Shown here piece by piece: positions 1-64,000 of a stretch of DNA of 64,000 nucleotides. How positions within the stretch are numbered: position 1 is the stretch's first letter; every line of letters starts with the position of its first letter. This DNA comes from Myxococcota bacterium (lineage in GTDB: Bacteria > Myxococcota_A > UBA9160 > JAFDDA01): the NCBI GenBank assembly GCA_965228475.1, contig OZ245817.1:2816001-2880000 (forward strand), written 5' to 3'. The notes below the pieces were generated by a model. That model searched no databases. It worked only from the letters and a program-made list of their open reading frames with translations, and was not told the DNA's origin. A program made the position numbers and the translations under genes.

Positions 1-213
1 GTCCAGATCATCGTGACCAACCTGGACGCCGTGGAGGACCTCTCCCACGGCATGTGCGTCTCGAAGCACGACGTGAACTTCCTGATCAACCCTCGGGACA
101 CGAGGAGCATGACCTTCACCGCAGGGGCGCCCGGCGTCTACTGGTACTACTGCCCCTGGTTCTGCCACGCGCTGCATCTCGAGATGCGGGGGCGGATGAT
201 CGTCGAGGCGTAG
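1..213 (+). CDS. nosZ: Nitrous-oxide reductase, C-terminal CuA domain (5' truncated by window edge)
   Basis: DLSHG...[26 protein letters not shown]uA motif; followed by nosR/D/F/Y/L. Confidence 0.95.
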
Positions 214-215
214 CC

Positions 216-2309
216 CTGCGGAACCGCCCCTTCTGGCGCGCATGCTTGCTGTGGGTCGGGGCGGCCTGGGTCGTCGCCTCCGGGAGCCCGGCGCGGGCGA
301 GCGGCGAAGCCCCGAGCGAGCTCGACTGCGCGGCCCTGCCCTGCGCCGAGGTCCTGTCCGGCGCGGTCTCCTTCGAGCCCGCGGAGGGTGCGAAGCACTG
401 GGTCGGGCATGACGCCGCCGGAGAACTCTCCGGCTGGGTCGCGCTCTCGACGGACTTCGTCGACATCAAGGCGTACTCGGGGAAGCCGCTCGTCACGCTG
501 GTGGGCCTCGACCCGGGCGGCGTCATCACCGGGGCGCGGGTGGTCCATCACAGCGAGCCGATCCTACTGATCGGCATCCCGGAGTCCGCACTCACGGACT
601 TCGTCGGACACTACGCCGGCAAGCGCGCGACCCAGCGGATCGTCGTCGGGCGCTCGGACGACCCCGATACGATCGCGGTCGACGCCATCTCCGGCGCGAC
701 CGTCACCGTCCTCGCCCAGAACCACACGATCCTCGAGGTCGCGCGCAAGCTCGCGGTGAACCTCGGCGTGATCGACGCCGCCTCGATCCGGCCGGGCCGC
801 TTCCTCGCGGAAGAGGAGCCCTGGACCTTCGAGCAGATGATCGACGAGGGCGCCTTCGGCCGCCTGACCGTGACCGAAGCCGAGATGGGCGTCTCCGATT
901 CGAAGGCCCCCTTCATCGACCTCTACTTCGCGATCGCCGACGCACCCCACATCGGCCGCGCGCTCATCCGCGAAGGCGACTACCGCCACTACATGAGCCG
1001 GCTCGAACCCGGCGAACACCTCGTCGTGGTCCTCGGCCGGGGCAGTGGCTCCTTCAAGGGTTCGGGCTTCGTGCGCGGCGGCGTCTTCGACCGCGTCCGC
1101 CTCGAGCAGGGCCTGCGCGAGATCTCCTTCCGCGACACCGACTACTACAACCTCTCGGGCACGCCCCTCGAAGGCGCTCCCGCCTTCGACGAGGGCGCGG
1201 TCTTCATCGCCCGCCGGGGCCTGCTCGACCCCGGAGACCGCTACGACCTCGTCTTCCTCGGCAGCCGCTACGACCGTAAGAGCGCCTTCAGCCGCGACTT
1301 CCGCGAGTTCCGCGCCTCGCACCGCCTGCCCCGCAGCGTCTACCAACTCGAGGGCGCCGCGGACCTCGCGCCCTGGCAGCAGGCCTGGGTGAACCGGCGC
1401 GCGGACGCCGTCGTCCTCACGATCTTCCTGCTTGGCGTGATCGGCGTCTTCGTCGCCCGCCGCACCACGACGGGAGCGCCCGGACGCATCGAACGCATCC
1501 ACGTCGCGGCCCTCGTGGTGAGCTTCTTGCTCGTCGGCGTGTACATGGGCGCGCAGCCCTCGGTGACCCAGATCCTGACGCTGCTCGGCTCGGCCGCCGG
1601 CGAGTGGCGGTGGGAACTCTTCCTGAGCGAGCCCCTCATCTTCATCTCCTGGATCTTCATCGCCGTCGTGTCCGTCATCTGGGGACGCGGCGTGTTCTGC
1701 GGCTGGGTCTGTCCCTACGGCGCGATGACCGAGCTGCTCTTCAAGGCGTCCCAGAAGCTCGGACTGCGGAGCTACGAACTCCCCGACCGCATCCACCTGA
1801 AGCTCCGCCACCTCCGCTACGCCGTCCTGCTGATCCTCGTCGTGGCCTTCTTCGTCGACAGCGTGCTCGGGGAACGGATGGCCGAGGTCGAGCCGTTCAA
1901 GTCGACCTTCCTCGTGCCCGCGTGGGAGCGAAGCTGGCCCTTCCTCGCCTGGTGGCTGGCCCTGCTCGCGCTCTCGACCTTCATGTACAGGCCCTTCTGC
2001 CGCTACGTCTGCCCGCTGGGCGGGGGTCTCGCCCTGTTCGGGAGCTTCCGCTTCTCGGGCCCGCGGCGGCGGCGCTTCTGCACGAGCTGCAAGATCTGCA
2101 CGCGTGGATGCGAGCCGCGGGCCATCCGGCCCGATGGCACCATCGACTCTCGCGAGTGTCTCTCCTGCATGGAGTGCGAAGCCAACTACCGCGACGCCGC
2201 GGTCTGCCCTCCGCTCGTCGGCGTGAAGCGCCTCGAGGTCGGGGACTTCATCGCCGAGGCGAAGCGCGAGAAGCTGGCGAAGCTCAAGCGCGATCTGGAG
2301 CGAGTTTGA
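216..2309 (+). CDS. nosR: NosR/NirI-family FMN-binding, FeS membrane protein (start uncertain; CTG at 216 proposed)
   Basis: Flavinylation motif DAISGATVT; FCGWVCPYG and FCRYVCPLG motifs; C-terminal CTSCKICTRGC / CLSCMEC; TM helices. Confidence 0.92.
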   Translation: MRNRPFWRACLLWVGAAWVVASGSPARASGEAPSELDCAALPCAEVLSGAVSFEPAEGAKHWVGHDAAGELSGWVALSTDFVDIKAYSGKPLVTLVGLDPGGVITGARVVHHSEPILLIGIPESALTDFVGHYAGKRATQRIVVGRSDDPDTIAVDAISGATVTVLAQNHTILEVARKLAVNLGVIDAASIRPGRFLAEEEPWTFEQMIDEGAFGRLTVTEAEMGVSDSKAPFIDLYFAIADAPHIGRALIREGDYRHYMSRLEPGEHLVVVLGRGSGSFKGSGFVRGGVFDRVRLEQGLREISFRDTDYYNLSGTPLEGAPAFDEGAVFIARRGLLDPGDRYDLVFLGSRYDRKSAFSRDFREFRASHRLPRSVYQLEGAADLAPWQQAWVNRRADAVVLTIFLLGVIGVFVARRTTTGAPGRIERIHVAALVVSFLLVGVYMGAQPSVTQILTLLGSAAGEWRWELFLSEPLIFISWIFIAVVSVIWGRGVFCGWVCPYGAMTELLFKASQKLGLRSYELPDRIHLKLRHLRYAVLLILVVAFFVDSVLGERMAEVEPFKSTFLVPAWERSWPFLAWWLALLALSTFMYRPFCRYVCPLGGGLALFGSFRFSGPRRRRFCTSCKICTRGCEPRAIRPDGTIDSRECLSCMECEANYRDAAVCPPLVGVKRLEVGDFIAEAKREKLAKLKRDLERV

Positions 2310-3580
2310 GCCGGGCGAACGCGAGCCGCGCGGTCGCGGCCGCATTGGCCTTCCTGGCCGCCGCGGTCCATCCCGCAGCCTCCGCGGAGGTGATCCGCGT
2401 CGGGGAACACGCCCCGACGCCCCAGGCCGCCCTGGCCGCGGCCCGGGAGGGCGACGTGGTCGAGCTGCCCTCGGGCCGATGGCCCGGACCTCTCCGGCTC
2501 GACCGACCCGTCACGCTCCGCGGAGCCGGTGGGATCCTCGACGGCGGCGGGGTCGGAACGGTGCTCACGATCGACGCCCCCGGAGCCGTGGTCGAGAACC
2601 TGGCGCTCGCGAACGGCGGGGCCGACGTCGGCGCCCCGGACGCCTGCATCTTCATCACGCCGCGCGCGCAGGGCGCGGTGGTGCGCGGCAACACGATGCG
2701 GGGCTGCGCGTTCGGTGTCTGGGTCCATGAGACCCACGGCGTCGAGATCCTCGACAACCGCATCGACGGCCGAACCGACCTGCGCGTCGCGGACCGCGGA
2801 AACGGGATTCACCTCTTCGATGCGAGCGAGCTGGTCGTGCGCGGAAACGTCGTGCGCCAGGCACGGGATGGAATCTACGTCTCCGCCACCGAAGACAGCC
2901 TGATCGAGGGCAACCGGACCGAGAACCAGCGCTTCGGCATTCACTACATGTACTCGTACCGCAACACCCTGCGCGGGAACGCCAGCCACGACAACGTCGT
3001 GGGCATGGCCCTCATGGAGAGCCTCCACCTCGTGGTCGAGGACAACGAGGCCTTCCGCAACGAGCGCAACGGCATCCTCTTCCGCGACGTCCAGTTCTCG
3101 ACGATCCACCGCAATCGGCTCGAAGGAAACGGCTACGGCATGTTCTTCTTCTCGAGCACGGAGAACTCGATCGTCGGCAACCGCATCGCGGGCAACGACG
3201 TCGGGCTGAAGATCTGGGCGGGCACCCGGCGCAACGTCATGGAGGAAAACCAGATCGTCGGCAACCGCCAGCAGATCTTCTACGTGGGCGCGGAGGATCA
3301 GATCTGGGGTACCGAGGGCCGCGGCAACCATTGGGGCGACTACATCGGCTGGGATCAGGACGGGGACGGCATCGGCGACCGTCCGCACCGCGTCGACAGC
3401 TTCAAGGCACGGCTCACGTATCAGTATCCCGCCGCGATCCTGCTCCTGCACAGCCCCGCGCTCGAGATGCTCTCGCACCTTTCCGACTCGCTCCCGCTCC
3501 TGCAGACTCCGACCGTGGTCGATCGCTCTCCGCTGCTCGACGAGGCGGCCTCGCCGGCGCTCGATGAGGCCTCGCCATAG
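2306..3580 (+). CDS. nosD: N2O reductase maturation protein NosD (beta-helix)
   Basis: DRGNGIHLF, RDGIY, RFGIHYMYS, GNHWGDYIGWD-DGDGIGD motifs; TTG start overlaps the nosR TGA, GGAG upstream. Confidence 0.93.
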   Translation: MSRANASRAVAAALAFLAAAVHPAASAEVIRVGEHAPTPQAALAAAREGDVVELPSGRWPGPLRLDRPVTLRGAGGILDGGGVGTVLTIDAPGAVVENLALANGGADVGAPDACIFITPRAQGAVVRGNTMRGCAFGVWVHETHGVEILDNRIDGRTDLRVADRGNGIHLFDASELVVRGNVVRQARDGIYVSATEDSLIEGNRTENQRFGIHYMYSYRNTLRGNASHDNVVGMALMESLHLVVEDNEAFRNERNGILFRDVQFSTIHRNRLEGNGYGMFFFSSTENSIVGNRIAGNDVGLKIWAGTRRNVMEENQIVGNRQQIFYVGAEDQIWGTEGRGNHWGDYIGWDQDGDGIGDRPHRVDSFKARLTYQYPAAILLLHSPALEMLSHLSDSLPLLQTPTVVDRSPLLDEAASPALDEASP

Positions 3581-4485
3581 ACGCCTTCACCGCATCCGGG
3601 GTCCGGGTGCGCCTGGGCCGCGTCCAGGCGCTCGACGGCGTCGACGTCACCCTCGCCGGCGGGCGGGTGACCATGCTCGCGGGCCCGAACGGCGCCGGGA
3701 AGACGACGCTCATGAAGGTCGTCCTCGGGCTCGTGCGAGCCGACGCGGCGTCCTTCGCCGTGGACGGCGCGCCGATCGCCATCGACAGGGCCTGGAAACG
3801 GCGGGTCGGCTACCTGCCCGAGGCCGTCGCCTTCTCGGACAACCTGAGCGGCCAGCAGGTGCTCGGCTTCTTCGCTCGCGCGCGCGGCGTCGCGGGCCAA
3901 CGCGTCGACGCGGTCCTCGAGCAGGTCGGGCTCGCCCACGCGCGCCGGCGTGCCGTGCGCGGCTACTCACGCGGCATGCGCCAGCGGCTCGGCCTCGGCG
4001 TCGCGATCCTCGCGAGCCCCGAGTTCCTGATCCTCGACGAACCGACCGCGGGCCTCGATCAGGAAGGCCTCTCGGTGCTCTGGGCCGTTCTCGACGAGTG
4101 GCGGGCCGCGGGGAGGCTGGTCTTCGTCTCGACCCACGACCTCGCACTCACCGAAGGCCGCGTCGACGAGATCTGCCTGCTGCGCGCGGGACGCGTCCTC
4201 CTCCAGGGGAGCGCGGAGCGTCTGCGCCGCGAAGCCGACCTGCCCCACCGCGTCTGGTTCGAACTCGACGCGGCCGAGGGGCGGCGCTTCGAGGAAGCCG
4301 TCGCGAGCTGGGGCCGGGGTGGCGTCGAGCGCGACGGGCATCAGCTACGCGTCGACGTCGCACCCGGCCACCTGCTCGAGCTGATGCGGATCCAGGGAGA
4401 GTTCCCGGAGGCGATCCGCAGCCTGCGGGTCGAGGAAGCCGCCTTCGACCGCGTCTACGAGACGCTCCTGGCGGCCGGATCGTGA
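3577..4485 (+). CDS. nosF: ABC transporter ATPase NosF (ATA start at 3577 proposed; first canonical start is GTG 3607)
   Basis: Walker A GPNGAGKTT, signature YSRGMRQR, Walker B LILDEP; lies between nosD and nosY. Confidence 0.9.
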   Translation: MDAFTASGVRVRLGRVQALDGVDVTLAGGRVTMLAGPNGAGKTTLMKVVLGLVRADAASFAVDGAPIAIDRAWKRRVGYLPEAVAFSDNLSGQQVLGFFARARGVAGQRVDAVLEQVGLAHARRRAVRGYSRGMRQRLGLGVAILASPEFLILDEPTAGLDQEGLSVLWAVLDEWRAAGRLVFVSTHDLALTEGRVDEICLLRAGRVLLQGSAERLRREADLPHRVWFELDAAEGRRFEEAVASWGRGGVERDGHQLRVDVAPGHLLELMRIQGEFPEAIRSLRVEEAAFDRVYETLLAAGS

Positions 4486-5276
4486 GCCGCGTCGGCTACG
4501 CCCTCGCCCGCCACGAACTCTCGGAGCGCATTCGGGACCGCTGGGTGCTCGTCGTGAGCGTGCTCTTCGCCCTGCTCGCCTCGGGCGTGAGCCTCTACGG
4601 CCGCGTCGCCGAGGCCGACCTCGACGCCATGACCGGCCCGAGCCTGGTCACGCTCTCGGCACTCCTGGTCCCGCTCGTCGCCATGGTGCTCAGCCACGAC
4701 GCGATCGTGGGAGAGCGGGACCGCAACACGCTCGGTCTCCTGCTCTCGCTCCCGGTGAGCCCGCTCGAAGTGGTCGCCGCCAAGTACGTCGGCCGAGCGC
4801 TCGCCCTCACCCTGGCCGTCGTCTTCGGCCTCGGGGCGGCCATGCTCGCCAGCGGTCCGGCGGGCGCGCGCACCCTCCTCGCCCTGGCGGGGCCGACCCT
4901 CCTGCTCGGCCTGGCCTTCCTCTCGCTCGGCCTGCTCATCTCGGCGTGCACGCGCCGCCAGGTCGCCGCCGCGAGCGCCGTGGTGGTGGTCTGGTTCCTC
5001 CTCGTCTTCTTCTACGACCTCGCCCTGCTCGGCGTGCTCGTCGTCTCCGACGGCGCCGTCTCCCAGCAGGCGGTTTCGTCGCTCGTCCTCGCCAACCCGG
5101 CCGGGCTCTTCCGGCTGCAGATGATGCACGCCTTCGCGGGGCCCGAGATGCTCCGCACCCTCGGCATGAGCGTCGCGATGCCGGAACCCGGAACCCTCTG
5201 GCTACTCTGGGCGGCATGGCTCGTGCTGCCCGTCGCGGTCAGCGGAATCCTCCTCACTCGAGCGAAGGTGACCTGA
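4482..5276 (+). CDS. nosY: ABC permease NosY
   Basis: HDAIVGERDRNTLGLLLSLP, FFYDLALLG, LANPAGLFR; multiple TM; GTGA overlap with nosF. Confidence 0.9.
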   Translation: MSRVGYALARHELSERIRDRWVLVVSVLFALLASGVSLYGRVAEADLDAMTGPSLVTLSALLVPLVAMVLSHDAIVGERDRNTLGLLLSLPVSPLEVVAAKYVGRALALTLAVVFGLGAAMLASGPAGARTLLALAGPTLLLGLAFLSLGLLISACTRRQVAAASAVVVVWFLLVFFYDLALLGVLVVSDGAVSQQAVSSLVLANPAGLFRLQMMHAFAGPEMLRTLGMSVAMPEPGTLWLLWAAWLVLPVAVSGILLTRAKVT

Positions 5277-5818
5277 TGCCCCGAACTCCGACTCGCCTGA
5301 CCCTTGCCATGACCGCGGCCGTCGCCGCGGCGCTGGCCGTCGCCTGCACCGCCGAGGACGCCTCGGAGCCCGCCGCGCCGCTCACGACCGTCGCCATCGA
5401 CGACCAGGCGGGCGCCGTCTGCGGCATGATCGTCCGGGATCAATCGGCCCCCCGGGCCCAGGTCGTGCACCGGGACGGCGAGCGCGCCTTCCTCTGCTCG
5501 ATCGGCGACCTGCTCGTCCACGTCCTGGCACCTTCCCCCCACGGCAAGGCGGAAGCGATCTGGGTCGAGGTGCTGACGCCCGAGCAGGATCCGGCCGAGA
5601 GCCACACGGGCCCCCACGAGTGGGTGCGGGCCGAGGACGCCGTCTACGTCGTCGGGATCGAGCGGCGCGGCATCATGGGCCCGCCGGTCCTGGTCTACCG
5701 GACGCGAGAAGACGCGGAGCGGGTCACCGCCGGGACGGCGGGCCGGGTTCTCGACTTCGAGGGCCTGAAAGGTTGGTGGCAGGAACGCGGGAGCGAAACG
5801 CCGGGCCACCAGCACTAG
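5276..5818 (+). CDS. nosL: NosL copper-chaperone lipoprotein
   Basis: Lipobox LAVAC; VCGM..D..PRAQ, FLCSIGDL, W..AEDAVYV, GIMG motifs. Confidence 0.85.
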   Translation: MPRTPTRLTLAMTAAVAAALAVACTAEDASEPAAPLTTVAIDDQAGAVCGMIVRDQSAPRAQVVHRDGERAFLCSIGDLLVHVLAPSPHGKAEAIWVEVLTPEQDPAESHTGPHEWVRAEDAVYVVGIERRGIMGPPVLVYRTREDAERVTAGTAGRVLDFEGLKGWWQERGSETPGHQH

Positions 5819-5844
5819 CCAAGAAGGACTGTACAGTCCCGCCC

Positions 5845-7065
5845 ATGTCGAAGACGGTCGTGGTGGGGGGCGGTGCGGCCGGGCTGATGGCGGCGATCTT
5901 CGCCGGGCGCGGCGGTGCATCGGTGACCGTGCTCGAGGGCGCACGCGCCTGCGGCCTCAAGATCCTCGTGAGCGGCGGCGGACGCTGCAACGTCCTCCCC
6001 ATCGAGTCCGATCTCGGCGACTTCTACACCTCGGGCTCGCGCAACGTGCTCGCCCGGCTCTTCCGCACCTGGGGCCTCGCGGAGGTGACCGCTTTCTTCG
6101 AGCGCGAGCTCGGCATCCCGCTCCTCCGTGAAGAGGCGACGGGCAAGCTCTTTCCCGAGAGCGGCTCGGCGCGCACCGTTCGCGACCGCCTCGTGGAAGA
6201 GGCGCGCGCGGCCGGCGCCACGATCCACGTCGGCCACCGCGTCACGGGGATCGAGCCCGTCGACGACGGCTTCGTGGTGCACGGGATGCGGGAAGGCCGC
6301 AGCGTCGACGTCGCGGCCGAGCGCATCATCCTCGCCTCGGGCGGCCAGTCGCTCCCCAAGAGCGGCTCGGACGGCGCGGGCTACGGGTTCGCTCGGCGGC
6401 TCGGCCACGAGCTCGTCGAGCGCTATCCGGCGCTCGTCCCCCTCCACTCCCCCGACCCGGAGCTGCGCGAACTCTCCGGGCTCTCCGTGCCCGTCCGCTG
6501 GACGGCGCTCCGGGGCCAGAAGGCGATCGAGACCCGCACGCGTGAGTTCCTGTTCACCCACCGCGGCTACTCGGGCCCGGCCATCCTGGACGCCAGCCAC
6601 TGGGTGACGCGCGAGGGCGCGGGCCTGCGCGTCGCCTGGGACGGCCTCGACGAAGAGGCCTGGCGCCGGCACTTCGAGGCCGAATCCCGCAAGCGGATCG
6701 ACGTGCTGACGAGCGAGCGCCTCCCCCGTCGGCTCGCCGAACTCCTGCTCGCGCGCGCCGACGTTCTCGGCAAGACCCGGGCCCGCAGCCTGAACCCGAA
6801 GCAGCTGCGCCGCCTGCTGCGACTGCTCTCCGCCTTCGAGCTCCCCGTCGAGGGAGACGGCGGCTACGCCAAGGCCGAGGTCACCGGCGGTGGCGTCGCG
6901 CTTGGCGAGGTGAACCCCTCCACGCTCGAAAGCCGCCGAACCCCGGGCCTCTACCTCTGCGGCGAGATCTTCGACACGATCGGCCGCATGGGCGGGTTCA
7001 ACTTCCTCTGGGCCTGGATCACCGGGCGGCTGGCCGGGGAGAGCGCGGCCCGCCGCGGCCCCTGA
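5845..7065 (+). CDS. HI0933/BaiN-like NAD(P)/FAD-dependent flavoprotein
   Basis: GGGAAG, KILVSGGGRCN, LFTHRGYSGP, AEVTGGGV, GGFNFLWAW.TG. Confidence 0.9.
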   Translation: MSKTVVVGGGAAGLMAAIFAGRGGASVTVLEGARACGLKILVSGGGRCNVLPIESDLGDFYTSGSRNVLARLFRTWGLAEVTAFFERELGIPLLREEATGKLFPESGSARTVRDRLVEEARAAGATIHVGHRVTGIEPVDDGFVVHGMREGRSVDVAAERIILASGGQSLPKSGSDGAGYGFARRLGHELVERYPALVPLHSPDPELRELSGLSVPVRWTALRGQKAIETRTREFLFTHRGYSGPAILDASHWVTREGAGLRVAWDGLDEEAWRRHFEAESRKRIDVLTSERLPRRLAELLLARADVLGKTRARSLNPKQLRRLLRLLSAFELPVEGDGGYAKAEVTGGGVALGEVNPSTLESRRTPGLYLCGEIFDTIGRMGGFNFLWAWITGRLAGESAARRGP

Positions 7066-7098
7066 AAAAGGAAGAGGCCCGCCGGAGCGGGCCTCTTC
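7066..7098 (-). terminator. Rho-independent terminator (probably for the PEP-CTERM gene; possibly bidirectional)
   Basis: Perfect hairpin GAAGAGGCCCGC-CGGA-GCGGGCCTCTTC with an A run on its left (U tract on the minus strand), between convergent genes. Confidence 0.8.
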
Positions 7099-7122
7099 GG
7101 AGTCGAACTCGATGCGTCGGCG

Positions 7123-8037
7123 TCAGCCTTCGCGCCGGTTTCCCGCGATGCCGAGGCCGAGCAGGCTCAGGGCCAGCAGGACCGCCGTGCCGGGCTCCGG
7201 AACGGTGATGCTGAGGCTGAAGAGGCCGTTGTAGCCCTCGCTACCCGTCGCGGTCTCGTCGGCCGTGAAGCCGCCGCCCGCCACGTTGTTGAAGCCGAAC
7301 ACGGCCGCGGCCTCGTCGCCGCCGTTGGCCGAGCTGCAGATGAAGCCCGAGCAGTCGGCGTTCGAGAACGCGTCCAGCGTGAAGCTGATGACCATGTTGA
7401 TCGTGTCGTCACCGACGCCCGCGATCTGGTTCAGGTTCGAGTCGCTGAACACGGAGCTGCACCCGCCCTGGCCGCACGAGGTGCTGGCCGCGGTCGAGAG
7501 TGAGTAGTCGTTCCCGTCGAAGATCACGTTGACGTCGGTCATGCCGGCGTTCGACGCGTTCTGGGTGCCGACCTCGACCGAGGTGTCGTCCACGATCTTG
7601 ACGAAGCCCGAGGCGTTCTGGTCGATGTCGAGCGTCCAGCTGTCCAGCGGGTTGTCCACGTCCACCGTGAAGGTGAGCGAGTAGTTCACGTGGAGAGCCT
7701 GGTACTCGTTCGTGAAGTCCGTCAGCGCATCCGAGGCCGCCGCCGCATCGAGCGTGAAGCTCGTGTTCAGCGTACCGGCGCCGGTGTCCGACACGGTGCC
7801 ACCGGTGGTGATCCCGGTGACGTTCAAGTCGTTGACCAGCGCGTTGTCGAAGCAGGCGCTGTTGCCGGGGTTGTACGCGACGAGCCCGCCGCTGTTGTCG
7901 CCGTTCGAATTCTGGCATTGACTGTTGTTGGTTGCGACGTAAGAGAACGTCGCGGCACTCGCCTGTCCGGCGAAGAGCCCGAAGGCCGCCAGCACCGCCA
8001 GGTGCCGCGCGCCCATCCCGTAGCTGCAGTTGCGCAT
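7123..8037 (-). CDS. PEP-CTERM sorting domain protein (secreted; Asn/Ser/Thr/Cys-rich)
   Basis: Signal peptide ending AGQASA; C-terminus VPEPGTAVLLALSLLGLGIAGNRR; GGAAGGG upstream of ATG 8037. Confidence 0.9.
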   Translation of the reverse strand: MRNCSYGMGARHLAVLAAFGLFAGQASAATFSYVATNNSQCQNSNGDNSGGLVAYNPGNSACFDNALVNDLNVTGITTGGTVSDTGAGTLNTSFTLDAAAASDALTDFTNEYQALHVNYSLTFTVDVDNPLDSWTLDIDQNASGFVKIVDDTSVEVGTQNASNAGMTDVNVIFDGNDYSLSTAASTSCGQGGCSSVFSDSNLNQIAGVGDDTINMVISFTLDAFSNADCSGFICSSANGGDEAAAVFGFNNVAGGGFTADETATGSEGYNGLFSLSITVPEPGTAVLLALSLLGLGIAGNRREG

Positions 8038-8154
8038 CTTCCGATGATCCCTTCCCGGCCCGGGGCGGCGGTGAAGCCGAAGCCCGGGCACGTGTCTCGT
8101 TGACATGGGAACGCCTGCAACCCGCAACAGGAGCCCCTTCCCGACCGCGGGCTA

Positions 8155-8171
8155 GTGCACGGTCCGTGCCA
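8155..8171 (-). promoter_or_regulatory. sigma54 (-24/-12) promoter of the PEP-CTERM gene
   Basis: Minus strand TGGCAC-GGACC-GTGCA matches TGGCAC-N5-TTGCA; AT-rich tract and inverted repeat further upstream. Confidence 0.7.
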
Positions 8172-8441
8172 GGGCCTGAGATCTGAAATTCTGAATGAAT
8201 TCAGGCCATTGAGACCGGGTATCGGATTTTCGGAGGAAGAGGTTTTCTGAAATGGGAAAAAGAATTCCCACCTCTGGAACCACTCGTCCAACTCCTGGAC
8301 GTGTAGGCCATTCGACGCGCCGTCCTTCCGTGGCGGCACCGCTCACACCACCCGCGAACCTCGTTCCGGGACTCCGCATCCTTCGCGTGGGCGCCGTGGA
8401 CTCGGCACGGTCGGACTCCGATCCGCCGCTATGGTTGCCGC

Positions 8442-11438
8442 ATGTCGCGCTCGCTACGCACCGGGCTCTCCCTTCTGCTCGTCGTTTCGGCCTTGCCGGG
8501 TGCGGGCTGCCAGCAGGAACCCGTCGACCCGGCCGCCGAACGAGCGGCGCTCGCATGGGAGCAGATGGTGGCGCGCGAGGAAGCCTTGCGCGCACTCGGC
8601 CCGGCGCTCCGCGACCTCGGCCGCTCCGTGATGAACCTTCGCCTCCCCGACCCGAGCGCACGAGCGCGCTTCGGCGTGGTAGCGGTGACGGACGATCTCG
8701 CCGTGCCCACCGCCGCGGGCGCGCCTTCGGGCGTCGCCCGGACGCGAGCCCTCACGGTCCAGCCGATGGGGGAGCCCGCCGCCCCCTCTGGCATCTCGCT
8801 CTGGGACGATCTCTTCGCACGATTCGCCTTCTTCGAACACGCGTCCTTCCAGGCCGAGGCGGGTGATTTCGAAGATGCGGAGCGAACGCGGCTCACCGCG
8901 GCGGTCCGCTTCCGCGCAGCGGGCCGACTCGAAGGAGGATCGCGCGCCGCCCTGCGCGGCCAACTCGAACTCGGCTTCGAGCGAGTCGGCGACCACCCGC
9001 CGGACGACCCGGAGGCTTGGCGCATCGCGTCCTGGCGCACCCTCGGCTTCGAGTTCCAGGAGAGCGCCGGCGCGATGTTCCGAGAGGTCCTCGACGCCGC
9101 CCTGCCCGACCCCGAGGCGCTCCGACGGGCGCGCGAATCCAAGCACGCGCGGCTGGCCGCTGCCCGCCTGGCCGATCCGGACGGCTTCGAGCCGCCGCAC
9201 GCCCATTTCTTCGTGGGCTCCCAGGACCGTCACCCCGGCGTCTCGGTCGTGGACGTGAACGCCGACGGGCTCGACGACGTCTACGTGATGGCCCGCTTCG
9301 GACCGAACCAGCTCTTCGTGAATCGCGGCGACGGCACCTTCACCGAGCAGGCCGCGGCCTACGGCCTCGACGTGGAGGACCACACCGCCGCGGCGCTCTT
9401 CGCCGACTTCGACAACGACGGCGATCCGGACGTCTTCCTCGGCCGGACGCTGGCGCCGAGCCTGTATCTCGAGAACCGGGAAGGTCGCTTCGTCGACACG
9501 TCGAGCGCAGTCCTCGGGGGAGCCGCGCTCCCGGCCCTCGTGAGCTCCCTCGCCGCCGCCGACGTGGACGGCGATGGCCTGCTCGACCTCTACGTCTCGA
9601 CCTACGCGGCGCAGATGCTCGTGGCCGAGGCCGTCGCCAAGGATCGTTCGCGCCGCGAGCTCGGGACGGCACCCGCCACGAGCCTCCTCGAGGCCTTCCT
9701 TCCGCGCCCCGACGCGGAGCGCCTCATGGCGGCCACCCGCGAGGCAGGAGCTCACGAGTACATGTCGCTTCCCGGACCCCCGAACCTGCTCCTCCGCAAC
9801 GCCGGAGGCGGACGCTTCGAAACGAGTCCGGCGGGCGTCGAGCGCGCCTTCCGCAACACCTTCCAGGCCACCTTCGCCGACGTCGACGCCGACGGCGACC
9901 CGGACCTCTACCTCGCCCACGACTTCTCCCCGAACCAGATGCTGCGCAACGAGGGCGCGGGCCGTTTCGCCGACGTGACGGAGCCCACGGGCACCGCCGA
10001 CGTCGGCTTCGGCATGGGCGCCGCCTTCGGCGACTACGACCGTGACGGGCGCGAGGACCTCTACGTCTCGAACATGTTCAGCAAGGCCGGAAAGCGGATC
10101 ACGACGAGCTTCGACGGGGCCGACCCCCGGCTCGCGAAGATGGCCCGCGGCAACACCCTCTTCCGCAACGCCGGTGAGCTTGCCGGCGAGCGCTTCGAAG
10201 TCGTGTCGGGCACCGAGCCGCCGGCCCTCGCCGTCGAGGAGGCCGCCTGGGCCTGGGGCGGGCAGTTCCTCGACGCCGACAACGACGGCTTCCTCGACGT
10301 CTTCGCGCTCTCGGGCTACTACACCGCGCCCACCGACGTCGAATCCTTCGTGGACATCTGAAGCGACTGGTGGCGCGCGGTCGTGCGCACGGATCCGGCG
10401 CTGGAGTTTCCCGACGCCTTCGCCTTCGAGGGCGTGAATCTTCCCGGCCGCCACTTCACGGACGGCGTCTCCCAGAGCGGCCGGGAGCGGAACCACTTCT
10501 TCCTGAGCCGCGAAGCGGCGCGCTTCGACGACGTCTCCGGACTTTCCGGACTCGACCACCCCGCCGACGGCCGCGCCTTCGCCGTACTCGACTTCGACCG
10601 CGACGGCTTCCCGGACCTCGCCGTGGTGAACGCCAACGAGCCGTTCTTCCAGCTCTTCCGCAACGAGCTCGGCGATGCCGGCGGACGCTTCCTGGTCGTC
10701 ACCCTCGAGGGCGCCAACCGCACCGCCGCAGCGCGCCCCGGGTCGAGCCCGCGTGACGGCGCCGGGGCCCGCGTCGAAGTCCGCGTCGGTGAGACGCGGC
10801 TCCTTCGCGAGTTCCGGCTCGGCGAAGGCTTCGCCGCCCAGAACCATGGACGCCTGCTCTTCGGCCTCGGCGAAGCGGACCGCGCCGAGGCGGTCGAAGT
10901 GGTCTGGCCGTCCGGGGAGCGCCAGCAGCTCACCGCGGTCGAAGCCGGCACCCGTGTGCATTTCCGCCAGGACGCCGACCCCGAACGGCTCGCGTGGACG
11001 CCGACCCCGCCGCCGGCCGCAGCGCCCCGCGACGGCGGCGCCCGGCTCCTCGCGAACCTCCCGGACCCGAGCGGCCGCCCGCTCCGGGTCCTCACCACCC
11101 AGGCCAACTGGTGCGAAGCCTGCGTCGCCGAGCTGCCGCACGTCGCCCTCCTCCGGGACGCCTTCCAGGACGCGAGCTGGTGGGGCATCCCCGTGGAACC
11201 CGCGGACGACCGGGCCGCGCTCGAACGCTGGCGTGCCGAGCACCGCCCGGCCTACGAACTCCTCGTCGACCTTCCGCTCGCTGCACGCGCGGCCGCCTCG
11301 GCGCACGTGAAGCGCGCCCTCGGCCGGGAGGCCCTGCCCGCCACGATCGTGACGGATGCGGAGGGCCGGGTGCTCCGGACCCGCTTCGGGCCGCCGACGA
11401 TCTCCGAGCTTCGCGCCCTGCACGCGAGCCTCCCCTAG
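8442..11438 (+). CDS. FG-GAP/CRTAC1-like + ASPIC/UnbV + thioredoxin-fold (CxxC) lipoprotein; in-frame TGA at 10359-10361 is a putative selenocysteine
   Basis: ORFs 8442-10361 and 10383-11438 share a frame and are separated only by TGA; repeat architecture continues across it; SECIS-like hairpin follows; lipobox GAGC; NWCEAC near C-terminus. Confidence 0.78.
10370..10390 (+). promoter_or_regulatory. Putative bacterial SECIS element
   Basis: GCGCGC-GGTC-GTGCGC stem-loop; upper stem starts 11 nt after the TGA; extendable by GT/AC with a bulged G. Confidence 0.7.
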
Positions 11439-11448
11439 GATCCCCCAC

Positions 11449-12249
11449 GTGAGACGAAGACTCGCGAGCCCGGCCCTGCTCTGCGCACTCCTCTTGGCCG
11501 TGAGCGGCTGTGGGCCCGAGCGCCGCTTCGAGGCCGCGCGGCGCGGAGCCGTCGAGTACTTCGCGCGAGAGGTCCGGACGGTCGACCCGGGCTGGGCCAA
11601 CCTGTTCGGCTACCTCCATCGGCGCTTCGGCCTCGAGCTCGTGAACGCGGCCGGCGCCGCGCTCCACGAAGTCCCGATGGAGCAGGAGCGCCCGGAGCTC
11701 GCGGCCATCTTCCGGCGCCTCGTCGATCCGGGCGCCCGCGTCCCGAAACGGACGATCGCCGAGCTCTCGACGCCGATCGACCGGATGACGGCGAGCGCCT
11801 TGCATTGCGATCGCATCCGCCTGCCCGAGAACTGGAACGACGTGCTCCGCGAGGCGACGCGCATCGGCGGGTACGCCCTCACCCACGCCGCGCTCGCGAG
11901 CCAATGGACCCTCGAGCAGGGCTGCCGGCCGGAGATCGAGGTCGCCGTCCTGCAGGAGCGTCAGATCGAGGCGCTCGGCGCGCTCGTGGACGGACGCGAC
12001 ACCCTCACCGTCGGGAACGCGACCGACCTGTGGATCGAGGCGCTCGTGATGCTCTACTACCTGGGCGCGGCGGACCGCATCGACCCCGCGTGGCTCGAGG
12101 CGCTGCTCGATGCCCAGCGCCCCGACGGCGGCTGGCCGCTCGGGCCCGGCGCGAAGCGCTCGGACCCGCATCCGACGGCCCTCGCCCTCTGGGTCCTGCT
12201 CGAGAACCTCGAGCCCGACGCGGCCCCCATCCGCTGGATCGCGCGCTAG
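11449..12249 (+). CDS. Hypothetical lipoprotein with prenyltransferase/squalene-cyclase-like QW repeat
   Basis: Lipobox AVSGC; LLDAQRPDGGW...HPTALALW; GTG 10 nt after the upstream stop. Confidence 0.65.
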   Translation: MRRRLASPALLCALLLAVSGCGPERRFEAARRGAVEYFAREVRTVDPGWANLFGYLHRRFGLELVNAAGAALHEVPMEQERPELAAIFRRLVDPGARVPKRTIAELSTPIDRMTASALHCDRIRLPENWNDVLREATRIGGYALTHAALASQWTLEQGCRPEIEVAVLQERQIEALGALVDGRDTLTVGNATDLWIEALVMLYYLGAADRIDPAWLEALLDAQRPDGGWPLGPGAKRSDPHPTALALWVLLENLEPDAAPIRWIAR

Positions 12250-12263
12250 GGCTGGATCCCGCG

Positions 12264-13406
12264 CTAGGGCCGGGCGTCGATCAGGGCGCGGAGCTCCGCA
12301 AGCTCCTCGGCATCCCCGGGCGGAAGCGACTCCTCCGCACTCTCGAAGCTCGCCAGCAGCTCGCGCTCGAGCAGGGCGAAGGCATCGCGCGCCAGGGGTT
12401 CGCCCGGCGCCATGCGGATGGAGGTCTCGAGCAGGAACGGAGCGGAGGTGACCCAGTAGTTGCGTCCGATCCACGCCTCGGTGAGTCCGAGCAGGTAGTA
12501 GGCCTCCGCCGTCTCCGCGGAGGGGCCGGGGTCCGCCTCGACGAAGCGCTCCAGCACACTCGAAGCGGCCACGTAGTGAGCGACGGATCGATGGCTGTCC
12601 GGGACCGTGGCGAGGCCGCGCGCCTCTTCGACGAGGGCCCGGGCCACGGCGAGCCGCGGCGGCCCCGCCGTACGCGCGCGCAGCTCCGGAAGCGCCGCGA
12701 TCCACGCTTCGACGTCGCGGCGAAGGGCCGACCAGAGATCGGGCCGGCGGGCGAATCGTTCGAGCACGGGAACCGGGCGATCGAAGTCCTGCTGGATCCG
12801 GACCGAAACCACGAGCAGATCGGTCAGGGCCCCGAGCAGCATCGCCGGATGATCGGGCGAAGCCAGCTGGGCCTCGATCGTGGCCAGCGCGTCGTCGAAA
12901 CGCCGCGTCGCCAGCTGAAGGGCCGCACGCTGGTCGGGAGGCAAGGCGGCCAGCCCTTCGACGTCGAGGAAGCCCTTCGCGAGCGGCCGATCGGCCGTAT
13001 CGGGGAGCCGCGAATGGCACACGATGCAGCTCTCCGTGATGCGACGGACGAGGAACGCAGCCCGATCGCGGCGGCCCGCTTCGTAGGCCTGGGCGACCCG
13101 TGCGGTGTCGTAGGCGATCGACCGCGCGAGGAAGCCGCCCTGGGCATCCCCCTCGACGTGATCCACGAGCCGGTCGGTGCTGGTCGACAGCCGAGCCAGC
13201 GCCGCCTCGAACTCGGCGGCCTTCGCGGGGTCCTCGAAGGGCTCCGGTTCGGCACTCGCCGGCAACAAGACCTGGATCGCCCGGTAGATCTCCCCCATCA
13301 GCGCCCGCGTCTCGGTATCGCCGCCGGGCGTGGTCTCGTCACTGCCGCACGCGACCACGCACAGCGCCGCCAACACCGCCGCCGCCCGGAACCCCCTTCG
13401 CACCAT
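12264..13406 (-). CDS. c-type cytochrome lipoprotein (single CxxCH) with TPR-like C-terminus
   Basis: Lipobox VVAC; helical region ending in CIVCH; AEAYYLLG TPR-like motif. Confidence 0.7.
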   Translation of the reverse strand: MVRRGFRAAAVLAALCVVACGSDETTPGGDTETRALMGEIYRAIQVLLPASAEPEPFEDPAKAAEFEAALARLSTSTDRLVDHVEGDAQGGFLARSIAYDTARVAQAYEAGRRDRAAFLVRRITESCIVCHSRLPDTADRPLAKGFLDVEGLAALPPDQRAALQLATRRFDDALATIEAQLASPDHPAMLLGALTDLLVVSVRIQQDFDRPVPVLERFARRPDLWSALRRDVEAWIAALPELRARTAGPPRLAVARALVEEARGLATVPDSHRSVAHYVAASSVLERFVEADPGPSAETAEAYYLLGLTEAWIGRNYWVTSAPFLLETSIRMAPGEPLARDAFALLERELLASFESAEESLPPGDAEELAELRALIDARP

Positions 13407-13539
13407 GGAACACCCCCTGTTCGCTCGAGCCTTTCAGTGAAACCTCCGACACCCAACGCCGATTGCAACCCTTCGGGCCGCATCGACCCCGGGAAACCGC
13501 CGGCTAGGCTGAGGGGACGCCCGGCCCGGAGAGGAGACG

Positions 13540-15093
13540 ATGCAGCTCGACCCCGCCCGCGAAGTTCGCCTCGTCCTCGGGGATCAGCTCGATGCCCGGC
13601 ACGAGTGGTTCGCCGAGGCCGACCCGGGCGTCCTCTACCTGATCATGGAAATGCGCCAGGAGACGGACTACGCGCGGCACCACGTGCAGAAGGTCCTCGC
13701 ATTCTTCCTCGCCATGCGGGCGTTCGCGGACGAGCGCCGCGCCGACGGGCACCGGGTGCACTACCTCGCGCTCGACGACCCGGCCAACACGCACTCGCTC
13801 GCGGAGAACCTCGAAGCCGTCCTCGAGGCCTGCGGAGCCCGCCACTTCGCCTACCAGGAACCGGACTCCTGGCGCGTCGACCGGCAGCTCGCCGCCTTCA
13901 CCGAGACACTCGAAGGCGTCGAGTCCCGCAGGGTCGAGGACGCCCACTTCCTGACTCGCCGCCACGAAGCCGCCGAACACTTCCGCGGCAAGAAGACGTG
14001 GGTGATGGAGAGCTTCTACCGCGCGATGCGGAAGAAGCACGCCATCCTGATCGAGTCCGACGATGCGCCGGCCGGGGGCAAGTGGAACTTCGACGCCTCG
14101 AACCGCAAGCGGCTTCCGAAGGGCCTGGCACCCCCTCCGCCCCGGGTCTTCGACCGGGACGTCGGCGACCTGCTCTCGATGCTCGACCGCTGCGGCGTCG
14201 AGACCCTCGGCCGGGTCGAGCCGGATCGTTTCGGATGGCCCGTCACCCGCGAGGAAGGCCTCGAGACCCTGCGCTACTTCGTCGACACGCTGCTGCCCCA
14301 CTTCGGCGACTACCAGGACGCGATGACCCCCGAGAGCTGGAGCCTCTTCCACTCCCGCCTCTCCTTCGTCCTGAACGCGAAGCTCATCTCGCCGCGGGAG
14401 GTCGTCGCGGCGGTCGAGGCGCGCTGGCGGTCCGACCCGGAGCACGCCGACATCGCCCAGGTCGAGGGTTTCGTGCGCCAGGTCCTCGGCTGGCGCGAGT
14501 ACATGCGGGGCCTCTACTGGGAGCACATGCCGGAGTTCGCCGAACGGAACTTCTTCGCTCACGACCGCCCCCTGCCGGGCTGGTACTGGACCGGCGAAAC
14601 CCGCATGGCCTGCCTGCGCCACGCCATCGGCCAGACCCTCGACCACGCCTACGCCCACCACATCCAGCGGCTCATGGTGACCGGGAACTTCGCGCTGCTC
14701 GTCGGCGTGGACCCGGACGCCGTCGACGCCTGGTACCTCGGCGTCTACGTCGACGCGCTCCACTGGGTCGAGGTCACCAACACCCGGGGCATGAGCCAGT
14801 TCGCCGACGGCGGCCTGGTCGGGACCAAGCCCTACGTGAGCAGCGCCAACTACCTGAAGAAGATGGGGCCCTATTGCACCGGCTGCGCCTACTCCGCCAG
14901 CGAGCGCGTGGGAGAAGGCGCCTGCCCGTTCAACAGCCTCTACTGGCACTTCCACCATCGCCACCGGGAGAAGCTCGAGGGCAACCCGCGGATCGGCATG
15001 GTCTACCGGACGTGGGACAAGATGTCGCGCGAACGGCGCGAGGCCCTGCTCTCGACGGCCGAGGCCCACCTCGAGAACCTCGAGCAGCTCTAG
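13540..15093 (+). CDS. FeS-type cryptochrome/(6-4) photolyase (PhrB/CryB family)
   Basis: LVLGDQL, HHVQK, GGKWNFDASNR, YAHHIQRLMVTGNF, KPYVSSANY; Cys ligands MAC, YCTGC, ACPF. Confidence 0.93.
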   Translation: MQLDPAREVRLVLGDQLDARHEWFAEADPGVLYLIMEMRQETDYARHHVQKVLAFFLAMRAFADERRADGHRVHYLALDDPANTHSLAENLEAVLEACGARHFAYQEPDSWRVDRQLAAFTETLEGVESRRVEDAHFLTRRHEAAEHFRGKKTWVMESFYRAMRKKHAILIESDDAPAGGKWNFDASNRKRLPKGLAPPPPRVFDRDVGDLLSMLDRCGVETLGRVEPDRFGWPVTREEGLETLRYFVDTLLPHFGDYQDAMTPESWSLFHSRLSFVLNAKLISPREVVAAVEARWRSDPEHADIAQVEGFVRQVLGWREYMRGLYWEHMPEFAERNFFAHDRPLPGWYWTGETRMACLRHAIGQTLDHAYAHHIQRLMVTGNFALLVGVDPDAVDAWYLGVYVDALHWVEVTNTRGMSQFADGGLVGTKPYVSSANYLKKMGPYCTGCAYSASERVGEGACPFNSLYWHFHHRHREKLEGNPRIGMVYRTWDKMSRERREALLSTAEAHLENLEQL

Positions 15094-15155
15094 GAAGGCG
15101 CGATCGAGGCGCTCGCGAGCCCGGGGACGGAGTAGAATCGGCCGACGGAGGGACC

Positions 15156-16550
15156 ATGGCCTTCTCCGAACGCCTCACCGCTCTCGACGCATCGTTCCTG
15201 GACATCGAGGACCCGGGCACCCACATGCACGTGGGCGCCGTGCTGCTGCTCGACGCCGCGCCGGTGCGCGACGCCGACGGGCACCTCGATGCCGGCCGCA
15301 TCACCCAGATGGTCGGCGCCCGCATCCACGACTTCCCGCGCTATCGCCAGCGGCTGGAGACCATCCCCGTCGAGGGCCACCCGGCCTGGGTGGACGATGC
15401 GGACTTCAACCTCGACTACCACGTCCGGCACACGGCCCTGCCCGCGCCCGGGGACATCCGCCAGCTCAAGCGCCTGGCCGGCCGCATCATGTCCCAGAAG
15501 CTCGACCGCGGAAAACCGCTGTGGGAGATGTGGCTCGTCGAGGGGCTCGAGGGCGACCGCTTCGCAGTGATCGCGAAGGTGCATCACTGCATGATCGACG
15601 GGGTTTCGGGCGTCGACCTGATCGCGGCCCTGCTGCGTCCGACGCCGGACGCGGAGGTCGAAACCGCTCCGCCCTGGGAGCCGCGGCCCGCGCCCTCGGG
15701 CGGCGCCCTGCTCTCCTACAGCGTCGCGCGGCGTGCGCTGGCCCCGCTGACCCTCGCCCGCAAGGCCGGAGACGCCGTCCGCTCCCCCCGCAGGACGATC
15801 GGCTCCCTGCGCGACGGCCTGGATGCGGTGACCGAGGTGATCGGCGCGGGCCTCACCGGGGCCTCGCCCACGTCACTCAATCCGGAGGCCATCGGGCCGC
15901 ACCGCCGCTTCGATTGGATCCGCTTCGAACTCGAAGCCATGCGCAAGCTCGCCCACTCGCGCGGAGGGACCCTGAACGATGCGGTCCTCGCCACCGTCGC
16001 CGGAGCCCTCCGCTCCTTCCTGCGCAATCGCGGCGACGACGTCGACGAGCTCGACTTCCGCGTGATGGTCCCGGTCAGCACCCGCGAGAAGGACGAGCGC
16101 GGAAAGCTCGGCAACCGCGTCTCGCAGATGATGGTGCCCCTGCCGGTGAACGCCTCGATGCCCCAGGACCGCCTCATGCGCATCCTCGAGGCCACGAGCG
16201 AGGCGAAGCGTTCGGGCCAGGCCTACGGCGCCGAGCTGATCGAGAACTTCAGCGATTGGATCATGCCGGGGCTCGTCACCCAGACCGTGCGGCTCCAGGC
16301 ACGCTCCCTGCCCTTCAACCTGGTGGTGACCAACGTGCCGGGGCCGCCGGTGCCGCTCTACCTGCTCGAAGCCCCGCTGCTCGAGATCTATCCCGTCGTG
16401 CCGCTCTTCAGCAACCAGGCGCTCGGGCTGGCGCTCTTCAGCTACAACGACGCCCTCTACTGGGGTCTCAACTCCGATTGGGACCGCGTGCCGGATCTCC
16501 ACGACTTCGTGGAGGCGCTGATCAGCTCCTGGCAGGAGCTCGAGAAGTAG
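15156..16550 (+). CDS. Wax ester synthase/diacylglycerol acyltransferase (WS/DGAT)
   Basis: RLTALDASFL, catalytic HHCMIDG, NLVVTNVPGP; GGAGGG RBS. Confidence 0.93.
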   Translation: MAFSERLTALDASFLDIEDPGTHMHVGAVLLLDAAPVRDADGHLDAGRITQMVGARIHDFPRYRQRLETIPVEGHPAWVDDADFNLDYHVRHTALPAPGDIRQLKRLAGRIMSQKLDRGKPLWEMWLVEGLEGDRFAVIAKVHHCMIDGVSGVDLIAALLRPTPDAEVETAPPWEPRPAPSGGALLSYSVARRALAPLTLARKAGDAVRSPRRTIGSLRDGLDAVTEVIGAGLTGASPTSLNPEAIGPHRRFDWIRFELEAMRKLAHSRGGTLNDAVLATVAGALRSFLRNRGDDVDELDFRVMVPVSTREKDERGKLGNRVSQMMVPLPVNASMPQDRLMRILEATSEAKRSGQAYGAELIENFSDWIMPGLVTQTVRLQARSLPFNLVVTNVPGPPVPLYLLEAPLLEIYPVVPLFSNQALGLALFSYNDALYWGLNSDWDRVPDLHDFVEALISSWQELEK

Positions 16551-19500
16551 CTCCCGGGACGCCGCCCCGTCTCCGGCGGTTGCGCATCACCAGGATCAGA
16601 CTCAAGAGCGGCGCGACCTCTCCGCCGAGGCCGCAGTTCATCGGCCACTCGTTGTCGTCTTCGGGGCTCGCGCAGTCGGGGTCCTGGCCGAAGTCCACGA
16701 GACCGTCGAGGTCGTTGTCGACGCCGTCGGCGCACTGGGGCGGCGGGGGCGGTGTGAAGATCTCGGTGACGTGCAGGAGCGCGTCGAAGGCGATCCGCGC
16801 GCCGATGTGGCGCGAGACGATGTCGTCCTGGGGCGGATGGATGCCGCCCCAGATCCGCGAGAGGCTGGTCTGGTCGGAGGCGTCGTAGTACGTCGCATAC
16901 TGCAGCTTCAGCGGGACGCTCGGGCCGTCTTCGAAGACCAGGAAGGCATCCTTCGGCGCCTCGAACTCGCCGTAGCCACCGGGGAAGTACGGCGAGCCCG
17001 TGAGCGAGTCGAGCACCATGGCGGCGGCCCGGCTGTACGCGCTGTGGCCGGACGGGAACCCGGCGAAGGGCGGCGAGACGAAGCTCGGCCGCTGGTAGGG
17101 CCACCAGTCCTTCGCGAGGATCCAATCGACGCCGGCCACGTCCAACTCGGGGTCGACGATGAAGCCCGGGCCCCGCCAGGCGAGGATCGCGATCTCGTTC
17201 ACGTGCTCCGCGAGGTGCTCGTGCCGCTCGCCCGGAGCGCTGCTCGCCACCGTCACCAGCTCGATGAACCCCGGTCGGAGCTCGAAGCCTTCGGCGTCGT
17301 AGCGCGGGAGGCCGGGGTCGGAGCGCTGCCCGCGCTCGGCCATGGCGCGCAGAGCCGACACCGGCCGGACGTAGTCGTACCAGCCCTTCATGCCCCAGAC
17401 GGCCACGGCCACGTCGTGCATCGTGCCGCCGAGGGCGAGGTAGAGCTTCACGTCCCACTCGAGGTCGTCGAGCAGCGGGCCCCGGCCGCCGATCCGCTTC
17501 TCGGCCAGGTTGTCGCTCACGTAGTTCGCGATCGCGAACCAGTGGCCCGGCGGCGTCTCCGAATCCGGTCCGTCCGCCCAGAACTCCGCGAGGACCCGCG
17601 CGTAGTCGGCACGCGGAACCACCTGGGGCTCGTAGGGCAGCCCGGTCGCGGGGTTCATCGCGTGGCCGGTTCCCCAGTCCCACCCCTGCTCGAAGTCGTA
17701 GTACGTCCGCCACTCGTCCGGCTCCGGCAGCGGCGCGTTGCCGTTCGATGCCGGCGAGATGTCCCACATCACACCGTCGGCGGGGTCGAGGTGGCTGCTC
17801 CAGAGCGCGACCATCTCGAAACCGTCGAGGTAGTCCTCCGCGGTCGGGGTGCCGAGCAGCGGGGGCGGGCCCGGGTCGTGGTAGACCCAATAGTCGAACC
17901 CTCCGCGCGAGAAGACCGTCGCGTCCTCGGCGGCCAACGAGAACGGCACGACCTGACCCCACTCGGGGCTCAGGAAAGGCGGCGTACCGCCGGGGATCGG
18001 GTTCCCGCTCTGGTCGATGAAGAAGTCGAGCGCGAGAGGCTGCCAGAGGTTCGGGAACAGGATGCCCGGGTTGCCCGGAAGCGTCACGATGAGCGGCGGA
18101 TTCGACGGTTCGTAGTACTGGTTCGCGTAGCCGCCCTGCTCGTTCGATCCGTCCGCCAGGCCGAAGGCCAGCACGGCTTCGGCGATGCGGTTGCCGAGCT
18201 CCGCTGCGGGGTCGGCGCCGCCCGAGGTGGCGGTGTAGCTCGGGTCGTAGCCGAGCTGCGTCATGCGGGCGTCGAAGGAGATCTGGGAAAAGGATGCGCC
18301 CGGCGACGCGGCGAAACGTGCGGAGAGGATCCGGTAGGCCGCGTAGCTGATCGTGCGGGCGCGCGCGGCCGGGACGTCGGCGGCGACGGAGCGCTCTTCG
18401 TGAAGCACCTGGGCCGGGGTCGTTGCGTAGGCGGCCCAGGCGTCCCACATAGCGGCGGAGACGTGGAACAGGTTTCGCGCATGGACGGTCGGGCGCGCGA
18501 AGTCGCGGCGGATCGCGTTCAGGAGTTCCTCGTTCCACTGCCGGGCGACCGAGCGGTCGTCCTCGCAGGCATCGCCGATGCCGTCGAGATCCGCGTCCTC
18601 CTGGAGCGGGTTCGCCACCACGGGGCAGTTGTCCTCGGTGTTCGGCCAGCCGTCCCCGTCGGCGTCGTCCGGCTGGCAGACGTCCCCGATCCCGTCGACG
18701 TTCGCGTCCTCCTGGCCCGGGTTCCCGTGGCCTGGGCAGTTGTCGTCGGCGTCGTCGATGCCGTCGGCGTCGGCGTCGACTTCGAGGTAATCGGGCGTCC
18801 CGTCCCCGTCCGCGTCGTCGTCGGCCGGGTTGCCGTTGCCGTTCGCGTCTTCGTCGCGGGTCGGCACGCCGTCGCCATCGTCGTCGGCGTCGAGCGCGTC
18901 GATGGTTCCGTCGCCGTCGGAGTCCCGGGGCGAGGCGACGGAGCCGATCTCCTGTCCGTCCGACAGGCCGTCGCCATCGCTGTCGGCGGCCGCCGGATTC
19001 GTGCCGAGGACCGCTTCGTCGGCATCGCTCAGGCCATCCCCGTCGCCATCGGGCTGGCCCACGGGCGGCACGAGCACGATCTCCTGATTGACCGCGACCG
19101 TGCCGAAGATCGCGGTCCCGAGCCCGGGCCAGGTGGCGGTCAGCTGGTGGATCGGCCCGGGGTGGTCGCCGAGGCCGAAGTGGAGCGTCCGCTCGCTCTC
19201 GCCGAGGAAATGGCTCGAGGCGCCGACGTGCCGGACCTGGACCGGCCCGCCGGGGTCGGCCTGGAGCGTCACGACCGCGCCGATGCCGTCGGCGTTGAAG
19301 CCCGGGCCGCCCGCGATGCGCACGCGCAACCATTCGTTCCCGCCGTCTTCGTCGTTGCGATAGAGCACGCCCGTGGCCGCGTTGTTCGCCACGAACAGGT
19401 CGAGATCTCCGTCCCGGTCGTAGTCGAAGGTCAAGAGGCCCTTGCCCGAGCCGAGATCCGTGAGCCCCAGGCCGGCCGAGACCTCCGGCATCGCCCCGGG

Positions 19501-20808
19501 GCCGTCGTTGCGCCACATCCGCATCGGGTCGGGATCGAAACGGGCGTAGACGCTCCGTTGCGGCTCGGGGAGGATCGGGAACTCGACGCCGTTGGTCATC
19601 GCGAGGTCGAGGTCCGCGTCGTTGTCGAAGTCGAAGAACGCGGCGCCCCAACCCCAGTAGCCGTCGCGTACGCCCGCTTCGTCGGTGGCGTCCTCGAACA
19701 GCCGGCCCCCGAGGTTCCGGTAGAGCCGGTTCCCGGTGTAGCCCCAGTTGCACTGCTGACCGGGCTGATCGCAGGTCTCGTCCGGGTCGAAGATCGACGT
19801 CACGAACCAGTCGAGGTCGCCGTCCCCGTCGTAGTCCCCGAAGGTCGAGCCCATCCCGTTCTCGTCGGTGCCGACGCCGGCCGCCACGGTCCCGTCGCTG
19901 AAGGTTCCATCGCCGTCGTTCCAGAACAGGCGGCTCGTCCCGAAGTCCGCGGCGACGGCCAGGTCGAGCCAGCCGTCGCCATCGAGATCGACGAAGGCCG
20001 GGGCGAAGCCGAAGGTCTCGCAGGTCGACGCGGCCGCGCAGGCCGGGTCCGGGTCGATCCGCACGCCGGCGGCGTCCGTCACGTCCTCGAAGTGGCCGGG
20101 AGCCAGGACGCCCCGGTTGCGCAGCAGCCGGCCGTGGGGCTCCTCGAGCTCGTCGGTGGCCCAGTCCGTCGTGTAGAGGTCGACGAAGCCGTCGCGGTCG
20201 TAGTCTCCGACGGCGACGCTGAACCCGCCCCGGTTCTCGTCGGAGGCGACCGCCGCCCCGCGCACGACGGCCTCCTCGGTGAAGTGTCCGCTGCCGTCGT
20301 TGATGAACAGGTAGAAGCAGCTGTTGACCGGATCCGTGGCCAGTCCGACCACGAGCACGTACAGATCCGGGTCGCCGTCGTTGTCGACGTCGGCGAAGTT
20401 CGCGCCGTTCGATTGCAGGTCGAACCCCGAGAGCCCCGCCGTCGTGGTGAAGTCCTCGAAGGTCCCGTCGCCACGGTTGCGGAAGAGCAGGTCCGGAGCG
20501 TCGAGGCGGGTCACGTAGAGGTCCGGCCAGCCGTCGCCATCGACGTCGGCCGTGGCGGCGCCCCCGCTCAGGCGCTCGGTCTCGCAGCTGAAGGGGCTCG
20601 GAAAGGTCAGGCACTCCGATTCCGGGTTCGCCGGGTCGAACTGGACGTAGCCCCCGAGGCCGGCCGCGTCCGTGACGTCCGTGAACCCGGCCTGGGCGCT
20701 CGATGCCAGGAAGACGACGAGGGTCGCCGCAGCCCATGCGCGGACGAGTCGGCCCCCGGCCGAGCGGCACGGTCGGAGAGTCCCGGATCCAGCTACATCG
20801 CGTCCCAT
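16522..20808 (-). CDS. Secreted multidomain protein: FG-GAP/ASPIC-UnbV + thrombospondin type-3 repeats + vanadium-dependent haloperoxidase + C-terminal anchor (start uncertain, 20808-20883)
   Basis: DxDxDG FG-GAP repeats; DNCP..NP.QED repeats; KGWYDYVRP, PPFAGFPSGHS, SRIWGGIHP motifs; tail CGLGGEVAPLLSLILVMRNRRRR. Confidence 0.88.
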   Translation of the reverse strand: MGRDVAGSGTLRPCRSAGGRLVRAWAAATLVVFLASSAQAGFTDVTDAAGLGGYVQFDPANPESECLTFPSPFSCETERLSGGAATADVDGDGWPDLYVTRLDAPDLLFRNRGDGTFEDFTTTAGLSGFDLQSNGANFADVDNDGDPDLYVLVVGLATDPVNSCFYLFINDGSGHFTEEAVVRGAAVASDENRGGFSVAVGDYDRDGFVDLYTTDWATDELEEPHGRLLRNRGVLAPGHFEDVTDAAGVRIDPDPACAAASTCETFGFAPAFVDLDGDGWLDLAVAADFGTSRLFWNDGDGTFSDGTVAAGVGTDENGMGSTFGDYDGDGDLDWFVTSIFDPDETCDQPGQQCNWGYTGNRLYRNLGGRLFEDATDEAGVRDGYWGWGAAFFDFDNDADLDLAMTNGVEFPILPEPQRSVYARFDPDPMRMWRNDGPGAMPEVSAGLGLTDLGSGKGLLTFDYDRDGDLDLFVANNAATGVLYRNDEDGGNEWLRVRIAGGPGFNADGIGAVVTLQADPGGPVQVRHVGASSHFLGESERTLHFGLGDHPGPIHQLTATWPGLGTAIFGTVAVNQEIVLVPPVGQPDGDGDGLSDADEAVLGTNPAAADSDGDGLSDGQEIGSVASPRDSDGDGTIDALDADDDGDGVPTRDEDANGNGNPADDDADGDGTPDYLEVDADADGIDDADDNCPGHGNPGQEDANVDGIGDVCQPDDADGDGWPNTEDNCPVVANPLQEDADLDGIGDACEDDRSVARQWNEELLNAIRRDFARPTVHARNLFHVSAAMWDAWAAYATTPAQVLHEERSVAADVPAARARTISYAAYRILSARFAASPGASFSQISFDARMTQLGYDPSYTATSGGADPAAELGNRIAEAVLAFGLADGSNEQGGYANQYYEPSNPPLIVTLPGNPGILFPNLWQPLALDFFIDQSGNPIPGGTPPFLSPEWGQVVPFSLAAEDATVFSRGGFDYWVYHDPGPPPLLGTPTAEDYLDGFEMVALWSSHLDPADGVMWDISPASNGNAPLPEPDEWRTYYDFEQGWDWGTGHAMNPATGLPYEPQVVPRADYARVLAEFWADGPDSETPPGHWFAIANYVSDNLAEKRIGGRGPLLDDLEWDVKLYLALGGTMHDVAVAVWGMKGWYDYVRPVSALRAMAERGQRSDPGLPRYDAEGFELRPGFIELVTVASSAPGERHEHLAEHVNEIAILAWRGPGFIVDPELDVAGVDWILAKDWWPYQRPSFVSPPFAGFPSGHSAYSRAAAMVLDSLTGSPYFPGGYGEFEAPKDAFLVFEDGPSVPLKLQYATYYDASDQTSLSRIWGGIHPPQDDIVSRHIGARIAFDALLHVTEIFTPPPPPQCADGVDNDLDGLVDFGQDPDCASPEDDNEWPMNCGLGGEVAPLLSLILVMRNRRRRGGVPGATSRAPARS
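18560..19050 (-). repeat. Coding Asp-rich Ca-binding (TSP3-like) repeats
   Basis: Repeated DxDGDG and DNCP units in translation. Confidence 0.8.
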
Positions 20809-20948
20809 GCTCAGCCCCAGCGCTCCAGCTCCCATGCTACTCCAGCCTCGGACGCAACCGATGCGCAGAAGGATCGTCGGCAACCCGGGCCTACGGCTGC
20901 GGCGCGGAGAGCCTGCACGCGGCTCGATCCATCCGGTAGGATCCGCCC

Positions 20949-21998
20949 GTGCGAACCCTCTGGATCCTCCTCGCCCTCGCCGGAGTCCTCTTCGGCCTGT
21001 GGCTCGCGCCGGTCGCCCACGACGCCTGGCACGTGTTCAGGGATCCGGGCGTCGCTGCCTGGGACCCCTACGGCGCGCCCAACCCGATCCATCGTGCCGA
21101 GTACCCGGGCGCCGTGGTCGGCGACCGATTCTTCGTGTTCGGCGGATTCACCGGAACGGAGCTCGCGGCGAGCTACCGGGTGGACGTCTACGACCCGGCG
21201 GCCGACCGCTGGGACTCCGCGGCGGACCTTCCGACCAACGTCACCCACAACATGACGGCCGTCGTCGGGGACGACGTGTGGCTCGTCGGGGGCTACGTCG
21301 GCGACAACCCCGGCGTGGTGACGGCGGAAACCTGGATCCTCGACACGCGCGCCGAGACCTGGCGCACGGGGCCTCCCCTGCCCTCGGCCCGCGCTGGGGG
21401 TGCGCTCGTGAAGCACGGCGACCGGCTCCACTACTTCGGCGGGTTCGTCGACCGGCAGAACGTGAGTGGCGACCACTGGGCGCTGGATCTCTCGGACGGG
21501 GACGCCCGCTGGGAGCCTCGGGCCGCCCTGCCCGAGCCACGGGGCCACCTCTCCGGCGCTTCCCTCGGCGGGCTCGTCTACGGGATCGGCGGTCAGTTCG
21601 GCCACGACGATTGGCTTCGCGACGTGCCCTACGTGCACGTCTACGACCCGGCGAACGATACCTGGCGGGAGGTCGCGAGCCTGCCGCGCGGCCGCTCCCA
21701 CTTCGAGTGGGCCACGGTGGTGGTCGACGGCCGGATCGTGATCCTCGGCGGGCGGAGCGTCTGGCAGCGAAGCCTCTTCCCTCCCGACGTCGGCGGGCGC
21801 GAGACCGCCGTGCCCGACGTCAGCGCCTACGACCCCGAGCGCGACGAATGGTTCGAGCTGCCCGGGCTCCGCTTCGGCATCCAGGGCGCAGCCGCGGGCA
21901 TCGTCGGCGACACGCTCGTTCTGACGGGCGGGAGCGCCAGCCTCGCGGCCCACCTCCTCGACGACACCTACCGGCTCACGCTCCCGCTCTGGGAGTGA
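20949..21998 (+). CDS. Kelch-repeat beta-propeller protein with N-terminal TM/signal
   Basis: Repeated FVFGG/LVGG/YFGG...YDP..D.W...LP motifs. Confidence 0.88.
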   Translation: MRTLWILLALAGVLFGLWLAPVAHDAWHVFRDPGVAAWDPYGAPNPIHRAEYPGAVVGDRFFVFGGFTGTELAASYRVDVYDPAADRWDSAADLPTNVTHNMTAVVGDDVWLVGGYVGDNPGVVTAETWILDTRAETWRTGPPLPSARAGGALVKHGDRLHYFGGFVDRQNVSGDHWALDLSDGDARWEPRAALPEPRGHLSGASLGGLVYGIGGQFGHDDWLRDVPYVHVYDPANDTWREVASLPRGRSHFEWATVVVDGRIVILGGRSVWQRSLFPPDVGGRETAVPDVSAYDPERDEWFELPGLRFGIQGAAAGIVGDTLVLTGGSASLAAHLLDDTYRLTLPLWE

Positions 21999-22016
21999 GC
22001 GCCCGCGCAGGGCCCG

Positions 22017-23042
22017 CTACCGCTTGAAGAACTTCTCCTTGGCCATGCCCGCAGCCACGGTCGCCAGATTCGCAAGGGTCGTGAAGTTCCAACTCTGGAT
22101 GAGGTAGCTGATCGTCGGCTCCGGGTTCTTTCCCCAGTAGTCGCGCCCGCCGTCGGTGCCCTGGACGGTCGACTCGTACTCGACGTTCAGCAGATCGGTG
22201 TCGGCCCAGTGCTCGTGGATGCGGCCCCACGGATCCTTCCAATAGTCGTAGATCTGCCCGCCGAGCCGGTGACGGCCGATGCCCCAGACGTGCTTGTAGG
22301 CGCCGTCGGCCGCCAGGTGCTCGTGGCCGACCATCACGTCGTCGAAGTTCTGGACCTCGAAGGAGACGTGCTGGAGGCGCTCGATGCCGTCCATGCAGAA
22401 CTGGAAGCCGACCGTGTGGTGGTCCGTGTACTCGAGCCCCTTGTCGAGGCGGGTGAACAGCATGCCGTCGGCGCCCGAGGGCTGGACGACCTTGTCCGTG
22501 CGCAGCAGGCCGAAGTGCTTCCAGTACCAGAGGTAGGCCTCCTCGATCCGCTCGGTCTCGATCACGAGGTGCCCGATCCGCTTCACCGTCGCGGCGCCGC
22601 GCTTCACGTCCGCGAACCGGCCGACCCGGTTCTGCTGACCGTCGACGTTCAGGGGAAGCGACTTCCCGGCATCGATGGGCTCGAGCGCCTCCATCCCGAA
22701 GACCGCCTCGACGGTCATGCCGTGGGGGTCGGTGAGGCGCACGGCGTGGCCCCCGCCCGGCTCGTCGAGCTTCTCGACGGGCGTGGCTCCGGCCTCGCGA
22801 TGCAGCCGCTCGAGATCGTCGAGGCTGTTCATGTGGAAGGCGATGCTGCGGCAGTCGGGTTCGCCTTCGTGGAGGATGTAGACGTGGTGGGGGGAGTCCG
22901 TGCCCCGCGCGTAGAGCGTGTCCGGCGTGCGGGCGCTCACGATCAGGCCGAAGTCCTCGAGGAACTTCTCGCCCTTCGCGAGGTCCGGGGCTTGCATCCG
23001 TACGTAGGCGAGATCCTTGGCGCGGGTGATCGGTTCGTCCAT
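22017..23042 (-). CDS. VOC-family extradiol dioxygenase-like protein (trihydroxytoluene oxygenase-like)
   Basis: RIGHLVI, DHHT, QHVSFEV, HVWGIGRH..G.QIYDYWKDPWG..HEHWAD. Confidence 0.82.
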   Translation of the reverse strand: MDEPITRAKDLAYVRMQAPDLAKGEKFLEDFGLIVSARTPDTLYARGTDSPHHVYILHEGEPDCRSIAFHMNSLDDLERLHREAGATPVEKLDEPGGGHAVRLTDPHGMTVEAVFGMEALEPIDAGKSLPLNVDGQQNRVGRFADVKRGAATVKRIGHLVIETERIEEAYLWYWKHFGLLRTDKVVQPSGADGMLFTRLDKGLEYTDHHTVGFQFCMDGIERLQHVSFEVQNFDDVMVGHEHLAADGAYKHVWGIGRHRLGGQIYDYWKDPWGRIHEHWADTDLLNVEYESTVQGTDGGRDYWGKNPEPTISYLIQSWNFTTLANLATVAAGMAKEKFFKR

Positions 23043-23059
23043 GGGGTTCTCCTGTCCGT

Positions 23060-24034
23060 TCACGAGAGGGGGTTGGCGGGTGCGGCGACGACGCGGTTGC
23101 GCAGGACGCCGAGGTCGATCGCGCCGTCGTCGGTCCGCACCGAAGCTTCGATTTCGTCCCCGGCCCGCAGGCAGCGGGGGTTCCGCGCGGCGACGCGCCG
23201 CACGAGCTGCTGTCGGCGCAGCGGGGAGACGGCCCGCGCGAGGAGGGCCAACGGCTTCGCGGGCGCCTGCAGGGCGCAGCCGCCGGGCGTTCCCGTGGCC
23301 AGCAGATCCCCGGCCTGCCAGTCCTGCAACGCCGAGAACTCCGTCAGCGTGGCCGGTGGGCGATGCACCATGTCGCTGGCGAGCGAGTTCTGGCGGACCT
23401 CGCCGTTGACGGAGAGCTCGAGCCGGAGCTCGGCGAAACGGCGAAGCTCCGCGGCGTCGACGAGCACGAGGTAGGGCCCGACCGGGCCGAAGGTCCGATA
23501 GCTCTTGCCCTTGTAGAACTGCCCCTCGGGAAGCTGCACGTCGCGGGCGCTGACGTCGTTCAACACGACCAGACCGCCGACGTAGTCCGCGAGGTTCGCC
23601 TCCGTGACCTCCTCGGGCCCGTCGACGTCGCGCGAGAAGACCAGACCGATCTCGACCTCGTAGTCGAGGAACTCGACGTGGCTCGGGACCACGACGTCCG
23701 CGGTCGCCGAGGCCAGGCACGAGGACGCCTTGCGGAAGAAGATGTTGAAGGGGTTCGTCGCCGGGTCGAAGCCCGACTCCCGGAGGTGGGAGTGGTAGTT
23801 GATCGCCTGGCACAGGAACTGACGGTCGGTCGTGATCGGGCACAGGGCCTCGACCTCGGAGAGCGCCACTTCGGGCCCGAGCGCTGCACTTCCGCTGCGG
23901 ACGCGCGGCGCGGCCTCGAGCATGAACTCCCGGGTCGTCGCATAGTCGCCCTCGATCGGGGCGACGCGCTCGCCCCGGACGACGCCCCAAACGGACCGGC
24001 CGTCGGCTTCGTATCGAATCACCTGGATGGCCAT
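23060..24034 (-). CDS. Fumarylacetoacetate hydrolase family protein
   Basis: NYHSH, FFRKASS, LDYEVEIG, NDVSARDVQ, GKSYRTFGPVGP, TGTPGG. Confidence 0.92.
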   Translation of the reverse strand: MAIQVIRYEADGRSVWGVVRGERVAPIEGDYATTREFMLEAAPRVRSGSAALGPEVALSEVEALCPITTDRQFLCQAINYHSHLRESGFDPATNPFNIFFRKASSCLASATADVVVPSHVEFLDYEVEIGLVFSRDVDGPEEVTEANLADYVGGLVVLNDVSARDVQLPEGQFYKGKSYRTFGPVGPYLVLVDAAELRRFAELRLELSVNGEVRQNSLASDMVHRPPATLTEFSALQDWQAGDLLATGTPGGCALQAPAKPLALLARAVSPLRRQQLVRRVAARNPRCLRAGDEIEASVRTDDGAIDLGVLRNRVVAAPANPLS

Positions 24035-24035
24035 C

Positions 24036-25700
24036 TCAACCCTCCAGAATGGTGGCGACGGCGCGGGAGAGCGCCGGGCCCGGGTCGTTCGGGATCTCGG
24101 TGGCCCGCCAGGCGACGTGCTGATCGGGCCGGACGAGCAAGGCGCCCCCCGGCTCGACGCCACAGGTGCGCGCCCAGGCCACCCGCTCGTCGCCCACACG
24201 AACCTGTGAACAGGGCACCGCGCCGAGCCCCCCGACCGCTTCGGCCCAGCGCTCGTGGTCGCCGAAGCTGAAGAGCGTGAAGCCCTTCGCCGTGACCTCG
24301 TCGAGCGTCGAACGTCCGTCGCCGCCCTCGCCGACCCACGCGTGGGGCAGCCGGGCGCCGGGGTGCCCCGAAGGCTCGTACTCGCGCGGGGAATCGAGCG
24401 CCGGCGGCGTGCTGCCCTCGAGGGCCAGGGCGCCGCGGTCGTAGACGTACCCGAGCTGGAGCCCGAGCATGTCGAAGTGCTCGGCCTGCTCCTCGACGGC
24501 CGCCTCGACGGCCTTTCGGCCCTCGGGGTCAGCGAGCGTCGCGGCCATGCGCTGCGTCGTCGGCTCCGCATCGATGCCGAGCGCCTGGGCCAGGAGCACC
24601 ATCTTCAAGGCGTTGCGCAGGCTCTGGTTGGCGTTGTTCTGGGCGACGGGGATCCGCTCCTCGGCGTAGGTCTCGAGCAGCCGCGCCGGCGCCCAGCCAT
24701 CCTCGACCGCCCCGATCTTCCAGGCGAGGTTGTGGGCGTCCTGGAAGCCCGAGTTGAGGCCGAGACCGCCCGTCGGCGGGAAGCGATGGGCGGCATCGCC
24801 CGCGAGGAAGATGCGGCCCTCCCCCATGCCGTCGGCGACCTGGGCGCTCATGTGCCACGTCCCCGAGTGGAGGATCTCGATCGGCACCTCCTCGCCGAGG
24901 GCGCGGTGGACGAGGGAGCGGCAGCGCGCCTCGTCGTAGTCGGCCTCGGACTCCTGCTCGGGGTCGTAGTCGTGCATGTAGACCCACTCGCGGTCGATGT
25001 CGTGCGCGATGAAGGCGCCGCCCGCCTCCGGATCCACGATGAAGTGCAAGACCCCGAGCCGGTCCCTCACGAGCTCGCGCAGGTTCGCGCCGAAGTGGAT
25101 CATCAGGAAGCTCTGGATGCGCGGGGGGCCCTGCATCTCGATGCCGAGCGACCTGCGCACGCGGCTCCCCGCACCGTCGGCGGCGATCACGTAGCGGCTG
25201 CGGACCTCGTGGACCTCGCCGCTCGCGAGATCGCGCACCTTCGAGGTCACGCCCTCGGCGTCCTGCTCGCTCTCCTCCCACTGCCAGCCGTAGCGGAGCT
25301 CCACGTTCGGAAGCTTGCGCACGGCGTCGGCGAGGATCGGCTCGAAGCGATGCTGCGAAAGGTTGCGCAGCGGGGTCGGCGTGTAGCGGAGGCACTCCTC
25401 CCCCTGCCGCTCGAAGGGCAGATGGCCGATCTCCTCGCCCGCGAGCCGCGTGACGAAGCGGACGTGGCCCGCGTCCTCCGGGTTCTTGCAGGCGGCGTCG
25501 ATGGCCTCCATGTCGAGCCCCGCCTGGCGGCAGATCTCGAAGGAGCGCGCATTGACCACGTGGGCCGCCGGCGCGGTCTGGGGCCCGTCCCTGCGCTCGA
25601 CGACGAGGCAGCGGCGCCCCTGCTTCGCGAGCAGGATCGCCTGGATCATCCCGACCGGGCCGGCGCCGACGATGAGAAACGGTGAGTCGTGATTCGACAT
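24036..25700 (-). CDS. FAD-dependent aromatic monooxygenase (phenol/chlorophenol hydroxylase-like)
   Basis: GAGPVG, ADGAGS, GDAAHRFPPTGGLGLNSG.QDAHNLAWK, LVRPDQHVAWR. Confidence 0.9.
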   Translation of the reverse strand: MSNHDSPFLIVGAGPVGMIQAILLAKQGRRCLVVERRDGPQTAPAAHVVNARSFEICRQAGLDMEAIDAACKNPEDAGHVRFVTRLAGEEIGHLPFERQGEECLRYTPTPLRNLSQHRFEPILADAVRKLPNVELRYGWQWEESEQDAEGVTSKVRDLASGEVHEVRSRYVIAADGAGSRVRRSLGIEMQGPPRIQSFLMIHFGANLRELVRDRLGVLHFIVDPEAGGAFIAHDIDREWVYMHDYDPEQESEADYDEARCRSLVHRALGEEVPIEILHSGTWHMSAQVADGMGEGRIFLAGDAAHRFPPTGGLGLNSGFQDAHNLAWKIGAVEDGWAPARLLETYAEERIPVAQNNANQSLRNALKMVLLAQALGIDAEPTTQRMAATLADPEGRKAVEAAVEEQAEHFDMLGLQLGYVYDRGALALEGSTPPALDSPREYEPSGHPGARLPHAWVGEGGDGRSTLDEVTAKGFTLFSFGDHERWAEAVGGLGAVPCSQVRVGDERVAWARTCGVEPGGALLVRPDQHVAWRATEIPNDPGPALSRAVATILEG

Positions 25701-25709
25701 GGGGTCTCC

Positions 25710-26489
25710 CTAGATCAGGCCGGCGTAACTGCCGCCGTCGAGCTGGAGGTTCTGTCCGGAGATGAAGCCGGCCTGGGCGCTCGCGAGGAACGCGCACGCA
25801 TCGCCGAACTCTTCCGGGCGGCCGAGCCGGCCCGCGGCGATCGACTTCTTCATTTCGTCGTAGGCCTGCTCGATCGAGACGCCGCCGAGCTTCGCCCGCA
25901 GCTCGGCCATCCCGCGCTGGCGCGCCGTATCGATGCGCTCCGGGAGCAGGTTGTTGATCGTGACGTTCGCGTGGGCCACGTCTCGCGAGAGCGCCTTGCT
26001 GACCGAAGTCAGACCCGTCCGCGCGCCGGTCGAGAGGCCCATGGGCGAGATCGGCGTCTTCACCATGGCCGAGGTGATGTTCACGATGCGGCCGAAGCGG
26101 CGCTCGACCATGCCCTCGAGGACCGCGCGGATCATCGCCAGGGGGGCGAGCATGTTGGCGTCGAGGGCGTCGATCCAGGCGTCGCGGTCCCAATCGGCGA
26201 AGCGGCCCGGGGACGGGCCGCCGTTGTTGTTCACGAGGATGTCCGGAGCGGGGCACGCCTCGAGCAATGCCGCCCGCGTCTCCTCCTGCGCGATGTCCCC
26301 GGCCACGAAGCCGACCTCGACGCCGTGCTCCTTGACGATCGCGCCCGCCGTCTCTTCCAGCGTGGCGGCGTCGCGGCCGTTCAGGGTCGGGTGGACGCCC
26401 TCGCGAGCGAGCGCCTCGGCGCAGGCGCGCCCGAGGCCCCGGCTCGAGGCGCAGACGATGGCCTTGCGGCCGCGAATTCCGAGTTCCAT
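25710..26489 (-). CDS. Short-chain dehydrogenase/reductase (atypical)
   Basis: ASSRGLG, NNNGGP, GQNLQLDGG. Confidence 0.88.
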   Translation of the reverse strand: MELGIRGRKAIVCASSRGLGRACAEALAREGVHPTLNGRDAATLEETAGAIVKEHGVEVGFVAGDIAQEETRAALLEACPAPDILVNNNGGPSPGRFADWDRDAWIDALDANMLAPLAMIRAVLEGMVERRFGRIVNITSAMVKTPISPMGLSTGARTGLTSVSKALSRDVAHANVTINNLLPERIDTARQRGMAELRAKLGGVSIEQAYDEMKKSIAAGRLGRPEEFGDACAFLASAQAGFISGQNLQLDGGSYAGLI

Positions 26490-26517
26490 GGGGATGCTCT
26501 CCTGGAAAGAGTCGGGT

Positions 26518-27363
26518 TCAGCCCAGCCGCGCGGCGGCGGCGCGCAGCAGGCGCTGCACCGGGTAGCGTTCGGGATCCTGGTCGCGCCGTTCCGCCAGCA
26601 CGCCGACGCCCATCTCGATCTCGCGCCCGACCTCCTTGCGCAGCTCGAAGCACGCGTCGCGGTCCTCGTGCCGGCCAGCCCAGGCCGTCGTGTCGATGGG
26701 CTCCGCGAAACGGAAGTACTGGCGCTCGAGGCGGGGCAGCCCGAAGGGGCCCTTCCCGAGCGAGAGAGACGGGATCGCTTCCCCGCCCCGGAACCAGGCC
26801 TGTTCGGTGATGCCGAGCCGCCGGAGCAGCGAGCCGACGGGGGAATCGAGCACGTGGTCGACGTCGAGGAACACCTCGAACATGTCGTCGACGCCGAGCG
26901 AAGTGAACGGCACGATCGGCACGCCGTACTCGATCGCCATGCGCGCGAAGCCGATGCGCTCCTTCCAGATCAGCTTGTACTCCTCGCCCCGCCGCCGGTT
27001 CACTTCGCGCCCGCCGCCGGGGAAGACCATCACGGCGTGCCCTTCGCGGAAGAGCTGCGCGCAGTTCTCGCGGGAGCCCACGACCGCGCCCATGCGCGAG
27101 AGGAGCCCCCGCCAGCCGGGGATCTGGTAGTGCAGCGTGTCAGCCAGGCCGCGGATGTGGCGACCCGTGCCCTCGTAGATCGAGAGGCCGAGCATGGCCG
27201 CGTCGAGCCCGCCGTAGATGGTGTGGTTGCCGACGAAGAGGACCGGGCCCGCCTTCGGGACGTTCTCGAGGCCGAGCGCCACGGGGCTCAGGAGTTGGCG
27301 CAGGGGTGCGAGCGCCCGCTGGTACGCCTCGAGGGAGATCGGTTCGAACGGGGGGACGGCCAT
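26518..27363 (-). CDS. Lysophospholipid/PlsC-like (DGAT2-like) acyltransferase
   Basis: VGNHT...D, VFPGGGRE, GFARMA...VPIVP. Confidence 0.85.
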   Translation of the reverse strand: MAVPPFEPISLEAYQRALAPLRQLLSPVALGLENVPKAGPVLFVGNHTIYGGLDAAMLGLSIYEGTGRHIRGLADTLHYQIPGWRGLLSRMGAVVGSRENCAQLFREGHAVMVFPGGGREVNRRRGEEYKLIWKERIGFARMAIEYGVPIVPFTSLGVDDMFEVFLDVDHVLDSPVGSLLRRLGITEQAWFRGGEAIPSLSLGKGPFGLPRLERQYFRFAEPIDTTAWAGRHEDRDACFELRKEVGREIEMGVGVLAERRDQDPERYPVQRLLRAAAARLG

Positions 27364-27413
27364 CGGTCTCTCCTTCCCAGCATCCGCGCTGGTGATGGGC
27401 AGGAAACCCCAAA

Positions 27414-27446
27414 ATGAGGATATTGTCAATATTGAAATTACCCTCA
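27414..27446. promoter_or_regulatory. Putative TetR operator pair / divergent promoter
   Basis: AT-rich TGAGGATATTGTCA and TGAAATTACCCTCA; central palindrome ATATTG-T-CAATAT; lies between divergent genes. Confidence 0.55.
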
Positions 27447-27467
27447 AATCTGGGCTAGAGTCACCCC

Positions 27468-28106
27468 ATGGCATCAGGAACCGAAGAACCCCGGACCCGG
27501 GGGCATCGAAAACGGGAGAAGACCCGGCGCCAGCTCATGGCCGCCGGCCTGCGGGCCCTGGCCGAGAAGGGCGAGGGGTTCACCGTGAGCGACGTCGTGG
27601 CCGAGGCCGACGTCTCGAACGGCACCTTCTACAACTACTTCGTCGACCGCGACGAGCTGCTCGATGCCCTGACCGAGCAGCTGGCGCTCTCGCTCGCCAC
27701 GGCCACGGCCGGCGAGGCGATCGCGGACCCGGCCCGCCGGTTCGCCCGCGGCTCGGCGCGCATGATCCAGGCCGCCGTCGCCGACGACGTTTTCGCGCGC
27801 GTCCTCCTGCGGCTGGTCGGGCGCCCGGGCGCATCGGTCTCCATCGACCGCTACCTGCGCGAAGACCTCGCCGAGGGCCTCGCCAAGGGCCGCTTCGACG
27901 TCGGGCCGGAGGATGCGGCGCTCGACCAGGTCGCCGGCCTGATCGTGCTCACCATCCGCCGCATCGTCGAAGGCCGCGCGCAGTCGGACGCCCCGGCCCG
28001 CGCCGTCGAGCGCGCGCTCCGCGCCGTGGGCGTGGCACCGGGCGAAGCCACGGAACTCGCGGAAGAGGCCGTCGCCGCCGCCGGGAAGGAAACCCTGCGC
28101 GGCTAG
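27468..28106 (+). CDS. TetR/AcrR family regulator
   Basis: HTH TVSDVVAEADVSNGTFYNYF. Confidence 0.92.
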   Translation: MASGTEEPRTRGHRKREKTRRQLMAAGLRALAEKGEGFTVSDVVAEADVSNGTFYNYFVDRDELLDALTEQLALSLATATAGEAIADPARRFARGSARMIQAAVADDVFARVLLRLVGRPGASVSIDRYLREDLAEGLAKGRFDVGPEDAALDQVAGLIVLTIRRIVEGRAQSDAPARAVERALRAVGVAPGEATELAEEAVAAAGKETLRG

Positions 28107-28121
28107 GTGCCGCGGCCGGCC

Positions 28122-29909
28122 TCAGCGTTTCGGGAAGTAGAGGTCGGTGATCGTGCCCTCGGCGATCTCGGCAGCCATGGCCGACGTCTCCGAGAGCGTC
28201 GGGTGCGCGTGGACGGTGAGCGCGAGGTCCTCGGCGTCCGCGCCGAGCTCGAGAGCGAGCACCAGTTCGGCGATGAGCTCGCCCGCGTGGGGGCCGACGA
28301 CGCCGGCCCCGAGCAGGCGCCCGGACGCCGGATCGAAGAGCAGTTTCGTCAGGCCCTCGCTTCGGTCGATGCCGAGGGCGCGTCCGCTCGCGGCCCACGG
28401 GAAGCTCGCCTTGCGCACCTCGACGCCCTGCTCCTTCGCCTGGAGCTCGGTCAGTCCCATCCACGCGACCTCCGGGTCCGTATAGGCCACCGACGGGATC
28501 GTGAGCGGCTCGAAGGCGACGTTCTTCCCGGCGATCACCTCGGCGGCGGTCTTGCCCTCGTGGGTCGCTTTGTGCGCCAGCATGGGCTGCCCGACGATGT
28601 CGCCGATCGCGAAGATGTGCGGAACGTTCGTGCGCTGCTGCTCGTCGACGGGGATGAAGCCCCGCTCGTCGACGTGGACGCCGGCCCGATCGGCCGCGAT
28701 CAGCGCGCCGTTCGGCTTCCGGCCGACCGCCACGAGCACGCGGTCGAAGACTCCCTCTGCGGGGGCGCCCTCCCCTTCGAGGCTCGCGTGGAGGCCGTCT
28801 TCCTTCGCCTCGATGCCCGTGACCTTCGTGCCCGTGTAGATCGCCTCGTAGCGCGCGTCGATGATCTTCCGCAGGGGCTTCACGAGATCCGGATCCGCGC
28901 CGGTCATCAGCTGGTCGAGCAGCTCGACCACCGTCACCTTGCTTCCGAGCGCCGAGAACACCGAGGCCAGCTCGAGACCAATGATCCCGCCCCCGATCAC
29001 GAGCAGACGTTCGGGGATGTCCTCGAGTTCGAGGGCGTCTCCTGAATCCATCACCCGCGGATCGTCGTTCGGGAAGCTCGGGATGACCACGGAGCTCGAT
29101 CCCGCCGCGATGATCGCGTTCGCGAAGGCGACGGTCTGGCGGCCCTCGCTCCCCTCGACCACCAGCAGATTCGGCCCCTCGAAGCGGCCGTTGCCCTCGA
29201 TCACCGTGACCTTGCGCCGCTTCGCGAGCCCGGAGAGTCCGCCCGTGAGCTTCTTCACCACGGAGTTCTTGAAGCCGCGGACCTTCTCGAGGTCGATCTT
29301 CGGCTCGCCGAACTCGACGCCGTGGTCCCCGAGCCGTTTCACCTCCACGAGCACCTCGGCCAGGTGGAGCAGGGTCTTCGAAGGAATGCAGCCGACGTTC
29401 AGGCAGACGCCCCCGAGCGCCGCGTGACGCTCGACGAGCACGACCTTCTTGCCGAGATCCGCCGCGCGGAAGGCCGCCGTATAGCCGCCGGGGCCGGCAC
29501 CGAGAACGAGCACGTCGGCCGTGACGTCCGCGTCCGGCAGCGTTGCCGCGGGCGCGGGAGCCGCCTCCGCCGGAGCGCTCGGAGGGCTTTGCGACTCCGG
29601 CTTCTCGGCGGGCGGCGGCGGTGGGCTCTCGCTCGGAGACGGCGCCGGCTCCGCGTCGGAGGCCGAATCCCCCGCCACCTCGAGGCGCAGGATCAACCCG
29701 CCCTCGGAGATCACGCTCCCGAGCTCGACGCAAAGCTCGGTCACCGTCCCCGCATGGGTCGACGGGATCTCCATCGTCGCCTTGTCGCTCTCGAGCGTGA
29801 TGAGCGATTGCTCGACCTCGACGGTGTCTCCCGGCGCGACCAGGATCTCGATCACCTCGACGTCTTCGAACTCGCCGATGTCCGGGATGCGGATCTCGAC
29901 CGTGCTCAC
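28122..29909 (-). CDS. lpdA: Dihydrolipoamide dehydrogenase E3 with N-terminal lipoyl domain
   Basis: LESDKATME lipoyl motif; GGVCLNVGCIPSK; HAHPTLSE. Confidence 0.96.
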   Translation of the reverse strand: MSTVEIRIPDIGEFEDVEVIEILVAPGDTVEVEQSLITLESDKATMEIPSTHAGTVTELCVELGSVISEGGLILRLEVAGDSASDAEPAPSPSESPPPPPAEKPESQSPPSAPAEAAPAPAATLPDADVTADVLVLGAGPGGYTAAFRAADLGKKVVLVERHAALGGVCLNVGCIPSKTLLHLAEVLVEVKRLGDHGVEFGEPKIDLEKVRGFKNSVVKKLTGGLSGLAKRRKVTVIEGNGRFEGPNLLVVEGSEGRQTVAFANAIIAAGSSSVVIPSFPNDDPRVMDSGDALELEDIPERLLVIGGGIIGLELASVFSALGSKVTVVELLDQLMTGADPDLVKPLRKIIDARYEAIYTGTKVTGIEAKEDGLHASLEGEGAPAEGVFDRVLVAVGRKPNGALIAADRAGVHVDERGFIPVDEQQRTNVPHIFAIGDIVGQPMLAHKATHEGKTAAEVIAGKNVAFEPLTIPSVAYTDPEVAWMGLTELQAKEQGVEVRKASFPWAASGRALGIDRSEGLTKLLFDPASGRLLGAGVVGPHAGELIAELVLALELGADAEDLALTVHAHPTLSETSAMAAEIAEGTITDLYFPKR

Positions 29910-29925
29910 GGGAGGCGTCCCCCAC

Positions 29926-31278
29926 TCACAGGATGAGGTTCCGGATGTCGCTCAGGACGGCCTTCAACCGGGTCGTGAAGCGCACGGCGTCGGCGCCGTC
30001 GATCACGCGGTGGTCGTAGGAGAAGGAGAGCGGGACGATGAGACGCGGTTGGAAGTTCTCGGTCTCCTCGCTCCAGACCGGCTGCAGGCTGGCGCGCGAC
30101 ACGCCGAGGATCGCCACCTCCGGCGCGTTCACGATCGGCGTGAAGGCCGTGCCGCCGATTCCGCCGAGGCTCGAAATCGAGAACGTCCCGCCCTGGAGGT
30201 CCTCGGGCCGGAGCTTCCGGTCCCGGGCCTTCTGGCTCACCGTCGCCAGCTCCTCGGCGAGATCGAACAGGCCCTTCTTGTCGACGTCGCGGATGACGGG
30301 GACGACGAGGCCGCGGTCCGTGTCGACCGCGATGCCGATGTGGAAGTAATCCTTCACGATCAGGGACTCGCCGTCGGGCGCGAGCGACGAGTTCACCTGC
30401 GGGAAGTCCTGGAGCGTCACCGCGCACGCCTTCAGGAAGAAGCCGAGCGGCGTGAGGGAGAGCCCCCGTTCCTTCGCCTCCCCTTTCTTCGCCTGCCGGA
30501 ACTCCTCGAGCTCGGTGATGTCCGCCTCGTCGAACTGCGTGACGTGGGGAACGGTCAGCCACGCGCGGTGGAGATTGCGCGCGGACACCCGGCGGAGCTT
30601 GTTCAGGGGCTGGTGCTCGACGGGCCCCCACTTCGAGAAGTCGATCGTGGGCATCTCGGGCACGGCGAACCCGCTCGGGCTCGGCGCAGCCCCCGCGCCC
30701 CCGGCGAGCGCCTTCTTCACGAAGGCCTCGACGTCCTCCTTCTTGATGCGCCCCTTGGCCCCGGTGCCGACGACCTTGGAGAGATCGACGCCGAGGTCCC
30801 GGGCGAGCCGCCGCACGCTCGGCGTCGCGTGGGCCCGCGACGCACGGGGCGCAGGCCGGCTCTCGAGCGGCGGAGCCTTCGTGAGCATCTGCGCCGGCCC
30901 GGCTTCCGCGACACCCGAAGCCGGCGCGGCGGCCTGGGGCGCGGACGGCTCGGCTGGCCTGGCCGACTCCGAGGACTCGGCCTTCGGAGCCGCGCTGGAA
31001 GCCTCGCCGGCCTTCGCGGGCTCGGCCGACGCTTCCCCCGAGGGTTCGAGCACCGCAATCGGCGACCCCTCGGAGACGAGGTCACCCACCGCGACGGAGA
31101 GCTCCTTCACGACGCCGGCGAAGGGCGACGGGATCTCCATCGTGGCCTTGTCGCTCTCGAGCGTGATGAGCGATTGCTCGGCCGCGACGGTGTCCCCCGC
31201 GGCGACGAGGATCTCGATCACCTCGACCTGATCGAAGTCCCCGATGTCCGGGACCTTGACGGCGCGCCCTTCCGCCAC
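29926..31278 (-). CDS. aceF: Pyruvate dehydrogenase E2 acetyltransferase (one lipoyl domain)
   Basis: ESDKA lipoyl; HATPSVRRLAR binding domain; SYDHRVIDGA. Confidence 0.96.
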   Translation of the reverse strand: MAEGRAVKVPDIGDFDQVEVIEILVAAGDTVAAEQSLITLESDKATMEIPSPFAGVVKELSVAVGDLVSEGSPIAVLEPSGEASAEPAKAGEASSAAPKAESSESARPAEPSAPQAAAPASGVAEAGPAQMLTKAPPLESRPAPRASRAHATPSVRRLARDLGVDLSKVVGTGAKGRIKKEDVEAFVKKALAGGAGAAPSPSGFAVPEMPTIDFSKWGPVEHQPLNKLRRVSARNLHRAWLTVPHVTQFDEADITELEEFRQAKKGEAKERGLSLTPLGFFLKACAVTLQDFPQVNSSLAPDGESLIVKDYFHIGIAVDTDRGLVVPVIRDVDKKGLFDLAEELATVSQKARDRKLRPEDLQGGTFSISSLGGIGGTAFTPIVNAPEVAILGVSRASLQPVWSEETENFQPRLIVPLSFSYDHRVIDGADAVRFTTRLKAVLSDIRNLIL

Positions 31279-31279
31279 C

Positions 31280-33934
31280 CTAGACTCCCACCGGGTTCGG
31301 CTTCTCGGGGTCGACGCCGTACTTCGCGATCGCCTCGCCCACCTTCCCGGCCGGAATCTTGCCTTCGTCGGCCAGGGACTTCAGCGCGGCGATGGCAACG
31401 TAGTGGCGGTTCACCTCGAAGAACTCGCGGAGCTTCACGCGCGTGTCGCTGCGCCCGAAACCGTCCGTGCCGAGCACGCGGTAGGACCGCGGCACGAAGC
31501 CGCGCACCTGGTCCGCGTAGGCGCGGATGTAGTCCGTGGCGGCCACGACCGGGCCCGCCCGCTCCCGGAGGCGTTCGGTCACGACCGGAACCCGCGGCGT
31601 CTCGCCGGGGTGGAGCAGGTTCCAGCGCTCGACGTCGGCGCCGTTGCGGCCGAGCTCGTTGAAGCTCGTCACGCTCCAGACGTCGGACTCGACACCCCAG
31701 TCCTCGCGCAGCAGCGCCGCCGCCGCGATCACCTCGCGCAGGATCGTTCCGCCCCCGAGCAGCTGCACGCGCAGGTCCGAGGCTTCCCCTTCCTGGAAGA
31801 GATACATGCCCTCGATGATCCCCTCGCGCACGCCTTCGGGCATCGCCGGGTGGGCGTAGTTCTCGTTCATGACGGTGACGTAGTAGAAGACGTTCTCGCG
31901 ATCGCGGTACATGCGCTCGAGGCCGTCGTGAAGGACGGTCGCGAGCTCGTAGTTGAAGCACGGGTCGTAGGCCCGGCAGTTCGGGATGGTCGACGCGAGG
32001 ACCAGCCCGTGGCCGTCCTGGTGCTGCAGCCCCTCGCCGGCCAACGTCGTGCGGCCGGCGGTGCCTCCCATCAGGAAACCCCGCGCCTGGCTGTCGGCGG
32101 CCGCCCAGGCGAGGTCGCCGATGCGCTGGAAGCCGAACATCGAGTAGTAGATGTAGAAGGGGATCATCGCGACGCCGTGGTTGGCGTAGGAAGTCCCGGC
32201 CGCGATCCAGGAGGAGATCGCACCGGCCTCGGTGATGCCTTCTTGAAGGATCTGGCCCGCGGAGTCCTCCTTGTACCACATGACCTGATCGGCATCGACG
32301 GGATCGTAGAGCTGACCCTGGGCCGAGTAGATGCCGAGCGTTCGGAAGAGCCCCTCCATACCGAAGGTCCGCGCTTCGTCGGCGACGATCGGCACGATGC
32401 GCTTCTTCAGGTTCTCGTCGCGGGTGAGCGCCGTCAGCATGCGGACGAAGCTCATGGTCGTCGAGATCTCGCGGTCGCCGGTTCCTTCGAGCTGGTTGGC
32501 GAAGACCTCGGGGCCGGGAACCTCGAGGGCCTCCGCTTCGTGCCGACGGGCCGGCAGGTAGCCGCCCAGCGCCTCGCGGCGCTCCCGCAGGTACTGCATC
32601 TCCGCCGAGTCCGGGTCGGGCTTGTAGAACGGCGGGTTGTCGAGCTCGTCGTCGGAGATCGGGATCCGGTAGCGGTCCCGGAACGCGGTGAGGGCTTCGC
32701 GCCCGGGCTTCTTCAACGAGTGGGCGATGTTCACGCTCTCGCCCGCCTTGCCGAGCCCGTAGCCCTTCACCGTCTTCGCGAGAATGACCGTCGGCTGGTC
32801 GGTGTGCTGCATCGCCTGGGCGTAGGCGGCGTAGACCTTCGCCGGGTCGTGGCCTCCGCGCTGGAGGGCCCAGATCTCGTCGTCGGTCATGTCCTCGACC
32901 ATGGCCGCGGTCTCGGGGTACTTCCCGAAGAAGTGCTCCCGCACGTACGCGCCGCCCTTGGCCTTGTAGTTCTGGTAGTCCCCGTCGACGGCCTCTTCCA
33001 TCCGGCGAAGGAGCATGCCCTTCTTGTCCTTGGCGAGCAGGCGGTCCCAGCCTTCGCCCCAGATCACCTTGATGACGTTCCAGCCCGCCCCGCGGAAGAC
33101 GCCCTCGAGCTCCTGGATGATCTTCGCGTTGCCCCGCACCGGGCCATCGAGGCGCTGGAGGTTGCAGTTCACGACGAAGATCAGGTTGTCGAGCTCTTCG
33201 CGCGCGGCGAGGGAGATCGAGCCCAGGGATTCGGGCTCGTCCATCTCACCATCGCCGAGGAAGGCCCAGACCTTGCGCTCGGTCGCGTCGATCAGCCCGC
33301 GCTGATGGAGGTGCTTCATGAAGCGGGCCTGGTAGATCGCCATCAGCGAGCCGAGCCCCATCGAGACGGTCGGGAAACTCCAGAAGTCCCGCATCAGCCA
33401 GGGATGCGGGTAGGAGGAAAGCCCGTCGCCATCCACTTCCTGGCGGAACTTCAAGAGCTGCTCTTCGCTCAGGCGGCCCTCGAGGAAGGCGCGGGCGTAG
33501 ATGCCCGGTGCCGCGTGTCCCTGGAAGTAGATGAGATCGCCGCCGTGGTCCGCGGTCGGCGCGTGGAAGAAGTGGTTGAAGGCGACCTCGAGCATCGTCG
33601 CGCAGGAGGCGTAGCTCGAGATGTGGCCGCCGAGCTCGCTGCTCAGCGTGTTCGCCCGGTGCACCATCGCGATCGCGTTCCAGCGGTTGATGCTGCGGAT
33701 GCGGTGTTCGAGCCCGGGCTCGCCCGGGGACTGCTCTTCATCGCTCTTGCGGATCGTGTTCAGGTAGGCGGTGGTCGCCTTGTAGGGAAGGTGCGCGCCC
33801 GAGCGGCGCATCTCGGCGACGAGCCGCTCGATCAGGAAGTGGGCGCGCTCGATGCCCTCCTTCTCGAGCACCGAATGCAGCGAGTCGACCCAATCGCGGG
33901 TCTCTTCGGGGTCGACGTCGTGTTCTTCCGCCAA
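31280..33934 (-). CDS. aceE: Pyruvate dehydrogenase E1, homodimeric type
   Basis: DVDPEETRDW, YFQGHAAPG, GDGEMDEPES, GEGLQHQDG, GTDGFGRSD; TTG start. Confidence 0.97.
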   Translation of the reverse strand: MAEEHDVDPEETRDWVDSLHSVLEKEGIERAHFLIERLVAEMRRSGAHLPYKATTAYLNTIRKSDEEQSPGEPGLEHRIRSINRWNAIAMVHRANTLSSELGGHISSYASCATMLEVAFNHFFHAPTADHGGDLIYFQGHAAPGIYARAFLEGRLSEEQLLKFRQEVDGDGLSSYPHPWLMRDFWSFPTVSMGLGSLMAIYQARFMKHLHQRGLIDATERKVWAFLGDGEMDEPESLGSISLAAREELDNLIFVVNCNLQRLDGPVRGNAKIIQELEGVFRGAGWNVIKVIWGEGWDRLLAKDKKGMLLRRMEEAVDGDYQNYKAKGGAYVREHFFGKYPETAAMVEDMTDDEIWALQRGGHDPAKVYAAYAQAMQHTDQPTVILAKTVKGYGLGKAGESVNIAHSLKKPGREALTAFRDRYRIPISDDELDNPPFYKPDPDSAEMQYLRERREALGGYLPARRHEAEALEVPGPEVFANQLEGTGDREISTTMSFVRMLTALTRDENLKKRIVPIVADEARTFGMEGLFRTLGIYSAQGQLYDPVDADQVMWYKEDSAGQILQEGITEAGAISSWIAAGTSYANHGVAMIPFYIYYSMFGFQRIGDLAWAAADSQARGFLMGGTAGRTTLAGEGLQHQDGHGLVLASTIPNCRAYDPCFNYELATVLHDGLERMYRDRENVFYYVTVMNENYAHPAMPEGVREGIIEGMYLFQEGEASDLRVQLLGGGTILREVIAAAALLREDWGVESDVWSVTSFNELGRNGADVERWNLLHPGETPRVPVVTERLRERAGPVVAATDYIRAYADQVRGFVPRSYRVLGTDGFGRSDTRVKLREFFEVNRHYVAIAALKSLADEGKIPAGKVGEAIAKYGVDPEKPNPVGV

Positions 33935-34092
33935 TCTGGAACCTCGGTTCTTTCCCGAGCGCTCAGTCTAACGACCCGCCTCCGCCGATGCCGCCGCCGG
34001 CGCAAACGGCTCGGCCTTTTGGACTACAGTAGCGGCGCTCGGGCCGGCCTCGCGCTCCGCCGGCTCGACCCTTGGGAGATCGACGAACGAGC

Positions 34093-35319
34093 ATGAGCCC
34101 GCGCAGCCCCCTGGTCCACGGCCACGTCGCGCCCGGCTTCGAAGGCGTCCGGCGCGCCTTCGAGCACAACTTCTCCGCGCGTCGCGAGCTCGGAGCGGCC
34201 GTCGCCGTCCACCATCGGGGGCAGCTCGTGGTCGACCTCTGGGGTGGCCACCTCGACAAATCGCGCAAGACACCGTGGGAACGCGACACGGTCACGACCG
34301 TCTTCTCGACCACCAAAGGCGTGAGCGCCCTGGCGATGGCCCTGGCCCACTCCCGGGGCTACTTCGAATGGGACGACCCGGTCGCGCGCCACTGGCCGGA
34401 GTTCGCTCAGGCGGGCAAGGCCGAGATCACGCTCCGGCAGCTCCTGGCCCACCAGGCGGGCCTCAGCGCCGTCGACACCCCCCTCGATCCGGCGTTGCTC
34501 GGCGACCCGGACCGCCTCGCCGAGGTCCTCGCCGCCCAGAGACCTTCCTGGGAACCCGGCACGCGGCACGGCTACCACGCCATCACCCTGGGCTTCTACC
34601 AGAGCGAGCTGATCCGACGGACGGACCCGGCGGGCCGCTCGCTCAGTCGTTTCTTCCGCGAGGAGATCGCCGAGCCGCTGGAGGTGGACTTCCAGATCGG
34701 CCTGCCCTCGGACTTCTCCCTCGAGCGCCTGGCGCCGATCCATCCGGTTCCGCCCGCAACCGTCCCGTTTCGGCTGCGCGGCCCGAACAAGATGCCCGCG
34801 CGCATGATCCTGCAGATCCTCAACCCGAGGTCGCATACCGGGCGCGCCGTCGGCAATCCACGCATGCGGTCGCCCGCAGACCTGAACCGTCGGGCCGACC
34901 TGCGCAGCGTCGAGATCCCCTCCGGCAACGGCATCGGCAACGCGCGCAGCCTGGCCCGCCTCTACGGAGCCTTCGCCACGGGCGGCGAGGCGCTCGGCCT
35001 CCGCAAGGAAACGCTCGACTCGCTCACGGAGGAGCCGACGCCGCCCCGGGACGGTGTCCGTGATCTGGTCCTCCACACGGACACGCTCTACGCCCATGGC
35101 TTCACGCGCCCGCGCCCGACCTTCGACTACGCCTCGAGCCCGCGCGCCTTCGGCACGCCGGGCGCCGGTGGCTCCTTTGCCTTCGCGGACCCGGACGCGC
35201 GGCTCGGCTACGCCTACGTGATGAACCGCATGGGCGTCCACCTCGTCGACGATCCGCGGGAGAAGGCCCTGCGCGACGCCACCTACCGCGCGATCGCGAA
35301 GGTCGGCCCGGGCCACTAG
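34093..35319 (+). CDS. Serine hydrolase (beta-lactamase-like esterase, family VIII)
   Basis: FSTTK, LLAHQAGL, GYHA, FGTPGAGGS. Confidence 0.9.
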   Translation: MSPRSPLVHGHVAPGFEGVRRAFEHNFSARRELGAAVAVHHRGQLVVDLWGGHLDKSRKTPWERDTVTTVFSTTKGVSALAMALAHSRGYFEWDDPVARHWPEFAQAGKAEITLRQLLAHQAGLSAVDTPLDPALLGDPDRLAEVLAAQRPSWEPGTRHGYHAITLGFYQSELIRRTDPAGRSLSRFFREEIAEPLEVDFQIGLPSDFSLERLAPIHPVPPATVPFRLRGPNKMPARMILQILNPRSHTGRAVGNPRMRSPADLNRRADLRSVEIPSGNGIGNARSLARLYGAFATGGEALGLRKETLDSLTEEPTPPRDGVRDLVLHTDTLYAHGFTRPRPTFDYASSPRAFGTPGAGGSFAFADPDARLGYAYVMNRMGVHLVDDPREKALRDATYRAIAKVGPGH

Positions 35320-35326
35320 CCCGTCG

Positions 35327-36694
35327 CTATTCCAAGTAGCCGAGGGCCCGCAAGGCGTCCCGCTCGGCTTCACTCAGCGTGTTCACGCGAGCGGCCTCGC
35401 GACGCTGCGCGTCGGCGCGGCCGATCTGCTGCGCCAAGAGCTCCTCGAGCCCCTCGTCTGGCGGAACCACCTCTCGGTAGCCGGGCATCCCACCCTCGGG
35501 AACCAGCTCAGCCACTCGCTGCGGCAGTGGGGTCAGTTCGCCGCCCGTCATTGGATCCCGGATCGGCTCGTCGAACCCGTCGCGGTCTCGAGCAAAATAG
35601 CTGCCCCCGAGAACGATGGCGCCACGCTCCCGATGCTCGGCGAAGACCGCGCGATCGCCAGGCGGAGCCTCCTGCAGCGGATGTCCCAGGAAGCTCTCGG
35701 GGACCTCGAGGCCCGCGGCCACCAACAGTGTCGGAGCCACATCGACCACGCTCGCTGGACCGACGACCCTTCGCTCCTTTCCCGGTTCCAACGGGCGCAG
35801 CAAGAGCGGCACTCGAATCTGGTCCAACCCGACCGAGTGCCCGTGAGCGAAGTAGTAGCCATCCTCTCCGAATGCCTCACCGTGGTCGGACGTAAGGAGG
35901 ACGAAAGGCGGCGTTCCAAGCGAGTCGACTCCGTCGATCAGTCGTCTGAAGTGCTCATCGAGGTAACGGATCTCGTCGACGTAGCGCCGGGCATACGCCT
36001 CGAAGCTACGCAGGCCCGGCAGAACCTGGTACCGCGGAATCCCTCCGCGCCCCGAGTGGTCGTCGAGCACCTTCAGGCGCTTCTCCTCGGGGACGTCTTC
36101 GCCGACTAGCCGGCTGGTGGGCGGTTCGTAGGGGCCGTGAGGATCTTGATAGTGCACCCACAGAAACCACGGCGGCTCGGCCCTCTTCACCCAGGCCAGG
36201 GCGGCCCGGGTCGTGTCGCCCGCGGAACGCTCTACGAGGTGTGGGCGACTCCGCTCGGGCATCGACATACGGTCGTCGTAGACGTCGAAACCCCGCTCGA
36301 GCCCTCGGCCCCGCGCAACGACCGGGTTCGAAACGAATGCTGCCGTGCTGTAGCCCGACGCACGCAAGCGCTCCGTCACCGTCACCACGTCTTCGCGGAG
36401 GCGGCTGACTGCCGCCTCGGTCAGGCCGTGCCCGGAGGGATAGCGGGACGTCAGCACCGACCCGAGGGAGGGTGCCGTCGACGGCGCCGTCGAGAACGCC
36501 CAGACGAACTGGGCGCCCGAGTCAGCAAGCGCGCAGATCGAAACACCTGCGCCCGGCTCTCCGCCATAGCAGGCCAGACCGTCCGCACGCAGCGTATCGA
36601 CGGTCACAAGCAGAAGATTGGGCGGAGGCCCCGGCTCCGCGCAGGCGGCAGCGAGCAACAGCGGCAGCACCAGAAGGGCTTTCCCCAGCTTCAT
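35327..36694 (-). CDS. Sulfatase-family lipoprotein (Ser-type, degenerate motif)
   Basis: Lipobox AAAC; NLLLVTVDTLRAD; STAPS..SVLTSRYP; HYQDPH; SDHGE; LRALGY C-terminus. Confidence 0.85.
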   Translation of the reverse strand: MKLGKALLVLPLLLAAACAEPGPPPNLLLVTVDTLRADGLACYGGEPGAGVSICALADSGAQFVWAFSTAPSTAPSLGSVLTSRYPSGHGLTEAAVSRLREDVVTVTERLRASGYSTAAFVSNPVVARGRGLERGFDVYDDRMSMPERSRPHLVERSAGDTTRAALAWVKRAEPPWFLWVHYQDPHGPYEPPTSRLVGEDVPEEKRLKVLDDHSGRGGIPRYQVLPGLRSFEAYARRYVDEIRYLDEHFRRLIDGVDSLGTPPFVLLTSDHGEAFGEDGYYFAHGHSVGLDQIRVPLLLRPLEPGKERRVVGPASVVDVAPTLLVAAGLEVPESFLGHPLQEAPPGDRAVFAEHRERGAIVLGGSYFARDRDGFDEPIRDPMTGGELTPLPQRVAELVPEGGMPGYREVVPPDEGLEELLAQQIGRADAQRREAARVNTLSEAERDALRALGYLE

Positions 36695-36792
36695 CGCCGA
36701 GAGCTTATCGCGAATGCAACAGGCGGCTGGTCCCCGGTTCATGACATCCTACAATCCGGCGAGCGCCAGCCCCGGGATGGAGGAGACCACGC

Positions 36793-38166
36793 TTGCAGCC
36801 CTTGGAGCAGGGACCTGCACCGGAAACTGAAGAAGAGCGCATTCCGACCCGCGAGATCCTCGTCTACAGCGCCCCCGTCCTCGGCGTTTTCTTTGCAAAT
36901 ACGCTGATCTCCTTCTACTTCCTGAAGTACACCACGGACGTCCTGCTGATCGCTCCGGCGATCGCGGGGACGATCCTCCTGGCCGGCCGGGTGTGGGACG
37001 CGGTGACGGACCCGCTGATCGGCCATTGGTCGGATCGCACGCGCTCGCGGCTCGGCCGGAGGCGGCCGTGGTTCCTGGCCTCGGCGATCCCCCTGGGCTT
37101 GGCGGTCGTCGCCCTGTGGAGTCCGCCCGCAGCCCTCGAGGGGCGCGCGCTCACCCTCTGGCTGCTCTTCACGTTCCTGATCTATCTGACCTTCTACACG
37201 ACGTTCCGCGTCCCCCACATGGCCCTCGGCGCCGAGCTCACGCGCGGCTACCACGACCGGACGCGCGTGTTCGGCGTGATGCAGGTGGTCGAGAACGTCG
37301 GCATCCTGCTGGCCGCCGGCGGGCTCGCCTTCCTCGAGAACGCCGACGCCCCGCGCGAGGCCGCCGCACAGCTCTCGCGCGGCATCGCCGTCCTCATCAT
37401 CGCGCTCATCCTGTGGACGACCTGGCGCGTCCGGGAGCGCAGCGAGTTCCAGGGGCGCGGGCGCGCCGGCTCCTACCGCGCGTTCCGCGAGGTCCTCGCC
37501 AACCCGCACGCGCGCCTGCTCGTCGGGATCTTCTTCCTCGAGCAGCTCGGCTTCTCGACGCTGCTGATCCTCTTCCCGTACCTCTCGGACTACCTCGTCG
37601 GAACGCCGGGGCAGACGTTCATCTACCTGATGGCCGCGATCGTCTCGATGGCCGCGAGCATCCCCTTCTGGATTCCGGTCTCCCGCCGGTTCGGGAAGCA
37701 GCGGGTGTGGATCGTCACCCTGGGCATCAAGATCGCCGTCTTCGGCGGCCTGTTCCTCGTGGGTGAGGGCGACTCGATCCTCCTCGCCTCGGGCGCCATC
37801 GCCTTCGGGGTCCTCTCGGGCGCCGGCAACGTCGTCGGCCCCTCGCTCAAGGCGGACGTCATCGACTGGGACGAAGCGGAGAGCGGGGAGCGGAAGGAAG
37901 GCGCCTACTTCGCCGCCTGGAACTTCGTCCAGAAGGCCGCCGGGGGCTTCGCGGGCTGGATGGTCGGCATCACGCTGAGCGCCACGGGCTTCGTGCCGAA
38001 CGAAGCCCAGTCCGAGGCCGCGCTGCTCGGGATCAAGCTTCTGGCTTCGCCGTGGCCGCTGCTCCTCCACGTCTTCGCCCTGGCCCTGGTCTGGCGGTTC
38101 GCGCTCGACGAGCGAGCACACCGGGATGCCCGGGACCGCGCGCGAAGGGAACAGGCGGGCCGCTGA
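36793..38166 (+). CDS. MFS transporter, GPH (MelB-like) family
   Basis: WDAVTDPLIGHWSDRTRSRLGRRRPW; ADVIDWDE..SGERKEGAYF; about 12 TM. Confidence 0.9.
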   Translation: MQPLEQGPAPETEEERIPTREILVYSAPVLGVFFANTLISFYFLKYTTDVLLIAPAIAGTILLAGRVWDAVTDPLIGHWSDRTRSRLGRRRPWFLASAIPLGLAVVALWSPPAALEGRALTLWLLFTFLIYLTFYTTFRVPHMALGAELTRGYHDRTRVFGVMQVVENVGILLAAGGLAFLENADAPREAAAQLSRGIAVLIIALILWTTWRVRERSEFQGRGRAGSYRAFREVLANPHARLLVGIFFLEQLGFSTLLILFPYLSDYLVGTPGQTFIYLMAAIVSMAASIPFWIPVSRRFGKQRVWIVTLGIKIAVFGGLFLVGEGDSILLASGAIAFGVLSGAGNVVGPSLKADVIDWDEAESGERKEGAYFAAWNFVQKAAGGFAGWMVGITLSATGFVPNEAQSEAALLGIKLLASPWPLLLHVFALALVWRFALDERAHRDARDRARREQAGR

Positions 38167-38244
38167 ACCTCCCTGCGCGCCGAGACTTCCACCGATCATC
38201 TTCCGCCCGGGGTATCCTCCCCTCTCCAACCCGAAGGAGGCCCC

Positions 38245-38718
38245 ATGGCCAGCATGCACGACTTCTCGATGGAATCGATCACGGGCGACACGGTCGCGCT
38301 CTCCGAATACGAAGGCGACGTCTGTCTGGTCGTGAACCTCGCCAGCCGCTGAGGCCTCACCGGCCAGTACGCAGGTCTGCGTACCCTTCACGAAGACAAC
38401 GACGGCTTCCAGGTGCTCGGCTTTCCGTGCAACCAGTTCGGCGCCCAGGAGCCCGGGACGAACGCGGAGATCCTCGCGTTCGCCCAGAACGAGTACGGCG
38501 CGAACTTCCCGATGTTCGCCAAGACCGAGGTCAACGGCGACGGCGCCTGCGAGCTCTATCGCTTCCTCAAGGCCGAAGCCCCCGACGAGGAGGGCAACCC
38601 GGACATCCCCTGGAACTTCACGAAGTTCCTGGTGGGCCGGGACGGTCGGGTGCTGAAGCGCTATGCGCCGCAGGTCACGCCCGAGCAGATCGCGGAAGAG
38701 CTCCCGTCCCACCTCTAG
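38245..38718 (+). CDS. Selenocysteine-containing glutathione peroxidase (TGA 38350-38352 = Sec36)
   Basis: AAGGAGG RBS; LVVNLASR-U-GLTGQY places TGA at the catalytic residue; LGFPCNQFGAQEPG; WNFTKFLV. Confidence 0.93.
38367..38384 (+). promoter_or_regulatory. SECIS element of the GPx gene
   Basis: Perfect hairpin GTACGCA-GGTC-TGCGTAC 14 nt after the TGA; GCAGGTCTGC core resembles the E. coli fdhF SECIS apex. Confidence 0.85.
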
Positions 38719-38741
38719 AACGATCTCCGCGAAAGGACCGA

Positions 38742-39875
38742 ATGGAACTCCACGGCTTCTGCGAACCCGGCTTCGAGCCCGTGCGCGACGCCTTCGTTGC
38801 GAACTTCGAGCGCGGCGCCGAGGTCGGCGCGTGCTGTGCCGTCACCCGCAACGGCGAGCCGGTCGTCGACCTCTGGGCGGGCGACGCCATCCAGGGCCAG
38901 GCGCCCTGGCGGGAGGACACGATCGTCAACGTCTACTCGACGACGAAGACGATGGCGGCGATCACGATGCTGGTCCTCGCCGACCGGGGTCTCCTCGACT
39001 TCGAGGCGCCGGTGGCGCGCTACTGGCCCGAGTTCGCCGCCCAGGGCAAGGAGACCGTGAAGGTCAAGCACGTCATGAGCCATTCGACCGGGCTTTCGGG
39101 CTTCGAGCCCGCGCTCGGTTCGATCGACGAACTCTACGATCGGAAGGCCATCGCCGAGCGGCTCGCGGCCATGACGCCCTGGTGGGACCCCGGGGAGGGC
39201 TCCGGCTATCACGCGGTCACCCAGGGACAGCTGCAGGGCGAGATCGTGGAGCGCATCACGGGCAAGACCCTCGGCACCTGGTTCCGGGAGGAGATCGCGG
39301 AGCCGCTCGGCGCCGATTTTCACATCGGCCTCGACCCCGCACACGACGCGCGCGTCGGCGAGCTCGTACCGCCCGAATCGGGGCTCGCGACCCCTCCCGG
39401 CGGCCGCGAGTCCATCGCGGCACGCACCATGCGGAGCTGCCCGATCACCGGTCTCGAACCGCGCACCGAAGCGTGGCGCCGGGCCGAGATCCCGGCGGCG
39501 GGCGGCATCGGCAACGCTCGTGCCGTGGCGCGGATCCACTCGATGATGGCCTGCGGCGGCGAGGTCGACGGCGTGCGGATCCTCTCCGAAGCCGGTGCGC
39601 TGCGAGCCCTCGAGGAGCAGACGAACGGCCCGGATCAGGTGCTGATCCTTCCGATCCGTTTCGGATTGGGCTTCGGTCTGGTCAGCGAGACCTTCCCTCT
39701 CTCCCCGAACCCTCGCTCATGCTTCTGGGGCGGGTGGGGCGGCTCGCTCGCGATGATCGATTTCGACGCGCGCATCTCGGCGTCGTACGCGATGAACAAG
39801 ATGGAGGGGAATCTCGCCGGCGACGCCCGGGGCGGCAGCATCCTGCTTTCGGTCTACAAAGCGCTCGGAAGCTGA
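38742..39875 (+). CDS. Serine hydrolase (beta-lactamase-like esterase)
   Basis: YSTTK, GYHAVTQG, AEIPAAGG, FWGGWGGS. Confidence 0.9.
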   Translation: MELHGFCEPGFEPVRDAFVANFERGAEVGACCAVTRNGEPVVDLWAGDAIQGQAPWREDTIVNVYSTTKTMAAITMLVLADRGLLDFEAPVARYWPEFAAQGKETVKVKHVMSHSTGLSGFEPALGSIDELYDRKAIAERLAAMTPWWDPGEGSGYHAVTQGQLQGEIVERITGKTLGTWFREEIAEPLGADFHIGLDPAHDARVGELVPPESGLATPPGGRESIAARTMRSCPITGLEPRTEAWRRAEIPAAGGIGNARAVARIHSMMACGGEVDGVRILSEAGALRALEEQTNGPDQVLILPIRFGLGFGLVSETFPLSPNPRSCFWGGWGGSLAMIDFDARISASYAMNKMEGNLAGDARGGSILLSVYKALGS

Positions 39876-39901
39876 GACCCCGCGAGGCACCGGCGCACGC
39901 G

Positions 39902-41230
39902 ATGTACCGACTCTACTCCTGGGAGCACAGCTACTTCTCCGGCAAGGCCCGCGCGTACCTGCGCTTCAAGGAACGCGCCGGCGCCCTCGCTCCGGGCTGG
40001 GAGGACGTGCTGGCCACCCCCGAGCTGATCACCGGGCGGCTCATCCCGCGCTCGGGTTCGAACGCCGTACCCCAGCTCGAGGCGCCCGACGGCACGTGGA
40101 TCCAGGACACGTCCGAGATCATCGACTTCGTCGAGGCGGCCCACCCGCAGACGCCCGTCGTCCCGGACCCCGCCCGGGCGCCGCGCCAGTGTCTCGCCGC
40201 CTACCTGATCGAACTGTTGGCCGACGAGTGGATGCTCGTGCCGGCGTTCTGGGAGCGCTGGTTCTTCAGCGAGGACGGCCGCAGCCCGAGCCACCGCGCC
40301 TTCAACGAACAGCAATGGGGTGCGGTCTTCGCGGCGGGTGCGCCGGGCGAGGCGCGCCGGGCCGCCGCCGCGGGGCTCTTCGAAGAGATGTTCGGCATCT
40401 CCCACAGCCGCGACGAACCGAAGGGCACCTACGCGGGGCTGGTCCATCTCGGCTGCGACGGAAAGACCGAGCGCGCCTGGCAGGCAAGCCAGCACCGGGT
40501 GCTCGGGCTGCTCGAGGCCCACTTCGCGCGCCACGACTACGCCTTCGGCGGCCGGCCGAGCCTCGCGGACTTCGCCCTCCTGGGCCCGCTCTACGCCCAC
40601 CTCTATCGCGACGCGGTCTCGGGCTTCGCGCTCCGCACGTTCTTCCCGATCACCACCGAATGGGTCGAACGCACGAACGGCGAAGGCGCGCTCAACGCCC
40701 GCCAGTGGGGCCAGCAGCTCTACTCCCTCGGTGACGACGGCGAGCTCGTCGGCCGGGCCGCGACGAGCGACGGGGGAGACTGGCTCGCCGACGACGTCGT
40801 CCCCGACACCTTGCATCCGCTGCTCGGAGTCTTCTTCGAAGAGATGTGGCCCGTTCTCGCGAGCAGCATGCGCGTGCTCGGAGACTTCATCGCGAGCGAC
40901 GCCCACGAGCCCGGCGGCCCGCTCCCCGGCGGAAGCTTCATGGCGACGCCCGGGTTCTGGGACGTCCAGACCGGCAACGGGCCGCTGACCCACGAGTTCG
41001 AGATCGGAGGCATCGCCTCCCGACGCATGGTGGCCCCCTACCAGGTCTGGATGCTCGGCCGGCTCGCCGAGGTCCTCGAGCGCTGCATCGGAACGGCCGA
41101 GGGCCGGCGCTCGATCGAGGGTCTCCTCTCGAGCCACCCGAGCGCGCTCGAGTTGCTCGAGCTCCCCGAGCGTCTCGCCCGGTGCCGGGTCGAGAAGGTC
41201 GGGGGACGGCTCCGGTCGGCCAGCGCCTAG
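39902..41230 (+). CDS. Glutathione S-transferase-like protein (long form)
   Basis: SYFSGKARAYL, VPQL...QDTSEII, GGRPSLADFALLGPLYAHL.RD. Confidence 0.8.
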   Translation: MYRLYSWEHSYFSGKARAYLRFKERAGALAPGWEDVLATPELITGRLIPRSGSNAVPQLEAPDGTWIQDTSEIIDFVEAAHPQTPVVPDPARAPRQCLAAYLIELLADEWMLVPAFWERWFFSEDGRSPSHRAFNEQQWGAVFAAGAPGEARRAAAAGLFEEMFGISHSRDEPKGTYAGLVHLGCDGKTERAWQASQHRVLGLLEAHFARHDYAFGGRPSLADFALLGPLYAHLYRDAVSGFALRTFFPITTEWVERTNGEGALNARQWGQQLYSLGDDGELVGRAATSDGGDWLADDVVPDTLHPLLGVFFEEMWPVLASSMRVLGDFIASDAHEPGGPLPGGSFMATPGFWDVQTGNGPLTHEFEIGGIASRRMVAPYQVWMLGRLAEVLERCIGTAEGRRSIEGLLSSHPSALELLELPERLARCRVEKVGGRLRSASA

Positions 41231-42684
41231 GCCCCCTGGCAGCCGGCGGGACCCCCGACGGAACCGTGCGGAACGCAGACCACTTCGGGCTTCGTCCAGC
41301 GCTTCCGGAGGTAGCAGGTTCCCGAGTCCGCCCGCGAAGTGTCCGCGTGCACCGAGTCGTGGGCGCCCAGGGCGATCGAGGGCTTCGATGCGTGATACGT
41401 GTTGAAGTCGATGAGGCTGTTCGACCCACCCCACCCGATCTGCCCCTTCGAACTCACGACCGAGTTGCAGCGAGCGACGGTCCCGTCGGCCGAGTCCTGG
41501 GCGTTGATCCAGCTTCCGCTGTCGACCACCGTGTTGTTCAAGACTTCGCTGTCCCGGCCCGCAACGATCGTCGCGATGCTCTGCTGGCTTCTGGCTCGGT
41601 CGATGCGATGCAGGTGATTTCCGATCACCCGGGTGTTCCGGGCCGACCCGGCCACGGTGACGCCTCGGGGCCCCTCCTCGAGGAAGTTGTCCTTCACCAC
41701 GACGTGGCTTCCGTGCATTCCCACGACGACCAGGCCACCCCAGGAGCCGCTGGCTCCGCAGGCATCCTCCCAGTCTCCCTTGGGCCCCTGGTCGGTCTCG
41801 AGCCACCCCCAGATCCGATTGTTCGAGATCGTCACCCGCTCCTGGGCCAGGTCTCCGGACCCGCCGAGCTTGATGTCGATCCCCTCTTCACCGCAAGAGC
41901 ACGGACCGTCCCACTGCAGCTTGCCGCGACAGTCCGTCCTCCGGGCCTTCGAGAGATAGATGTCGTTCTCGTCGATCACGAGATCCCGAAACCGGCCCCC
42001 GGGCAAGAACTCGGGACGAGAGTAGAGCTGGATCCCGTCGGTGCAGTCGTAGATCTCGTTCTGGACGAGCCGGTTTCCCTGCTGATGGTGGCCGGGGCCC
42101 GGATCGACGAACAAGACACAGACGCGGTCCCCGCCGTAGACGATCTTCGAGCGCCGAACGACCGAGTCCTGGAGGACGTTCCCATGCGACGCGCCCTCGA
42201 AGCGGACCTGCTCCCACTCCGCCTCCTGGACCACCAGCCGGTTCAGGACGTTCCGGCTCGCGTCCTTCAGCCACAGACCGACCCGCTCCCCTCCCCGGAT
42301 GAAGAGGCCATCGACCACCCAGTGTTCCGCGCCTCGCAGCGTGAGCGCCTGGAGCGTGACCCGCGCCGAAGCGCGGAGCTTCAAGGGATGAAGCCCGGCA
42401 TCGACCCGCCGGATCACGCGCGGCCGGGCGGCAGTACCCGAACGCTCGAGGCGGATCACGCCCGCCGCGCTGTAGTCACCGGGATGGACGCAGAAGATGC
42501 GGAGCCCCGGCTCGTTCACGCGCGACCAGTCGCTGTCCTGCCGGATGAAGGTGACCTCCGGGTTCGAGGCGTCGCAGGCGGGCATCGCCGGAGCGACGGC
42601 ATACCGGCTCGTCGAGAATCCTCGGCAGCTGGCACCGGAAGCCAGCGCCGCAATCACGATGGCGAGACAGACCCGCCATCGCAC
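41227..42684 (-). CDS. Secreted right-handed beta-helix repeat protein (start uncertain)
   Basis: Signal-like N-terminus; PGDY..., repeated I..N.I units, EEGIDIK. Confidence 0.7.
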   Translation of the reverse strand: MRWRVCLAIVIAALASGASCRGFSTSRYAVAPAMPACDASNPEVTFIRQDSDWSRVNEPGLRIFCVHPGDYSAAGVIRLERSGTAARPRVIRRVDAGLHPLKLRASARVTLQALTLRGAEHWVVDGLFIRGGERVGLWLKDASRNVLNRLVVQEAEWEQVRFEGASHGNVLQDSVVRRSKIVYGGDRVCVLFVDPGPGHHQQGNRLVQNEIYDCTDGIQLYSRPEFLPGGRFRDLVIDENDIYLSKARRTDCRGKLQWDGPCSCGEEGIDIKLGGSGDLAQERVTISNNRIWGWLETDQGPKGDWEDACGASGSWGGLVVVGMHGSHVVVKDNFLEEGPRGVTVAGSARNTRVIGNHLHRIDRARSQQSIATIVAGRDSEVLNNTVVDSGSWINAQDSADGTVARCNSVVSSKGQIGWGGSNSLIDFNTYHASKPSIALGAHDSVHADTSRADSGTCYLRKRWTKPEVVCVPHGSVGGPAGCQGA

Positions 42685-42907
42685 GCCAAGGGTGCGATCT
42701 CGTCCGATTCCCACGGCCCCCCCTCTTCGACCGAGCCATCCCCAAAGAAGCCGGGGCCGCTCACGGCCTGGACGACGGCCTGTGCAAAAGGCGTGCAAAG
42801 GAATCCAAGGCCGTCCCAACCCTCCTTGCGGCGATGTGGGGGCCGGGGGGTGTGATCCGTCGCACGCCCTCGGGAGTTCCGGTCGGACTTACACGGCGAT
42901 CGATTCC

Positions 42908-42936
42908 TTGACAAAGTAAATTTTACGGCGTATACA
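42908..42936 (+). promoter_or_regulatory. sigma70-type promoter with overlapping operator-like palindrome
   Basis: TTGACA-17 nt-TATACA; overlapped by TTTACGGCGTATA; ATG 7 nt downstream. Confidence 0.7.
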
Positions 42937-42943
42937 CCACCCC

Positions 42944-43525
42944 ATGCCGCGAACCGCCCTCTCCCAGGATCAGGTCGACGAGTTCCGCGAGGCGCTGTGC
43001 GAGACCGCCACCCGCCTCTTCGCCGGCCACGGCTACGAGGGCGTCACCATGCGCGCCCTGGCCCGGGAGCTCGGTTGCAGCCCGATGACGCCCTACCGCT
43101 ATTTCGAGAACAAGGCCGAGATCTTCGAAACGGTCCGCTCCGCGGCCGCCCACCGCTTCGCCGATGCGATCGACGGTGCCGGCAAGGCCCACTCGGAGCA
43201 CCGGCCGCGCCTCGAGGCCATGTGCCGGGCCTACGTCGAGTTCGCCGTGGTCGAACCCCACGGCTACCGGATCATCTTCGAACTCGACCAGGACCAGCGC
43301 CCGCCGGACCGGAGCCTCGAGGACGCCCGCGGCTGGTTCGTCATGAAGGCCGCCGTGACCGAGGCCATCGAGGCCGGCGCCCTCGAAGGCGACCCCGATG
43401 CCGTGGCGCATCTGTTCTGGTCGGGCATCCACGGCATCGTGGCCCTGCATCTGTCCGGAATGCTCCAGCTCGGCATGGAGCTCGAATCCCTCGTCGAAGC
43501 CTTCATCGAACGCGAACTCGGCTGA
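42944..43525 (+). CDS. TetR family regulator (WHG-type C-terminus)
   Basis: TMRALARELGCSPMTPYRYF; WSGIHG. Confidence 0.92.
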   Translation: MPRTALSQDQVDEFREALCETATRLFAGHGYEGVTMRALARELGCSPMTPYRYFENKAEIFETVRSAAAHRFADAIDGAGKAHSEHRPRLEAMCRAYVEFAVVEPHGYRIIFELDQDQRPPDRSLEDARGWFVMKAAVTEAIEAGALEGDPDAVAHLFWSGIHGIVALHLSGMLQLGMELESLVEAFIERELG

Positions 43526-43568
43526 GGCGCGCGCCCCGCGCCCTGCCCTTCCGCCCCAGGAGTCCGTC

Positions 43569-44993
43569 ATGAACGAACGCATCCAGACCGCCAACGAACG
43601 TTTCGCGCAGATCTCGCGGCCGAACCCCGTCGAGGCCGATGGCCCGATCACGCGCGTGGAGGGGGAGATCCCGCGCGAGCTCTCGGGCACCCTCTACCGC
43701 AACGGACCCAACCAGAAGGTCGCCCCCCAGGCCGGCGCCCGCGCGCTCCACTTCTTCGATGGCGACGCTCTCATCCAGGCGATCCGCTTCGAGGACGGCA
43801 CGGCCCACCACCTCGGCCGCTACGCGCGCACCGAGAGTTTCCTGCGCAACGAAGCCGAGGGCGCCTACGCGGTGGCCGGCCTGAACCTCCCGGCGGACCG
43901 AGCGGTCGAGCCGCTGCTCCCGAGCCATGCGCCCAACACGAACGTCGTACCCCACGCGGGCCGGCTCTTCGCCATGGCGGAGAACATGCCGCCCTTCGAG
44001 ATGGACCCGAAGACCCTCGAGTCCAAGGGGCTCTGGGAGTACGACGGGAAGATGGTCGGGATGTCGACGACGGCCCACCCGAAGATCGACGGCAAGACCG
44101 GCCAGATGTGGATCCACGGCTATGCGCCGATCGCCCCCTTCATCCAGCTCTACTGCGTCGAGCCCGATGGCACGGTCTCGCTCGCCGAAACCCACGACGC
44201 GCCGTGGGCTTCGATGATGCACGACTTCGCCATCACCGAGAACCACGTGATCTTCCCGCTCGGCAGCATCGGCTTCGACCTGAACCCCCTGCTCCAGGGC
44301 GAGCGCTTCAGCAAAGCCATCCAGGGCAACGACCGGCCGATGATCTTCGGCATCCGCCGCCGCGAGCCGGGCAGCGAGGTGCACTGGTTCGAGACTTCCT
44401 CGGTCGGGTACATGTTCCACCCGGGCAACGCCTACGAGGTCGACGGCCGCATCCTCATGGATGCCTGCACCTACGAGAACCCGCAGGGCCTGATCGACTC
44501 CCTCGACGGTGCGCGGGACGCCGAGGTCGGCTGCGGGCTGAACGCCCACCCGTACCTCTACGAGTTCGACCTCGAGTCCGGCACCTGCAAGGAGACGAAG
44601 TTCTCCGACTCGACGGCCGAGTTCCCGCGCATCGACGACCGCCTCGTGGGGCACGAGAATCGCTTCGGGTACGCCGCGACGGCCGAGCCCGACGACGGCG
44701 CCCTCGGCTTCGCCCGGCGCATCACCCGGTACGACCGCAAGGGCGGCGCCTCGCTCCACCGCGCGGCGGCCGAGGGCCAGTGGGTCGGCGAGCCCGTCTT
44801 CGTCCCGCGCGACGCGGAGGCCGCCGAAGACGACGGTTTCGTGCTCTTCCCCGTCTACGATGCCATCCGGGACGAGACGGCCGTCGAGATCCTCGACGCC
44901 GGTGCCGTCGATGCCGGGCCGGTCGCACGGCTGTGGCTCGACACCCGGATGCCCTTCGGCTTCCACGGCAACTGGGCGGGCGCCGCGCGCTAG
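43569..44993 (+). CDS. Carotenoid/lignostilbene cleavage dioxygenase family
   Basis: G.LYRNGPN, FDGD, TAHPK, MMHDFAITE, FHPGNAYE, EFPRID, EPVFVP, PFGFHG. Confidence 0.92.
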   Translation: MNERIQTANERFAQISRPNPVEADGPITRVEGEIPRELSGTLYRNGPNQKVAPQAGARALHFFDGDALIQAIRFEDGTAHHLGRYARTESFLRNEAEGAYAVAGLNLPADRAVEPLLPSHAPNTNVVPHAGRLFAMAENMPPFEMDPKTLESKGLWEYDGKMVGMSTTAHPKIDGKTGQMWIHGYAPIAPFIQLYCVEPDGTVSLAETHDAPWASMMHDFAITENHVIFPLGSIGFDLNPLLQGERFSKAIQGNDRPMIFGIRRREPGSEVHWFETSSVGYMFHPGNAYEVDGRILMDACTYENPQGLIDSLDGARDAEVGCGLNAHPYLYEFDLESGTCKETKFSDSTAEFPRIDDRLVGHENRFGYAATAEPDDGALGFARRITRYDRKGGASLHRAAAEGQWVGEPVFVPRDAEAAEDDGFVLFPVYDAIRDETAVEILDAGAVDAGPVARLWLDTRMPFGFHGNWAGAAR

Positions 44994-45640
44994 GCCTCGC
45001 CGTACAGGAAGCGCATGTCCGGCCGCTCGGTGCAGAAGTAGTGCACCCAGATGTAGGCGTGCGAGAAGGCCGCGACGAGCAACCCGGCCCCCGAGCCGAA
45101 GGCCAGCGCGATCGCCCAGAAGGCGAGGAACGCGTAGACGTACATGCCGTTGCTCGTGAAGCGGAAGATGCCCTCGCGGACGAGCGGCATCGTGCGGTAG
45201 CGCGGGTCGAAGTGATCGGCGCCCGCCGCACGCACGGGGCCGAAGTAGCGCGCGACGCTGTAGCCCGCGTAGACCGCGGGCGCGGCCACCAGGCTGCCCA
45301 GCGAGAGCTGCTGCGCCAGGGAGAGGCCGAGGCTCCCCCGGTCGAGCCAGGAGAGCCAGGCCAGCGCGACGAAGCGCCCGCCAAAGAGGACGAAGAAGAT
45401 CGCCAGGTAGACCCCGAAGCCGATCGTCTCGCTCGTGGCGCGGGACCGGAGTTCGGCCCGCCATGCGATCCAGACGAAGACCTGGTGCAGGACCGGAAGT
45501 GCGACGGCCGCCCAGAAGGCGGTGGGATGCGGCGCGCCGAGGGCCCGCCACGCCAACACCGTCAGCGCCAGCAGGAGACCAAGCGACGCGGCATGGAGCG
45601 GAAACCCGCTGCCGAAGGAAGGGGCGGAATCCTGGCTCAT
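44990..45640 (-). CDS. Phospholipid (PEMT-like) membrane methyltransferase
   Basis: GADHFD...PLVREGIFRFTSNGMY; YFCTERPDM; TM helices. Confidence 0.75.
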   Translation of the reverse strand: MSQDSAPSFGSGFPLHAASLGLLLALTVLAWRALGAPHPTAFWAAVALPVLHQVFVWIAWRAELRSRATSETIGFGVYLAIFFVLFGGRFVALAWLSWLDRGSLGLSLAQQLSLGSLVAAPAVYAGYSVARYFGPVRAAGADHFDPRYRTMPLVREGIFRFTSNGMYVYAFLAFWAIALAFGSGAGLLVAAFSHAYIWVHYFCTERPDMRFLYGEA

Positions 45641-45696
45641 CGGGCTGCCTCACGATGATTCTACGACAGCCTGCCTCCGCAGAGCCGCCTCCTCCT

Positions 45697-45721
45697 AAAA
45701 CAATCAATCCTGATTGCTTTT
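45697..45721. promoter_or_regulatory. Palindromic operator upstream of the Coq4-BVMO operon
   Basis: AAAACAATCA-ATCC-TGATTGCTTTT inverted repeat (9/10 match) in an AT-rich gap. Confidence 0.6.
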
Positions 45722-45771
45722 TTAGCCGAAGCTCGGTACACCCTAGGAGGACCGCGCCCCAAGGAGACCCG

Positions 45772-46554
45772 ATGGCGACGGAAGTCGTGGAGCCGCCCCG
45801 GCGGAACTGGATGACCCCGGCGCAGGCGCTGCGCGCGGCGCGAGCCCTCGGCGGCGCGATCCGGGACCCGGACCGGACGGACCTGATCGGCGAGTTCATC
45901 GCCGCCACCTCGGGCGCTTCCGGCGCAGAACTCTACGACGAGCTCATGGCCGACCCAGAGGCCCGCGCGATCCTCGAGGAAGGCCGCGACCTCGAGTCGA
46001 CGCTCTCCGATCGCGAATCGCTCGCCGCGATGCCGCCCGGCAGCCTCGGCCGTACCTACCATGCCTGGACTTCCGAACGCGACTTCGACGCCGAAGGCAT
46101 CGCCAACGCCATCCGCAAGCAGGTCCCGCGGGACCTCGGCGGCCCCTTCCCCACCCTCGCCGCCCGCGTCGTCGACCAGCACGACCTCTGGCACGTCCTG
46201 AACGGGTGGGACTCCGACATCCACGGCGAGCTCCACCTGCTCGGCTTCAGCCACGCCCAGCTCGGCGGCCGCGGCTGGATCTGGCTGGCCCGCCTCGCGG
46301 TCTTCTTCCTCTCCTCCGCCGGGAGCTCGGAGAGCCGCCGGTACCTGGAAACGGCCATCGCCCGCGGCCGGAAGGCCCGGACGCTTGCAGGCGTCGACTG
46401 GGAAGCCATGCTGCCCTTGCCGCTCGAGGAAGTGCGCCTTCGTCTCGGGATCGACCCGCCGGTCCCCTACGAACGCCTCGAACCCGCCGACGCCCAGCGC
46501 CTTCGCGCGAAGAGCCCGGTGCTTCGCCTCCTGAACACCGTCCTGCCGGCCTGA
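45772..46554 (+). CDS. Coq4-family protein
   Basis: LAAMPPGSLGRTY; HDLWHVLNGW....HGE (HDxxH-x11-E). Confidence 0.82.
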   Translation: MATEVVEPPRRNWMTPAQALRAARALGGAIRDPDRTDLIGEFIAATSGASGAELYDELMADPEARAILEEGRDLESTLSDRESLAAMPPGSLGRTYHAWTSERDFDAEGIANAIRKQVPRDLGGPFPTLAARVVDQHDLWHVLNGWDSDIHGELHLLGFSHAQLGGRGWIWLARLAVFFLSSAGSSESRRYLETAIARGRKARTLAGVDWEAMLPLPLEEVRLRLGIDPPVPYERLEPADAQRLRAKSPVLRLLNTVLPA

Positions 46555-46573
46555 GCGGCGAGAGGAACCCGAC

Positions 46574-48390
<1,817 letters not shown>

Positions 48391-48391
<1 letters not shown>

Positions 48392-49230
48392 TGGCCGGCC
48401 GAGGGCCCCTCTCCCGCGAGGCCCGGGCGGTGGTGACCGGCGCCGGCAGCGGCATCGGCCGCGGGTTCGCCGAGGAGATCCACCGGCGGGGCGGCGCCTT
48501 GGTCTGCGCGGACGTCGATGCGGAGGCCGCGGAGGAGACCGCCGCGAGCCTTCGCCGCGCAGGAGGTCACGCCCGCGCGGTGCGTTGCGACGTCGCGCAG
48601 CTCGAAGAGGTCGAAGCGCTGGCCAAGGAGGCCGAGGCCTTCTTCGGCACCGAGACGACCCTCGTCGTGAACAACGCCGGCGTCGGGGTCGGCGGCGCGC
48701 TCCTCGAAGACATCGCGATGGACGACTGGCGCTGGATCGTCGGCGTGAACCTCTGGGGCGTGGTGCACGGCTGCAGGGTCTTCGCTCCCCGCTTGCGCGC
48801 TGCCGGCTCGGGAGGGATCGTGAACGTCTCCTCGGCAGCGAGCTTCGGCGCGGCGCCCCGCATGGGCGCCTACAACGTGACGAAGGCCGCGGTGCTCTCC
48901 CTCTCGGAGACCCTCCACGCCGAGATGTCGGGCAGCGGCGTCCACGTCGCCGTCCTGTGTCCGACCTTCGTGCGCACCAACATCATCCGGAAGTCGCGCA
49001 TCGCCGTCGGCTCCCGCGACCGGGCCCAGGCGCTGATGGACCGCCGGGGCGTCGACGCCAGCGAAGTGGCCCGCAAGACCCTCGACGCCCTCGACCGCAA
49101 CCGCCTTCACGTCCTGCCCCAGGCCGATGCCCGCTTCGCCTGGCGCATCAAGCGGTGGCTTCCCGGCCTGTACACCCGCGGCATGGGGCGCGCGGCGCGC
49201 GCCGCCGCCAGGGAGCTCGAGAAGGAATGA
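48391..49230 (+). CDS. SDR family oxidoreductase
   Basis: TGAGSGIG, NNAG, YNVTK. Confidence 0.92.
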
Positions 49231-49883
49231 GCGACCCCCTCGCCCGGGAGAAGGCGCCGCGTCGGCCGGGCCGAAAGCGCCAGGCCCGCAGCGCAGCCAC
49301 GCGAGAGAGCATCCTCGACGCGGCCCTCGAGTGCCTCGTCGAGCGCGGCTTCGCCCGGACCGCCACCGCCGACGTCGCCGAGCGTGCCGGTGTCTCGCGC
49401 GGGGCGCAGCTCCACCACTTCCCGACGCGCGCCGGGCTGCTCGCGGCCACGGTCGAACACCTCGCCGAGCGCCGGCTCACGGAGCTCGGCCGGACGCTCG
49501 AAGCGCACGACCGGACGGGAGACGACATCGATGCCATGGTCGACTTCGTCTGGGAGGCCTACTCGGACCCGGCCGCGTACGCGAGCCTCGAGCTGCTGAT
49601 CGCCGCGCGCACGGACGACGACCTGCTCGCCCACCTGCGCCCCGTCGCCGAGCGGTTCGAGGGCTCCCTCGCCCAGGCCGACCTCGACCTCGCCCCGGAT
49701 TCCATGGCGCGCGAACGACGCGCGGCCCTGCGAAAGCTCGTGATCTCCACGATGCAGGGCCTCGCCGTGATGCGCATCCTCGGAGAGGACGACGCCGCGG
49801 TGGAGCCCGTCCTCGACATGCTGAAGGACCTCTGCCGCCGGAGCCTGGCGAGCGAGGCGAACGAGTCCGACCCCCGCGACTGA
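49227..49883 (+). CDS. TetR family regulator
   Basis: TADVAERAGVSRGAQLHHFPT; LELLIAARTD. Confidence 0.92.
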   Translation: MSDPLAREKAPRRPGRKRQARSAATRESILDAALECLVERGFARTATADVAERAGVSRGAQLHHFPTRAGLLAATVEHLAERRLTELGRTLEAHDRTGDDIDAMVDFVWEAYSDPAAYASLELLIAARTDDDLLAHLRPVAERFEGSLAQADLDLAPDSMARERRAALRKLVISTMQGLAVMRILGEDDAAVEPVLDMLKDLCRRSLASEANESDPRD

Positions 49884-49943
49884 TCCGGGCCGTTGGAGGT
49901 ACACTCGCGTGGCGCCGCGGACGAGACGGCCGCACGAGGGCCC

Positions 49944-51194
49944 GTGTCGAACGAAGTCATCCGCATCCGCGATCTCGCCCAGCCAGAACGGACCGACCTG
50001 CAGCGGGCGGGCCTCGCCTATGCCGAGACGCTCGAGCTCGACCTGAGCGTCGAGGCCGTGCTCGCGAAAGCCTCCGAGACCGCCGGCCTCGACGACTTCG
50101 GCCCGAGCGACTTCACCGACCGCCTCGCCCTCTGGCTCTCGGAGCCCGACGAAGACCCGGACCGCACCGACCTCGGGCGCCTGATCCTCTTCAACGACTG
50201 CGTCCGCTATGCCACGAACCGCCTGCGCATCCACAAGCTCCTCGCCGACCATCCCGAGATCCACGACCTCGAGATCCGCGCGCCGATCATCGTCCTCGGG
50301 CTGCCGCGCTCCGGAACGACGCACCTCGTGAACCTGATCGCCGCGGACGGGCGCCTGCGCTCGATGCCGCTCTGGGAGGGCCAGGCGCCGGTCGCCGAAG
50401 AGAATCCTTCCCGCGGCCCCGCCGATCCGCGCTGGGCCCGCTGCCAACAGGCGTGGGAGCAGATGCAGGCGGCCTCCCCGCTCATCTCCGCCATGCATCC
50501 GATGAACCCGGACCACGTCCACGAAGAGCTCGAACTCATGCTCCCGGACTTCTCGAGCTACAACCAGGAGTGGACGGGACGCGTCCCGAAGTGGGTCGAG
50601 TACTACCACGCCCACGACCAGCGCCCGCACTACGCCTACATGAAGACGGGCCTGAAGATCCTCCAGTGGTACCTCCCGCGCGAGCGCTGGGTGCTCAAGT
50701 GCCCGCAGCACCTCGAACAGATCGGTCCGCTCGTCGAGACGTTCCCGGACGCCACCTTCGTCGTGACCCACCGCGACCCCGTCGCCGTGATCCAGTCCGC
50801 CGCGACCATGACCTGCTACGGCGCGCGCATGAGCTACCGGACGACGGACCCCGCGTGGTACCTCGACTACTGGTCGAAGCGGGTCCACGAGCTGCTCTCG
50901 GCATCCGTGCGGGATCGGGCCCTCCTCCCCGAGTCGCGAACGATCGACGTCCCCTTCCACGAGTTCATGGCGGACGACCTCGCGATGGTCGAGTGCGTCT
51001 ACGAGGTCGCCGGGCTCCCGATGACCGGGAACGCGCGACGCGAGATCCAAGCCCACCTCTCGGCTCACGCCCGCGGCAAGCACGGCCGGGTGGTCTACGA
51101 CCTGCGCGCGGACTTCGGCGCCGAGCCCGCGCGAGTCCGCGAGCCCTTCCGCTTCTACATGGATCGTTTTCCGATCGAGACCGAGGTGACCTGA
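49944..51194 (+). CDS. Sulfotransferase family protein
   Basis: PAPS-binding GLPRSGTT; WVLKCPQH; THRDP....S. Confidence 0.9.
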   Translation: MSNEVIRIRDLAQPERTDLQRAGLAYAETLELDLSVEAVLAKASETAGLDDFGPSDFTDRLALWLSEPDEDPDRTDLGRLILFNDCVRYATNRLRIHKLLADHPEIHDLEIRAPIIVLGLPRSGTTHLVNLIAADGRLRSMPLWEGQAPVAEENPSRGPADPRWARCQQAWEQMQAASPLISAMHPMNPDHVHEELELMLPDFSSYNQEWTGRVPKWVEYYHAHDQRPHYAYMKTGLKILQWYLPRERWVLKCPQHLEQIGPLVETFPDATFVVTHRDPVAVIQSAATMTCYGARMSYRTTDPAWYLDYWSKRVHELLSASVRDRALLPESRTIDVPFHEFMADDLAMVECVYEVAGLPMTGNARREIQAHLSAHARGKHGRVVYDLRADFGAEPARVREPFRFYMDRFPIETEVT

Positions 51195-52477
51195 TGGCGC
51201 GGGCCGAAATCGAACGAGAGGTCGACCGCCTGATCGACGAGCGTCCGGGGCGCGAGCTCCTGCATGTCCCCTACGACGACGCCGCCGTGCAGGTCCACGC
51301 CCGCGTCTGGCGCTCGGCCGGCCCGACGGCGAGCTACCTCGTCGATTGTGGCAGCGAGCGCGTCATCGTGAACTGCGGCATGGGCTTCGAAGCGCCCCAC
51401 CACCGGGCGCTGTTCGCCCCGGTCCATCCGGGCCCGACCCGCTACATCATCACGACCCAGGGCCACGTCGACCACGTCGGCGGGGTCTCCCAGTTCCGGG
51501 AGCCGGGAACCCAGTACGTCGCCCACGCCAACAACCCCCGCTGCCAGGCCGACGACCGGCGCATCGCGCGGTTCCGCGGCGCGACCGCGCTCACCTGGTT
51601 CCCGGATCTCCCGCAGATGATCGGGGATCTGCGGAAGCGATACCCGGATGCGAAGCCCGTTCAGGACGCCCCGACCCCGGACCTGACCTTCGAGACCCGC
51701 ATGCCGCTTCGCGCGGGAGATCTCGACTTCGAACTCGTCCACTGCCCGGGCGGCGAGACGATCGACAGCCTCGTCGTCTGGTTCCCCGAGCTCCGCACGG
51801 CGATCGTGAGCAACCTCTTCGGCCCCCTCTTCCCCCACTTTCCGAACTTCAACACGCTGCGGGGCGACCTCTACCGCTTCCCGGTTCCCTACATGGAAAA
51901 CGTCGACCGCGTCCGAGCGCTCGGTGCCGAGACCCTGATCACCGGCCGCCACCTTCCGATCGTCGGCGCCGACTTGATCGATGCCTGCCTCGCCCGCATG
52001 CGCGGTGCCGTCGAACACGTCCACGACCAGACCCTCGCCATGATCAACGAGCAGAAGAGTCCCTACGAGATCATGCGTGGGGTCTCGCTTCCACCGGAGC
52101 TGCGGGTCGGCCAGGGCTACGGGAAGATCGAGTGGGGCGCGCGAACGATCTTCGAGGCCTACACCGGCTGGTTCCAGCGGCGCTCGACGGCCGACCTCTA
52201 CGCCGCGGACCCGGCCGACGCCCCCGCCGCGCTCGCAGGCCTGCTCGACTCCGAGCGGGTCGTCGACCTCGCGCGCGAGCGCCTCGCCGAGGGAGACGCC
52301 GCCACCGCCATCCGGCTCGCCGAAGCCGCCCTCGCCGCGCACCCCCGCGACCGCGGCGCGATGCAGCTCATGCTCGACGCCCACGAGGCCCTGCTCGAGA
52401 CGGGCGACGAGAGTTTCTGGGAGAGCGGCTGGCTACGCTCCCAGATCGAACGCTGGCGCGAAGCCCTGGCTCCGTGA
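51194..52477 (+). CDS. MBL-fold alkyl/aryl sulfatase-like hydrolase
   Basis: TQGHVDHVGG, PGGETID, FPNFNTLRG, VHDQTL..IN, GQGYGK..W, YTGWF. Confidence 0.8.
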   Translation: MARAEIEREVDRLIDERPGRELLHVPYDDAAVQVHARVWRSAGPTASYLVDCGSERVIVNCGMGFEAPHHRALFAPVHPGPTRYIITTQGHVDHVGGVSQFREPGTQYVAHANNPRCQADDRRIARFRGATALTWFPDLPQMIGDLRKRYPDAKPVQDAPTPDLTFETRMPLRAGDLDFELVHCPGGETIDSLVVWFPELRTAIVSNLFGPLFPHFPNFNTLRGDLYRFPVPYMENVDRVRALGAETLITGRHLPIVGADLIDACLARMRGAVEHVHDQTLAMINEQKSPYEIMRGVSLPPELRVGQGYGKIEWGARTIFEAYTGWFQRRSTADLYAADPADAPAALAGLLDSERVVDLARERLAEGDAATAIRLAEAALAAHPRDRGAMQLMLDAHEALLETGDESFWESGWLRSQIERWREALAP

Positions 52478-52496
52478 GCGGGCGCCGAGGAGGACC

Positions 52497-53246
52497 ATGG
52501 CGACGACGACCTTCGATTTCTCCGGGCGCCGCGTGCTCGTCACCGGTGGAAGCTCCGGGATCGGGCTCGCCGTGGCGGCGGCCTTCGCCGACGCGGGTGC
52601 CGAGGTCACCGTCACCGGCCGCAAGGCGAAGCCGGAGGAGTACGAGGCCGATCTCTCGCGCTTCGCCTATCGGCCCGCGGAGATGACGGACGCGGCTGCG
52701 CTCGACGCACTCGCCGGAAGCTTCGACGCACTCGATGTCCTCGTGAACAACGCCGGCAGCAACCTCGTCGCCCTCGACGAGTGGAAGCCCGAAACCTTCG
52801 CGACGGCCCTCGAACTGCACCTCGTGAGCGCCTTCACGCTCGCAGTGAAGCTGAAGCCGCTGCTCGCCGGGAGCACGCTCGAAGGCGGCGGCAGCGTTCT
52901 CAACACGACGAGCCTCTCGGCCTTTCGCTCGGTGCCCCTGGTCCCCGGGTACGGCGCGGCCAAGGCGGGCCTCGTCCAGATGACGCTCAACCTGGGCGCG
53001 GCCTGGGCGAAGGAGAACGTCCGGGTGAACGCCGTCGCCCCGGGGCTCATCGAGACGAACATGACCGCCATCATGAAGATGGAGGGGATGGAGGCGATCG
53101 CCCGGGCCGAGCTCGACCGCGTGCCCATGGACCGCTGGGGCGACCCGGCGGAGGTGGCGCCGGCCTATCTCTTCCTCGCGAGCGAAGAAGCCCGCTTCAT
53201 CACCGGCGCGACGCTGCCCGTCGACGGCGGCTTCATGGCCCGGTAG
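52497..53246 (+). CDS. SDR family oxidoreductase
   Basis: TGGSSGIG, NNAG, YGAAK, VDGG. Confidence 0.92.
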   Translation: MATTTFDFSGRRVLVTGGSSGIGLAVAAAFADAGAEVTVTGRKAKPEEYEADLSRFAYRPAEMTDAAALDALAGSFDALDVLVNNAGSNLVALDEWKPETFATALELHLVSAFTLAVKLKPLLAGSTLEGGGSVLNTTSLSAFRSVPLVPGYGAAKAGLVQMTLNLGAAWAKENVRVNAVAPGLIETNMTAIMKMEGMEAIARAELDRVPMDRWGDPAEVAPAYLFLASEEARFITGATLPVDGGFMAR

Positions 53247-53271
53247 GCGCGGCAGGCGGATGGGAGGCTCG

Positions 53272-54276
53272 ATGATCCAAGCGCGCATCCATGGCCCCGA
53301 CGACGTCCGACTCGACGAGGTGCCCGAGCCCGTCGCGGGCCCCGGCGACGTCGTGCTCCGCGTCCGCTCCTGCGGGATCTGCGGCAGCGACCTCGGCTAC
53401 ATCCGGCTCGGCGGCGTCGCGGGCCCCGGCCGCGAGCCGATGCCGATCGGTCACGAGCTCGCCGGCGTGGTCGAGGCGGTCGGCGAGGGCGTCGCGTCCG
53501 TGGCCGTCGGCGACCGGGTCGCCCTCGACCCGCGGGATCCGGCGGGCCCCGTCCTCGGCAACGGCGGAACCGAAGGCGGCTTCACGCCGCTGCTGCTCGT
53601 GCGGAGGGCCGAGGGCCGGCTCCACAAGCTTCCCGAGGCGATGCCCTTCGAGCGCGCGGCCCTCGCCGAACCCCTCGGCGTCGGCACGAACGCCGTCGAC
53701 AAACTCCGCGTCGGGCCGGGCGAGAAGGCCGCCGTCTTCGGCGCCGGGCCGATCGGTCTCTCGGCCGTAGCCGCCCTGCGCGCCGCCGGCTGCGAGGACG
53801 TCGTCGCGATCGACCTCTCGGAGCGGAGACTCGCCCTCGCCCGAGCGCTCGGCGCCCGCGCAACCCTCGACGCCGGCGCGGTGGACGTGTGGCGGGAACT
53901 CCGCCGACTCCACGGCGAGACCACCTTCTTCGGCGGCCCCGTGGCGGCCACCGACGTCTTCGTCGAAGCCTCGGGCGCACCGCCGGTCATCCCCCAGGTG
54001 ATCGGAAACGCCCGGCGTGGCGCCCGCCTCTCCGTCGTCGCCCTTCATCGCGCCCCGATCGAGGTGAGCTTCCTGCTCGTCCTCATGCGCGAACTCCAGA
54101 TCAACGGCGCGATGGAGTACCCCGAGGATTTCGGCCGCGGCATCGCGATGCTCGAAGACGGAACCCTCGACCCGATGATCACCCACCGCTTCCCGCTCGA
54201 GCGCTTCCACGAGGCCCTCGAGGTCGCGCGGGACGCCTCGGTGGCGGGGAAGGTCATGATCGAGGTTTCGCAGTAG
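53272..54276 (+). CDS. Zinc-dependent (MDR) alcohol dehydrogenase lacking the structural-Zn lobe
   Basis: GICGSD, GHE, GAGPIG; four-Cys lobe absent. Confidence 0.9.
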   Translation: MIQARIHGPDDVRLDEVPEPVAGPGDVVLRVRSCGICGSDLGYIRLGGVAGPGREPMPIGHELAGVVEAVGEGVASVAVGDRVALDPRDPAGPVLGNGGTEGGFTPLLLVRRAEGRLHKLPEAMPFERAALAEPLGVGTNAVDKLRVGPGEKAAVFGAGPIGLSAVAALRAAGCEDVVAIDLSERRLALARALGARATLDAGAVDVWRELRRLHGETTFFGGPVAATDVFVEASGAPPVIPQVIGNARRGARLSVVALHRAPIEVSFLLVLMRELQINGAMEYPEDFGRGIAMLEDGTLDPMITHRFPLERFHEALEVARDASVAGKVMIEVSQ

Positions 54277-54301
54277 GACTGGGCGACTCGCGAGCCCCTC
54301 C

Positions 54302-55240
54302 TCAGTAGCCGAGCTCGCGGCTCACCTCGTAGAGGAGCGGATCCGCCCGCCGATAGCGACCGAGGTTCTCGACGAACGGCTCGACGAGCCAGTCGAGCGC
54401 ACCCGGCATGCTCCAGGAGATGTGCGGGCTCAGGCGAACGTTCGGATGGGAGTAGAGCCAGTGGCCTTTGGGCAGGGGCTCGGGGTGGGCGACGTCGAGC
54501 GAGGCCCGGGCAACGCGCCCCTCGTCGAGCGCTTCGCGCAAGGCGCCCTGATCGACGAGTTCGCCGCGCGCGACGTTCACGAGGTGCGCACCCGGCTCGA
54601 GGTGAGCGAGCGCCCGCCGATCGATCAACCCGCGCGTCTCCTTCGTGACGGGCGCGGCGAGGACGACGTGGTCGGCGCCCGCCAGGAGTTCGCTCAGCTC
54701 GTGGACGATCTCCACGCCCGGGACGGGGCTCGCAGCGTCGCTCCGCCGAAGGGCCCGAACGCGCATGCCGAAGGCCAGCGCGCGCGTGGCCACGGCCTGG
54801 CCGATTCCCCCGACGCCCACGAGCCCGAGCTGCTTGCCATGCAATCCGCCGAGCCCGCGGATGCGCCAATCGGCCGCCTCTCGGATCCAGGTCGCCGGGA
54901 AGTCCTTCTCGTGGGCGAGCATGGCCGCGAGCACGAACTCCGCGATCGGCACCGCACTCGCACCGCGCGAACAGGTCAGCACGCGGTCGCCGAGCGCCTC
55001 GTATGGGAACTCGTTCACGCCGGTGCCGTAGGCGTGGACCCACCGCACGCCGCGAGCGACGACTTCGCCGAGGTTCGGACTGCCCCAGGCCTGGGTCAGC
55101 AGGACCTCCCCGCAAACGCTCGCGGGAACCGGGCCTTCCTCGGGCACCGCGACGATCTCCACGTCGGGGTGGGCCTCTCGCACGAGCCGGAGGAGCGGTA
55201 CCGGAACGTGGCTGAGGATGCGAAGGGCTGACGCACTCAT
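54302..55240 (-). CDS. D-2-hydroxyacid dehydrogenase family
   Basis: GVGGIG, NVARG, LDV..PEPL, SPH. Confidence 0.88.
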   Translation of the reverse strand: MSASALRILSHVPVPLLRLVREAHPDVEIVAVPEEGPVPASVCGEVLLTQAWGSPNLGEVVARGVRWVHAYGTGVNEFPYEALGDRVLTCSRGASAVPIAEFVLAAMLAHEKDFPATWIREAADWRIRGLGGLHGKQLGLVGVGGIGQAVATRALAFGMRVRALRRSDAASPVPGVEIVHELSELLAGADHVVLAAPVTKETRGLIDRRALAHLEPGAHLVNVARGELVDQGALREALDEGRVARASLDVAHPEPLPKGHWLYSHPNVRLSPHISWSMPGALDWLVEPFVENLGRYRRADPLLYEVSRELGY

Positions 55241-56715
55241 CCCGTCACCCTGGCGCTGATCTCCTGAACGAGCAGGGCGCGCAGCACCTGGCCCGTGGCC
55301 GCGGTGCGCGGCAGGGCGTCGCGCCGTTCGAGGCGGCGTGGTTTTTTGAAGCCCGCGAGGCGGCCCTCGCAGTGCGCCTGAAGCTCGGCCAGCCCGGGCT
55401 CCGTGCCCGCGGCCGGCACGATCACGGCGCAGACCTGCTCGCCCCACTCCGCGTCGGGAATGCCCACCACGGCGACCTCGGCCACCGAGGGATGGGTCGC
55501 GAGCACGGCTTCGACCTCGCCCGGGGCCACGCTCTCGCCACCGGTCCGGATGATCTCCTTCAGCCGTCCGACGATCGAAAGGTGGCCTTCTTCGTCGAGA
55601 GCGCCGAGATCGCCCGTATGGAACCACCCTTCGCGCAGCGCCGCGGCGGTTGCCTCGGGATCGTCGAAGTAGCCCTCGGTGAGATAGGGGCTTCGCACGC
55701 AGATCTCGCCGGTCTCCGAGAGGCGCACGTCCACCCCCGGCGAGGGCGGCCCGACCGAGCCGGGCTTTCGCAGGACGTCGGCGTCGGGCAGGGTGGTCGC
55801 GGACCCGACCTCCGTCGAGCCGTAGTAGATGCGTGTCGCCGTACCCGGGAAGCGCTCCTTGAGTGCGCGAATCAGGGAGACGGGCGTGGCCGAGGTGCCG
55901 GTGTCGAGCTCGCGAAGGCTCGAGAGGTCGTAGCGAGCCGTGTCCGCCGCGAGGATCCGGCTCCAGACCGCGGGGATGCAATAGAGTCGGTTCGCCTTGC
56001 GCCGTTCGACGGCCGCCAGGATCTCCGCGGGCGTGGCGGCGTCCACGAGGGCGAGTTCGCCGCGAGTCTGCCAGGCCGCGAGCCCGAGCGTGAAGGCCGC
56101 CATGTGGAAGAGCGGGAACATGCAGAGCGAGACTTCCGGCACGTCGCGGAAGACGCCCTGAAAGGACCGCAGCCAGTTCGCACGGTGCGAGAGCACGACG
56201 CCCTTGGGCGCGCCCGTGCTGCCGCTGGTGAAGAACACGACCTGGGCGTCGGTCTCGCGAAGCGCGCGCTCCTCGACGGGCGCGTCGGAGAACGCCGCCA
56301 CATCCGTGCCGAGATCGTGGGTCTTGGCACCGGCGCGATCGGCCACCTCCTCCGCGGCGGCCGCGCGCTCCGCATCGGACGCCACCAAAGCGGGCCGCGC
56401 CAGCCGGACCAACGCCTCGGCCTCCCCGGGCGTGAGCCGCGCCGAGATCGGAGCGAAGGCCGCGCCGAGCCGCGCGCAGGCGACGAACAGCGGGATCACC
56501 TCGAGGGCCGTGTCCGCCCAGCACACGACGCGGTCGCCGTGGCCGACGCCCTCGCCGCGCAGCGCTCGGGCCACGCGGTTCGCCCGGCGATCGAGCTCAC
56601 CGTGCGTCATCACGTCTTCGCCGAGGGAGACGGCCGCGCCGTCGGGGACGGCCTCCGCATTGCGGCGGAAGATCTCGCCCACCAGCAGCGCCTCGGACGC
56701 GGAGCTTGCGGTCAT
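55237..56715 (-). CDS. AMP-binding acyl-CoA synthetase
   Basis: FTSGSTGAPKG, YGSTE, GWFHTGD, GRLKEII. Confidence 0.92.
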   Translation of the reverse strand: MTASSASEALLVGEIFRRNAEAVPDGAAVSLGEDVMTHGELDRRANRVARALRGEGVGHGDRVVCWADTALEVIPLFVACARLGAAFAPISARLTPGEAEALVRLARPALVASDAERAAAAEEVADRAGAKTHDLGTDVAAFSDAPVEERALRETDAQVVFFTSGSTGAPKGVVLSHRANWLRSFQGVFRDVPEVSLCMFPLFHMAAFTLGLAAWQTRGELALVDAATPAEILAAVERRKANRLYCIPAVWSRILAADTARYDLSSLRELDTGTSATPVSLIRALKERFPGTATRIYYGSTEVGSATTLPDADVLRKPGSVGPPSPGVDVRLSETGEICVRSPYLTEGYFDDPEATAAALREGWFHTGDLGALDEEGHLSIVGRLKEIIRTGGESVAPGEVEAVLATHPSVAEVAVVGIPDAEWGEQVCAVIVPAAGTEPGLAELQAHCEGRLAGFKKPRRLERRDALPRTAATGQVLRALLVQEISARVTG

Positions 56716-56722
56716 CGTGGAC

Positions 56723-56739
56723 TGAGAATATCATTCTGA
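56723..56739. promoter_or_regulatory. Putative TetR operator in a very short divergent gap
   Basis: TGAGAATATCATTCTGA imperfect palindrome (AGAAT-N3-ATTCT). Confidence 0.5.
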
Positions 56740-56741
56740 AA

Positions 56742-57425
56742 ATGCAGAACAAGCCTCTCCGCAGCGCAACGAGCGACGCAGGCCCCTCCTTCGCCGGACG
56801 GGCGGTCGAGCGCACGCTTGCGCGGCGGCGGGAACGCTACGCCTCCGAAGTCACGCGGCTCGTCGACGCGGCGCTCGCGCTGATCGAAGCCACGGGCGAG
56901 CTCGAGCCCCGCGTGAGCGAGATCGTGGCCCGTGCGGGCCTCTCGAATCAGGCCTTCTACAAGCACTTCCGCTCGAAGCGCGAACTCCTCGTCGCCGTGC
57001 TCGACGCCGGCATCGAGCGGCTCGCCACGCACCTCGCCGAGCGCATGGGCGCGCACGCCGACCCCGTGGAGCGGGTGCGCGCCTGGCTCGAGGGCATGAC
57101 CGCCCAGGCCCTGCACGAGAAGGCCGCCTCGGCGACGCGCCCCTTCGCCCTCTCGCGCGAGCGACTGGCGAGCGCATACCCCGAAGAAGTCGCCGACTCC
57201 GAGCGGAGGCTCACCGCCCTCGTCCGCGACGCGCTGCTCGAGGCGCGGGAGTCGGGCGCCCTCCCCTTCGCGGACCCGGAACGCGACGCGGAGACGCTCC
57301 ATCACCTCGCCATGGGTTGGATGCAGTCGCGGCTGCGTGCGGGCGACGCCACGGATCCGGCGGATGCGGAGCGGCTGGTGCGGTTCGCGCTCGCAGGGCT
57401 CGCACGTACGGGCGAGGCCGACTGA
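56742..57425 (+). CDS. TetR family regulator
   Basis: RVSEIVARAGLSNQAFYKHF. Confidence 0.9.
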   Translation: MQNKPLRSATSDAGPSFAGRAVERTLARRRERYASEVTRLVDAALALIEATGELEPRVSEIVARAGLSNQAFYKHFRSKRELLVAVLDAGIERLATHLAERMGAHADPVERVRAWLEGMTAQALHEKAASATRPFALSRERLASAYPEEVADSERRLTALVRDALLEARESGALPFADPERDAETLHHLAMGWMQSRLRAGDATDPADAERLVRFALAGLARTGEAD

Positions 57426-58003
57426 TGGAGCGCGAGATTCTCCTCACCGGCATCGGCGGGCAGGGAATCCAGCTCGCGGGCCAGGTGCTCGCGCGCGCGG
57501 CCGTCCGCGAAGGCCGCCACGCCATGGCCCTCGGGACCTACGGCGGGACCATGCGGGGCGGCAACACGGACTACTCCCTCGTCCTCGCCGACGCACCGAT
57601 CGTCACGCCGCCCATCGTCCCTCGGGTCTGGGCGGCGCTGGCCCTGCACCACCGCTTCTTCGAACCCACGCGCGCGCGCCTTCGCACGGGGTCCCGGGTC
57701 GTCGTCGACGAGACCCTCTTCGACGCACCGCTCGACCGGGAGGCGCATCGGGTCCTGGCCCTCCCGGCAACGCGCATGGCGAGCGAGCTCGGGTCTGCCG
57801 TCGCGGGAGCGCTGGTCCTGGCGAGCGCCTTCGCCGCATGGACGCAGCTCGTCGGCGTCGAGGCCCTGGTCCTCGCGATGCGCGATTCGGTGCCGTCCTA
57901 CCGAAGCGAGCACCTCGAGCCGAACGAACGTGCGCTGCGCACCGGGTTCGCCGCCGGCGCGCCGGGGGAACCCTCGGCCTGGGCGACCGGGGAGGCGGCG
58001 TGA
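57425..58003 (+). CDS. 2-oxoacid:ferredoxin oxidoreductase gamma subunit
   Basis: TGIGGQGIQL, YGGTMRGG. Confidence 0.9.
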   Translation: MEREILLTGIGGQGIQLAGQVLARAAVREGRHAMALGTYGGTMRGGNTDYSLVLADAPIVTPPIVPRVWAALALHHRFFEPTRARLRTGSRVVVDETLFDAPLDREAHRVLALPATRMASELGSAVAGALVLASAFAAWTQLVGVEALVLAMRDSVPSYRSEHLEPNERALRTGFAAGAPGEPSAWATGEAA

Positions 58004-58236
58004 GCGAAGCAGCCGTTTCCCGCGGTACGGTCCACCTCGCCGCCGAACGCTGCAAGGGCTGCGAGCTGTGCATCCCGGCCTGCCCGCCGGCCGTTCTCCA
58101 CATGTCCGACCAACGAAACGCCCAGGGGTTCCGCGTGCCGGAGCTCCGCGCAGGCTGCACCGGCTGCGGGGCGTGCCTCCTCGTCTGCCCGGACTTCTGC
58201 TTCGAGGTCTACCGGTTCGAAGGAGGTCCGGCGTGA
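58000..58236 (+). CDS. 2x[4Fe-4S] ferredoxin (delta subunit)
   Basis: CKGCELCIPACP and CTGCGACLLVCPD. Confidence 0.9.
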   Translation: MSEAAVSRGTVHLAAERCKGCELCIPACPPAVLHMSDQRNAQGFRVPELRAGCTGCGACLLVCPDFCFEVYRFEGGPA

Positions 58237-59294
58237 CGCGGCGGCTCCTCGAAGGCTCGGAGGCGATCGCCGAGGCCGCGCTGCTGGCCGGCTGTCGTTT
58301 CTTCGCCGGCTACCCGATGACCCCGTTCACCGAACTCCTCGAGACCTTCGCGCGGCGGCTGCCGGAAGAGGACGGCGTCTGCATCAACGCGGAGAGCGAA
58401 CTCGAGGCGATCGGCATGGCCTGGGGGGCGGCCGCCACCGGCGCACGCGCCGCGACGGGCTCGACGGGCCAGGGGCTCGCGCTCATGCAGGAGTCCCTCT
58501 CGGAACTGACGCGTGCCGAGATCCCGCTCGTGTACTTCAACATGGCCCGCGGCCAGGGCGACTACTTCCAGGCCACACGCGGCGGCGGCCACGGCGACTA
58601 TCGCCACCCCGTGCTGGCGCCCATCGACGCCGGCGAGGCCGTCGCGCTGACCCAGCTCGCTTTCCACATGGCCGACCGCTGGCGGAACCCGGTCTGCGTC
58701 CTCGGCGACTACCTCCTCGCCCACACGAGCGAATCCGTCCTGCTCGAGCCCGTCGATTTCGGGCCCCTCCCCGAGAAGGACTGGGCCGTCGACGGAACGA
58801 AGGGGGGAACCGGGGCGGCGCGCAACCTGAACCCGATCGGCATGGAGCCCGGCCGGAAGGGCATCGACCCGGAGCCCTTCTGGCAGCGGCTCCAGGCGAA
58901 GCACGAGGCCATGGCCGCCGCAGAGGTCCGTTTCGACGCGGAAGGCGTCGAGGACGCCGAGATCCTGGTCGTGGCCTACGGCACGATGGCGCGCTTCGCG
59001 CGCTACGTGGTCCGCGAGCTGCGCGCCGAGGGGCGCCGGGTCGGCTGGTTCCGTCCGATCACGCTGTGGCCCTTCCCCGCCGAGGCCCTCGCGGCTGCGG
59101 CCGAGGGAACCCGCTGCGTCGCGGTCCTCGAGCAGAACGCGGGGCAGATGATCGACGACGTCCGGCTTGCCGTCCTCGGACGGGCGCCCGTACGAGGCAT
59201 CGGCGGGATCTCCTCCGACGAAGCCGGCTTCGGGATCGGGCCGCTGCTCGACGTCGGCGAGGTGCGGCGCCGCATCGAAGAGGTCTCCCCGTGA
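58233..59294 (+). CDS. 2-oxoacid:ferredoxin oxidoreductase alpha subunit (Vor-like)
   Basis: FAGYPMTP.TE, AESELEA, DYFQATRGGGHGDY, RPITLWPFP. Confidence 0.9.
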   Translation: MTRRLLEGSEAIAEAALLAGCRFFAGYPMTPFTELLETFARRLPEEDGVCINAESELEAIGMAWGAAATGARAATGSTGQGLALMQESLSELTRAEIPLVYFNMARGQGDYFQATRGGGHGDYRHPVLAPIDAGEAVALTQLAFHMADRWRNPVCVLGDYLLAHTSESVLLEPVDFGPLPEKDWAVDGTKGGTGAARNLNPIGMEPGRKGIDPEPFWQRLQAKHEAMAAAEVRFDAEGVEDAEILVVAYGTMARFARYVVRELRAEGRRVGWFRPITLWPFPAEALAAAAEGTRCVAVLEQNAGQMIDDVRLAVLGRAPVRGIGGISSDEAGFGIGPLLDVGEVRRRIEEVSP

Positions 59295-60139
59295 GCGACG
59301 ACACGAACGTGCGCATCGACGCGCCCCCCGCCTGCCCGGCCACCCGGGTCGGCGAGTTCGCGCCGCGGCTCCAGCGCGACGTCGACCACGATCTCTGCCC
59401 GGGCTGCGGAGAGCCCGTCGCGCTCCGCGCGATCCTCGAGGCCATCGAAGAACAGGGACGCGCGAGCTCGGCCATTGGTGTGGTGGGCATCGGCTGCTAC
59501 ACGGCGCTCACGCCGCTCATGGACGTCGACCTGATCCAGGCCCTCCACGGCCGAGCGCCGTCCCTCGCGACCGGTGCAAAGCGCATGCGCCCCGAAGCGC
59601 TCGTCTTCACCCTCCAGGGCGACGGCGACATGGTGAACGAGGGCCTCCAGGAAGTGATCCACACCGCCGCGCGCGGCGAGAGCGTGACCTGCGTGCTCCT
59701 GAACAACGGCGTGTTCGGAGAGACCGGCGGACACATGACCGCCACCACCGTCCTCGGGCAACGCACGAAGAACTCGATCGAGGGGCGCGACGCGGACTAC
59801 CACGGTCACCCGATCGTGATCGGCGACCTGCTCGCCGGCCTCGGGGGGACGCGCTACGCCGCGCGCGGGGCCGTCTACGACGCAGCCACCGTCGCCCAGA
59901 CGAAGCGATTCCTGAACCGTGCGTTCGCCTCCCAGCGCGAAGGCGGTTTCTCCTTCGTCGAGATCCTGACGATGTGTCCGACCGGCTGGTTCATCCCCAC
60001 CGCGGAAGGCCCGAGCTACCTCGCCGACGTCATGGCGCCGGTCCACGCCATCGGCGAACTCAAGGTCGACGGCGAGCTGCAGCGCACCACGGACGACCTG
60101 CGAGAGCGCGCCGAGCGGCGCGGGAAGCCCGGGCCGTGA
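59291..60139 (+). CDS. 2-oxoacid:ferredoxin oxidoreductase beta (TPP-binding) subunit
   Basis: CPGCG, GIGC, HGR, QGDGD...NN, CPTGW. Confidence 0.92.
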   Translation: MSDDTNVRIDAPPACPATRVGEFAPRLQRDVDHDLCPGCGEPVALRAILEAIEEQGRASSAIGVVGIGCYTALTPLMDVDLIQALHGRAPSLATGAKRMRPEALVFTLQGDGDMVNEGLQEVIHTAARGESVTCVLLNNGVFGETGGHMTATTVLGQRTKNSIEGRDADYHGHPIVIGDLLAGLGGTRYAARGAVYDAATVAQTKRFLNRAFASQREGGFSFVEILTMCPTGWFIPTAEGPSYLADVMAPVHAIGELKVDGELQRTTDDLRERAERRGKPGP

Positions 60140-60624
60140 AGCGGGTCGCAGCGGTCGCCGTTGGTTCTGCCCTGCTCGGCTGCGGCAGCTGGGAAACCGA
60201 GCGAAGCCTCGTCATCGAGGCGCCCCCGGATGCGGTGTGGTCGCTCCTCGCCGACCTCGACGCCTACCCGGAGTGGAACTCCTACTCCACCCGCGCCGAG
60301 GGAAACCTGACGGTGGATGGCATCGTGACGATCGAAGCGCAGCTCGGCGGGGAGACCCGCCAGGTGGCGAACCGGGTGACCCGCATCGAGCCCGAACGCG
60401 CGCTCTGCTGGCATTCGACGAACTGGTACGAGGTCCTCGTCCGCGGCACGCGCTGCCGCTTCCTCGAGCCCGACGGTTCCGGAGCGACCCACTTCCGGCA
60501 CCACGAAATCATGGAGGGGCCCCTGGCGCGGGTCGTCGAGCGCATCTACCGCCCCCGCATCGAAGCCGGGCTCGAACGGATGAACGACGACCTGAAGCGC
60601 GCCGCCGAGGCCCCCGGACGATGA
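60136..60624 (+). CDS. SRPBCC/START-like ligand-binding lipoprotein
   Basis: Lipobox LLGC; IEAPPDAVW..L.D...YPEWN; MNDDLKRAAE. Confidence 0.8.
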   Translation: MKRVAAVAVGSALLGCGSWETERSLVIEAPPDAVWSLLADLDAYPEWNSYSTRAEGNLTVDGIVTIEAQLGGETRQVANRVTRIEPERALCWHSTNWYEVLVRGTRCRFLEPDGSGATHFRHHEIMEGPLARVVERIYRPRIEAGLERMNDDLKRAAEAPGR

Positions 60625-61091
60625 GGCCCCCGGCCTACCTGGCCGTCATGGACCGCCTGAACCCGCTCGTCGTCGGCCTGCTGCATGCACCACTCCTGCA
60701 CTGGCTCGCGAGCCCGGGCCTGATGACGATCACGCTCGAGGGCCGGCGAACCGGCCGACGGGCGCGCTTCCCCGTCGGCTACCACGACCAGGGCGACGCG
60801 GTCGTCGTACTCGTCTCGAACGCGAGCGCGCGCCAGTGGTGGCGGAACTTCCGTTCTCCCTGGCCGGCCGAACTCCGCCTGCGGGGAAAGCGCCGGCCGA
60901 TGACGGGCGAGGTGCTCGAGCCGGGCAGCGAGGAGTATCGTGAGCGCGTCGGCCGTTCCTTCGCGCGCGCTGCCTTCATCCCGGGCCTGTTCGAGATCGA
61001 TTTCGATCGCGAGCGCGGCCTCACCGCGGAGCAGATGAAGGCACTCGGCGAATACGCCGCCGTCGTTCGATTCACGGAGAACCCGGGATAG
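60621..61091 (+). CDS. Deazaflavin-dependent nitroreductase-like (split-barrel) protein
   Basis: GRRTGR....PVGY, WWRNF. Confidence 0.65.
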   Translation: MRPPAYLAVMDRLNPLVVGLLHAPLLHWLASPGLMTITLEGRRTGRRARFPVGYHDQGDAVVVLVSNASARQWWRNFRSPWPAELRLRGKRRPMTGEVLEPGSEEYRERVGRSFARAAFIPGLFEIDFDRERGLTAEQMKALGEYAAVVRFTENPG

Positions 61092-61582
61092 TGTGGTTCG
61101 ACCTCGAGCCGGTCCCCCTCGAGTTCCTCGAGCGTGCACCTCGCCGTTTCACCGTCGAGGCCCGCGTCCGCGCCCCGCGCCAGGCGGTCTGGGACGCTTT
61201 CATCGACGCTCCCGGCTGGCCGCGCTGGTTTCCGGGCGTGAGCGAGGCGAGCTATCCGGGCGGCGCGCCCCCCTATGGTGTGGGGACCCGGCGGGAAGCG
61301 ACCGTCCGGGGCCAGCGCTGGCAGGAGACCATCCTCGCCTTCGAGCCCGGCGTCCGCTGGGCCTACCGGGTGGACCGCGCGACCGTTCCGCTGGCCCACG
61401 CCCAGATCGAGTGCACCGAGTTCGCCGACGACGGCCCCGGAACCCGTCTGCGCTGGACCCTCGCCGCCCGGCCGAGGGTCTTGCTCCGGCTCTCCGGGCC
61501 CCTGATGGAACGATCCCTGGCCAGGCTCCTTGCAAGGGCCAGCGAGAACCTCGAACGCGAGGTCGGGATTCCCGAAAACTAG
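61091..61582 (+). CDS. SRPBCC family protein
   Basis: APRQAVW....W..WFP, GVGTRR, ETILAFEP. Confidence 0.8.
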   Translation: MWFDLEPVPLEFLERAPRRFTVEARVRAPRQAVWDAFIDAPGWPRWFPGVSEASYPGGAPPYGVGTRREATVRGQRWQETILAFEPGVRWAYRVDRATVPLAHAQIECTEFADDGPGTRLRWTLAARPRVLLRLSGPLMERSLARLLARASENLEREVGIPEN

Positions 61583-61585
61583 GCA

Positions 61586-61630
61586 TTGACAAGATCGCCG
61601 CCTTCGATCATCTTGGCGCCGTCAAGATGA
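61586..61630 (+). promoter_or_regulatory. Promoter plus palindromic TetR operator
   Basis: TTGACA at 61586; perfect inverted repeat TCATCTTG-N7-CAAGATGA (61608-61630) covering the -10 region. Confidence 0.7.
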
Positions 61631-61640
61631 AGGAGCGGGC

Positions 61641-62273
61641 ATGGCCTACCACCACGGAAACCTCAAGGAAGCCCTGCTCGAGCGCGCCGCCGAGGTGATC
61701 GCCGAGCGCGGGATCGAGGCGCTCTCCCTGCGCGGCCTCGCCCGGGACCTCGGCGTCTCCCACGCCGCGCCGGGCGCCCACTTCGCGGACCGCCGGGCCC
61801 TGCTGAGCGAGCTGGCCAAGCAGGGCTTCGAGAAGAGCGTGGAAGCCATGAACGCGGGGGCTGCCGCCGCCGGGCCCGACCCCGTCGCCCGCTACCGCGC
61901 GCTCGGGCGCTCCTACGTTCGCTTCGCTCGGGACTTCCCGTCGTACTTCCGGATCATCAACCACCCGGAGGTCCAGTCCCACGTCGACGAAGCCCTGCGC
62001 GAGGCGCGGGCCGCCTGGGTCACGACGCTCCGGGAGGGAGTCGAGGCAGCGCGCGCTTCGGGATGGCACCCCGAGATCGACGTCGAGACGCTCCTTGCCT
62101 TCAGCTGCGCGGCCGCCTCGGGCGCCGCACAAATTCTCTCCGACTCCGGCTGGTCTGCACACTTCGACACGGACGACCTCGATGCCCTCGCGGACGACGT
62201 GCTCGACCTCGTCGTGCACCGCAGCCGGACGAGCGCGCTGCCGAGCGCCGAGGACGAAAGGAAGGTCTCATGA
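61641..62273 (+). CDS. TetR family regulator (YHHG-type)
   Basis: YHHGNL; LSLRGLARDLGVSHAAP. Confidence 0.92.
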   Translation: MAYHHGNLKEALLERAAEVIAERGIEALSLRGLARDLGVSHAAPGAHFADRRALLSELAKQGFEKSVEAMNAGAAAAGPDPVARYRALGRSYVRFARDFPSYFRIINHPEVQSHVDEALREARAAWVTTLREGVEAARASGWHPEIDVETLLAFSCAAASGAAQILSDSGWSAHFDTDDLDALADDVLDLVVHRSRTSALPSAEDERKVS

Positions 62274-62470
62274 GATTCGCCGGCTCGAACCGCGCCCTCA
62301 CCGCCGCGGGCCCGATCCTCTTCGGCGTCGCATTCCTCGCGCCGCTCGTCGCGCAGTCCCTCGAAGCGGCCTCGCTCCCGGCCCCCTTCGGCCTCGAGCC
62401 GCTTCCCTTCGGGCTGGCGCTCGGCCTCTCCCTCGGCGTCGTCGCGGCGCTGCGAGGTTGCTGGGTATGA
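62270..62470 (+). CDS. Small 2-TM membrane protein
   Basis: ATGA overlaps on both sides; LFGVAFLAPLVAQ...RGCWV. Confidence 0.6.
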   Translation: MRFAGSNRALTAAGPILFGVAFLAPLVAQSLEAASLPAPFGLEPLPFGLALGLSLGVVAALRGCWV

Positions 62471-63357
62471 GCGCTGCCGCCACCCGAAGCGAGCCGCTCG
62501 CGCCGCGCAGCGAACGGGAGCTGAAACTCGAAGAAGCCGCCGTCGCCCGGAAGTACATGGGGCGCGTGCCGTGGGAGATGGTCGCCTGGGGGCTCGGCAA
62601 CTTCGTCCTGTGGCTCTCGATCTGGCCGCTCACGTTCCTGGGCGTGCTTCCGCTGTGGGCCGCCTTCGTGCTCTCGACCGTCTCCATCACGGTCTGCTAC
62701 CTGCCGTCCCACGAGGCGCAGCACTCGATCATCGCGACCGAAGGGAGCCGGCTGCGCTGGCTGAACCAGCTCGTCGGACACGTCTCGACGATCCCCCTGC
62801 TGCTCCCCTACCGGATCGCGTGGATCACGCACAAGCAGCATCACGCCAACGCGAACGACCCCGAGCTCGACCCCGACCACCACAACAAGGGCGACACGTG
62901 GTGGCAGGCCGCCTGGAACGGTTTCCAAGCCCGGCAATTCGGCGCGAAGAACGGGTACAAGAGCGCGCTGGCCCGGAGCGACGACCCGGACCTCGGGAAG
63001 GCGATCCGCGAAGGCACGATCCTCTCGCTCTCGTACTACGCGATCCTCACCGCGCTGGCGTGGTCGGGACATGCCCTCGAGGCGGCCTTCATCTGGTGGC
63101 TCCCGCGGCACATCGCCATGACCTACATCCAGCTCTTCCTCAGCTGGGCGCCGCACCACCCCATGGAAGAAACGGGCCGCTATCGCGATACGCGCGCCTG
63201 GAAGTCTCCCGTCGGAACGATCCTCTCGATGGGGATGGAGTACCACCTCATCCACCATCTCTTCCCGAGGATCCCCCTCTTCCAGACTGGCCCCGCCTAC
63301 CACGAGCTGCGTCACCTGCTCGACGAACGGGGCTGCCCGAACGACCGGCCCGACTGA
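62467..63357 (+). CDS. Membrane di-iron fatty-acid desaturase / carotenoid hydroxylase-like protein
   Basis: His boxes HEAQH, HKQHH, HLIHH. Confidence 0.85.
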   Translation: MSAAATRSEPLAPRSERELKLEEAAVARKYMGRVPWEMVAWGLGNFVLWLSIWPLTFLGVLPLWAAFVLSTVSITVCYLPSHEAQHSIIATEGSRLRWLNQLVGHVSTIPLLLPYRIAWITHKQHHANANDPELDPDHHNKGDTWWQAAWNGFQARQFGAKNGYKSALARSDDPDLGKAIREGTILSLSYYAILTALAWSGHALEAAFIWWLPRHIAMTYIQLFLSWAPHHPMEETGRYRDTRAWKSPVGTILSMGMEYHLIHHLFPRIPLFQTGPAYHELRHLLDERGCPNDRPD

Positions 63358-63421
63358 GCGCCCACGCGCATCCGCGGCGATCTGCCCTACGCTGACGCCT
63401 CACGACGCCGCGGGGCCCGCC

Positions 63422-64000
63422 ATGACCGATCTCATCCTCCACCACTACGACCTCTCGCCCTACGCGGAGAAGATCCGGCTCGCGCTCGGGATGAAGGGGC
63501 TGGCTTGGCGCTCCGTCCAGACGCCGATGGTGCTTCCGAAGCCCGATCACTTCGAGCTCACCGGCGGCTACCGGCGCGTCCCGGTCCTGCAGATCGGCGC
63601 CGACGTCTACTGCGACAGTCACCTCATCACGCGGGTCCTCGACCGGCACTTTCCCGAGGTGCCCCTCTCCCCGCCGGGCCGGGAAGCCGAGGAGATCGCG
63701 TTCTCCCGCTTCGGCGAGACCACCTTCATGATGCTGATCAACGCGTTCTTCGGGCTCGGCGGCGTCTTCGACGAAGCCTTCGTCGAGGACCGCACGGCGA
63801 CGATGATTCCGCCCGGCATGGACGTGAAACAGGCTCCCCTGATCCTGCCGACGAAACTCCTGCAGATCCGCGCCAACCTCGACCGGATCGATCGACAGCT
63901 CGCGGACGGGCGGCTCTTCGTCCTGGGCGGCGAGGCTTCGGCGGCGGACCTCTCGGCCTACCACCCGACGGCGATGCTCCGCGTCCATCCGAAGACGGCG
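63422..64000 (+). CDS. Glutathione S-transferase family protein (3' truncated; absent from ORF track)
   Basis: MTDLILHHYDLSPYAEKIRL...PKPD...LTGGYRRVPVLQIGADVYCDS; frame appears open to the window end. Confidence 0.88.
   Translation, partial: MTDLILHHYDLSPYAEKIRLALGMKGLAWRSVQTPMVLPKPDHFELTGGYRRVPVLQIGADVYCDSHLITRVLDRHFPEVPLSPPGREAEEIAFSRFGETTFMMLINAFFGLGGVFDEAFVEDRTATMIPPGMDVKQAPLILPTKLLQIRANLDRIDRQLADGRLFVLGGEASAADLSAYHPTAMLRVHPKTA

Follow-up and report, generated by a model that had tools for sequence, protein, structure and literature searches.

Organization of the locus

We analyzed a 64,000-nucleotide stretch of DNA from a Myxococcota bacterium (here referred to as the window). Two open reading frames on its forward strand, 8442..10361 (639 amino acids) and 10383..11438, share the same frame and are separated by a single TGA at positions 10359-10361 (codon 640). 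This TGA is the sole in-frame stop before the TAG at 11436-11438 that terminates the gene, in agreement with an earlier note on this DNA, which had described the two predicted genes as one frame broken by a single TGA. The whole gene (8442..11438) comprises 998 codons. Its read-through product of 998 residues, with the context ...SGYYTAPTDVESFVDI-U-SDWWRAVV... at the UGA, is colinear with homologs over residues ~8 to 998, and the motifs DADNDGFLD, SGRERNHFF, DFDRDGFPD, and WCEAC were all found in the read-through translation.

In the read-through sequence, a signal peptide (8442..8510) ends at a lipobox-like LPGAG-C23. It is followed by a family-specific N-terminal domain, approximately residues 24 to 260 (8511..9221), over which Pfam has no family; searching with this domain returned 226 representative clusters at an E value of ≤0.001 and 108 at ≤1e-10. 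FG-GAP/VCBS beta-propeller repeats with Dx[DN]xDG calcium-type motifs then extend up to the loop that holds codon 640 (9252..10358). The loop carries a conserved site motif, D638-x-U640-S-x-x-W-R (10353..10376). The Pfam scan of the read-through protein gave five FG-GAP_3 and three FG-GAP matches, a UnbV_ASPIC domain (residues 773 to 839, 10758..10958; 62.2 bits), and an AhpC-TSA match (residues 874 to 977, 11061..11372) that, at 24.7 bits, lies slightly below the 26-bit cutoff. We assigned the latter region as a TlpA/ResA-like thioredoxin-fold domain from this match and from a comparison of the family profile with the PDB, in which TlpA was found (1jfu; E value, 2.8e-15), as were ResA, StoA, and the N-terminal domain of PilB. 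Its active-site motif is W-C891-E-A-C894 (residues 890 to 894, 11109..11123). Thus, both the ASPIC/UnbV domain and the WCEAC redoxin domain previously placed after the TGA were recovered. The precursor contains only three cysteines, the lipobox C23, C891, and C894, and in the mature chain the only chalcogen residues of this kind are U640, C891, and C894.

The earlier note had also proposed an exported selenocysteine (Sec) lipoprotein. Homologs carry canonical lipoboxes (FLIGC, ALTAC, LTSC, and LAAAC), signal peptides, or transmembrane anchors, whereas the lipobox of the window, LPGAGC, is atypical. Support for export therefore comes mainly from the homologs, and we conclude that the product is probably exported and lipid anchored.

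A scan around the gene found no promoter or terminator, and comparison of the gene neighborhoods of the window and four loci from metagenome-assembled genomes (MAGs) found no conserved neighbor gene. Within the window, no Rfam family reached its gathering score and ARAGORN found no tRNA. An ESM Atlas search returned only the family's own clusters.

Conservation of the UGA codon and presence of the Sec machinery

The genome encodes selA (530 bits), selB (311 bits), selD (257 bits), and a tRNA-Sec with the anticodon TCA; the components named in the earlier note as a check on recoding were all present. The window itself contains a GPx gene with U at the catalytic position (38350-38352). In the phylum of the window, we obtained 39 matches with one TGA, distributed over 29 of 401 genomes. 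Among the 37 loci fetched from this phylum, 23 had the TGA in the context D-x-U-[ST]-x-x-W-R and 5 (4 distinct) had it in a second context; of the remainder, 8 carried Cys and 1 lacked the site. The TGA was at the same column in 4/4 Planctomycetota and Acidobacteriota MAG loci, which are all the loci retrieved by a single-protein search. Among 301 sampled Planctomycetota genomes, 99 of 108 matches contained the TGA, with up to six copies per genome, and all 30 fetched loci had it at the same column.

Genomes with TGA forms almost always encoded selA: 27 of 29 in the window's phylum (compared to 248 of 401 overall), 49 of 50 in Planctomycetota (compared to 221 of 301 overall), and 4/4 MAGs. Across three phyla, about 60 loci keep an open frame and a conserved protein sequence through the TGA. 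Since the same TGA column and hairpin occur in dozens of loci from at least three phyla, the recurrence is far beyond chance, although the homologs are related to one another and the tallies consequently overstate the support. Public databases cut the protein at the TGA, with 43 of 120 database relatives stopping one residue before the column and 75 of 150 representatives likewise terminating one residue before it. Sequencing error was ruled out, as the TGA at 10359-10361 is identical in a metagenome contig of 99% identity and is conserved across species.

The downstream hairpin

The hairpin GCGCGC-GGTC-GTGCGC (10373-10388; stem, 10373-10378/10383-10388; apical loop GGUC, 10379-10382) has its first base 11 nt past the TGA. 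The GPx gene has its own hairpin with an identical GGUC loop, as the earlier note had pointed out. In its description of bacterial SECIS elements, a 2026 catalogue specifies a loop of 3 to 9 nt with a stem of 4 to 16 bp, a G in the first two loop positions, a UGA-to-loop distance of 16 to 37 nt, and a minimum free energy of ≤−7.5 kcal/mol (PMC13188914). The window element agrees with all four criteria (4-nt loop and 6-bp stem, GG start, 17 nt, and −21.1 kcal/mol). A hairpin was present in 27/27 Sec loci, with at least 6 bp in 25 of them, while in 8/8 Cys forms the best stem had at most 5 bp or was missing. In subgroup B, the GGUC loop is kept despite an unrelated encoded peptide.

The covariation expected of a SECIS element was also detected. 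In 12 sequences of the same register, from which the structure itself was derived, 97.2% of cells pair and two pairs show changes in both partners (7 cells). The covariation score was matched by 0 of 500 shuffles, and slid controls paired at 8 to 68%. When all 23 ungapped sequences are included, pairing drops to 65.9% of cells, owing to register shifts between subfamilies. A covariance model built from the window's phylum only was applied to 34 loci from other phyla; it matched the site in 14 of them at an E value of ≤0.01 and in 13 more at 0.03 to 0.6, and it gave no match at the site in nine TGA-less controls. Realignment with this model opened a long loop insertion and was not used for the pair counts. 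Fold stability was undistinctive in this DNA of 70% GC: the window element had a z score of −0.66, 52 of 200 shuffles folded at least as stably, and the mean z score over Sec loci was −0.71. Part of the nucleotide conservation reflects coding, since the hairpin and the codons for the conserved peptide W-R-x-V-V-R overlap.

Taken together, the conserved column, the hairpin, and the Sec machinery strongly favor the earlier proposal of a single gene with a recoded UGA. UGA-640 (10359..10361) is almost certainly read as Sec, and the gene almost certainly belongs to one widespread bacterial selenoprotein family that gene callers split in two.

Residues that replace Sec

Three positions do not vary in an alignment of 30 sequences: the Asp at −2, the Sec/Cys column, and Ser677. 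The Trp at +4 is nearly invariant. The earlier note had expected either TGA or Cys at the codon 640 column. The former expectation held, but Cys is rare, being limited to one close form (P0008) and eight distant DYC[ST]xFW loci, and most Sec-less relatives have Glu or Asp instead. None of the homologs carries Trp there. In trees, the Glu/Asp forms are nested among Sec forms and have at least two independent origins. They still conserve the Asp at −2, the Ser/Thr at +1, and the Trp at +4, and this retention of the surrounding motif suggests that the site remains in use. At the Sec column, two planctomycete copies carry Arg, and Glu, Asp, or Arg copies occur together with Sec copies within the same genomes (G488, G648, G709, and G657). 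Homologs with Glu, Cys, Ala, or Ser at the column are single polypeptides, colinear over residues ~40 to 995.

Pfam found no GPx or Prx domain around the Sec, and D-x-U-S-x-x-W-R differs from the UxxT and TxxU motifs. In GPx and Prx peroxidases, the Sec or Cys lies in a fold and motif of their own, whereas here it lies in a propeller loop. The invariant columns did not include a conserved His/Cys/Met cluster for a soft-metal site.

Association of Sec with the CxxC motif

The CxxC motif is kept in 18 of the 19 Sec forms that have the C-terminal domain (the other has CxxxC) and in 25/25 Planctomycetota Sec forms; the one close Cys form retains WCKSC. Both cysteines are kept in only 6 of 47 Glu forms and in none of the six planctomycete Glu/Asp forms, although their domain can still be aligned. 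The thioredoxin domain is missing from eight Sec forms, four of which have a Cys just before the Sec (DC-U-S). The six Glu forms with CxxC, the Sec form with CxxxC, and the Sec forms lacking the thioredoxin domain are points against a coupling of the two sites, and the Glu/Asp replacements are difficult to reconcile with a purely redox role.

The loss of the CxxC from Sec-less forms and its retention in Sec forms suggest that the two sites act jointly. This pattern, with CxxC retention tracking Sec and CxxC decay tracking its loss, lends support to the suggestion in the earlier note that the selenol could be re-reduced by the protein's own CxxC domain, and we consider a Sec-CxxC partnership likely on these comparisons. 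The same note went further and proposed an extracytoplasmic redox enzyme. Such a redox role is no more than a possibility, because Glu and Asp are unusual substitutes for a Sec whose function is redox alone.

Proposed mechanism and alternative explanations

According to our model, the ribosome would decode UGA-640 as Sec via SelB and tRNA-Sec, guided by the hairpin at 10373-10388. Sec640, located in a subfamily-specific loop, would then work with the protein's own W-C-x-x-C: a selenol that became oxidized, or captured as a selenenylsulfide, would be reduced by the CxxC, which in turn may be re-reduced by a membrane reductant of the DsbD/CcdA type. The genome has two DsbD_TM genes, a possible source of electrons. 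The small set of U640, C891, and C894 in the mature protein, and the Cys just before the Sec in four forms without the thioredoxin domain, are in line with such a relay. For the chemistry of the Sec itself, our expectations are divided about evenly between reduction of an oxidized substrate (of the peroxide, sulfoxide, or disulfide type) and a role as ligand or nucleophile. We put the probability of the account as a whole, a recoded and exported propeller-ASPIC-TlpA protein with a Sec-CxxC relay, at roughly 60%, as judged from sequence comparisons.

The strongest alternative is that Sec640 acts not as a redox catalyst but as an anionic selenolate, either a metal ligand or a nucleophile/base beside the invariant Asp638. 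The CxxC would then only keep the Sec reduced in the oxidizing periplasm, and Glu/Asp forms would do an identical or related job and need no reductant. Such a role would explain why Glu or Asp has taken the place of Sec on at least two independent occasions, in lineages nested among Sec forms and with the −2, +1, and +4 residues kept, while Cys is rare. Decay of the CxxC coincides exactly with loss of the chalcogen, which is what protection of a selenol alone would predict. In Mo/W-bisPGD enzymes, the metal ligand varies among Sec, Cys, Ser, and Asp, a precedent for a ligand of this kind. Moreover, the low pKa of the selenol (5.2, compared to 8.3 for the thiol, as given in the 2026 catalogue) would suit it to this task (PMC13188914). 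On the other hand, the lack of a His/Cys/Met cluster among the invariant columns leaves a soft-metal site incomplete, and the Arg of the two planctomycete copies is not what either a ligand or a nucleophile role would call for. The Glu, Asp, and Arg copies that accompany Sec copies in the same genomes may be noncatalytic paralogs. The 2026 catalogue also describes most known selenoproteins as redox enzymes (PMC13188914), which counts against a nonredox role. In its full form, this alternative holds that Sec is ancestral and dominant and is interchangeable with carboxylates but not with Cys, as a selenolate nucleophile or metal ligand with a TlpA-like guard. We regard it as possible but clearly less probable than the relay. 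If it were true, a carboxylate-interchangeable selenolate would be selenoenzyme chemistry without a described counterpart.

It is very improbable that the TGA is a genuine stop between two genes, or within a recent pseudogene, with the frames left unjoined. The treatment by gene callers, the many database relatives that end before the column, and a GTG at 10383 that could start a second gene would fit such an arrangement. However, this GTG is itself part of the hairpin, the frame contains no stop other than the TGA, and TGA forms occur almost exclusively in selA-positive genomes; the conservation of the frame and protein across the TGA in three phyla and the single colinear polypeptides with Glu, Cys, Ala, or Ser argue against a stop as well. 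Equally improbable is reading of the UGA by a near-cognate Trp or Cys tRNA, or reassignment of TGA, without tRNA-Sec. Nothing specific speaks for it; an in-frame TGA alone cannot discriminate. Against it stand selA, selB, selD, and many other genes without an internal TGA, relatives of the gene that use TGA as an ordinary terminator, a SECIS-type hairpin that is conserved at the canonical spacing in Sec loci and missing in Cys, Glu, and Asp forms, and the absence of Trp from the column in all homologs.

Relationship to known systems

Like other SelB/SECIS-dependent genes, of which E. coli fdhF is the archetype, the gene has a stem-loop within the open reading frame after the UGA, with a small loop starting with G, in a genome with selA, selB, selD, and tRNA-Sec. 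It differs from them in its host scaffold, a beta-propeller/ASPIC protein instead of a thioredoxin-fold or Mo/W enzyme, and in that Cys homologs are rare and Glu/Asp homologs common. With CRTAC1 (PDB 9etn) and the bacterial CRTAC1/ASPIC-UnbV proteins, the family shares an FG-GAP/VCBS propeller followed by UnbV_ASPIC (family profile against 9etn; E value, 4e-35). The 9etn alignment skips the Sec segment; the Sec loop, like the N-terminal and thioredoxin-like domains, is peculiar to the bacterial subfamily. Vertebrate CRTAC1 has a C-terminal EGF-like domain; the Pfam scan found no EGF family here, and the thioredoxin-like domain takes its place. To our knowledge, the function of CRTAC1 is not known, even in animals.

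The C-terminal domain, with its W-C-x-x-C, matches TlpA, ResA, StoA, and the N-terminal domain of Neisseria PilB at E values of about 1e-15 to 1e-6. PilB is an MsrA/B fusion in which a TlpA-like domain is joined to the catalytic domains that it recycles; in our protein the putative client is a Sec in a propeller loop instead of a Cys-based Msr domain. Mammalian thioredoxin reductase has a vicinal Cys-Sec center in its GCUG end. Similarly, the DC-U-S of the four members without the thioredoxin domain could form an intramolecular selenenylsulfide. This Cys-Sec pair, however, is internal, in a loop rather than at the C terminus, and the window protein has Ile at that position together with a separate CxxC domain.

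Novelty and implications

The earlier note did not recognize the protein as a classical selenoprotein family, which agrees with the catalogues. Table 1 of the 2026 catalogue, with 119 families and subfamilies, has no FG-GAP, ASPIC, or CRTAC1 entry (PMC13188914). The terms FG-GAP, ASPIC, UnbV, CRTAC, VCBS, and propeller are also absent from the texts of deep-Sep, BSepDB, the 2026 review, and the 2008 GOS study, although the supplements of BSepDB and of the review could still name the family. In NCBIfam, no selenoprotein model matched, and the only match was to ResA, below threshold. Our literature searches found no report linking selenoproteins or selenocysteine to FG-GAP, ASPIC, or UnbV and no paper on a crystal structure of the CRTAC1 propeller.

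The family has nevertheless probably been listed before. The S9 Table of a 2016 PLoS One study includes, without analysis, four planctomycete candidates with the same domain description (PMC4807772). In each, a UGA divides the annotation into two genes, three of the four were positive by bSECISearch, and their closest match has a non-Cys residue (PMC4807772). In the main text of that study, ASPIC and FG-Gap have no occurrences, and the listing gives no alignment, thioredoxin domain, distribution, or replacement pattern (PMC4807772). From the description and our Planctomycetota survey, as opposed to a sequence comparison, we infer that these candidates belong to the same family.

If our reading is correct, the standard catalogues lack one of the larger selenoprotein families of bacteria, and this family would place selenium on a new scaffold, a CRTAC1-like propeller. 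D-x-U-S-x-x-W-R together with the GGUC hairpin would provide a simple annotation rule for joining the two halves of these genes. Finally, the family naturally includes Sec proteins whose CxxC is intact as well as Glu/Asp proteins in which it has decayed, and comparing the two could reveal the role of the site and why Sec is used there over Cys.

One reading frame interrupted by a single UGA

The ORFs at 8442..10361 and 10383..11438 (+) share one frame in the window and are separated by a single TGA (10359-10361, codon 640). The read-through product has 998 residues and terminates at a TAG (11436-11438), and the sequence context that an earlier note had described around the TGA is matched in it exactly. 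Over the interval 9900-10900, we recovered identical contigs from two runs of different studies, either of which may be the source. A marine-metagenome contig carries 10 differences from the window sequence and leaves 10359-10361 unchanged, which argues against the sequencing error that the note had considered.

Pfam assigned to the read-through protein FG-GAP_3/FG-GAP repeats, UnbV_ASPIC (residues 773-839) and, at 24.7 bits, slightly below the 26-bit cut-off, a thioredoxin-fold match to AhpC-TSA (residues 874-977). The NCBIfam scan of this protein returned no selenoprotein model, ResA alone appearing below threshold. The C-terminal domain matches TlpA, ResA, StoA and the N-terminal domain of PilB, and in some relatives TPR repeats are added after it. 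The nearest solved structure is CRTAC1 (9etn, E 4e-35); because its alignment skips the Sec-bearing segment, we regard that segment as specific to this subfamily. Homologs are colinear with the window protein from about residue 8 to 998, and their N termini are lipoboxes (e.g., FLIGC, ALTAC, LTSC and LAAAC), signal peptides or single membrane anchors. The LPGAGC of the window protein is an atypical lipobox; C23 at the lipobox position and C891 and C894 of the WCEAC (CxxC) motif are its only cysteines.

Comparison of the window with four homologous MAG loci revealed no conserved gene neighbours. A 266-residue lipoprotein ORF with an LLAVSGC lipobox and no Pfam family (11449-12249, +) begins 10 nt past the selenoprotein stop; in the closest relative, locus L022, a homolog with 53% identity immediately precedes the ortholog of the selenoprotein gene, and none was found beside the other homologs of that gene. 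The NosR-like (FMN_bind and Fer4_5), NosD and ABC-2 transporter genes at 54-5276 (+) look like accessory genes of a nitrous-oxide reductase cluster and are followed by an HI0933-like flavoprotein (5620-7065). A divergently oriented 334-residue ORF (7123-8127, -) gave a weak C-terminal PEP-CTERM match (E 6.6e-4) and no other family.

The UGA is conserved across phyla

Relatives at E<=1e-15 were present in 75 of 401 genomes of the window's phylum; 39 matches from 29 genomes contained exactly one TGA, and it is these that match best over the full length. We fetched 37 loci, of which 23 carry TGA at the codon-640 column within the motif D-x-U-[ST]-x-[FWYL]-W-R, five (four distinct) carry it in another context, DDL-U-MDLVIENVGRRS, eight are Cys forms (DYC[ST]xFW) and one is a paralog without the site. 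A 29-sequence alignment shows no variation at the Sec/Cys column or at the Asp at position -2. TGA occupied the same column in 4/4 loci from metagenome-assembled genomes (MAGs) of a Pirellulaceae member, two other Planctomycetota and one Acidobacteriota. Matches at E<=1e-40 were found in 54 of 301 Planctomycetota genomes (up to six copies per genome), giving 108 rows: 97 with one TGA, 2 with TGA and another stop and 9 with no TGA. All 30 fetched planctomycete loci had TGA in the same motif.

The second Sec subgroup, with the DDL-U context (loci L024, L025, L026 and L066), belongs to the same superfamily and has no thioredoxin domain; its hairpin, GAACGUC-GGUC-GACGUUC, lies 18 nt after the UGA.

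We also queried databases with the family-specific N-terminal domain, obtaining 226 representative clusters at E<=0.001. Of the 150 best, 75 stop at the residue preceding the Sec column, six others also end in D-x and 62 are shorter fragments; the column is spanned with Glu in three and Ser in two. Where the source gives a name, it is "VCBS repeat-containing," "CRTAC1 family" or "hypothetical." The ESM Atlas holds clusters of 225- to 330-residue "UnbV_ASPIC" proteins, most frequent in Planctomycetota, Verrucomicrobiota and Acidobacteriota, which may represent the downstream portions of Sec genes that were annotated as two. The family is absent from Table 1 of the 2026 catalogue (119 families; PMC13188914), from the deep-Sep paper and its supplements, and from the main text of the BSepDB and GOS papers. 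S9 Table of Kim et al. 2016 (PLoS One, PMC4807772) lists four planctomycete candidates that, going by their domain description, are probably members of it; each stands as two annotated genes on either side of a UGA, bSECISearch was positive for three, and the nearest hits carry a residue other than Cys.

A SECIS hairpin and Sec decoding capacity

The window hairpin (10373-10388; 6-bp stem, loop GGUC) lies 17 nt after the UGA and conforms in all four constraints to the bacterial SECIS model of the 2026 review (PMC13188914). The 51-nt stretch containing it has a minimum free energy (MFE) of -21.1 kcal/mol, a stability unremarkable for GC-rich DNA (z -0.66), and the hairpin overlaps the conserved W-R-x-V-V-R peptide, so that some of its conservation reflects coding. 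In a simple scan, a hairpin occurred 9 to 18 nt past the UGA in 27/27 Sec loci (at least 6 bp in 25), with loops of GGUC, GGUCG, AGUUG, GGU or similar, whereas all eight Cys-form loci had a best stem of at most 5 bp or none in the same scan window. Mean MFE was -14.3 kcal/mol for Sec loci versus -7.3 kcal/mol for Cys forms. Subgroup B retains the GGUC hairpin despite an unrelated encoded peptide.

Pair counting on 12 sequences in the window's register, with 500 shuffles and slid controls, gave 97.2% pairing cells (slid controls, 8 to 68%). Both partners have changed in two pairs (7 cells), and none of the 500 shuffles reached the covariation score, which supports the SECIS proposed in the earlier note. 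Pairing over 23 ungapped sequences was only 65.9%, since subfamilies differ by one base in register. A covariance model built only from the 12 same-register sequences located the element where expected in 14 of 34 other-phyla loci at E<=0.01 and in a further 13 at E 0.03 to 0.6; it gave no match at the site in nine TGA-less controls.

The genome (one contig, 5.0 Mb; window GC, 70%) encodes all the Sec machinery sought: selA (530 bits), selB (311 bits), selD (257 bits) and a tRNA-SeC with anticodon TCA. The window GPx gene (38254-38760, +) has a catalytic-position UGA (38350-38352; LASR-U-GLT) followed 17 nt downstream by GUACGCA-GGUC-UGCGUAC, so that both window genes share the GGUC loop. A second GPx gene elsewhere in the genome has no TGA. 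In the window's phylum, selA was found in 27/29 genomes with the TGA form versus 248/401 overall; of the two negatives, one is an assembly of 1140 contigs and the other is 81% complete. The figures for Planctomycetota were 49/50 versus 221/301, and for the named MAGs with the TGA form 4/4. We put the probability that UGA-640 is recoded as Sec at about 95%.

Residues replacing Sec

Among the best 120 database relatives, 77 span the Sec column, 66 with motif context; the other 43 are truncated calls, since their ends fall at the residue preceding it. The 66 comprise Glu in 63 (DLESNLWRTMVR) and single cases of Cys (P0008, a close database protein), Ala and Ser. The earlier note had expected a conserved TGA or Cys: the TGA held in loci of several phyla, and Cys was rare. 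Of the nine planctomycete copies without TGA, four have Glu, two Asp and two Arg, and one could not be aligned.

Quick maximum-likelihood trees, rooted at the midpoint and with SH-aLRT support only, nest a large Glu clade within Sec-bearing subfamily 1. A planctomycete Glu/Asp clade (97) and a Sec form are sisters within subfamily 2, and the sister of the Arg pair (100) is a different Sec form. These midpoint-rooted trees therefore imply three or more losses of Sec, an acidic residue having taken its place in two or more of them. Because the same planctomycete genomes carry Sec copies alongside the Glu/Asp/Arg copies, we consider the latter paralogs and not the result of Sec-trait loss.

Two further paralogs were seen. 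The window encodes a large FG-GAP/ASPIC protein with thrombospondin type-3 repeats and DUF6851 (16522-20883, -), which has neither a TGA nor the D-x-X-S-x-x-W-R motif. In L071, a locus of a Planctomycetota MAG, the Sec gene is immediately preceded on its own strand by an FG-GAP/ASPIC paralog (350-2866) that lacks the TGA and includes a TPR stretch.

Probable coupling of Sec640 to the CxxC motif

Among Sec forms having the C-terminal domain, CxxC is present in 25/25 from Planctomycetota and in 18/19 of the first set, whose remaining member has CxxxC; P0008 carries the motif as WCKSC. Both cysteines are retained in only 6 of 47 Glu forms alignable over this domain, the others showing varied decay (SxxS, NxxY, SxxC, SxxA and others), and CxxC occurs in 0/6 planctomycete Glu/Asp forms, in which the domain is still alignable. 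Among Sec forms without the thioredoxin domain, Cys directly precedes Sec in 4/8 (L048, L049, L050 and L052; DC-U-S), and two of these have a further Cys ten residues on (WRAVAC). From the co-variation of Sec and CxxC, we read Sec640 as functionally coupled to a resolving or protecting thiol pair, and a Sec640-CxxC partnership is probable.

Two chemical roles fit this coupling. Sec640 could act as an anionic ligand or nucleophile, the thiols only shielding it from oxidation, a role that fits the repeated Sec-carboxylate exchange, the invariant Asp at -2 and the motif conserved in Glu forms. A putative redox cycle at Sec640 likewise fits, given the TlpA-like domain and the redox function typical of selenoproteins. 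In such a cycle, the selenol would be oxidised by a substrate and resolved by CxxC, which would be re-reduced via DsbD/CcdA, of which the genome has two genes.
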